A stretch of 64,000 nucleotides of DNA. Source: Hemiscyllium ocellatum (Eukaryota). A program made the translations under genes and the position numbers. Of the stretch, positions 1-64,000 are shown piece by piece; the stretch's first letter is position 1, and each line of letters opens with the position of its first letter. The stretch is taken from contig NC_083435.1 in the NCBI RefSeq assembly GCF_020745735.1, positions 6,417,201 to 6,481,200 of the forward strand. Direction: 5' to 3'. The notes under the pieces are model-generated. The model did no database searches and was not told the origin of the DNA. It saw only the letters and a list, made by a program, of their open reading frames with translations.

Positions 1-127
1 CAGTGGTCAAAGGTCAGGAACACGGAGCTGAAGTGGATCCAGAAATGGAGCAGCAGCCCCTTCACATCATGGAAGAGGAGGAGCAAACCAGGAAAGTCCC
101 TCTGCACCAAGAATGGGGGCCTCCCCT

Positions 128-850
128 CACCCAGTGACCCAGTGTATGGGATCTTCCCATTCCCCCACCCAGTGACCCAGTGTATGGGATCTTCCCCGCA
201 CCCCCCAGTGACCCAGTGTGTGGGATCTTCCCCCTCCCCCCACCCAGTGACCCAGTGTATGGGATCTTCCCCTCCCCCACCCAGTGACCCAGTGTGTGGG
301 ATCTTCCCCCTCCCCCCACCCAGTGACCCAGTGTGTGGGATCTTCCCATTCCCCCACCCAGTACCCCAGTGTTTGGGATCTTCCCATTCCCCCCCAGTGA
401 CCCAGTGTGTTGGATCTTCCCATTCCCTCGCCCAGTGACCCAGTGTGTGGGATCTTCCCCCTCCCCCCACCCAGTGACCCAGTGTGTGGGATCTTCCCCC
501 TCCCCCCACCCAGTGACCCAGTGTGTGGGATCTTCCCCCTCCCCCCACCCAGTGTCCCAGTGTGTGGGATCTTCCCATTCCCCACCCAGGACCACAGTAT
601 GTGGGATCTTCCCATTCCCTCACCCAGTGACCCCGTGTTTGGGATCTTCCCCCTCCCCCACCCAGTAACCCAATGTGTGGGATCTTCCCATTCCCCACCC
701 AGTGACCCAGGGTGTGGGATCTTCCCCCTCCCCCACCCAGTGACCCAGGGTGTGGGATCTTCCCCTCCCCCACCCAGTGATCCGGTGTGTGGGATCTTCC
801 CCCTCCCCCCACCCAGTGACCCAGTGTATGGGATCTTCCCCTCCCCCCCA
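128..850. repeat. C/G-skewed minisatellite, about 36-37 bp unit (cccacccagtgacccagtgtgtgggatcttccccctcc), about 20 copies
   Basis: Direct tandem units are visible. The array begins about 12 bp past the gene A stop codon. ORFs over it are repeat artefacts. Confidence 0.95.
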
Positions 851-861
851 CGGAGAGGCTC

Positions 862-867
862 TTTATT
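862..867 (-). terminator. AATAAA overlapping the gene A stop codon (candidate poly(A) signal)
   Basis: The minus strand reads tcc aaa TAA ag, which contains AATAAA. Its use as a signal is not demonstrated. Confidence 0.35.
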
Positions 868-1440
868 TGGATGAAGCGATGAATCCCTCATCCTCCTGGA
901 TTGTTACTCTCCGGGGACAGATTTTCAGAGGTTCTGTGTTTTTATCCCCATCAATGAGATACGGACTGAAGAAAGGATAGAGTTTCTCAGTGAATGTCCC
1001 AGTGAAAGTGTAGATATGGCTCTTGTTCTCTGAGTTATAAAAGGACATCTTCCCTCCCTCATAATCCAGACAGACTCGGACCTTCCTCGGACTCACACTC
1101 AGCTTTAAGCATTTCCATGGTTTCTCACCAGCCCAGTATTTATTCCCCTCTCTCAGCGCCAATGCCCAGTATCCATTACCTGGATTCAGGTTGATTTGCC
1201 CCTTCCTGTGGATGGACTCCTTGGCCACACCCACATCCCACTCAGTCTTATTCCCCACCTCCACCTCCCAGGAATGTTTCCCTGATGTGAATCCCTCTGA
1301 TCCCAGGACACAGACACAGTAACCAAATCTCTCCGGATTGTCGGGAAGCTGCTGCCGATTCCCGGTGTGTCTCACGGTGCTCAGGTCCTCAGACAGGAGA
1401 AGGGCAGGATGGGCTGTATTAGGGTCCAAGGTGACTGGAG
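863..1440 (-). CDS. Gene A (TRIM35-like E3 ligase) exon 6: PRY/SPRY (B30.2) domain and stop
   Basis: Reads (A)[11 protein letters not shown]...NPERF...WEVEV...LDYEGG...LYPFFSP. Acceptor ttcccag| has an upstream tgactaac branch point. Phase 1 matches exon 5. TAA at 865-863. Confidence 0.95.
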
Positions 1441-1611
1441 CTGGGAACAGAGGGACACCAATAAAATGTTAGTCACACTCACTGTAACTCTCACAGCCGC
1501 TTAGTGACTGGGAACATCAGCAACGATCCAGGATTAGAAATTCATCCCCAGGGAAGGGGTTAAACAGCACTCGGGATAGACCCTGCAATGAGGCTGAGGA
1601 AACCCCGTTAC

Positions 1612-3088
1612 AGAGAGAGGGTGGGACCGAGAGAGAGAGAGAAAGACAGTGTGTCACAGAGAGAGAGAGAGGGGGAGAGAAAGGGAGAGGCAGTGTGTGA
1701 CAGAGAGAGAGAGAGAGAGACACTGTGTGTGACAGAGAGAAAGAGGGAGAGAGGATGTGTGTGACAGAGAGAGGGGAACTATGGGCTAAATACGGAGAAG
1801 GAGAGAGACGGTGAATTTGACAGAGAGATGCCGAGTGTGACAGAAACAGAGATGGAAAGAGATGGTATCTCTGACAGGGAGAGAGAGAGACGGTGAGTGT
1901 GACACAGAGAGAGAGAGAGTCACAGTCAGTGTGGCAGAGAGAGACACACAGTGTATGGTTTCAGGGAGAGAGAGATGGTGTGTGTATCACAGAGAGAGAG
2001 AATGTTGTGTGTGATGTAGACAGAGACAGTGAGTGTGATAGAGAGTGAGATGGCGAGAGTATCAGAGAGAGAAAGAGATGGTTTGTGTGACAGAGGGAGA
2101 GGCAGAGTGTTTGTGACAGACACACAGAGAGGCAGAGAGTGTGACAGAGAGAGAGAGAGAGAGATGGTGAGTGATAGAATGAGCAGGACTTTTCCACTTA
2201 ATGGTAAGGTTCTGGGGAGTGTTGCTGAACACAGAGACCTTGGAGTGCAGGTTCATAGCTCCTTGAAAGTAGAGTTGCAGGTAGATAGGATAGTGAAGAA
2301 GGTATTTGGTATGCTTTCCTTTATCAGAGCACTGAGTATCAGAGTTGGGAGGTCATATTGCGGCTGTTCAGGACATTGGTTAGACCACTTTTAGAATATT
2401 ATGTACAATTCTGGTCTCACTCCTATCGGAAGGATGTTGTGAAACTTGAATGGATGCAGAAAAGGTTTACAAGGATGTTGCCAGGTTGGAGGATTTGAGC
2501 TATAGGGAGAGGCTGAGTAGGCTGGGGCTATTATCCCTGGAGCATCGGAGGCTGAGGGGTGACTTTATACAGGTTTATTAAATCATGAGGGGCATGGATA
2601 GGGTTAAAGAGACAAAGTCTTTTCCCTGGGGTGGGGAACCTGAGGGGCAACCTTTTCATGCAGAAGGTGATGCATGTATGGAATGAGCTGCCAGAGGAAG
2701 TGGTGGAGGCTGGTACAATTACAACATTGAAAAGGCATATGGATGGGTATATGGTTAGGAAGGTTTTCAAGGGATATGGGCCAAGTGCTGGCAAATGGGA
2801 CTAGATTAGGTGAGGATAACTGCTCGGCATGGATGAGTTGGGCCGAAGGGTCTGTTTCTGTGCTGTACCTCTCTATGATTCTGTGAGTGAGCGAGAGAGA
2901 GAGAGAGAGAGAGACAGAGAGAGAGAGATGGTCCATTTGACAGAGAGAAAGGAAGAGAGAGACGGTGTCTGTGACAGAGTGAGAGACAGTGACTGCGATA
3001 GAGTGGGAGTGAGAAAGAGAGACAGAGACAGAGCGAGAGAGTGTGTGTCACAGAGAGAGTGAGTGTGAGAGAGAGAGAGATGTATGTG

Positions 3089-3119
<31 letters not shown>

Positions 3120-6100
3120 TGTATACGTGTGACAGAGATAGACAGTGAATGACGAAGTGACAGCGAGTGAGACAGTGATTGCGAGAAAAAGACGTGGTGT
3201 GTATGACAAAGAGACAGACGGAGAGAGAGAGAGAGAGACAGAGAGAGACAGAGAGAGAGAGAGAATGATTGCGACAGAGGGACAGAGATACAGGGAGAGA
3301 GAGTGAGAGAGGATGAGTGTGTGACAGAGCGAGAGTCACAGAGAGAGGGAGAGTAATGGTGAGTGTGACAGAGTCTCACAAAGTTGGTGTGTAAAAATAG
3401 TAAAATTGTAAATGAATTGAAAAGCAGAGTGTGGTCCCTTTCGGAGGAAAAGTGCTCTTTAAGCTTGGAGTTCAGCAGAGAAGGAGGTCTGTGTGCAGCT
3501 GTGGGAGACAGACTGTTCTAAAATGGAAACATGTTCCTGTTGGCTTTGTTCATGGGCACCTGAGGTTTGCTGCTGTTTTGACGACAAGTCGAATTTGACC
3601 AATTAATTTAAACCAAACACTCTGCCATTCAAAACCCACTGAATTTAAAAACTGATGGTGTTTACAGCCTGAAACCAATCACGTTGTGAGAATTTGGTGC
3701 ATCATCAGGAATATTGAAGGCAGGGTTTTTTTGAAAATTGAGAGAAGCCAAATGTCATAGAGAGACAAAGCTGACTTTGACACAATATGATGAAGCTCTC
3801 TAACAAGGACCCATCAAATGCACCATTTCCAGCTCCAAATCCTCACAGAAGAATCATCAAAAGAAAGGTGTTTGTGATGTGAGATCAGCAGAAGGAAGAT
3901 TGGAGACAGCGGAGAAGACATAGATTGTGTCATGTTGAGAGACTAAGTTTAATTTATTGCTCTTATAAATTGGATTTATATGTGGGAACTGTGTTAATGA
4001 AACATTCATTCCAGTAGAATTTAATTGAATTAAGGAACAGTGAGTAATTCTGTTCATTTGTTCATTGCTGATGTTAGATCAATACATTGTCAGTGTATAT
4101 GACAGAGAGAGAGATGGTGCATGGACAGAGAGAGAGCGAGAGAGAGAAAGTGACAGTGCGTGTGTAAATAGAGAGGATGTGTGTGACATAGAGAAAGAGA
4201 AAGAGATTGTGACAGACAGAGAGATGGTGCATGTGACAGAGACAGAAAGAGAGAGAAACATTGTGTTTTTAACATAAAGACAGATATAGACAGATGGCGT
4301 GTGTAACTGAGAGAGAGAGAGATGGTGTGTGTGACAGAGAGAGATATGGTCTGTGTGACTGAGAGACAGAGACAGAGGGTCACAGCAAGTGTGACAGAGA
4401 GAGAGGGGTTGTGTATGACAGAGAGAAAGAGAGAGAGAGAGAGAGGATGTGTGTTGAAACAGGGTGAGTGAGAAGGTTTGTGTAACTGAGAGAGAGAAGG
4501 AAAGAGAGACGGTGTATCTGACAGAGACAATGAGAAAGAGAGAGAATGAGACATTGTGTGTGACACAGAGATAGAGAGAGAGGGTGGTGGCAAGTGTGAC
4601 AGAGGGAGGTTGTGTATGACAGAGAGAAAGAGTGGGGCAGTGTGTGTGAAAGAGGGTAAAAAAGAGAAAGAGACGGTTTGTATGACAATGGGATGGACAG
4701 TGCATATGACAAAGAGAGAGAGAGAGAGAAACGGTGTGTGTGACAGAGGCAGAAATAGAGAGTGATGGTGGACATGACAGAGACAGAGATAGTGTGTGTG
4801 ACAGAGAGATAGAGAAAGAGAAAGAGAGAGATGGTGTGTGTTACAGAGAAACATAGACAGAGGGTCACAGCAAGTGTGACACAGAGAGAGAGGTTGTGTG
4901 TGACAGAGAGAGGGAGAGAGGACACGTGTTGAAAGAGGGTGAGAGAGAAGGTTTGTGTGACAGAGAGAGAGAAAGCAAGAGAGACGGTGTGTCTGACAGA
5001 AATGATGAGAGAGAGAGAGAAAGTGTGTGTGACACAGAGATAGAGAGAGAGAGGGCAATGGCATGTGTGACAGAGAGAGGTTATGTATGACAGAGAGAAA
5101 GAGAGAGAACAAGATGGTGTGCATAACAGAGACAGTGACAGTGTGTGTGACAGAGAGGAAGTGAGAGAGAGATAGTGCATGTGACAGGGAGAGAGAGAGA
5201 GAGAGAAAGAGATGGTGTGTGTGAAAGAGAGAATTAGAGAGTCAGAGATGGCAAGTATGATGAAAAGAGAGAGGTTATGTGTAACAGAGAGAGAGTGATA
5301 CGGTGTGTGTGACAGAGGGTGAGAGAGTGAGGCGGTGAGTGTGACAGAGGGTGAGAGAGTGAGGCGCTGTGTGTGACAGAGGGTGAGAGAGTGAGGCGGT
5401 GTGTGTGACAGAGGGTGAGAGAGTGAGGCGGTGTGTGTGACAGAGGGTGAGAGAGTGAGGCGGTGTGTGACAGAGGGTGAGAGAGTGAGGCGGTGTGTGT
5501 GACAGAGGGTGAGAGAGTGAGGCGGTGTGTGTGACAGAGGGTGAGGCGGTGTGTGTGACAGAGGGTGAGGGAGTGAGGCGGTGTGTGACAGTGGGTGAGA
5601 GAGTGAGGTGGTGAGTGTGACGGAGGGTGACAGAGTGAGGCAGTGTGTGAGACAGAGGGTGAGAGAGTGAGGTGTGTGTGACGGAAAGTGAGCGAGTGAA
5701 GCAATGAGTGTGACAGAGGGTGAGAGTGTGAGGCGGTGTGTGTAACGGGGATGATAGTGAGGCGGTGTGAGTGACAGAGGGTAAGAGAGAGAGGCAGTGT
5801 GTGAGCAACAGAAGGTGAGAGAATGAGGCACTGTGTGTGTGACAGAGGGGAGTGAGTGAGGCGGTGTGTGTGACAGAGGGTGGAGAGTGAGACGGTGTGT
5901 GTGAGATGGAGGGTGAGAGAGTGAGGCAGTGTGTGGGACAGAGGGTGAGAGAGTGAGGTGGTGAGTGTGAGATGGAGGGTGAGAGAGTGAGATGTAGTGT
6001 GTGACAGAGGGTGAGAGTGAGGTGGTGTGTGTGACAGGGTGAGAGAGTGAGGCGGTGAGTGTGACGGAGGGTGAGAGAGTGAGGTGGTGAGTGTGACAGA

Positions 6101-9100
6101 GGGTGAGAGAGTGTGGCGCTGTGTGTGACAGAGGGTGAGAGAGTGAGAAGGTGTGTGTGAGATGGAGGGTGAGAGAGTGAGGCGGTGTGTGTGACAGAGG
6201 GTGAGAGGGTGAGGCGGTGAGTGTGACAGAGGGTGAGAGAGTGAGGTGCTGTGTGTGACAGAGGTTGAGAGAGTGTGGCGCTGTGTGTGACGGAGGGTGA
6301 GAGTGTGAGGTGGTGAGTGTGACAGAGGGTGAAAGAGTGAGGTGGTGAGTGTGACGGAGGGTGAGAGAGTGTGGCGCTGTGTGTGACAGAGGGTGAGAGA
6401 GTGTGGCGGTGTGTGTGAGATGGACGGTGAGAGAGTGAGGCAGTGTGTGTGACAGAGGGTGAGAGAGTGAGGCGGTGAGTGTGACAGAGGGTGAGAGAGT
6501 GAGGCGCTGTGTGTGACAGAGGGTGAGAGAGTGAGGCGGTGTGTGAGACAGAGAGTAAGAGAGTGAAGTGGTGAGTGTGATGGAGGGTGAGAGAGTGAGG
6601 TGGTGAGTGTGACAGAGGGTGAGAGAGTGAGATGGAGTGTGTGACAGAGGGTGAGAGTGAGGTGGTGTGTGTGACAGAGGGTGAGAGTGAGGTGGTGTGA
6701 GTGACAGAGCGTGAGAGAGTGAGGCGGTGTGTGTGACAGAGGGTGAGAGAGTGAGGCGGTGTGTGTGACAGAGGGTAAGAGAGTGAAGTGGTGAGTGTGA
6801 TGGAGGGTGAGAGAGTGAGGCGGTGAGTGTGACTGAGGGTGAGAGAGTGTGGCAGTGTGTGAGACAAAGGGTGAGAGAGTGAGATGGAGTGTGTGACAGA
6901 GGGTGAGAGTGAGGTGGTGTGTGTGACAGAGGGTGAGAGAGTGAGACGGTGTGTATGACAGAGGGTGAGAGAGTGAGACGGTGTGTGTGAGATGGAGGGT
7001 GACAGAGTGGGGCAGTGTGTGTGACAGAGGGTGAGACAGTGAGGCGGTGTGTGTGACAGAGGGTGAGAGAGTGAGGCAGTGTGTGAGAGAGGGTGAGAGA
7101 GTGAGGTGTGTGTGACAGAGGATAAGAGAGTAAGGTGTGTATGTGACGGAGAGTAAGCGAGTGAAGCAATGAGTGTGACAGAGGGTGAGAGTGTGCGGTG
7201 GTGTGTGGGGACAGTGGGTGAGAGAGTGAGGTGGTGTGTGTAACAGGGGGTGATAGTGAGGCGGTGTGAGTGACAGAGGGTAAGAGAGAGAGGCAATGTG
7301 TGAGCAACAGAGGGTGAGAGAATGAGGCGGTGTGTGTGTGACAGAGGGTGAGAGAGTGAGGTGGTGTGTGTGACACGAGGGTGAGAGAGTGAGGCGGTGT
7401 GAGTGACAGACAGAGAGTGAGGCGGTGTGTGACAGAGGGTGAGACAGTGAGGTGATTAGTGTGACAGAAGGTGAGAGAGTGAGGCGGTGGGTGTGAGATG
7501 GAGGGTGAGAGAGTGAGGCAGTATGTGTGACAGAGGGCGAGAGAGTGAGGCGGTGTGAGTGACAGACAGAGAGTGAGGCGGTGTGTGACAGAGGGTGAGA
7601 GAGTGAGGTGGTGTGTGTGACAGAGGGTGAGAGAGTGAGATGGTGTGTGTGAGATGGAGGGTGAGACAGTGAGGTGATTAGTGTGACAGAGGGTGAGAGA
7701 GTGAGGCGGTGAGTGTGACAGAGGGTGAGAGAGTGAGGTGGTTTGTGTGACAGAGGGTGAGAGTGAGGTGGTGTGTGTGACAGAGGGTGAGAGTGAGGTG
7801 GTTTGTGTGACAGAGGGTGAGAGTGAGGTGGTGTGAGTGACAGAGGGCGAAAAAGCGAAAGAGACAGTTTATGTGACAGAGAGAGGGATAGTGTATGTGA
7901 CAGAGAGAGAGAGCAGAACAAGATGGTGTGCATAACAGAGACAGTGAAGGTGTGTGTGACAGAGAGAAAGAGAGAGAGTGGTAGTGCATGAGACAGGGAG
8001 GGAGAGAGATGGTGTGTGTGACAGAGAAAAATAGATAGAGTCAGAGATGGCAAGTATGACGAAAAGAGAGATGTTATGTGTAACAGAGTGAGAGTGAGGT
8101 GGTGTGTGTGACAGAGGGTGAGAGAGTGAGGTGGTTTGTGTGACAGAGGGTGAGAGAGTGAGGTGGTGTGTGTGACAGAGGCTGAAAGAGTGAGGCGGTG
8201 TGTGAGTGACAGAGGGTGAGAGAGTGAGGTGGTGTGTGTGACAGAGGGTGAGAGAGTGAGGTGGTGTGTGTGACAGAGGCTGAAAGAGTGAGGCGGTGTG
8301 TGAGTGACAGAGGGTGAGAGAGTGAGGTGGTGTGTGTGACAGTGGCTGAGAGAGTGAGGTGGTGTGTGTGACAGAGGCTGAAAGAGTGAGGCGGTGTGTG
8401 AGTGACAGAGGGTGAGAGAGTGAGGTGGTGTGTGTGACAGAGGGTGAGAGAGTGAGGTGGTGTGTGTGACAGTGGCTGAGAGAGTGAGGTGGTGTGTGTG
8501 ACAGTATCTGAGAGAGTGAGGTGGTGTATGTGACAGAGGCTGAGAGAGTGAGGCGGTGTGTGAGTGACAGAGGTGAGAGAGTGAGGCGGTGTGTGTGAAA
8601 GAGGGTGAGAGAGTGAGGCGCTGTGTGTGACAGAGGGTGAGAGAGTGAGGTAGTGTGTGTGACAGGGTGATAGAGTGAGGCAGTGTGTGTGACAGAGGGT
8701 GAGAGAGTGAGGTGGTGTGTGTGACAGAGGGTGAGAGTGAGGTGGTGTGAGTGACAGAGCGTGAGAGAGTAAGGCGGTGTGTGTGACAGAGGGTGAGAGA
8801 GTGAGGCGGTGTGTGTGACAAAGGGTAAGAGAGTGAAGTGGTGAGTGTGACAGAGGGTGAGAGAGTGAGGTGGTGAGTGTGACAGAGGGTGAGAGAGTGA
8901 GGCAGTGTGTGTGAGAGAGGGTGAGAGAGTGAGGCGGTGTGTGAGACAGAGGGTGAGAGAGTGAGATGGAGTGTGTGACAGAGGGTGAGAGTGAGGTGGT
9001 GTGTGTGACAGGGTGAGAGAGTGAGGCGGTGAGTGTGACGGAGAGTGAGAGAGTGAGGCAGTGTGTGTGACAGAGGGTGAGAGAGTGAGATGGAGTGTGT

Positions 9101-10798
9101 GACAGAGGGTGAGAGTGAGGTGGTGTGTGTGAAAGGGTGAGAGAGTGAGGCGGTGTGTGACAGGCGGTGAGAGAGTGAGACGGTGTGTATGACAGAAGGT
9201 GAGAGAGTGAGACGGTGTGTGTGAGATGGAGGGTGACAGAGTGAGGCAGTGTGTGTGACAGAGGATGAGAGAGTGAGGTGGTGTGTGTGAGATGGAGGGT
9301 GAGTGAGTGAGGCAGTGTGCGTGACAGAGGGTGAGAGAGTGAGGCAGTGCGTGTGAGAGAGTGAGGTGTGTGTGACGGAGGATAAGAGAGTAAGGTGTGT
9401 GTGTGACGGAGAGTAAGCGAGTGAAGCAATTAGTGTGACAGAGGGTGAGAGTGTGCAGCGGTGTGTGGGGACAGTGGGTGAGAGAGTGAGGTGGTGTGTG
9501 TAACAGGGGGTGATAGTGAGGTGGTGTGAGTGACAGAGGGTAAGAGAGAGAGGCAATGTGTGAGCAACAGAGGGTGAGAGAATGAGGCGGTGTGTGTGTG
9601 TGACAGAGGGTGAGAGAGTGAGGCGGTGAGTGTGACAGAGGGTGTGAGAGAGAGGTGGTGCGTGTGACGGAGGGTGAGAGTGAGGCAGTGTGTGTGACAG
9701 AGGGTGAGAGAGTGAGGTGGTTTGTGTGACAGGGTGAGAGTGTGAGGCGGTGTGTGTGATAGAAGGTGAGAGAGTCAGGTGGTGTGAGTGACAGAGGGTG
9801 AGAGTGAGGTGGTGTGTGTGACAGTGGCTGAGAGAGTGAGGTGGTGTGTGTGTGACAGAGGGTGAGAGAGTGAGATGGTGTGTGTGTGACAGAGGGTGAG
9901 AGAGTGAGATGGTGTGTGTAACCAAGGCAGGACAGACACTGTATGTGGCAGCGAAAGAGGAGAGAATTTGAGTGTGATCGAGACAGAAATAGAGAGAGAG
10001 AGAGTAAGAGACAGTGTTGTGACAGAGAGATAAAGGGATGGTGTGTAACGAAGAGAGAGAAAGAGAAAGAGGGAGGTGGCAACTATGACAGCGAGAGTGA
10101 AGTTTTGAATGACAGGGAGAGAGAGAGTGGGTCATTATGTGTGACAGAGGGTGAGAGACAGTTTCTCCATGAAGAGAGAGGTACAGTGGATGTGACAGAC
10201 CGTGAGTGTGACAGCGACAAAGAGAGATTGGTGCATGTGAAAGAGTGTGACAGTAAGTGAAGGAGGGAGATAGCAAGTGTGACAGAGGGAGAGAGAGGGG
10301 TGATGTTTTTGACAGAGAGAGAGAGAGAGAGAGAGAAAGAGACGGTGTGTATGACAAAGAGAGTGAGAGGAAACATTTGACAGAGCAAGAGATAGAGAGA
10401 TGTTGAGTGTGGCAGAGAGAGGGAAAGGGAGACACAGGGAGGGAGATAGTGAGTGTGATAGAGAGAGAGAGAGACAAAGAGAGAGGGTGTCTGTGATATA
10501 AACAGAGCTTAAGGAGTGTGTCAGAGTGAGAGTGAGAGAGAGACAGAGACACGGCAAGTCTGACAGAGAGGGAAAGAGAGAGAGAGTGTATGATGGAGAG
10601 AGAGAGAGATGGTTTATGAGAGAGGGACAGTGAGTGTGACAGAGAGAGATAGAGTGTGTGAGACAGTGTGTGATAGCGAGAGAGAGAGAGAGATGGATGT
10701 GTGTGAAAGGGAGAGACAGTTAGTATGAGAGAGAGAGAGAGAGAGATGGCAAGTGTGATGATAGAGAGAGAGATAAGTGGTGTGTCTGACAGAGGGGC

Positions 10799-10834
<36 letters not shown>

Positions 10835-11200
10835 TGCATGATAGAGTGAGAGAGAGAGAAAGAGATGGTTTATGTGACAGAGAGCTGGAGGGGGAGAGGG
10901 ATGATATGTTTGACAGTGGGAGATGCAATGAGTGCGACAGAGTGAGAGAGAGAGAGAGAGAGAGATAGTGACTGCAACAGAGTGAGAGAGAGAGAGGAAG
11001 ACAGTGAGTGTGAGACACAGAGAAAAAGATGGTATGTATCACAGAGAGAGATGGTATGTGTGATAGAGAGATGGTGAGTGTAACAGAGAGAGAGAGAGAG
11101 AGAGAGAGACAGTGTGTATTACAGCGAAAGAGAGAGACTGACAGTGCATGTGACAGGGAGAGACAGTGCTTATCATAGAGAGATCGAGAGAGACAGACAG
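1612..11200. repeat. Giant GA/GT-rich low-complexity array in gene A intron 5, with a core unit of about 30 bp (gagagagtgaggcggtgtgtgtgacagagggt) and higher-order blocks
   Basis: Continuous (GA)n/(GT)n-derived units, most regular at about 5300-9920. Interrupted by a CR1 fragment and a unique or LTR-like segment at about 3385-4090. Confidence 0.95.
2176..2882 (+). mobile_element. 5'-truncated CR1-type LINE fragment
   Basis: Encodes LNGKVLGSVAEHRDLGVQVHSSLKVELQVDRIVKK (CR1 ORF2 C-terminal motif), frameshifted. 3' tail ctctatgattct. Confidence 0.85.
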
Positions 11201-11813
11201 ACAGACATGGTCAGAAGGTCACACAATACCAGGTTATTGTCCAACAGGTTTATTTTGAATCCGAAGCTTTCGGAGTGCTGCCCCTTGACGAGGTGCAGAC
11301 TGAGACGGTGTGTGTGACAGAGAGAGGGACTTGCAGCCTGGCCCAGCTCTGGGAGCTGTCCACCCCAACAAGGCCTTTTATCTGGAAGCTGCAGCCACTG
11401 ACATCAGTTTAAGGGAAGTCCTTCTGTTGGAAACAAACAGTCACTTGTGACCATTAGCCTCTGACCATCGCAATCCAGTCTGACTGCTGTTAGACAGAAT
11501 AATCAAAGAAGGAACAGGATCTTATGCTGGAGTTTTGTGGAAGATGGATAAAGATAAACAGAATGTTGGGTCAATGATCCACAAAGGGAGGTTGAAGAAG
11601 CAATGTCCCTTCGCAGTACTAGGAGTGTCCAGCAGGTGGAGCGGGTCACTGTGACTCTGTGATCAGTCAATTCTGTATTTTCATAGAAAACTGACTGAAG
11701 TGAAATCTCACCAGTTACCAAGACAATTAAACATTTATTGTGAATACACAGCTCCCTTCTACTCATAAATATGAGAGTTGTTGAAGAGCTGGTGTCAGGA
11801 AGCTCACACCCAC

Positions 11814-11929
11814 CTGTATTAATCACCGTCAGCATCTTTTTCCACACTCTGTACTGCAGGGAGCCGATGTACTTGCCCACATTTATTAAAGGGTAAACCT
11901 TCTGTGGCTCTGGGAGAGTTTGCTTCACT
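11814..11929 (-). CDS. Gene A exon 5 (116 bp, L2 linker)
   Basis: Bounded by tttcag|A GTG AAG ... AAT ACA G|gtgggt. LINVGKYIGSLQYRVWKKML closely resembles the TRIM35 motif LIDVCKYLGSLQYRVWKKML as remembered. Confidence 0.93.
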
Positions 11930-12022
11930 CTGAAACAGGAGATAAAGGTCAGTGTTGGGTCATTCCAGGGTGGGAGAGGGATATGTTAGAAATAAAAATC
12001 AAATCGAGGATGTAAGCTTTAC

Positions 12023-12045
12023 CTTTTCTTTGTATCCGGAAATTT
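12023..12045 (-). CDS. Gene A exon 4 (23-bp micro-exon, KFPDTKK)
   Basis: Bounded by ccacag|AAATTTCCGGATACAAAGAAAAG|gtaaag. The 23-bp phase 0-2 exon is typical of class IV TRIMs and has counterparts in genes B and C. Confidence 0.88.
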
Positions 12046-12689
12046 CTGTGGAACAAAAACATTTTTACAGTTAGTGTTTCGAGAACATTTTATGACAAAA
12101 AGTAAAGTTCCAGACTGGATTCCCCAAAACATGAACATTTTAAGTTCAGGAAGTTATTAGGCAGTGTCTTCCTGTCCTCACTGGACTGAGTTCCTCCACA
12201 ATATTACAAATTACTGGATCTTACTGCACAGAACAACTCACAGAGATCCAACCCAATTGGAATATCTTCATGGATGTTAAATTGCTGGGATTAGTTTATT
12301 GGTTACAGAGTCACTTTAATGTTTACTTCCCTGTTATAATGTGTATGTGTACTGAAGACAAATGTTTCTGGGAATCCACACCAGGGTTGTCCAATAGAAT
12401 TCACTGACCCTCCTGGAAAGAGGGTGAAGCTGCAATTTTAGTTTTATGTTCAGTACCAGGACTCATCAACTAGTCTCCGAATCTTTGTCTGCAGTCAGGC
12501 CACTCTGTGTAACCTGAAACCCTGAACCATACAGACTGAATTATAATGTCACGGACATTCACTGTGAGTCACTCTGAGCTCAATGACCAACCAGCTGAAT
12601 GGCAACTCCATTGTCAGAGGGACCAGGTTTCAGCTGAGCTGTTAAACTGAGGTTCCACACTCTCTCCCCATTGAATAGTGTCACTACAT

Positions 12690-13568
12690 ACTGAGGTTCT
12701 ACCTGTCCCCGGTGTTGGGAAGGATGGGCCTGGCCTCACTGCTGTGGAATGCTCCAAGTAGTTGGACTGTTCCCCATCACTGTCCGTCATGGAGACATTT
12801 ACAAAGAGAAACAGCTTTCACCACAATCCATCAGGAAGTGGTCAGTACATAACATCCTTGATACCCTGAGGGAAAAGGAGAGGCTGGATCCTGTCGTGGT
12901 GAGAGAGGGCACCTGTGAGATCCTTCATGTATACCCAGTCGGTCTGTGTCACCACATGCTGCCCTCGAAGTGGCTGCAGGGAGGAGAGACTGTCACACAT
13001 CTCCTTCTGGAAAGGGCCTTTGTAAAGGAAGGCTGGAGGAAGATGCAGTGGTTTGTGTCGAGGTCCATCCAGAGCAGCTCCATGATGCGGGACTCTGTGC
13101 TCTATGGTCTGTTCCCCGAGGGACACACCGAGACAAACAGTGACTGTGCCTGGAGGACCATCAACTCAGTGAAAGATGCTCTTTGGTCCTCCCAAAACTT
13201 GTTGGTCTTCCAAACAGAGAGTTGACCTTGACCGACTGTTGCAGACTGGGACATTCCAAGGCCCAGGACTACGTGCTGAGGGACACATTAAACCTTGGGG
13301 CAGCTGCCGCCCAGGCACAGTGGGGAAAGACCACTGTCTGAGGGCTTTCTATTGAAGTGAATCCGTTCAGTTATCAGTCCTTCCTGGTGCCTCAAATGGA
13401 TGTAAATCTAGTCTTGGACAAGTCACAACTGCCTTTGGTTTGTTTGGTGGATAGAGTCAAGCTCCAATGTTTGTTGTTTCTCCATATGTGACTGGACAGA
13501 ACCAATCTGCTTTACTGCCTGTGTATATAAAGGTAGCTTTATGAATAAAGTATATTTTTGAAATTAAA
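12690..13568 (+). mobile_element. Tx1/L1-clade non-LTR retrotransposon 3' fragment, inserted in a decayed Deu-type SINE
   Basis: Encodes GGETVTHLLLE(R)AF...WRTINSVKDALW...NLLVFQ, resembling the C-terminal zinc-knuckle region of Tx1 ORF2. Ends in aataaa plus an A/T-rich tail. Deu-like SINE halves lie at about 12600-12670 and 13580-13650. Confidence 0.65.
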
Positions 13569-13667
13569 ATAACAATGAACTGAGTAGATCCCAAGAGGAA
13601 CACTGGGGTTCTCCCTGTGTCCTGGTCAACATTTATCCCTCAGCCCACACTGGCACCGCAGACGGTG

Positions 13668-13862
13668 GTGTTGCCATAGTCTTTACCAGACCATAGGGCT
13701 GCTCCCTCATTGGGGAGAAATGACTGGTGGTGATTACCCTGCGGGTCATCATACCTCAGACAAGGGGAGAGGTTGGGAAGGAGGATCCTTCATGGTAACC
13801 TCAGACAGTGATGGGAATTGAACCCTTGCTGTTGGTATCACACTGCTTCACAAACCGCCCCC
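13668..13862 (-). mobile_element. tRNA-derived SINE
   Basis: B-box-like gggttcaattccc on the minus strand, in a short element. Confidence 0.5.
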
Positions 13863-14501
13863 TTCAGCATTTCAATACACAACAGAGAATTACCTACATT
13901 AAGTTCTCAGGGGCTCACTGAACACAGTGGAAATTACAGAAAATCATATTGATTCTGATATAAATGGTTGTCATGTGGGGACACACCCCTCCCATTGTCT
14001 GAACATTTCACTATTTAACTGCTGAGAGAAAGCTCGATCTGTCTGTGTATCTGAGCCTGTGGAGAGTTCTCTCTCCTGGACAGAACCATTCCTGTTCCAG
14101 CCAGGGACACTGTAAACATGTTACAGCCTGGCTGGTCCCTGCACTGTAGGTCCCAGAGTCTGATCAGCAGCTGGACTGGAAATGTACCCTCAGGGGAGAA
14201 TGGTCTGACCGTCCTGAGGGTTTCTCACTCCTTATGAAACTGATTTTCCTCATGGTTTCAGCCCATTACAATGTTCCCCTGTAATATTTCCCTGGAGTGG
14301 ACACACTCCAGATTGTGTCATTTCCATGTTAAAGACAGCAGTTCGTGCTCTTGGGTGTGAGACAGAGAAAACCCAATGTCCCAGGTCACTGGTGTGCTGT
14401 TACTCAGTGAGGTTTATACTCTACATTTTAAGGATAGAATCTGCAATTCATCAAGACAATCTCAAAGAAAAGAGGCAAAGGAAAGAAAAATAAATAGTTA
14501 C

Positions 14502-14735
14502 TGTTAAAAATGTGATGCTGTCCTGTTCCCTCAGCTCTTGTTCAATATCCTGAACAGTGACTGAAAGGGATGAGATTTCCTCTGTTATCTTTGCAATCCT
14601 CTCCTTCATCTCCTGACTGTGTTCCTCTTTTTCCAGTTTCAGATCTTCCAACACAATCCTCTCTTCCTCACGGAGAAACTGATGAAGTTTTTCAAATTCA
14701 GTTTTAATTTGTTTCTCTGTTTTTACGCCTTGGTC
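14502..14735 (-). CDS. Gene A exon 3 (234 bp, coiled coil)
   Basis: Bounded by caaag|GAC CAA GGC ... TTT TTA ACA|gtaact. Reads EFEKLHQFLREEE...QDSITFL. Confidence 0.93.
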
Positions 14736-14803
14736 CTTTGGGAAATAATAATCAGATTGAACAAAAACAAATGAAGAGTTTTAAAATGTTGTTCAGCCTG
14801 AGC

Positions 14804-15410
14804 AGTCATAGAGTCATAAAGATGTACAGCACAGAAACAGACCCTTCAGTGAGACCCATCCATGCTGACCAGATATGCAAATTAATCTCATCCCGTTTGC
14901 CAGCACTTGGCCCACATCCCTCCAAACCCTTCTGATTCATCCACCCATCCCCATGTCATTTAAATGTTATTCTTGTACCAGCCTCCACCACTTCCTCTGG
15001 CAGTTCTTTCCATACATGCACCACCCTCTTCACAGGTCCCTTTAAAATCTTTCTCATCTCACCTTAAACCTATGGCCTGCAGTTTCAGCCTTCATGACCC
15101 TAGAGAAAAGACCTGGGCTATTCATCCAATCTCTGCCCCTCATGATTTTATAAACTTCTACAAGGTCATGCCTCAGCCTCCAATGCTCCAGGGAAAACAG
15201 CCCCAGCCTATTCAGCCTCTCCCTTTAACTCAATTCCTCCAACCCTGGCAGCACCTTGTAAATCTTTTCTGAAGCCTTTCTCATTTCACAGCATCTTTCC
15301 TGCAGCAGGGAGACCAGAAATGAATTCCAGCAGTATTCCAGAAATGGTATAACTAATGTTCTGTACAGTCGCAACATGACCTCCTAGCTCCTGTACCCAA
15401 TGCACTGTTC
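14804..15410 (-). mobile_element. CR1-type LINE 3' fragment
   Basis: Reverse complement of the same tail and ORF2 end seen at 2176-2882. Confidence 0.8.
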
Positions 15411-15609
15411 ATGTCTGACTCATATCAGTAAATTATTAAAACTTTCCCAATCTGATCAAATCCATGATGTGGAGAAACATCTTCTCTGGATCCACATTTT
15501 CAAATCCTATTAGAATTTTTAAAAATTCTAACAGATTAGCCTCAGTCTTCTCTTTTCCAAAGAAATGACTCACAACCTGTTCAATCATTCCTAAAAGTGC
15601 TAAATTCTG

Positions 15610-15990
15610 ATAGAACATAGAACCATACAGCCAGTACAGACCCTTCGGCCCTCGATATTGCACCGACCTGTGAAACCAATCTGAAGCCCATCTAACCTAT
15701 ACTATTCCATTTTCATACATATGTGTATCCAATAATCATTTAAATGCCCTTAAAGTTGGCGAGTCTCCTACAGCTGTAGGCAGACCATTCCATGCCCCAA
15801 CTATTCTCTGAGTAAAGGAACAATTTCTGATATCTGTCCTATATTTATCACCCCTCACTTTAAAGTTATGTCTTCTTGTGCTAGCCATCACCGTCTGAGG
15901 AAAAAGGCCTCACCGTCCTGCCTATCTAACCCTCTGATTATCTTACATGTCTCAATTAAGTCACCTCTCAACCTTCTTCTCTCTCATGAA
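15610..15990 (-). mobile_element. CR1-type LINE 3' fragment (atagaac-tail subfamily)
   Basis: Has a tagaacatagaac tail and resembles the element at 24436-25035. Confidence 0.75.
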
Positions 15991-16110
15991 AATATCCAGG
16001 TTAGTTCATGCAATATCTATTTGTAATATGGAGACTGGAATTCTGCACAGTGCAATTCTGAATGGTTACAATTCTGTACAAAATATAGAACAAAGTAAGA
16101 TCATAAGTAC

Positions 16111-16206
16111 CTGAATGTGGGACAATGTTTTCTCATAATCACTTTTGACAGTTTCACATTCCTTCTTCTTCTCCTGAATTGGCTTCAGGGAGGTTTCCAG
16201 TTCCTC
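16111..16206 (-). CDS. Gene A exon 2 (96 bp, start of coiled coil)
   Basis: Bounded by gttcag|GAG GAA CTG ... CAC ATT CAG|gtactt. Reads EELETSLKPIQEKKKECETVKSDYEKTLSHIQ. Canonical 96-bp TRIM exon, absent from the ORF track. Confidence 0.92.
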
Positions 16207-17176
16207 CTGAACAAAACCATCAATTAATTAGCACATTTTCAGAAATACATCCCCCAAAAATGAAACATCATCAAATTGAAATTCATATTGGCACAGACTT
16301 GGGATGATTGGGGAAATGATTAAATCAAGTGTGAGAAAAACATTCAGTCAATGACTGACATTTGTCTGGAATTTGCGGCCTAGTTTGATTGTGGAGGCAT
16401 GAGAGATGTTGTAACCTGCAAGACTATGGGTCAGGGCCTGGACGGTGGGATCAGTATGGGTGGCTAGTGTTTAAATTTGTATTTACACTGATTCAGAAAT
16501 GATCAGCTGAATAGCCTCTTCCTGCCATTACTTTCTCTGGTTTTATCAAATGAAGGCCATAAAAGTACAAATGTTGCTTCATGGTGTTCGGTGTAACAAA
16601 CAGAGCCAGAGAAGTGGCCAATGAAATTTACTCTGGAGAAGTGTAAGGTGATGCATTTGCAGAGAGTACACAATGACAGGTCAGATACTGAGAGGTGTAG
16701 AGGCACAGAAGGACTTTGAAGAATATGTCCACAGATTCCTGCAGGTAGCAACACAGCAAGGTAAGGCTATTAAAGAGACAGATGGAATCTTTATTTTATG
16801 GCCAGTGTATAAACTGTAAGAACAGGATGTGTACATTTAATTGTAGAAATTATTAATAAGGCCACAGCTACAACACTGAACCCCGTTCTGCTCATCACAT
16901 TACAGGAAGGATGGGCCCACGCCACAGCAGTGTGTTCCCATGGTGAATTGTACACATAAGGAAAGATGAAATAAACCAGGCTGTTTCCTTCGGGAGGGGG
17001 TTGTACAAAATTAAGAGAGGCGCCGTGAGAAATTGGATAGGAAGAACATAACTTCCTAAGTAATGATTTCATTGATCGAGTTAGTGGAATTGCTAAAACA
17101 CTTGAGGGGAACTGAGAAATCTTTTCACAGGGTTCACTGCCTGAAAGGGTGAGAGAGACAGAAACACTTGTCACAG

Positions 17177-17781
17177 TGTGACAATGCTGTCACTTTAAGA
17201 GTTATTTTGTCCTTTCTTTTGAAGAGAGGTTGTAAGGCAGAGATACAGAACTGGCTGCTGAAGACCTTGTGAGCTTGGGGTCATTGGGTTTTTTTTCACA
17301 GGCTGAATGGGTGTGGCCAGATCTCATATTTCTGGGTTTTGGTTTTTCCAGTAACATTTGATGATATTAGGGTCTCAAAAGAAGCTTCAGTCAATGTCTC
17401 TTTGCTGCTCCTCTCTCTGAATCTTCTCTTGATGTTTTTTCCTCATAAATTAGAGAACCGCATGAGAGAATCTGTGTCTGAATTTTCCTTTGTTCCAAGG
17501 GGTGTGTTTAGGGATGTTCTTGTATTAGAGCAGTTAATTAGTAATAGTTGCTGCATGGATTATTTGGTTAAGTTTTCCAACAGTTAAGTTATTCTAAATG
17601 ACTCTTTCTTTGGTTGTATTTTAACGACAGTGTTTCAATAAGTTGTATTTTGCTGAATGTCAAGTAGTTTGATCAGTTGTATCAGATCTTTTACAAATTT
17701 AATTGCCTTTAAATTTTGAAAATGTTTGGGTCTGGGCTATATTCTTAAAATGTTTGGAGGGGTCTGGTCTGGTCCACAACA
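17177..17781 (+). mobile_element. Solo-LTR-like element inside a decayed CR1
   Basis: TGT...ACA termini with imperfect 4-bp flanks acag/acat. The CR1 sequence resumes after it. A related copy lies at about 27195-27977. Confidence 0.55.
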
Positions 17782-20700
17782 ACATTTAAAACATTTTCCA
17801 AGGCTCCAGGACAGAAGCTGGAAAGTGGGATCAGGACTGATGGCTCTTTATCTGCCAGCACAGATACAATAGGCTGAGCAGACACATTGGAGCTGGAGTA
17901 GGCCATTCAGTCCCTCAGGCCATGCTGTGCCATTCTAGATCAGGGCTGATCATCTACATCAGTCCCTTTTCCTGCACTAACCCCATATCCCCTTGATCCC
18001 TTCACTCTCTAGAAATAGCTGGATCTCTGTCTTGAACATACTCAGTGACTGACCTGCCACAGGTCTCTGGGGTCAAGAATTCCCAAACTTCACCACCATC
18101 TGAATGGTCTCCCTCTGTGCTGTAAATGTTTGTGTTTCTATGGTTGTTGATGGTGTCTTCTGTCCCTGGTTCATGGGGTTTCTGAGGAATTTCATTCCCA
18201 TATGTCCCTCGTCTGCCTGACACCAGGCTCCCTGCACTAACAACTCTACTCACAACTCGGTCCCAGCAGGAGACTCCCAGGAGGACAGCAAGACTCCAGC
18301 CTGGGAGTAGTCACTGTCACAGCAGACTTCTCCAGTGGGTTATGGAGCAGTAAAGGGAGGCAGCAGGTCCAGGGCTAATCGCCTGTCCAAGTGAGGCAGT
18401 CAGGCTGGCTAAAGGCACAGATGTGGCCTGAGACAGACAGGAGGGGGTTAATACAATAGGGGTGTGAAATGAAAAGGGCCAGACAATGGTGGGAAGGGGG
18501 AAAGGCAGGGACAGGGAAGAAAACTTAAAGGATGTGGTTGGAGAGGGTTGGAAGATGCAGAAAGGAGAGTGACAGTGATGGGGACATGGGGTGGGGGGGG
18601 GGGCGGCAAGGAAAGGTGAGAGTTACATGTTCAGAGTGCGGAACTGAATGTGACAATGAGGGTGTTGGTGAGTGTGAGGGAGTAGGGGAGTTGGACAAGG
18701 GGGAGTGTCAGGGTTAGGCTGGAGTAGGGAGCTGGATGGGTCTGGGCTCGGAGGTCAATGAAAATTCTGAAATAAGCACAGTGACCTGGGGGAGAGGAGC
18801 ATAGCAGAGGGTGGGGAACAGAGGAAAGGATCAGATCATCAAGTATTGTTGGGGAAGTTAGAGGGGGAGGATTCATGTTGAAGGATTACAGTGAGAATTA
18901 AAGATTCACCATCTTCTCAGCACCTTCAAGATAATGTCCTTCACAGAGAACGCATTGGGGCGAAGGGGGAGAGACCTCAGCCTTGGAGGCTCAGTTAATG
19001 TACAGCTACAACATCGCAAACTGAATGTAAACTGGACATTGTCTAAGTAATAAGCTATAGACTGAAGGCTCATGTGAAGTGCTCACTAAACACCGCCATG
19101 GGATAGACTGTCAGAACCCTGAACTCCCAGCCAGGGCTCTCAATGCAGTGAGCTCCCTCTGAGGGGTAACTCCCATGCAGCAGCTTTGGGTGGATGGAGG
19201 GAGGGAGGAGGAGGCTTGGCAGTGCTTGCATGTGAAGCCATGCAGGAGCCTACACTGCCCCGGGACTCTGGATCAGGAGGAGATGGAGATGGATCCCTTA
19301 TACATGTTACTCTTTCCCAGGTTACAGGGCTGGGTCACTGGGACAGTGAGAGTCAGAGTGAGCTACGTGCCACATACATGGAATGCACTGTCCTGGTCAA
19401 GGTTACAACCTCCTTTCACATGGCAGAGTGAGGAAGAGGAGAAGCAGTCATGGGGCGTACAGGATGGGCCGCTCCATGTTGAGGAGGGGGCAGGGCAGGC
19501 TCTCACTCACCATGTGAGCAGCCTGAGAATATCCCAAAGGTTAGGGTGCTGAGGTCAACTGTCCTGAGGAGACTGCACTGTCAGCCATGGAGACCAGCTT
19601 CCTCCTGCTTCCCCCATCCGTCTGTCTGATCTGGGACCAGGAAACTGTTCTCACCTGGTACATGGCACTTGGCCTATCTGCATATTGTGATCATGTCTGA
19701 TATCTGAACTCTTGCTTCTTAATAAATGTCATAAATCTATCTTGGCAAGTTCTGAACCATTTGCTTTGGATAATTGGAGCCTCCTGAATGTTAAAACTTC
19801 CATGTACTTGTTTTAAAACCTCTCCCTGGCCTTGTCTTCCCCATTTCTCTGCAATCTCCTTCAGCCTCACAATCCTATTAGACACCTGCTCTCATCAACT
19901 TCTGAAAATCCCTGATTTTCATCGCTCCCTCATTGGTGGCTGTACCATTAGCAGTCTAGGCCTGAGCTTCTGGAAAGTTCTCCCAAAGTCTCTTCACCTT
20001 TCCCTCTCTCTCGCTCCCTCTCCCTCTCTCTCTCTCTCTCTCCCCCTCAGGAGGATAAACCTCTCCCTGTTTGACCAAGCTTCTGGCCATGGCCCTCATG
20101 TCACCTGATGTGGTTTGGTGTCTAAGTTCACTTCATAAACTTCCCTTCAAGGGCCCTTGCAAGTTTTATGACATCAAAAAACACCCATAAAATATAAGTT
20201 TTCATTGTTGTTCTAAAGTAAAAAAATTCATCTAATTACGAAGAATTACGAAAGCTGAATCTCTGAATGTTCCCTGTTCAGGATTCCATTCCCTGTTTTC
20301 ATCACCTACTCTTATCTAACTCTGGCCTCTTGAACACCCCCATTTTAATCACTCCCCCATCGGTGTCTCCACCTTTTGCATTGCAGGCCCTGAGCCTCTG
20401 CAATGTTCTCTCTCAGCCTCTCACTCTCGTCCCCTCTCTTCTTTCTCTTTCAGGAAGATAAACTTCTCCCTCTTTTACCAAGCTTCTGACCATTGTTCTA
20501 ACATCACCTGATGTGACTCAGGGTTTAATGTAATTTTAGAACAGACCCCTGAAAAGCATTAAGATCTTTTATGAGATTAAAAGCATTGGATACTTATAAG
20601 AATTTGTGCTCGCTGTAAACTGAAGATCAATCGAAAGTGAATCTTTGACCCTCTGTGGTTTAACGGAAGGAAAAAGATTCACAAAGTCGTTGAAAAATAA

Positions 20701-20795
20701 TCATTGTGAGACACTCAAACCTGAATCTCTGAATGTTCCCTGGTCACGATTCCATTCTCTGTCCCTGTATTTTATTTTACTCAGTGTCTCCTCAC

Positions 20796-21170
20796 CTTAA
20801 ACTCTTCAGCAGCTTCTTCCACTGGCAGCACCTCGTGGTTTTGATGACCTTTTGAAATCTGACAAACAAGACAGATGAGCTGATTATCAGTTTTACAGAA
20901 AATCTTCAGTTTCTCCTTGTGTCGGCTGCATTCCTGCAGAATTTCACCACCTCCACCGCTTTTTACAAATGATTCCACAATGTTGCAGAGAGTGCGGTGG
21001 GATCTCAGGGTCCTGGAGGAAGTCTCCTTTCTACAGACAGGACAGCAGGCAGTGTCAGCTTTCTCCCAGTACTGGGTCACACAGGATCGACAGAAGCTGT
21101 GATCACAGTCAAGTAAGACAGGATCTTTATACAGATCATGGCAAACAGCACAGGAAAGATCAGCTTCCAT
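20796..21170 (-). CDS. Gene A exon 1: RING (C3HC4) and B-box2
   Basis: Reads MEADLSCAVC...CDHSFCRSC...CPVC and CSRH...CKTD...CLVC...HQNH...EEFK|gtgagg. Kozak context acgATGG. Confidence 0.95.
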
Positions 21171-21232
21171 CGTGAAGGATTAATCTCTGTGCTCTGTGCT
21201 CAAAGTAAAATGGTGATCAGTGTTCAGTGAAA

Positions 21233-21251
21233 TACTTTCAGTTTCATTTCC
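21233..21251 (-). promoter_or_regulatory. ISRE/IRF-E element upstream of gene A
   Basis: The gene strand reads GGAAATGAAACTGAAAGTA, three GAAA half-sites including GAAANNGAAA, 63-81 bp before the ATG. Confidence 0.7.
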
Positions 21252-21835
21252 TGATTCGAGCAGCAACATTATAAAACAGATTCCAGAAAAAGGCAGGACA
21301 AGGTAGGAAGCTAAACAGATCACAGATAAACAAGATTGGTTCATTAATTTTTAACCAGCGAATCAGTCTGCTTTGCTGGTCTGACTTTGTTTCTGGTCAG
21401 TAAAAATATCAACATGTTTTCATGTTATTCTTAAGGAGGACAAAGACAGAGCAGCTAATCTGGAGAGGAGGGCTTTATACTGTGTTCCCACAGGAGTCTG
21501 ATTACAGCAGGAGTGTCATCGTGTCACAGAGTGAGGGTAACTGAAGGAAATTATTACAGTGTAAATAAGACAACAGTTTACTTTTACTATGGAGTGAAAT
21601 ATCAAAGGTTTGTGAAACAGAGATGATGGGTATTAACCTGCACAGTGTAGTGGACTGTTTGTAAACATTATGGGAGGAATCTGATTGGGGTCCAAATGAC
21701 AGGGACTATGACAGGAAATCTGGGGAAATCATGTGAAAATCCAGTGAGCCTTTCTCCATGTCAGGAACAAGAAGTCACATTTTGAGTTCCTGACTTTGAA
21801 TTGAGATTCTAGCTTGGGAAGGGTGAAATCTTCGG

Positions 21836-23068
21836 GTAAAAAATGAGGGCTGCAGATGCTGGAGATCACAGCTGAAAATGTGTTGCTGGTTAAAGCACAG
21901 CAGGCCAGGCAGCATCTCAGGAATAGGAAATTCGACGTTTCGGGCAAAAGCCCTTCATCAGGAATGAGGAGAGTCTGCCAAACAGGCTAAGATAAAAGGT
22001 AGGGAGGAGGGACTTGGGGGAGGGGCGATGGAGATGTGATAGGTGGAAGGAGGTCAAGGTGAGGGTGATAGGCTGGAGTGGGGTGGGGGCGGAGAGGTCA
22101 GGAAGAAGAGTGCAGGTTAGGAGGGCGGTGCTGAGTTGAGGGAACCGACTGAGACAAGGTGGGGGAAATGAGGAAACTGGAGAAATCTGAGTTCATTCCT
22201 TGTGGTTGGAGGGTTCCCAGGCGGAAGATGAGGCGCTCCTCCTCCAGTCGTCGTGTTGTTATGTTCTGCCGGTGGAGGAGTCCAAGGACCTGCATGTCCT
22301 CGGTGGAGTGGGAGGGAGAGTTAAAGTGTTGAGCCACGGGGTGGTTGGGTTGGTTGGTCCGGGCGTCCCAGAGGTGTTCTCTGAAGCGTTCCGCAAGTAG
22401 ACGGCCCGTCTCCCCAATATAGAGGAGGCCACATTGGGTGCAGCGAATGCAATAGATGATGTGTGTGGAGGTACAGGTGAACTTGTGGCGGATATGGAAG
22501 GATCCCTTGGGGCCTTGGAGGGAAGTGAGGGAGGAGGTGTGGGCGTATGTTTTACATTTCCTGCGGTTGCAGGGGAAGGTGCCGGGAGTGGAGGTTGGGT
22601 TGGTGGGGGGTGTGGACCTGACGAGGGAGTCACGAAGGGAGTGGTCTTTGCGGAACGCTGATAGGGGAGGGGAGGGAAATATATCCCTGGTGGTGGGGTC
22701 CGTTTGGAGGTTGCGGAAATGACGGCGGATGATACGATGTATACGGAGGTTGGTGGGGTGGTAGGTGAGAACCAGTGGGGTTCTGTCTTGGTGGCGGTTG
22801 GAGGAGCGGGGCTCAAGGGCGGAGGAGCGGGAAGTGGAGGACATGCGGTGGAGGGCATCGTCGATCACTTCTGGGGGGAATCTGCGGTCCTTGAAGAAGG
22901 AGGCCATCTGGGCTGTGCGGTGTTGGAACTGGTCCTCCTGGGAGCAGATGCGGCGGAGACAAAGGAATTGGGAATATGGGATGGAGTTTTTACAGGGGGC
23001 AGGGTGGGAGGAGGTGCAGTCCAGGTAGCTGTGGGAGTCAGTCAGTTTATAGTAGATGTCTGTGTTGA
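21836..23068 (-). mobile_element. Penelope-like retroelement, 3' part (GIY-YIG endonuclease and terminal repeat)
   Basis: ORF 22098-22907 reads IIYCIRCTQCGLLYIGETGR...RFREH...PVAQHFN...LGTLQPQGMN. Confidence 0.9.
21930..21965 (-). ncRNA. Minimal type I hammerhead ribozyme-like motif (family 1)
   Basis: AUUC-CUGAUGA-A-GGGC-UUUU-GCCC-GAAA-CG-UC-GAAU. Core boxes present, with paired stems I and II. Confidence 0.65.
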
Positions 23069-24155
23069 GGGAGATGGAGATGTGATAGGTGGAAGGAGGT
23101 CAAGGTGAGGGTGATAGGCCGGAGTGGGGTGAGAGCGGAGAGGTCAGGAAGAAGATTGCAGGTTAGGAAGGCGGTGCTGAGTTCGAGGGATTCAACTGAG
23201 ACAAGGTGGGGGGAGGGGAAATGAGGAAACTGGAGAAATCTGAGTTCATCCCTTGTGGTTGGAGGGTTCCTAGGTGGAAGATGAGGCGCTCTTCCTCCAA
23301 CTGTCGTGTTGTTATGGTCTGGCGATTGAGGAGTCCAAGGACCTGCATGTCCTTGTTGGAGTGGGAGGGAGAGTTAAAGTGTTGAGCCACGGGGTGGTTG
23401 GGTTGGTTGGTCCTGGTGTTCCAGAGGTATTCTCTAAGACGTTCCGCAAGTAGGCGGCCTGTCTCCCCAGTATAGAGGAGGCCACATCGGGTGCAGCGGA
23501 TGCAATAGATGATGTGTGTGGAGGTGCAGGTGAATTTGTGGCGGATATGGAAGGATCCCTTGGGGCCTTTGAGAGAAGTAAAGGAGGAGGTGTGGGTGCA
23601 AGTTTTGCATTTCTTGCGGTTGCAGGGGAAGGTGCCGGGAGTGGCGGTTGAGTTGGTGGGACCTGACGAGGGAGTCACAGAGGGAGTGGTCTTTTCGGAA
23701 CGCTGATAGGGGAGGGGAGGGAAATATATCCCTGGTGGTGGGGTCTGTTTGGAGTTGGCGGAAATGACAGCGGATGATACTCTGTATATGGAGTTTGGTT
23801 GGGTGGTAGGGAGAACCAGTGGGTTCTGTCCTGGTGGCAGTTGGAGGGATGGGGCTCAAGGGCGGAGGAGCGGGAAGTGGTGGAGATACAGCGGAGGGCA
23901 TCGTCGATCACGTTTGGGGAGAATCTGCGGTCCTTGAAGAAGGAGGCCATCTGGGCTGTGCCGTATTGGAATTGGTCCTCCTGGGAGCAGATGCGGCAGA
24001 GACGAAGGAATTGGGAATATGGGATGGCGTTTTTACAGGAGGCAGGGTGGGAGGAGGTGTAGTCTAGGTAGCTGTGGGAGTCAGTCGGTTTATAGTACCC
24101 GACCTCAAATTCACCTGGAACGTCTCAGACTCCTCCCTCCCATGCCTAGACCTCA
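23069..24155 (-). mobile_element. Second tandem Penelope-like copy (frameshifted), followed by a short inverted RT fragment
   Basis: ORFs 23163-23678 and 23675-23950 repeat the GIY-YIG region. About 24097-24154 on the plus strand reads PDLKFTWNVSDSSLPCLDL, resembling Penelope RT. Confidence 0.85.
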
Positions 24156-24435
24156 TGGTCTTTTCGATGGTTGCCTAGAAACTTCTCTTGTTCTGGCCAA
24201 TCAGGGAGATTCACCTAATAGTTTGATGTGGGGGTGCTGGAGTTCCATAGAATCCCTGCCGTGTAGAAACAGGCCCTTCAACCCAACACTGTCCTTCCAA
24301 AGAGTATCCCAGCCAAACAAATTCCCATTACTCTACGTTTATCCCAGGCTAATGCACCTAACTTACACATCCCTGAACACTACGGACAATTCAGCATGGC
24401 CAATTCACCTAACCTGCGCATCTTTGGATTGTGTG

Positions 24436-25035
24436 AACATAGAACATAGAAAAATACAGCGCAGTACAGGCCCTTCGGCCCTCGATGTTGCGCCAATCCA
24501 AGCCCACCTAACATACACCAGCCCACTATCCTCCATATGTCTATCCAATGCCTGTTTAAATACCCATAAAGAGGGAGAGTCCACCACTGCTACTGGCAGG
24601 GCATTCCATGAACTCACGATTCGCTGAGTAAAGAATCTACCCCTAACATCTGTCCTATACCTACCATCCCTTAATTTAAAGCTATCCCCCCTCATAATAC
24701 CTGACTCCATACGTGGAAAAAGGTTCTCATGGTCAACCCTATCTAAACCCCTAATCATCTTGTACACCTCTATTAAGTCACCCCTAAACCTTCTTTTCTC
24801 CAATGAAAACAGCTCCAAGTGCCTCAGCCTTTCCTCATAGGATCTTCCTACCATACCAGGCAACATCCTGGTAAACCTCCTTTGCACCCGTTCCAGTGCC
24901 TCCACATCCTTCCTATAGTATGGTGACCAAAACTGCACACAATACTCCAGATGCGGCCGCACCAGAGTCTTATACAACTGCAACATGACTTCAGGACTCC
25001 GGAACTCAATTCCTCTACCAATAAAAGCCAGAACA
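24436..25035 (-). mobile_element. Young CR1-type LINE 3' fragment with uninterrupted ORF2 C-terminus
   Basis: Reads LYKTLVRPHLEYCVQFWSPY...ALERVQRRFTRM...RGDLIEVYK...FFTQRIVSSWNALP. Confidence 0.92.
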
Positions 25036-25144
25036 ACCAGAGGAAACCCACACAGGCACGGGAGAATGTGCGAACCCCAACCGACAGTCACCCGAGGCTG
25101 GAACCGAACCTCGGTTTCTGGCGCTGTGAGGCATCAGTGCTAAC

Positions 25145-25802
25145 ACATCCACTGATATCATTTATTGCATCCATTGCTCCCGATGCGGTCTCCTCTACAT
25201 TGGGGAGACTGGATGCCTCCTAGCAGAGTGCTTTAGGGAACATCTCCGGGACACCCGCACCAATAAACCACACCACCCTGTGGCCCAACATTTCAACTCC
25301 CCCTCCCACTCTGCCGAGGACATGGAGATTCTGGGCCTCCTTCACTGCCGCTCCCTCACCACCAGACGCCTGGAGGAAGAACGCCTCATCTTCCGCCTTA
25401 GAACACTTCAACCCCAGGGCATCAATGTGGACTCCAACAGTTTCCTCATTTCCCCTTCCCCCACCTCACCCGAGTTCCAAACTTCCAGCTCAGCACTGTC
25501 CCCATGACTTGTCCTATCTGCCTATCTTCTTTTCCACCTATCCACTCCACCCTCCTCCCTGACCTATCACCTTCATCCCCTCCCCCACTCACCTATTGTA
25601 GTCTATGCTACTTCCTCCCTACCCCTACCCTCCTCTAACTTATCTCTCCACGCTTCAGGCTCTCTGCCTTTATTCCTGATGAAGGCCTTTTGCCCGAAAC
25701 GTCGATTTCGCTGCTCCTCGGATGCTGCTTGAACTGCTGTGCTCTTCCAGCACCACTAATCCAAAATCTGGTTTCCAGCATCTGCAGTCATTGTTTTTAC
25801 CG
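25145..25802 (+). mobile_element. 5'-truncated Penelope-like element with 11-bp TSD
   Basis: Reads AQHFNSPSHS...LEEERLIFRL.TLQPQGIN. TCAGTGCTAAC is duplicated at 25134-25144 and 25803-25813. Hammerhead-like motif at 25672-25707. Confidence 0.85.
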
Positions 25803-27194
25803 TCAGTGCTAACCACTGAGCCACCATGGCACTCCAAAGGTGTTGGACTGAGGTGGAGAACGTTGAAAATCACACAGAATACCAGGTTATAGTCGAACAG
25901 GTTTATTTGAAAAACAAGGATCCAGAGCACCTCTCCTTATTCCGTAAGCTCGTTGGGCAGAATACCTAGGACACAGAATTTACAGTAGAAGATCAAAGTG
26001 TCATACAACTGTTGTGATGCATTGAACAAGCCGACATTACTATTAAGTCTTTAATCATTTAGAAGAGGGGCGCAGGTTTCCAATGATTAATATGTTTGAT
26101 TAAAATAGTGTGAGACAATGTCATCCATTTACACAGCATGTTACTGTTAGTTATGTCTGTGTAACAGGACCCACTGCCTTTCTGTCTGGGCCCTCCCTTT
26201 CCGGGATCGAAACCCGACCTATCCTGATCCCAAAATAAAGCCCCGCTTCATTCTTCCGATGACCTGTTCCATTTTACCTCGTTACCATCACCTCGGTATT
26301 CAGGCTGCCCTGAGACTTGGAGAATCAATCCTTGTTCTGCCCAACGTCACATTAATCGAGGAACCTCCGGCTTTTCAACTTTCCTGAAAGTGGTTCAAAA
26401 TATCAGGTCTGGATCATTAAGGCAGGATCCAGTTGTGGAATCCAGTCCACACTTTCAGCACAGCCCATTTGTTCCCCTCAGGATAGTGCAGGAAGTCAAT
26501 GCCCAGATGGAAAAAACAGAGAAAGTTGTAATTGAAACCCACTGGTCCCATTCATCATGTGTTCCTCAGACTATAACTCCAGTCAGACCAGTACATTTAT
26601 TGCCAAGTGCTGCTATTTATTCAACTGCCTCTGCAGTTGAAACTACACTTGCAGTTAGGAAACCACCACAACCCTTTCTCACAGATGTTTAAATTAGAGT
26701 CATAGAGATGGACAGCACAGAAACAGACTCTTTAGTCCAACTCATCCGTGCTGACCAGATATCCTAAATTAATCTAGTCCTATATCGCAGCACTTGGCCC
26801 ATATCTCTCTGTGCCCTTCCTATTCACATACCCATCCAGATGCCTTTTAAATATTGTAACTGTACCATCCCCCACCATGTTCTCTGGCAGCTCTTACGGC
26901 CTTAAAATTGTTTTGTGCTCTAATCAGAGCTTCAGAAGAGGAACTGCATTATAAATGGAGGTAAATGGACTTCAGAGCCACAGAAAGACCAGGGAAATGA
27001 GAGGGGCTAAATTGTTCTTGCAGAGAGCTGTCACAAATGAGCTGAATCCCCTTGTGTACTGTAAATATTCAATGACTCAAAGATATTTTGTTTTTAAATT
27101 GATTTCATGCATTAAGCCATTATCACTTCTGCCATTCAATCTCCCCTCTTTCAATCTATCATGCACCTTCCCTTTCATTCTTCTCCATTCTACA

Positions 27195-27977
27195 GTGATG
27201 TACTGGGGCTTTAAGATGTGTATTTTGTCCTTTTGTTTGAAGAGTGATTTTAAGACAGAAGTGATGAGCTGTCTATTTGAATCTAATACAGTAAACAGCT
27301 TCTGAGGACTTGGCTTTTTTTGTCAAGGTTGAACAATCGAAACAGCCTGAATGGGTGGGGATCAAACTCCCCCAGAGTCAGGACTTTTAATTTTAGCTTT
27401 TCAGTAATTTTTGCTGGAGTTGTGAAGCTGGGTTCTGGCATGTCTGTCGCTGCTTCTCTCTCTCTCTCTCTCACTCAGAATGTTGATGGTTTTCCTTCTG
27501 GATTGGAGAATTGCCGGTGAGACAATCTATTTTACTGACTTGTCCTTTGCCAAGGGTGTGTCAATGGGATATTGCTATATTGTCTACTATACGAGTACGA
27601 TATTACTATGTATTCCTGATGAAGAGCTTATGCCTGAAACGTCAATTCTCCTGCTCCTTGAATGCTGCCTGACCTGCTGTGCTTTTCCAGCACTACACTC
27701 TCAACTCATAATACTATATTGGAATAGTTAATTGTTAAATAATCTGTTATTTTGTTAAGTTTTCCAAAAGAGTTAAGTTATTCCAATTTCTTCTTTCTTT
27801 TGTTGTATTTTAATGTGGTATATGAATAAAGTGTGTTTTGTTTCAAAAGTGTTAGTTTGACCAATCAAATTGCAGCCAGACCGCTACGCCTGGCATGTAT
27901 CTTTAAAATAAAAAAGAAGTTAGGGTCTAGGCGATCTTCTGAATATACTTTGAGGGTGTTTGGTCTGGTCCATAGCA
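27195..27977 (+). mobile_element. Solo-LTR-like element, same family as 17177-17781, with a Penelope terminal fragment at about 27610-27705
   Basis: Shares the blocks tattttgtcctttt, gttaagttttccaa..agttaagttatt, aataa and tttggtctggtccatagca with the other copy. Confidence 0.5.
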
Positions 27978-28829
27978 CCCTATTTTATTGTCAGTGAATT
28001 CTTTTAAACCTGTTATACCTCAAATTATTTCCGGTGAAGCACTAAACATTCTGGGGAAGAGTGATTAGCAACCTAGAAGGTGACATTAATGATATTGGTT
28101 CAAATCCTACCATGACAGATGATGGAATTTAAATTTAGCTAATTAATTGAGAATATTAAAATTTATCAGCAGGAATAGAGACCATGGTGGTTATAATCAA
28201 TTGTTACAAAACCACATTGATCCTTTGGGGAGGAAAATCTGCCACCCTTACCTGGTCTGGCCTACACATGACTCCAGACCCACAGTGGTGTTTGTGCATT
28301 TTTAACCACTGTCTGAATTGGTTGAGCAAGCCATTCAATTCAGGGACGATTAGAGTTGTTGGTCAGTTAATTACAGATAGCTATAGTTTGGCAACAATTG
28401 CTTGCTTTGACAGTGAAACCCACTTCCCAGTGAAAGAATGAAGGAAAACATAACATTAACAGTCTGCTGCCTTCTTTTTGTCCTGCCTGGTTTCAGATTG
28501 CAGCATTTGTAATGTATTACATTTGTCTTTCTCAGTGATTGACATCTTCCAGCCCCACTGCAATCTCCATGTCTTCAATATCAATTCCATACATGGTAGT
28601 TGTCTGTCCTTAAGGAACATTATCTGCAACTTCAGCATCATGTTTGACCCCAGGATGAGCTTCTATCTGCATGCCCTCCATGGCACTGAAAGCAGCTTTT
28701 CCCCACCAGTGGAGCAGGCCATCCAGAGATGCAGACATTTAAATTTCTCGCTGATGGGATAAGTGAGTCAGCGGCGAAATGTTCAAATTTGGATTAGCCT
28801 CCATTATGGATGATGTCACTGGTGAGTTA

Positions 28830-30330
28830 CAGAGGTCTACAGCACTGAAAACAGGCCCTTCATCCCATTGAGGTTGTGTTTGTCAAAACAACCACCTTGT
28901 GATTCCTGTTTTCCAGTCCTTGACTGTTTGCCTTTTATTCCGTGGTTCAGAAGTGTACATCAAAACACGTCCTAAACGTCATGAGGGTTTCTGCCTCAGG
29001 CTGTTAGTTTCAGATTCTCAACACCCTCCAGATGAAGAAGCTTTTCCTCACATCTCTGAACTTCCTGCCCCTTACCTTAAATCTATGCCCCTTGGTTATT
29101 GATCCCTCCATCAAGGGGAAAGGTTTCTTCCTGTCTACCCCATCTATGTCCCTTACAATTCAATACATCTCAATCATGGCCACTCTCAATCCCCTCTGCT
29201 CCAAGGAAAGCCACCTCAATCTGTCCAAACTCTCTAGCCCAGAAATCTTCCTGGAAAATCTCTTCTGCATCCTCTCCAGTGCAGTCACCTCCCCCCTATA
29301 ATGTGGATTTGAGAATTGCACACAGTTCTATAGCTGGGGCCTAACCAACATTGTATACAGTCCCAGCATTACCTCCCTGCTCTTAAACTCTATACTTCAG
29401 CTAAGAAAGACAAGTATTCCATATGCTTTTTTAAGTACTTATCTCCCTGTCTTGTCACCTTAAGAGACTAGTGAATGCACATTCCAAGGTCCCTCTGATT
29501 CTCAGTATTTGCCACAATCTTAATTGGTCATCATGTACTCCCTTGCCTTGTTTGCCCTGCCCAAGTACATCACCTCCCAGTTACCCAGATTGAATTCAAT
29601 TTGACTCTGATCAACCCATCTCACCAGCCCGCCTATGCCGTCCTGTTATCTAAGGCTATCTTCCTCACCATTTAGCACCCCACCAATTTTTGTATCATCC
29701 GCAGACTTACTCATAAATCCTCCTCCATTCAAACCTAATTGTTTTCTATAACACAAACAGCAAAGGCCCGAGCACTTCCCGACTGAAACCCACTGATTCC
29801 AGTCACAAACCAGCCCTTGACCATCAGCCTCTGCTTCCTGCCAATCCGCCAATTCTGGATCCAATTAGTCAACTTTCTCAAGACTTCATGGGCTTTTACC
29901 TTCGCTATCCCAGTCTCACATGAGGAATCTTATTAAAAGACTTGCTGAAGTCCAAGCAGACTACACACATGGTTACCTCTTCACAAATTCAATCAAATTG
30001 GTCAGACATGACCACCCCTTAACAGAACCATGCTGAATGTTCTTGATTACTCCTTGCCATTCCAAGTTCAGATTAATTCTGTCCCTCAGAATTTCTTCTT
30101 GTAATTATATTGATTGGCTTGGAGTTTCCTGGCATATCCCTTGCTCCTCCTTAAAATAATGGTAAGACATCGGTTGTCCTGCAGTTTTCTGACCCCTCTC
30201 CTGTGGCCAGAGAGAAGCTGAAAATTATTGCCAATGTCCCCGGTGGTTCCTCTCTTGCCTCACTTAACAGTCTGGGACACATTTTACTAGGTCTGCAGAT
30301 TTATCTACTTTTAAGTCTATCAGACCACAC
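28830..30330 (-). mobile_element. Decayed CR1-type LINE (RT region to 3' end)
   Basis: Contains SKSADDTKIGG (FADDTK RT motif variant) and a CR1-like 3' end. Confidence 0.7.
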
Positions 30331-31145
30331 AGAGCCTCCTCTCTGTCTGTGCTAATTTCTGTAAGAACACTGCAAGCCTTCTCCCTTTTTTTGATACCCA
30401 CATTATTCCTCTCACTCGTGAACACTGACACCAAGTATTCATTTGGAACCACATGGGCATCCTCCACTCACAAATTATTGCTGTGATACTTAATGGACCC
30501 TACTCTTTACCGAGTTATCCTTTTATCCTTAATGTCTGTGTGAAACAGTTTTGTATTTGCCTTTATTTTACCTGTCACTGTCCCTTCATTTCCTCTTTTA
30601 GTTCTCTTTATTTTGAGTTCTCTTTGGTCCATTCTATAATCCTCTCAGGCTGTTGCTGTTGTTTCTCAGTTAATCCTTTCTTCAAACAAAATGTACTTTT
30701 TTAAAAATCACAAACCAATCAAATCCCCACCTCCTTGATGTACTGATTTACTTTCCCCACTCAGCAGTCCCCTGAAGCTGTCATTGTTAAACCTTCTCTT
30801 CTCTCTCAAATCGAGTGAGTTGCTGGTTTGCCTCAGTTTGAATTTTCTGACTTTTGTCCCTCCAGTGTCTTCTGGCCCTTTCTGATATCAGTTTTTTTAA
30901 TGTTTTTTTTACACAATCATAGGAAAACATGCTCAGATCAGACAGAGCTAGCATCCCTCAGGGCAATTAATGAACCAGTCTGGTTTTTCCACAATCCATT
31001 TACATTATTCACTACTCCCTCCCTTTCTGGACTGTGTCTTACAATGTTGCTGTGGCAATCAGAGACAGGAACTTAAAAGAGTGTTTGACTTTCCAGTGGG
31101 GACCATTTCACTTGGTGCTCAGTGGAGCCAGAGCAATCCTTTGAG

Positions 31146-31328
31146 ATGGCCAACATATGGGAGAAGCTAAAAAGTGAACAACGGAAGGAGCTGTGCAGTG
31201 TCCACAAGGAGAAGGTGAAGCTATTTTGTAAAACTGACAATCAGCCCATGTGTGTTGTTTGTCAAAGTTCAAAAAGCCACCAAAGCCATGAGCTGCTGCC
31301 TCTGGAAGAAGCGACTGAAGAATTTAAG
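31146..31328 (+). CDS. Gene B (RING-less TRIM35-like paralog) exon 1: B-box2 only
   Basis: Strong Kozak gagATGG at the position homologous to the gene A ATG. Reads MANIWEKLK...CSVH...CKTD...CVVC...HQSH...EEFK|gtgagg. In-frame TGA upstream at 31086-31088. Confidence 0.85.
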
Positions 31329-34300
31329 GTGAGGAGATATCTCATCAAATAGAGAAACAGAATGTAATTGTCATTGACTTGGATTGAGTGTCACTCAGTG
31401 CTAAAGGCAGTCCTGATAATGCATTTATATTTCTTTAGTTATTCTGTCACTCCATGGGCTGTCACTTGTATCATTGCTACAAGGAGCAAGGCCAGGGATG
31501 TTGATGAGTTAGACCGATGTCAGTCAATTAGCCCTCCAAATGCAAAGCCAAATCTCTTTTTACAGTATGTTTCAGATTAGAAGTCAGCACATACCTTTTA
31601 CCAAAGCTTCTCAATCAGTTCAAACTTTCACGCAATCAAATGCAATAACAGTGACCAGGAAACTGAACAGGTTCAATCCTCTGGCCATTTTCTGAGTTAA
31701 TAAGCAAACACCTTTGAAGTTTAACAAGGGAAAAGTGAGGCCATTGCTATCTGTATGAATGCACCATGGCCCAAATGAAAAAGATGTAACAAAACTCTTC
31801 CCATTTTAAAGAGGTGCAAGCTTCAAAACTCTAATCATTAAAAAAAAGGAAATTTACCAATTAATTAATAAAGTTGCCACGTCTGAAACTGAACACCATC
31901 AGATGAAGCAAAGAAGAGTGCAAAGATGTAAAAGGTGCAATAGTGTAAATAGTGCAAGGATGTACAAATGAAAGGGAAGGAAGTCAGACTGATTGTGAGG
32001 GGTGATGTATGTGGAGAGATTGAATCGATTAGGACTGTACTGATTGGAGTTTAGAAGGAGCTTTTAAATGAATTCTAAAATTCGAAAAGGATGACGCAAA
32101 GTAAACGCAGGAAGGATGTTCCCGATGACAGGGGAACCCAGAACCAGGGTCACCGTTTAAGGATATGGGATAAGCCATTTAGGACTGAGATAAGGAGAAA
32201 TTTCTTTTGCCAGAGAGTGGTGAACCACAGAAATTTTGAATATTTTGGTCAAAATTTTGAATACTTTCAAGAAGGACTTAGATACAGTTCACAGAGCTAA
32301 AGGTGTAGGAGAAAGTGGGAAATTATCAGCCATGATTGAATAACTGAACATACTCACAGCTGAAGGGCCAGTTTCTGTTCCTATGTCTTATGGTCTTACT
32401 GGATAAATAGCCTTCTATAAAACATTTAAAAAGAGATAACAGATAGAAGTAATGTTAAATGACTGAAGTAAAAAAATAACAGAGGAAAGAGACAACAGAA
32501 GAAATAGAAAAAGAAACAGCTGAGAATGCTTCCTGAAGGTGTGCAATTGTGAAATAGTGATAAAGGGGAAAAACAGGTCCAGTGGAGAGGTGCAGAGATA
32601 GGAAGATGTATCTGTTAGTCCAATGCTTAAACAGCATTCCTGAGCTTAGAGATATGGGAAATTGCAACGGATGAGAAGGTGACAAACCCTTCAAGGGTGA
32701 GTGAGTCAAACTGGATTCAATCAGTGATAAAACTAGATATCCTCCGACCCTAGGAAGGAATCTTCAGCACCTCTTATCGAGAGATGAATACAATCTGCAA
32801 CACATTTTCACCGAGGTACAGGAACTGAAGGAAGCCAATGAGATGGGAAGGCTGGGTGGAATGAGCTTGTTGGAAGAAACTAAGGGATTAAATCAATCGT
32901 CACAATTCCACAAGCAGTACTTTGATGAATTTGTTAATAAAACAATCTCATCAGCCTATGGCTATTGCTGTAACTTTAGAAATATTCAGGATATGAAAAT
33001 AAATCAGATTTTAAAGACAGACATTTTTGGCTCATCTCCCCCAATTCCTGGGTCCATGTTCAGATGACTGAGAGAAAAAAAACAACTTAATTCACTCAAG
33101 TAAAACAAAGAACTGCAGATGCTAGAGATCAGAAGCAAACAAAAGCTGAAATTGTTGGAGAATCTCAACAGGTCTGGCAGCATCTGTGGAGAGAGAAAGA
33201 GTTAATGTTTCGAATCCAGTGTAGTATTACTGAAACCTTAATTCTGTTTCACTCTCCGCAGATGCTGCCAGACCTGCTGACTTTTTATTCTTATTTCAGA
33301 TTTCCAATATCTGCAGTATTTTGTTTTTATTTAGGTTCCACCATTCATTAGACTTGTTCTGGAATGGAAGGACTGTCCTTTGAAGACAGTTTGGGAAAAC
33401 TGGGCCGAAGTTCTCTCGAGTTTTGAAGAATGAGAAGTGATCTCATCGATATTCACAAACTACTGAAAGAGATAGGAGGCTAAGATGACTCCCCTGTTGG
33501 GACAGCACAGAACCGGGGATCAGCTAACAATAAGGGGGAGGCCACTTCAATCCAACATAAGGAGAATTTTTATTTTTACTCAGAGGGTTGTGAGCCTTTG
33601 GAATTCTCTCCCGCAGGGAGCCGTGGAAGATCAGTCTTTGAGTGTGTTTAAAGTTGATATATTTCTGATTACTTGTGGTGGACAGGGTTATGGAATGGTG
33701 TGGTCAAAGGCATTGAAATGTTCGATTAGCCATGATTGTCTTAAAGGATGGGCTGAATGGCCTCTTCTGTTCTTACTTTCCTGAAAAGGTTTGGCTGGTC
33801 TCTCTAGTGCTTCAAGTCAATTTTAATGCAAATATGAAGTTGTTTTAATTTTGTTTATGTAATCACTCCTTTGAAATGGAAAGGAAATTAGGCGCGCTCC
33901 ACTTAAGGAAAGGACGAGGCCATTCAGCCCATCAAACATGTTATGTATTTGATGAGATCGTGGCCGACCTGGATCTCATCTCCACATATCAGACTTGATT
34001 CCTTCATATCTTTGCCCGAGAGAAAACTCAGTTTTGAAATTTTCATTGTCTGCAACCTACCGCCTTAACAATCTTTTCATGGGATGGTATCCAGACTTAC
34101 TCTGCTCTCTATGTGAAACACAGCTTCCTTCCTAAACAGTCTCACCCTCATTTTTAAGGTTAGGCCCTCTTCTCCAGATGTCAGAAACGAGCATTTCTCT
34201 CCATCTACCCTCTCTAAACCATGATCAACTTAAAGATTTCAGTTGGATCACAGCTTAATCTTCCATTGAAATGAAAGCTAAGAATTATTTTTACTGAATG

Positions 34301-34341
34301 GTGTTTGATCTTTGGGTGTTTGTGTAACGTATTTTGACCAG

Positions 34342-34437
34342 GAGGAACTTCGAAGCTTACTGAAACCGGTCCAGGACAAGAAGAAAGAATGTGATGCTGT
34401 AAGAAACGACTATAAGAGGACGTTAAGCCACATTCAG
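34342..34437 (+). CDS. Gene B exon 2 (96 bp)
   Basis: Bounded by gaccag|GAG GAA CTT ... ATT CAG|gtactt. Reads EELRSLLKPVQDKKKECDAVRNDYKRTLSHIQ. Confidence 0.92.
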
Positions 34438-34969
34438 GTACTTTGTTTTATGATTTGCCTCACTTTTTGTTTGTCTTTGAAAAGTTGTATGCAGCTCAAA
34501 CTGCAATGTGAGCCCCTTTTGATGGAATGATCACTTTGTCTCTGTCAACCAGGCATAATCCAGTAACGCAGCTAATGTTCTGGGGAACTGGGTTCAAGTC
34601 CTATCAGGGCAGAGAGCGGAATTTGAGTTCAATAATAACCTGGAAATAAAAGTCCAATAATGACTGTGAATCCATCGTCAATTGTTGGTTCACCAATGCC
34701 CTTTAAAGAAGGAAACTGCCATCCTTACCTAGTCTGGCCGACATGTGACTCCAGACCCACAGCAATGTGGTTGACTCTTAACTATCCTCTCGTATGGGCT
34801 ATACATGCTGATGGAACCAGCAATGGCCTCATTCTGAGAATGAATTTTTTAAAAAATAGATTTCACATCCAACAGGAATATTTTTCTCTCTTCTGTTCTT
34901 ACAAAAAGAATTGCATTACCTTTTTCACAACTGCTAATTTTCTTCTCAAATTCATCTTTGTTCTCAAAG

Positions 34970-35203
34970 GATCAAGGTGTAAAGACAGAGAAACAGATTA
35001 AAGCTGAATTTGAAAAACTTCACCGGTTTCTCCGTGAGGAAGAGAGGATTGTGTTGAAAGATCTGAAACTAGAGAAAGAGGAAAAATGTCGGGAGATGAA
35101 GGAAAGGATTGAGGAGATTACAAAAGAAATCTCATCCCTTTCAGTCACTGTTCAGGATATTGAACAAGAGCTGAGGGAACAGGACAGCATTAAGTTCTTA
35201 ACG
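34970..35203 (+). CDS. Gene B exon 3 (234 bp, coiled coil)
   Basis: Bounded by tcaaag|GAT CAA GGT ... TTC TTA ACG|gtaaac. Confidence 0.93.
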
Positions 35204-35873
35204 GTAAACTGTTTATTTGTCTTTGTACTTTCTTTGACACTATCCTTTAGACTGTGCAGGCTGTGCCACCAAAACCAGGGAGACTGTTTCCTATTTTACT
35301 GCACAAAATCAAATTCAGTCAGGTCCATGCTAGGGTTCAGAACTGAAAGTCACAGACCTGAAATGTTAACATTGCATTAAATGACTTACTGAGTATCTCC
35401 AGCAGCTTTCTACTGTGCATTGCTTCCATAGTTGTGTACGCAATTTGGATGCTGAATCAATGGGACAATTTCAATATTCACAGTTTGGTCAGTGAAGCTA
35501 ATATACAAGAGGATTGCACTGAAGTATTGGGCAATATTAATGATCTTTGGTAGGAAGAATATGGTGGGAAAATATTCCTCAGAATGTAGGGCCAAAACTT
35601 TCGTGTTAGAGGTGGGAAGTCAGAGCCAACATGCACAGGATATCAAGGGATTATGGGATAGTGTGAGATGATGGAATTGAGAAAAAACATCATTTATCTA
35701 ATTCAATTGTAGAGCCAGTTTGATGGGCTAAATGGTCTACTCCTGCTCCTATTTTCACGCGGTTTTATCTGAAGGGATATATGTGTAGTACTTAAATGTG
35801 ACTTAACAAAGGCTCCACAGAGACCACAGAGGTTTAGTAGAACTTCTCTACTTCACAACTTTACTTCCTTAAG

Positions 35874-36052
35874 TTAAAAATCACACAACACCAAGTTATA
35901 GTCCAACAGGTTTAATTGGAAGCACACTAGCTTTCGGAGCAACGCTCCTTCATCAGGTGATAGTCTGACCTGATGAAGGAGCGACGCTCCGAAAGCTAGT
36001 GTGCTTCCAATTAAACCCGTTGGACTATAACCTGGTGTTGTGTGATTTTTAA
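35874..36052. repeat. Near-perfect 85-bp inverted repeat carrying back-to-back hammerhead-like motifs (family 2)
   Basis: Arms at 35874-35958 and 35968-36052 with a 9-bp spacer. Each arm reads CTGATGAAGGAGCnnnGCTCCGAAAGCTA. Confidence 0.9.
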
Positions 36053-38319
36053 TTTTGTCCACCCCAGTCCAACACCGGCATATCCAAATCATGATTACTC
36101 CTTAAGTTTGCCTTCTTATCACCTCATTAACTTGGGTTCCTTGACTACATTTAGAATCTTCAGGCTGGGATTTCCCATTGGAGCCTTCTCAGATCATCAT
36201 CTCTGGAATGTTCCCACACCAATGTGTTAATTGTCAGAGGGATGAATAAATGTGACGGTTAAATGCGTATTGATTGGGCAATGTGTGATGCAAAGGTGCT
36301 GAAGGATGGCCCTTTAGCATCGCCCACTGTGAATAGAATGCTTTGGTGTTTTATATATTTTCCCTCCTGTTTCCTAAGTTACCAATAACATCTGTGAAGC
36401 TCTGTGTTCCATCTTGAACAATGTAGTTGATATTTACCTGCTCTCATCTCTGCTCTACTTGGCTTGGCTTTTCTCTCTGTGCTGTTGGATTGACCCTTTC
36501 TCTATGCTCTCCCTTACTCCAACTATTTCATTGATAAAGAGCATCTACAGGCAACGCAGAAGGCACAGAAATGAATGATGAGAATGATACCAGAAAGGAG
36601 AGGGGATACTGATCAGGAAAGATTTAACAGACTGGGTCAGCTCAGAAAGAAAAGACTGGGCACAATTTGATAGAGGCTTTCAAGATCTTTACGGATTTCA
36701 TTGGGTAGATGGAGAAAAGATGTTGCCGTTTGTGAAAAAGACCAGCATTTTGGTTGATAAATATAAAGACAAATAAACCTTGTGAGAATTCAAGGAGAAT
36801 CTTGCTTTGTCAGTGAGCAAACAGAATGTGAAATTTTCCACATGTGCAGTAACTAAGATGAAGATTACAGATACATTCAGAGGGGAAGCTAGATTAGCAG
36901 ATGAGGGAGACGCAGGACTGGGCAATGTACTACTGATGTTAGGTCAGGAAGGGTGAGAGAAGATTCCCATGGAGCAGTCCTTTCAATATTGCTGGATCAA
37001 AATCCTGAAAATCCCTCCGTAACAATGTTGTAAGTCTACGTATACCATATGGACTGCAATGGTTCATGAAGTGGAGCAGCTGGTGTTGGACTGGGTCGAC
37101 AAAGTTAAAAATTACTTAACACCGGATTATAGTTCAACAGGTTTATTTGGAAGCACCAGCCAGTGCTTCCAAATAAATCTGCTGGACTACAACCTGGTGT
37201 TGTGTGATTTTTAACTTTGTAATGATTCAAGAATACAGGTCACCACTACTTTCTCAAACGGAAACAAAGGAGGGGCAATAAATGCTCACCCAGCCAGCGA
37301 CACCCACATCCCACGAGTGAATAAAGATGAAAAAAGCAGAGACATCTGAATGCCTGAGGTGGGCTGAATGGCCTACTTGTTTGCTAGAATTATTCTGTTG
37401 CTATTAGCAATCTGGTTAGAATGCAGCACTGTGACTTCTGTCATGCAGTAGGATTGAGGAACTTGTATTATTTTCACAATGCAGTGAGGATGGGGCCAGA
37501 CCTGTTCTTGCAGTTTACCCAGAACTGCTTAGGACAGACAGCACACAAACAGGTAACCTGCAGCACAGGCCTCCTCTGGTATTTATGCTGCAATTAAACA
37601 GCTCTCTTTTTTCTCATTTTCCTATTTCCTCCCGCTCTATTCCCTTTACACCTGCACTCATTTTGTTTACTTTGAAAATCGATTCACCTCAACAACTTGC
37701 TGGGCCAGGAAGTTCCCGATTCCTGCCACAAACCACTTTGGGAATTCCCAATTGGATTTCTTGGTGACTCCCTCATAATGATGACCTTTGTCCTCTCTTC
37801 ATCCAGACATGCAGCCTCTGAGTGGACAGATTTTTTTTTAAAAAGTTGCACTTTTTAATCTAATTCTTTGAGAGTTTTGGTCAGCTCTCAGTTGACTCTT
37901 GCCCTCGGGGCCTTGTCCTATTTATCTTTCAGTAGGACTTTTGCAGTTTTAAGAACCATCCTGCTTCTGAAGTGGCAGATTTGTGACACAGTCAGTTCTG
38001 TCCTTGGGTTGAAGGGACAACTTTTGGCCAAGTTCAAGATATGCCAGTATTTTTGGAAGGTTTCTCCCCTTGAAGTCGAGCCGATGTCTCACCAAATTTT
38101 CCCAAACTCTTCTCATTGATTACTTCCCCTGCTCCTGTGGTGTCTCTCATGTCTGATTTCCAGCCAACTTCACCGAACACCATTCCTGAAACCACTGGCC
38201 AATCAGCGGCTACCTGGAAGGCATCGGCATCACTTGTGCCCATGCCATCTTCAAAAGATCAAGCTCCGCCCATTTGGAGCTGCCCTGAACACTGAGCTGG
38301 AATGGTCCCGGGATGGAAG

Positions 38320-38560
38320 GAAGGGGGAGAGCAGGGCCTACTCGGTGAACAGGGACCTGGAGTTCCTGCTACACAGCCTGTTACACACGTGGGATATCTC
38401 CTGCCGCCCAGAGCAGCGGGGAAGGCTGCCATACCAGACCATGGCCAGCCTGCTCCGAGGTTGCCACATGGGTCAGTGCAGTCTCAGCTGTCTGGAGGAT
38501 CGCCAGCATTGTAGGAAAATGCTCAGTAACCTTCGTCACTCTGCCACCACTCTGCCCATG
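38320..38560 (+). mobile_element. Decayed PIF/Harbinger-type Myb/SANT ORF remnant
   Basis: Across frameshifts it reads RDLEFLL...SEVATWVSAVS...RQHCRKMLSNL, resembling the Myb_DNA-bind_5 pattern W.EVA..VSA.S...R...QCRK...DL. Confidence 0.45.
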
Positions 38561-51099: not shown

Positions 51100-52340
51100 G
51101 AAACAAAGAACGACAGATGTTGGAGACAACGATAGAAAATGCCAGAGGAATTCAGCAGGTCTGGCAGCATCTGTGAAAAGAGAAACAGAGTTAATGTTTC
51201 AACTTCAGCAACACGTCTTCAGAACTGATTGTAGACAGGAAAAGGTAGTATTCATACTGATGACAGGGGGTGCAGATAATGAGTGAGAGGAAGAGGGGCT
51301 GGAGCCCAAAATAGAGAGTAAACAACAGTTTGGGAGACAAAGGGCTTGAATAATAGTTGGATAATTGCTCAGGAGAAAGTAAAGCTGATAACGAGTGGGT
51401 GAAGACCAGTTGGATGTGGTGAAAGCAGGCTATGTGATGACAGAGCCTGGGATGTGATGATAGGTGTAGGACATGGAAGAAGGCGTTCATGTTCTAAAGT
51501 TACTGAACTTGATTTTGAGTTCTGAAGACTGCAGGCTCCCCAACTGGAAATGAGATGCTGTTCTTCCAGCTTACACTGAATCTCATGGGAGCACTGCAGC
51601 AGGCACGAGACAGCGATGTTGGCCAGGGGACACGGGGTGGGGGTGTTGAAGTGGCAGGCAACTGGAAGCTTGGAATCACTTTTCTGGGCAGATATAGGTG
51701 TTCAATAAAGCAGTTGCCCAGTCTGTGTTTCATGTTCCCAATGTACAGGAGAGCACACTGTGATTTGATTTGATTTATTATTGTGACATGTACTGAGACA
51801 CAATGACATTTTGCATGTTAATCAGACAAATTATACCTCACATAAGTGCCTCAGGGTAATAGAACAGAATGCAGAATATGGCGTTACTGCTGCAGAGAAG
51901 GGGCAGAGAAAGTCCAGGTAAATTTCTGCTTCACTTGGAAGGTGTGTCTGCGAGCTTTGGATACCGCAGAGGGAGAAGGGAAATGGCCAAGTGTTCCATC
52001 TTCTGAGATTGCATGGGAAGGTTGCATGGGGGTGTGGGGAGTGAGGGGGGAGTGAACCAGGGAGTCCCAGAAGGAATGGTCTCTGTGGACAACTGACAAA
52101 GGAGGGAAGGGAAACATGTATCAGGTGGTGGGATCTCGCCGGAGATAATGGAAATGGCATCTTATGGTCCTTTGAACGTGCAGGCTGGTGAGGTGGAGAG
52201 TGAGGACAGGGGTCTCTATTGTTGTGGTGGGAGGGAAGAGAAAAGGTGAGGGCGGAAGTGTTGGACATGACTGAGGGTCCTGTGGTGACAGGCTAGCCTC
52301 AGTTGAGGAAAAAGCTGGATATTTCTGAGACCCCTCTGTG
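51100..52340 (-). mobile_element. Old decayed Penelope-like element
   Basis: Contains fragments FPFPPLSVVHRDHSFWDSLVHS and FQVKQKFT, similar to the young copies. Confidence 0.65.
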
Positions 52341-52949
52341 TGCAGAAGGTGGTATATCAACAACATCAATAATCCAGAGATCCTTTCCACTCCGTCCCCA
52401 CCTCTTTGCTGCTATTCTCTGCCATTAATCCCCTCATTACATCTGTACCACAGATTGAATATTATCAACACCCCCTTTGCCATTTTTGTTTTCTGAGCAT
52501 TCTCAGCATCGGTCCTGCTCGCTGCTCCACCCTCTTTGTTAACAGCACATAACCCTAGCTTTCCAGCCTGACCTGCCTTGAACCACTAATGCTGCTTCTC
52601 TCTGGGCAAAGTGTGCAAGGCTCTCCAGCACGGCCTGTTTGTTGTTAAAACTGAGTGTTCTAGGGACAGTGGGTTCAAATTCTGCCTGGGTAACTGGTGG
52701 GAATTCAAATTTAATTCATAGACTCTACAATGACAAATCTTGACTCGGTAAGAAAAACCGTCACCGGTATTGTTGTTAAAAAAAGAACTGAGAGAAGGAA
52801 ATCTGTTAGTCCGATCCAATGTGCACTATTCCAGACGCACAGCGATGGGCCCAACTCTTGACTGCCTGCTGAAAACAGGCTACTCATTCAACAGCAGTAT
52901 GGCATAAGCTACAGTTAAATACTGGTCTCATGCCATGAATGAATACAAT

Positions 52950-53425
52950 ATTGCGTGCAATTCTGGTCTTCCTGCATGAAGGATGGTGTGAAACTTGAAA
53001 CGGTTCAGAAAAAATTTACAAAGATGTCACCAGGGTTGGAGGGTTTGAGCTATAGGGAGAGGCTGAGCAGGCTGGGGCTGTTTTCCCCGGAGCGTCGGAG
53101 GCTGAGGGGTGACCTTGTAGAGGTTTATAAAATCATGAGGGGTAAATAGACAAAGTTTTTTCTCTGGGATGTGGGAGTTCAGAACGAGATGGCAGAGGTT
53201 TAAGGTGAGAGGGGAAATATTTAAAAAGGACCTAAGGGGCCACGTTTTCACACAGAAGGTGACGGGTGTATGGAATGAGTTGCCAGAGGATGTGGTGGAG
53301 GCTGGTACAATTACAGCATTTAAAAGGAATCCGATGGGTATATGAATGGGATGGGTTTATGTTGAATGCCACTAGATGAACTTGGCATGAATGAGTTGAA
53401 TTGAAGGGTCTGTTTCCCTGCTATA
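52950..53425 (+). mobile_element. CR1-type LINE 3' fragment
   Basis: Reads QFWS...LETVQKKFTKM.PGLEGLSYRERL...RGDLVEVYK. Confidence 0.85.
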
Positions 53426-53644
53426 ACACAAACAAAGAACTCAGTTGTTAGAAAAATAAACTCTAATCGACTTCTTAAAACAAAATAGAGTCAGCAAATC
53501 GCAGGAAGCCAATAGAATCGCTCAGCTCTAGGATGAATACTTTGTTGCAGTGCCTCAGGGTCATTGCAGGAGTTAGTGGTGCGGCTGCTGCAGGGACAGG
53601 GGCAATTTCAGGCGCAGCTGCAATTTGGGTGGGAGGTGCAGGCC

Positions 53645-54178
53645 ATGGCTTGCAGGCAGCAGGCAGAGGGTCTGGCCGAGTACCTGAACTGCCCGATCTG
53701 CTTGGACCTGTTCACCGAGCCGGTGATCCTGGAGTGCGGCCACAACTTCTGCCAGGGATGCATCCGGCGCTACTGGGAGGACAGCGAGGCCAGCTCCTGC
53801 CCCGAGTGCAGGGAGATTTTCCGGGAGAGGACGCTGCGCCCGAACCGGGCGCTGGGGAACCTGGCGGAGCGGGCTCGCAGCCTGATCCAGCAGCAGGAGG
53901 GTGGAACCGGAGCCCATCACGCGGGCCAGCCATGGAGGGAGCAGGAAGCTGCAAGCGGCCCGTGGCCAGGTCCCCAGGAGCCCGGGGCTGCAGATCCGTC
54001 CCCTGGGACAGAACCCAGGCTGCTGCCCTTGTACTGCTGGCAGCACCGAGAGGAGCTGAAGCTGTTCTGTGAGACCGACAAGGAGCTGATCTGTGTGATG
54101 TGCCTGGACAGCAGAGGGGGTCAAAACCACCGCTCCCACAACTTCATGCTCATCAGCGAAGCCGTGGAGATGTACAAG
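53645..54178 (+). CDS. Gene C (nuclear factor 7 / zinc-binding protein A33 / TRIM69-like) exon 1: RING, Pro/Gly-rich linker, B-box2
   Basis: Kozak GCCATGG. Reads CPICLDLFTEPVILECGHNFCQGC...CPEC and CWQH...CETD...CVMC...HRSHNFMLISEAVEMYK|gttgaa. Confidence 0.92.
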
Positions 54179-55415
54179 GTTGAAAAAGTTTTTTTTTAAA
54201 TTAAGAAGTTATCTTACAGAATCAAAAATGCTGGGAATTCTGAAAGAAAATAGAAAGTGTTGCAGGGGGTGAACAAAAAACAAACTGCCCAATTCTAGTC
54301 AGATCTGTGTGGACAGAGAGCCAGCTTCAGGGAGGAATCCAATGTGACTTCTTCAGAAAACATCGGAACAGAGAAACAGGAGTAGGCCATTCGGCCCTGT
54401 GAGTCTATTCTGCCATTCATTCTGACCATGGCTGATCATCCAACTCAATCGTATGTCCCTGCTTTTCCCCCATATCCTTTGATCCCTTTAGGCCCGAGGG
54501 TTACCTCCAAATCTATCTCAATCATACAATGTTTTAGCATCGACTGCTTTCTGTGGTTGCAAATTGCAGAGGGTCCTCGCTCTCTGGGTGAAGACATTTC
54601 CCCTCATCTTAGTCCGAAATGGTTCACACCATATCCTTAGACTGTGAGCCCTGGTTCTGACTCCCGGTCAGTGGGAACACCCTTCCAATCTCTCCCCTGC
54701 CTAGTCTTGTGGAAACACATATCCCTTGTATTTAACAGGACACTGCTGTAAGACTGTAAGGCTATGGAAGAGGAGAGCTGGCCATTTGGCCCATTGAATC
54801 CGCTCTGGTGTAATTTGGGTGTATGCCCCATTTTGCCATGGCTAGGCCGATAACAAGGGGCAAACCTAACTTCATGCCAACAACCAGTCAACGGAGAGCA
54901 TTATGATTCTTGATTGAAGCCAATGGCTCCAAAGTTGAAGGGCTTCAGTTACAGACAGAGAGAGAGAGAGAAAATGTTCCCACTCAAGAAAGAGTTGAAG
55001 ATGACAGGGCGCAGATTTTAAAGTAATTGATCAAGGAAGCCAAAACAACAGGAAAAGGGAAAACGTTTCTCACAACATGAATGGATCAGGAATGCACTGT
55101 CTAGGGAGAGTGGGTGGGACAGTTGAGGCATTTGGAAGGGAAATAGATGCTCATCTGAAAAGGAAGAATGTGCCGGGTGACAGGGAGTAAGTGCTGAGTA
55201 CAGTCCTCATTTGGAGAGCTAGTACCAAGGACTGACTGGCCTCCTTCCACACTGTAACAGTCTGGTGCCTCTGTAGCAATGGCCCGCTCCTGGTGGTTTA
55301 TATGAGGCTGGAGTTCTGTGGGTGTGACAGCGGATCTAGCCACATCCTCGAGTGGCATTTTTCCCACATTTCAATTTGTGAACAAACTCATGCGCCCTCT
55401 GCATCTGAATTTCAG

Positions 55416-55505
55416 GAAAAGCTAACATCCCTGTCTGACATTCTCCGAGCCAAGTCCACCCTCCTGGAAGCTAAACTGGCGCACAAGCACGTTTTGGAGG
55501 TGGGG
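55416..55505 (+). CDS. Gene C exon 2 (90 bp)
   Basis: Bounded by tttcag|GAA AAG CTA ... GTG GGG|gtaagt, phase 0-0. Confidence 0.82.
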
Positions 55506-55627
55506 GTAAGTTTTTCATCTGTCCTTCTTTATCGCACTTCTCTCCTTGTACCTCCCTGCCCCTCTTCTCCGCCGCCCTCTCCTCCTTTTCTCTCTCTGCT
55601 GTGATGATGAAGTTGTCATCCCTGTAG

Positions 55628-55861
55628 GATCAGACGAGCCAGCTGCAGCAGTTTGTTACTTTGGAGTTTGCGAAGATGCACCAGGTCCTCATGAGGGTGG
55701 AAAAGCGACTGATTTTAGAACTGAAGGAGAACGTGGAGATGATCTCAGACAAGCTGCAGAGAAACCTGCAGGACATCCAGCAGAATCTAAATGACATCCA
55801 GGAAAAGCTGTCGCGATCACAATCCCAGCTGGACCAGGAGGATACCATTGCTTTTTTAATG
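55628..55861 (+). CDS. Gene C exon 3 (234 bp, coiled coil)
   Basis: Bounded by ctgtag|GAT CAG ACG ... TTT TTA ATG|gtaggt. Reads EFAKMHQVL...EDTIAFLM. Confidence 0.9.
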
Positions 55862-56619
55862 GTAGGTGTCACTGTCTTCCAGAGCAGTAAATCCACCCTC
55901 AACCCTTTTCAAACAACCAGTCAGCAACATGGGGGGAAAAATACTTTTTTCCTTTCCCTCCACCTCCATCATTCCTTCTCTGTATTGAGCTTCACCCACA
56001 GCTGAGAGTGAGAGAACGCACTAGCTTCACTTCAGACCCATGTGAGGACCAGTTCCTAGCATTGGTGACACAATCATGTAAGACAGCTTGGTTTTGCAAA
56101 GACAACAATGTAGCTTTGCATAGCGCCCAACATCAGCCTTACCATAAAAACACTGACTTCCAACCAATGAATAAGGTTGGGGCTGGTGACCAATTGATGG
56201 GTTTTGTCCCAAATGTAGCACTGGCCTCAAGATATGTCAGCCAGCGAAGTATTATGCTGTAATGTAGTCACCAGACTAATGAAGGAAATGCAGCAGCTGA
56301 TTTGTACAAAGCAAGATGCCATGAAAGTAATGTATCATTGACCAGATAATCATTTTGATTAACAGAAAACTATTAAACCGGCCACCGGGAGGTAACCGTG
56401 CTGGTCTCCTCCAACATAATTCATATCAGGGTGTCTTCGGCCTAAGTGCACAGGCAGACAGGCCTGAGTTTAACACCACACCCAAAAGACATGTATTCCC
56501 ATAAAAACTGAGGGAATTCTGGAACTAGATGGTGAAGGCAAAGCTGCAAATAGTGAGAGATAGGACATGAAGAGGCCATTCAGCCCCTGAAGCCTGTTCC
56601 AATATTCAGCTTAAGCATA

Positions 56620-57610
56620 AACATAGACTACAGAACAGAAAATAATACAGCACACGAGAAGCCCTTTGGTCTTCAATGTTATGCCAATGTTTCATCCTAC
56701 TGTACAATCAAGCTAACCTTCATTTTCCTATCAGCCACGTGCCTATCCAAGAGTTACTTAAATGTCCCTCATGTATCTGACTCTACTACCACCACTGGCA
56801 GTGCATCCACCACCCACCGTGTAAAGAACTGAACTCTGACATCTCCACTTCCTCCAATCACCTTAAAATTATGCCCATTTGAGATAGCCATTTCTGCCCT
56901 AGAAAAAAGTTTTTGACTATTCACTCTGTCTGTGTCTCTCATCATCTTTGTCGAAAGTTTGATGCTTGAAAAGTACAGCCGGTCAAGCAGCATCTGAGGA
57001 GCAGGAGAACCGATGTTTCAGGCATAAGCCTTCTTCACTTTCTCCCTCTCATCATCTCGTACACCTCTACCAAATCACCTCTCACACTTCTTCGCTCTAA
57101 TGAGAAAAGCCCAACTTCCTCAACCTTTTTTGATAAGAGATGCCCTCCAATCCAGGCAGCATCCTGGTAAATCTCCTCTGCACCCTCTCTAAAACACCCA
57201 CACCTTTCCGATAATGAGGCGACCAGAACTAAACACAATATTCTAAATGTGGTCTAACCAGGGCTCGATTGAACTGCAGCATAACATCATGGTTCTTAGA
57301 CTCAGTTCCCCTGCTAATGAAAGCCGACACAGCTTGCACCTTCTTAACAACCCTACAACTTGGGTGGCAACTTTGAGGGATCTATGGACGTGGACCCCAA
57401 GATCCCTCTGTTCCCCCTCACTGCCAAGAATCCTGCCTTTAACCCTGTGTTCTGTATTCAAATGCGACCTTCCAAAATGTGTCACCTCACACTTTTCCAG
57501 GTTGAACTCCATCTGCTAGCTCTCTGCCCTGTTCTGCATTCTGTCAATGTCTTGTTGCAACTTACTACAGCCTTCCACACTATCCACGACTCCACCAACC
57601 TACGTGTCAT
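56620..57610 (-). mobile_element. CR1-type LINE fragment with an internal Penelope terminal piece (about 56950-57040)
   Basis: Reads MEFNLEKCEVTHFGR...QRDLGVHVHRSLKVATQV. Confidence 0.82.
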
Positions 57611-58329
57611 TGTATCATGGCTGATCCTCCATCTCAATGCCACTTTCTCACAGTAATCCTATTCTTGTTGAGGTCTTTAATATCTAATCATCCCTCTCTT
57701 GATAAAACATAAAACAGCCCAGGCTTATCCAGCCTCTCCCTATAGCTCAAACTCTCCAACATCCTTGTGAATCTTTTTTGAACCTTCACAGGTCTTGGAG
57801 TAGAGAAAAAAAGATTCAGAAGAAATTTCTCTTCACCTTAGTTCTAAATAACCTAATGTTTATCCTGAGATTGTGTCCCCCAGTTCTCGATCCCTTTGTG
57901 GATGTGGTGGTTGGGGGTGGGGGGGGAGGGGAGGGTGGTGAGGGGGGAGCCAGTTTCTCCAGATCTGCCCTGTTTAGCCTCATGAGAAATCTGTTATCAG
58001 TTCTCATTCTTCAAACCTAAAGAGAAGGCAGTCTCAATCTCTCCTTCTCTGATCTACGAAGAGTTGGTGAAATGCAGAGTTCTGGCTGGAGATGTCGCGA
58101 CATTCTTGATGTGTTTCACTGTGCATTTAGTTTTTCCACAGTCTCTCTCAGTGTGGAGCAAGGCAAGACTCAATGGCATCTATTTATGCTGTGGAGATGC
58201 TGCAAAGACTCCATGCGATTAGTGTACAGATTTGCAGGCACAGGTTCAATGGGCTGAATGGCCTCTTCTGTGCTGTGCAAATCAATGACATATCCTGAGG
58301 GCAATTGTTCAGTGATGAGTTCAGGAAGG

Positions 58330-59056
58330 CCATAGAGTCATAGAGATGTACAGAACAGAAACAGATCCTTCGATTCAACTCGTCCATGCTGACCCAATAT
58401 TCCAAACTAATCTAGTGCCATTTGCCAGCACTTGGTGCGTATCCCTCCAAACCCTTCCTATGCATATATCCATCCAAATGCCTTTTAAATGCTGCAATTG
58501 TACCAGTCTCCACCACTTCCTCTGGCAGCTCATTCCATACACGTACCACCATCTGCATGAAAAAGTTACCACTTAGCTCCCTTTTAAAGCTTTCTCCTCT
58601 CACCCTAAATCTATGCCCTTTAGTTCTGAATGCCCACACTGCAGGGAAAAGACCTTGTCTATTTATCCTATCCATGTCCCTCATGGTTTTATAAACCTCG
58701 TTAAGCTCACCCTTCAGCCTCTGACGCTCAAGGGAAAACAGCCCCAGCCTATTCAACCTCTCCCTATTGCTCAAATCCTCCAACCCTGGCAACATGTTTG
58801 TAAATCTTTTCTGAGCCCTTTCACAACATCCTTCCAAAGGAAGAAGATCAAATTTCACGCAATAGTCCAAGAGTGGCCTAACCAATATCCTGTACAGCCA
58901 CAACATGATGTCCCAAAGCCTATACTCAATGCTATGACCAATAAAGGAAAGCATACCAAACGTCTTCTTCACTATCCTATCTACCTGCAACTCCACTTTC
59001 AAGGAGCTATAAACCTGCACTCCAAGGTCTTTTGTTCAGCAACACTCCCCAGGACC
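58330..59056 (-). mobile_element. CR1-type LINE 3' fragment
   Basis: ORF 58412-59020 reads SSLKVELQVDRIVKK...FFMQMVVRVWNELPEEVV. Confidence 0.9.
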
Positions 59057-59375
59057 CAAAGGAGATTTGAAATCACTCCCCACACGCGAGAAAAACAATT
59101 GAAAGATTCATATCCAGCACTGATTCCTGTTTGGGGAAACGTTATGGAAGCAAGTTGAGAGAGGTAGGATGGATGAAGATAAGATCACAGAACAACCATC
59201 ATAGTTCAATGGCAGAACAGGTTGGAGAGAGAGGGCTGAATGGCTTCTTGCTATTTCTGCATCCCCGTGGTTCTGGTTATGTTCAGTTTTAGTGTATGAA
59301 TCATTCCCTTTCTTTCTCCCCTGACGTCATTATCCAGTGGAACTCAGCTCCCCCTGTTTGTTGGTTGTGTTTTAG

Positions 59376-59398
59376 GATCAAGCTGAACAACACATGAG
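59376..59398 (+). CDS. Gene C exon 4 (23-bp micro-exon)
   Basis: Bounded by ttttag|GATCAAGCTGAACAACACATGAG|gtatgt. Confidence 0.85.
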
Positions 59399-59484
59399 GT
59401 ATGTGCTGCCAATGACTCTCTGTGACCTGACACATCCAGCTGTCCTCACTTCCACCGTGTAATGTTGCTGTTCTCTGTCATCAG

Positions 59485-59594
59485 CGAGGACTCAGGCCAG
59501 CTTCTCCTGGCCACTGACTGCTTGCCGATGGGAATATTCCGAGGACCTCTGCAATACAGTGCCTGGAAGGAGATGGCAGAGAGCATCAGTCCAG
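59485..59594 (+). CDS. Gene C exon 5 (110 bp)
   Basis: Bounded by catcag|C GAG GAC ... AGT CCA G|gtgaga. LPMGIFRGPLQYSAWKEM resembles the NF7/TRIM69 motif G.FKGPIQY..WKE. Confidence 0.88.
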
Positions 59595-60407
59595 GTGAGA
59601 GGTTTTCCTCCTGGAACCATTCCAACTCTCACTCATTTGGGACATTGTCTGGGAAATTGAGAACCTTGGTCTGATGTGTTAATAATATTGTGTCTGATTG
59701 AATGTATCTCGTGAGCTGTTACAACAAGTGAACATCTACCAAAAGTTACCATGTCCCTGCCCTCAAGGCTGAACGATGACCCTATTCACTGCAAGATTCT
59801 CCACCAACATCCGGCATTTGAGAACAAATCTAAAACATTGTTACAACTGTATATGTGTTGTAACTAAGTGTGCTTAACATGCGTATGTTGACATGTCATC
59901 AAGTTTTCATGTTTCCTTTTTGAATGACAAGATGGGGAGAAAGGGTCGCTGTGTCATTTTGAAATGGAGCCCTTTTAAAAACATACGTCCAGATATGGAC
60001 TACCCTTTGAGCTCCTTCTCAAGGTCTAACCTTTGCCAGCTCATCCCAAAAGTGGGAATTTTACACAGAGTTGGGAGGGGTGCCAAGGTCTGTTTGAGAT
60101 TCACTAAACCCTTGACTGATTGAACCCATCCTGTTTGTGGTATCTTTTCTTGATCAACCACCTTTCAGCCTTGTGCTAGTGAGGAAGAGACCTTCACTTA
60201 ACCCTGCTTCTGTGAAGGTTAACACTGAAAGCAAACTGGATGGTGAAGGCTGGAAATCTGAGTTCTGATGAAGGGTGACTGGACACAAAGCACTAACTCT
60301 GCTTTCTCCCCAGGTGCTGCCAGACCTGCTGAGCTTCACCAGCAACTTCTGCTTTTGTTTCTGTACAGGTTGCGCGGTTGATGGTATAGATTTCCTGCTT
60401 CACAGTG

Positions 60408-60640
60408 TGGGGTCACCCTCTGATGGTGTGCGGTCCATCTCTGATAGTGTGGCGTCACTCTCTGGTGGTGTGGGGGTCACTCAGTAATGGTGGAGGTTCA
60501 CTCTATGATGGTATAGGGTCACTCCAATGGTATAGAGTCACTCTGATGGTATAGGGTCACTCTGATGGCGTGGTGTCACTCTCTGATGGTATAGAGTCAC
60601 TCTGATGGTATAGGGTCACTCTCTGATGTTGCAGGGTCAT
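60408..60640. repeat. Short tandem repeat, about 20-22 bp unit (tcactctctgatggtatagggt)
   Basis: About 10 degenerate direct copies. Confidence 0.85.
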
Positions 60641-61941
60641 TCTCTGCACTTGTAGTCATGATGTTTATGTGGCGAGTCCAGTTGAGTTTCTGGTCATTGA
60701 TAATAATCTTGTAAGTCAAGGATTCAAAGATGGTAACGCCACAGAGTGGCAATGGATGGTGGTTCAATTGTCTCTTATTGGACATGGTTATTACCTGGCA
60801 TTGCATGGCAAAAATATTACCTGCCACCTGTCAATCCAAGTCTGGGTATTGTCCAGATCCTGTTGGATTTAATATCACCGTCATTAGTGGTTCATTTTCA
60901 GATGAGGATGACTCGCTTCCCCTCCCAGGGTGAGACTGTGGCTGGCTGTATGGGCCGATGGGGCTTCCTCAGGCTTGGGGTAGAATGTGATGATGGAAAG
61001 GGGTGGGTGGGGCAGTGCACTTCTTACACTGTTTTTGCCTCCTAATTCAGGTCCAGTGGCCTACGCTGTCCATAAACTGGACAAGTGCTGCTTCAGCATC
61101 TCTGGTAATACATGTTTAACCTTGCCTGTCCCTCTTGCGTTACCCTTTAACTCCCCCTGTCATTGATATATCCTCCCATTTCTAATCCACTTTAGAACTT
61201 GCCTTGGTTCTCACATGTGGAGTTCCTGGTGATTGTGAGATGGTTTTGTGGAGAATCAAGCAGCAATTAGCTGCTACAAAAACATACTTGTCTGGGAGAA
61301 TATTTGCGGCAGTAATATAATGAATATTTATGTTTTAGCAAGGGAAAGTGGAAAGGCATTGTCCTGATATTGCCAGGGAGTGCCAGCTCTTCCAGTCAGG
61401 CATTGGCTGGATAATTTGGCACACTCTTCACAAAGGTGTCACATCCGAGACAGCCCAGCCACTGACAGCCACCAGCTGCTGCTGGTAATGGTCCAGATCT
61501 CCCTTTCTTTTCTTTTCTCAGTCCATTACCATCTCCTTTTGCCTTTCACCATCATCCTTTCCTCATTTCATCTCTCCTGCCTTCCACACTAGCCCAGACT
61601 TTGCTTTACCCCAACCCCATTTCCCCGCCTCTGCATTTGTTAAAAGTCTGTGTTCGACCAGCTTCACCTTGTGAACAGTTTCTAGTTCTGAAAAGAAGTG
61701 TTTACTGATTTGACCGAAAACATGAACTCTGTTTCTCTCTCTCCACAGGTATGTGAACACTAATGACAATTGCTTTGTTAAATTTCAGATTTCCAGGATC
61801 TGCAGTGTATTACTTCTGAGTAAAGTATAATGTAATGTTTGTTGAATTTGGATAAATCAGATTTTGGATAAATCGAAGCTGAAGAGTTGCAGATTGCTTG
61901 GTTTCTCGTGTTATCTCTCTCTCTCTGTTTCTCTCTACCAG

Positions 61942-62489
61942 TTCCGGCTTCAGTGACCCTGAATCCTGAGACAGCTCACTCCTGGCTCCTCATTTCTGAC
62001 GACCTGACCACCGTCAGGTACGCAAACCAGCAGCAGGAACTCCCCGACACCCCGGAGAGATTCAATCCTTCCCTCTGCGTGCTGGGCTCCCAAGGATTCC
62101 TGTCCGGGAGGCATTACTGGGAGGTGGCCGTGGGAGAGAGCTCCGAGTGGGACGTGGGAGTGGTGAAGGAGTCCATCAACAGGAAGGGGGATATCACGGC
62201 CATCCCGCAGGCCGGCTATTGGATCGTCTGGCTGAGGAACGGCAATGAATACAAGGCAGGCTCGGTGCCTCGCACCCCTCTGAGACCCAGCGCCAGGCCC
62301 CGCAAAATCGGCGTCTACCTGGACTACGAGGGTGGCCAGGTTTCCTTCTACAATGCGGACGACATGTCCCACCTGCACACCTTCACTGACCTGTTCACCG
62401 AGAAAGTTTACCCTTTCTTCAGCCCCTGCCTGAGCGGGCGCGGGGAGCGCTCCGAGCCGCTGAAAATCTGCCGCTCCAGGTTTCACTAG
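61942..62489 (+). CDS. Gene C exon 6: PRY/SPRY (B30.2) domain and stop
   Basis: Begins ctaccag|TT CCG GCT TCA GTG ACC CTG AAT CCT. Reads PERFN...GRHYWEV...IGVYLDYEGGQVSFYN...VYPFFSP and ends in TAG. Confidence 0.95.
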
Positions 62490-63089
62490 AGGCTGAACCG
62501 CCGAGTCCCGATGGTTCCCGATGTTATTACTGCCCTTCCCTTCCCTTCAACCTTTCTCTCCCCCCCACCCCACAGCTCAGGCCTGGACCCGTTTTCGGGT
62601 GAAACCCAGCACAGGGCAGGGGAATGTGTGTGGTACCACCCAGACCAGGCAGCGGGTGCCCCACCTGTCGGTGCTGCTTTGTCACCCGTCTCCCTCTGGC
62701 TGTGTTGCTCCTGATGGTCTTGTCTGTTCCTCCCTCCTCCCCCCATCTGCTTCCCCGCGCCTTTTCTGAAGCAACTTTCCACAGTCCCTTTCTCCAAAGG
62801 GGGCGCATGGCTTTAACATGGGACTGCAGCCAAAGTCACCTCGGCCTGATCTACACGTTACGCCTCTAACCCCTTTGGCATATGCTATTGGTATTAGTTC
62901 CAACCGATATAACTACTCTGGTGATTCTTGGATTCCTAATTCCTTAAAATCCCCGTCTTCCTATTCAGGAAGCCAGCTCTTCCCAGTATTCTCCTGGCTT
63001 CTCTTCACCCAGCAGCATTCTCGCTCAGCCCCTCTTCTCAGTCCGACTGCTTGAGTCCAGAAAAAGAAAACAGCTCCCTTTTTTCTAAA

Positions 63090-63773
63090 CTTGCGCCCAC
63101 ACCTCCACACTCACTTCCCTCCAAGGCCCCAAGGGATCCTTCCATATCCGCCACAAGTTCACCTGTACCTCCACACACATCATCTATTGCATCCGCTGCA
63201 CCTGATGTGGCCTCCTCTATATTGGTGAGACAGGCCGCTTACTTGTGGAACGCTTCAGAGAACACCTCTGGGCCGCCCGAACCAACCAACCCAACCACCC
63301 CGTGGCTCAACACTTTAACTCTCCCCCCCACTCCACCGAGGACATGCAGGTCCTTGGACTCCTCCACCGGCAGAACACAACTACACGACGGCTGGAGGAG
63401 GAGCGCCTCATCTTCCACCTGGGAACCCTCCAACCACAAGGTATGAATTCAGATTTCTCCAGTTTCCTCATTTCCCCTCCCCCCACCTTGTCTCAGTCGG
63501 TTCCCTCAACTCAGCACCGCCCTCCTAACCTGCAATCTTCTTCCTGACCTCTCCGCCCCCACCCCACTCCGGCCTATCACCCTCACCTTGACCTCCTTCC
63601 ACCTATCCCACCTCCATCGCCCCTCCCCCAAGTCCCTCCTCCCTACCTTTTATCTTAGCCTGCTTGGCTACTCTCTCTCATTCCTGATGAAGGGCTTATG
63701 CTCGAAACGTCGAATTCTCTATTCCTGAGATGCTGCCTGGCCTGCTGTGCTTTGACCAGCAACACATTTTCAA
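63090..63773 (+). mobile_element. 5'-truncated Penelope-like element (GIY-YIG end and terminal hammerhead-like motif at 63680-63715)
   Basis: Very similar to the copy at 21836-22560. Reads ERFREHLW...QPQGMNSDFSSF. Confidence 0.9.
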
Positions 63774-64000
63774 CCCTTTTTTTTCCTGTCTGTCAAAGCT
63801 TAAAACCTGGCTCTCAACTTTCCATCGGTGTTGGCCTGTGCTTCCTTCCCCGTGACAATGAAATCAATGTGACCAAGCAGAGTGTGGGGGTGATCAGCAA
63901 ATTTTCAAGATATGTTTGACCTCCAATTAAGGGGAACATTTTAAAACATAAACACTTGCAAAGTCTTAACATTTCTCCCACTCCCTCATCCCCTAAGCAT

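Follow-up and report, generated by a model that had tools for sequence, protein, structure and literature searches.

The question raised by this locus is how gene B, one of three class-IV TRIM genes (A, B and C) in a 64,000-nt stretch of the Hemiscyllium ocellatum (epaulette shark) genome (the window, which is free of N runs), came to lack an N-terminal RING domain, and what kind of gene it now is. Genes A (minus strand) and B (plus strand) lie head to head across a gap of 9,976 bp, share a six-exon structure and encode proteins that are 76% identical over 389 aa (Table 1). When joined, the six exons of gene A yield an intact 473-aa RING/B-box/coiled-coil/PRY-SPRY protein that is identical to RefSeq P0165. 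The six-exon model of gene B, in which all introns are GT-AG, has an open frame of 423 aa and is identical to RefSeq XP_060706610.1 ("zinc-binding protein A33-like isoform X1"). Gene B is already annotated in RefSeq, where it is modelled from the ATG at 31146, and the RefSeq gene spans and spacings of A and B match the window exactly. A second RefSeq isoform (X2), which uses the alternative last exon, is 221 aa in length and comprises the B-box and coiled coil only.

Table 1 Positions of the features of genes A and B within the 64,000-nt window
Feature	Position	Strand	Details
Conserved region upstream of gene B (5'UTR or core promoter)	30965..31145	+	colinear with gene A upstream 21349-21171
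Two in-frame stops upstream of the gene B ATG	31074..31088	+	TAA 31074, TGA 31086; from translation
Gene A exon 1	20796..21170	-	125 codons; RING + B-box2
Gene A exons 2-6	863..16206	-	16206-16111, 14735-14502, 12045-12023, 11929-11814, 1440-863
Gene B exon 1	31146..31328	+	61 codons: start codon, post-RING helix remnant (ANIWEKL), linker, complete B-box2
Gene B exon 2, coiled coil	34342..34437	+	96 nt, AG/GT
Gene B exon 3, coiled coil	34970..35203	+	234 nt, AG/GT
Gene B exon 4	40367..40389	+	23 nt
Gene B exon 5	40484..40599	+	116 nt; within ~225 bp tract near-identical to gene A
Gene B last exon, PRY/SPRY (B30.2)	43981..44600	+	stop codon included; PRY E 6e-20, SPRY E 1e-20
Gene B alternative last exon, coding part (..AQAW stop)	42498..42511	+	RefSeq isoform X2

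As counted in the initial annotation of this stretch, exon 1 runs from the ATG to a GT donor after 31328 in gene B and has 61 codons, versus 125 in gene A (21170-20796). Between homologous flanks, gene B (53 nt) is shorter than gene A (245 nt) by 192 nt, which corresponds to 64 codons, and the deletion junction falls directly after the gene B ATG, at 31148/31149. In an alignment of 15 N-termini, gene B lacks ancestral residues 2-61 plus 1 + 3 linker codons; codons 2-61 of gene A (21167-20988) have no counterpart in gene B. In the RING-bearing relatives, which include sawshark, rays and several sharks, the RING is followed directly by ..R-T-L-[A/S/C]-N-I-V-E-x-F-V-K-S.., and in the same alignment residues M1-A2-N3-I4-W5-E6 of gene B align on the ..T-L-[A/S/C]-N-I-V-E.. 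that directly follows the RING in every one of them. For example, sawshark (Pristiophorus) has L-ANIVETFVKS..DQNQQECSRHKEK, compared with M-ANIWEKLKS..EQRKELCSVHKEK in gene B. The earlier match of ANIWEKL in gene B to the post-RING CNIVESF of gene A agrees with the position in which the outgroup proteins place gene B. Searches by tblastn with gene A exon 1 and three other RING exons revealed no RING-coding sequence in the 10-kb gap between A and B or in the gene B introns. A 27% tblastn match that runs through the upstream region of gene B, considered as a relic RING, was rejected as a B-box match that had been extended. Because the sequence upstream of gene B is homologous to that upstream of gene A, and not to RING sequence, the loss is read as a deletion within an exon rather than as a missing exon. 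An internal deletion of about 60 codons had been proposed at the outset; residues 2-61 are gone, the upstream sequence is that of gene A, and no RING exon lies nearby. The alignments support the removal of codons 2-61 from inside exon 1, with the start codon kept.

The homology of the two upstream regions can be followed to the start codons themselves. By blastn, gene B 30965-31149 pairs with gene A 21349-21167 (67% over 186 nt, E 1e-8) and gene B 31203-31337 pairs with gene A 20921-20787 (84%). When the 300-nt segments that precede the two ATGs are aligned locally, the score is 58, compared with 10.9 ± 1.6 for 500 dinucleotide-preserving shuffles (z = 29), and the alignment stays colinear from −181 to −4, shifting by no more than 2 nt. 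By the same shuffle test, A and B show no homology in the first 300 nt of intron 1 (z = 0.7) and almost none at −301 to −600 (z = 2.5). Based on the colinear alignment and the blastn match, the start codons of A and B are positionally homologous, as had been claimed. The shared blocks quoted with that claim (aattaatgaacca, tttctgga, aatgttgctg, accattt.actt and aatcctt) are all found in both genes. The accompanying statement that 200-250 bp upstream of the gene B ATG aligns with gene A was correct as to the alignment and too generous as to its length, as solid homology covers ~180 bp; where a single in-frame stop had been reported upstream of gene B, there are in fact two. The gene B upstream region is ~95% conserved in Chiloscyllium punctatum.

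At the DNA level, MAFFT left two placements for the first codons of gene B, either on the post-RING CNIVESF of gene A or on QYWEKA inside the RING. The latter, which sets IWEKL of gene B (TGGGAGAAG) on YWEKA of gene A (TGGGAGAAA), was rejected, as the outgroup ANIVE motif does not support it. The same alignment is what would speak for a RING lost in at least two steps or for an ATG that is not ancestral, with IWEKL derived from YWEKA or with the upstream similarity brought in by conversion from gene A, and A-B gene conversion appears to have occurred around exon 5. However, the outgroup post-RING ANIVE-x-F-VKS matches ANIWE-x-L-KS of gene B, and the upstream similarity of 67% is approximately that predicted from a dS of 0.49, compared with 99% in the putative conversion tract. 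In addition, the EQSFEM / EQPSEM context found right before the ATG recurs in the B models of Heterodontus and Scyliorhinus. A stepwise loss or a non-ancestral start codon is thus considered very unlikely.

Two additional features were observed in the upstream regions. The conserved block AATTAATGAACCA holds an upstream ATG in both genes (30970 in gene B; 21344, minus strand, in gene A; 5436 in C. punctatum contig L001), and the Scyliorhinus torazame model starts at this ATG (MNQVW). The uORF that begins there is conserved in neither length nor peptide (66 codons in gene B, 54 in gene A and 12 in C. punctatum), and that of gene B overlaps the main ATG out of frame. Upstream of gene A, an IRF-E/ISRE-like element, GAAACTGAAAG, is located at 21235-21245 (minus strand), 65-75 nt before the ATG. 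The homologous position in gene B (~31062-31078) reads GGAACTTAAAAGAG, which is degenerate, and is likewise degenerate in C. punctatum. The canonical ISRE (GAAANNGAAACT) has no match within the window, and a looser IRF-E pattern matches the upstream region of gene A, not that of gene B. The presence of an IRF-E-like element in gene A and its degenerate state in gene B hint that the two genes may be regulated differently.

A RING could also reach gene B from elsewhere, through an alternative or upstream RING/B-box exon spliced to exon 2 or to the acceptor-like site at 31096, in which case the RING-less form would be one isoform. Some database models have this appearance. In RefSeq P0162 (Rhincodon typus, whale shark) and P0160 (C. 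plagiosum), the B-type exons are preceded by a first exon that is not that of B and that encodes a RING and B-box, a 764-aa S. torazame model (P0340) runs from an upstream TRIM through the B upstream region, and an older C. punctatum model, flagged as partial, starts exactly at the equivalent of 31097. In contrast, P0162 extends over 247 kb, within which a TNF gene lies, as is typical of a chimeric prediction, and exons 2-3 of P0160 are also non-B. In the 31 kb of the window upstream of gene B, tblastn finds no plus-strand RING-coding sequence, and the sole upstream TRIM there, gene A, is on the other strand. In H. ocellatum, read-through is prevented by the two stops (31074 and 31086), and RefSeq lists only RING-less isoforms, all predicted models, for the B locus. 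A spliced-in RING exon, a scenario raised together with the initial annotation, therefore fails, as tblastn finds no such exon and the RefSeq model uses the ATG at 31146; acquisition of a RING by this route is considered improbable. P0162, P0160 and P0340 are probably annotation chimeras, which would hide the RING-less gene in those species; for R. typus and C. plagiosum, a RING-bearing transcript form is nonetheless conceivable on the basis of these models.

The missing RING could alternatively be an assembly or collapse artefact in the H. ocellatum genome, since the locus lies in a cluster of TRIM genes that includes near-identical paralogues, a setting in which assembly errors can arise. 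This scenario had also been raised at the outset, and it fails when compared with an independent assembly of C. punctatum: the older contig BEZZ01003013.1, which also carries gene B, has the same exon 1 (98.9% identical) and upstream region (together L001 5431-5795), and the protein models of three other genera have the same N-terminus. The chance of an artefact is accordingly negligible. Contig L001 is colinear with window positions 25926-48000 at ~93% identity, and the splice sites are the same.

This comparison also allows the selection acting on gene B to be assessed. Between H. ocellatum and C. punctatum, gene B has a dN of 0.012, a dS of 0.086 and a dN/dS of 0.14, with exons 4-5, which fall in an N gap of L001, left out of the comparison. 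Exons 1-3 (171 codons) contain 0 non-synonymous and 6 synonymous differences, and the gene B exons are 96-99% identical, versus ~93% for flanking non-coding DNA and introns. Between A and B, dN/dS is 0.31 at a dS of 0.49, which rules out neutral drift of either partner for long. These substitution patterns demonstrate that gene B is under purifying selection.

They also bear on the possibility that gene B is a duplicate in decay, a pseudogene so young that it has yet to gain stops. Its catalytic domain is gone, the B protein evolves faster than the A-type paralogues (Hemiscyllium versus Scyliorhinus identity of 73% for B-type and 81% for A-type), and B-type copies without the SPRY are present elsewhere on the chromosome. 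On the 49-Mb chromosome record that carries gene B, RefSeq lists several such proteins of 221-236 aa, which consist of no more than a B-box and coiled coil; up to and including exon 5 their identity is 99-100%, and the two loci looked up have different neighbours. Against decay, nothing interrupts the 423-codon frame at a dS of 0.49 from gene A, intact orthologues exist in four other species from three orders, dN/dS is low with no replacement in exons 1-3, and every splice site and B-box zinc ligand is kept. No stop, frameshift, broken splice site or neutral dN/dS was found for gene B, and the pseudogene reading is considered highly unlikely.

The RING-less N-terminus is common to C. punctatum, Scyliorhinus canicula (MSNFWEML..), S. 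torazame and Heterodontus francisci (..EQSFEM-INMWEMW..), and the C. punctatum orthologue (P0334) is likewise 423 aa in length and 97% identical to gene B. In a maximum-likelihood tree that covers 42 relatives and uses the alignment only from the start of the B-box, so that the RING columns are excluded, the B-type sequences form a single clade (support of 100/98). The order within this clade, Heterodontus, Scyliorhinus, whale shark and then Hemiscyllium + Chiloscyllium, is that of the species tree. A quick tree of the full alignment (44 rows, including two extra RING-degenerate relatives) agrees on the B clade. A single clade that tracks the species tree shows, at the level of gene phylogeny, that the RING deletion was one event that predates the divergence of the crown galeomorph orders, which probably separated roughly 200 million years ago. 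The B clade adjoins RING-bearing sawshark and ray genes (86/91), a position that is suggestive only and, if correct, would assign the loss to the stem of the galeomorphs. P0263 (Heptranchias perlo) and P0041 (S. torazame) belong to a separate lineage within the A33-like TRIM family, in which the RING is either degenerate, with Cys/His ligands lost, or absent together with a decayed B-box. The degeneration in this lineage implies that the RING was lost more than once among shark A33-like TRIMs. A literature search found no paper on the B lineage of sharks.

The domain content of gene B agrees with the above-described deletion. In a domain search, exon 1 of gene B matches zf-B_box only (E 1e-11, 45 bits versus a cut-off of 24) and none of the RING families, whereas the same search with gene A exon 1 returns the B-box and about ten RING families. 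The B-box2 zinc ligands of gene B follow the pattern C-x2-H-x7-C-x7-C-x2-C-x5-H-x2-H, and C17, H20, C28, D31, C36, C39, H45 and H48 are conserved across 36 relatives; the B-box earlier described as intact thus has its full zinc-ligand set. At the C-terminus, PRY (71 bits) and SPRY (74 bits) are, like the B-box, above the Pfam cut-offs, and Pfam TRIM_CC on exon 3 alone is below its cut-off. An AlphaFold model of B, prepared from a 36-sequence alignment (mean pLDDT of 65), predicts a short N-terminal helix at residues 2-9, which would be the remnant of the post-RING helix, a B-box with a pLDDT of ~84, one continuous helix at residues 53-180 (pLDDT of 79-92) and a C-terminal beta sandwich. The best PDB matches of this model are TRIM72 B-box/CC/PRY-SPRY, TRIM20 CC-B30.2 and TRIM21 PRYSPRY; the model aligns with TRIM72 residues 85-469 and with the TRIM21 PRYSPRY at a TM of 0.8 and an rmsd of 2.8. 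Of the class-IV TRIM/RBCC architecture, gene B has the B-box2, the long coiled coil and the PRY/SPRY, and lacks the N-terminal RING.

This architecture is of a known kind, that of a RING-less TRIM of the TRIM14 type. Mammalian TRIM14, also of class IV, has the same order of B-box, coiled coil and PRY/SPRY with no RING; it is without E3 activity and serves as an adaptor for MAVS and cGAS (PMC7578260). The two are probably not orthologues: all of the nearest matches of gene B are shark "zinc-binding protein A33-like" or bony-fish TRIM35-like proteins, which makes orthology with TRIM14 unlikely. The RING loss of gene B is an independent, shark-specific event with a mapped breakpoint, and its function is assigned by analogy. 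The nearest named bony-fish matches are TRIM35-like or "trim35-12" proteins, at 45-48% identity (a comparison of names and identity only). Like the fish TRIM35/hltr family, the shark genes are clustered, duplicated class-IV TRIMs with variable B30.2 loops (PMC3137616). That family is described as RING-bearing, in contrast to the B lineage. TRIM16, TRIM20/pyrin, TRIM29, TRIM44 and TRIML2 similarly combine a B-box and/or coiled coil with a C-terminal domain, with the RING lost or never present, and act as innate-immunity scaffolds (PMC7578260, PMC8720877, PMC6993854). These proteins belong to other subfamilies and have other N-terminal histories from that of gene B; in pyrin, for example, a PYD stands where the RING would be. 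Relative to gene B, gene A keeps 60 RING codons, and the variable loops of the PRY/SPRY differ between the two.

Taken together, gene B is proposed, with a probability of roughly 0.8, to be a functional class-IV TRIM gene whose RING was lost long ago. In a shark on the galeomorph stem, a single in-frame genomic deletion removed exon 1 codons 2-61 from one copy of an "A33-like/TRIM35-like" gene, and with them the entire RING finger together with the flank on its N-terminal side. What stayed in place was the promoter/5'UTR, start codon and post-RING helix remnant, followed by the B-box2, coiled coil and PRY/SPRY; purifying selection then preserved the shortened gene in at least three shark orders. 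Of these steps, the deletion and its single origin, the intact frame and splice sites and the purifying selection are shown by the data described above. This evolutionary account, considered as a whole, is held with high confidence. At the level of the protein, B is expected to dimerise via its long antiparallel coiled coil, to bind a ligand via the PRY/SPRY and to have no RING E3 ligase activity of its own. By analogy with mammalian TRIM14, it may be a non-catalytic adaptor or sensor; alternatively, B may be a modulator that enters a common assembly with RING-bearing paralogues, its neighbour A among them, and thereby alters how many RINGs the assembly contains. Any particular biochemical role drawn from such analogies is tentative, and somewhat doubtful.

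A ~225 bp tract that covers exon 5 and both flanking intron ends is near-identical in A and B (1 mismatch; 40441-40665, plus strand, versus 11972-11748, minus strand). In exons 4-5, the dS between A and B is 0.03, compared with ~0.5 elsewhere. From the nucleotide comparison, this tract looks like the product of gene conversion, or else of extreme constraint on the exon that links the coiled coil to the SPRY. A more elaborate and rather unlikely possibility is that A and B form a conserved two-component unit that dates from before the galeomorph divergence. In such a unit, B would heterodimerise with A-type proteins through the coiled coil and linker and act as a decoy, sensor or rheostat of the ligase, with the PRY/SPRY loops of B diverged and the exon 5 linker kept near-identical by conversion.

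RING-less TRIMs such as TRIM14 indicate that the sensing and scaffolding parts of these proteins can work without ligase activity. The B locus adds an independent, precisely mapped example from cartilaginous fish, with one breakpoint and with the start codon and promoter retained, and could serve as a natural control for the roles of the B-box, coiled coil and PRY/SPRY in the absence of a RING. It should also be of use in the annotation of shark TRIM clusters, where predictors sometimes graft a foreign RING exon onto B. As an ordinary case of domain loss, it leaves the understanding of TRIM evolution unchanged.

Finally, several other features of the window were observed. Between A and B, two tandem fragments of a Penelope-like retroelement are present at 22098-23901 (minus strand) and include a GIY-YIG endonuclease motif (..IYCIRCTQCGLLYIGETGR..). 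The last intron of gene A contains, at window positions 4000-11000, ~6 kb of a strand-skewed simple repeat with a GC skew of up to 0.8; the repeat resembles Ser/Leu/His/Thr-coding sequence and yields a spurious 1772-aa minus-strand ORF. The third class-IV TRIM, gene C (53645-62483, plus strand, with a start near 53645; 508 aa in RefSeq), differs in the subtype of its RING/B-box exon 1, which is 31% identical to that of gene A and 47-50% identical to exon 1 of P0016 and P0160.
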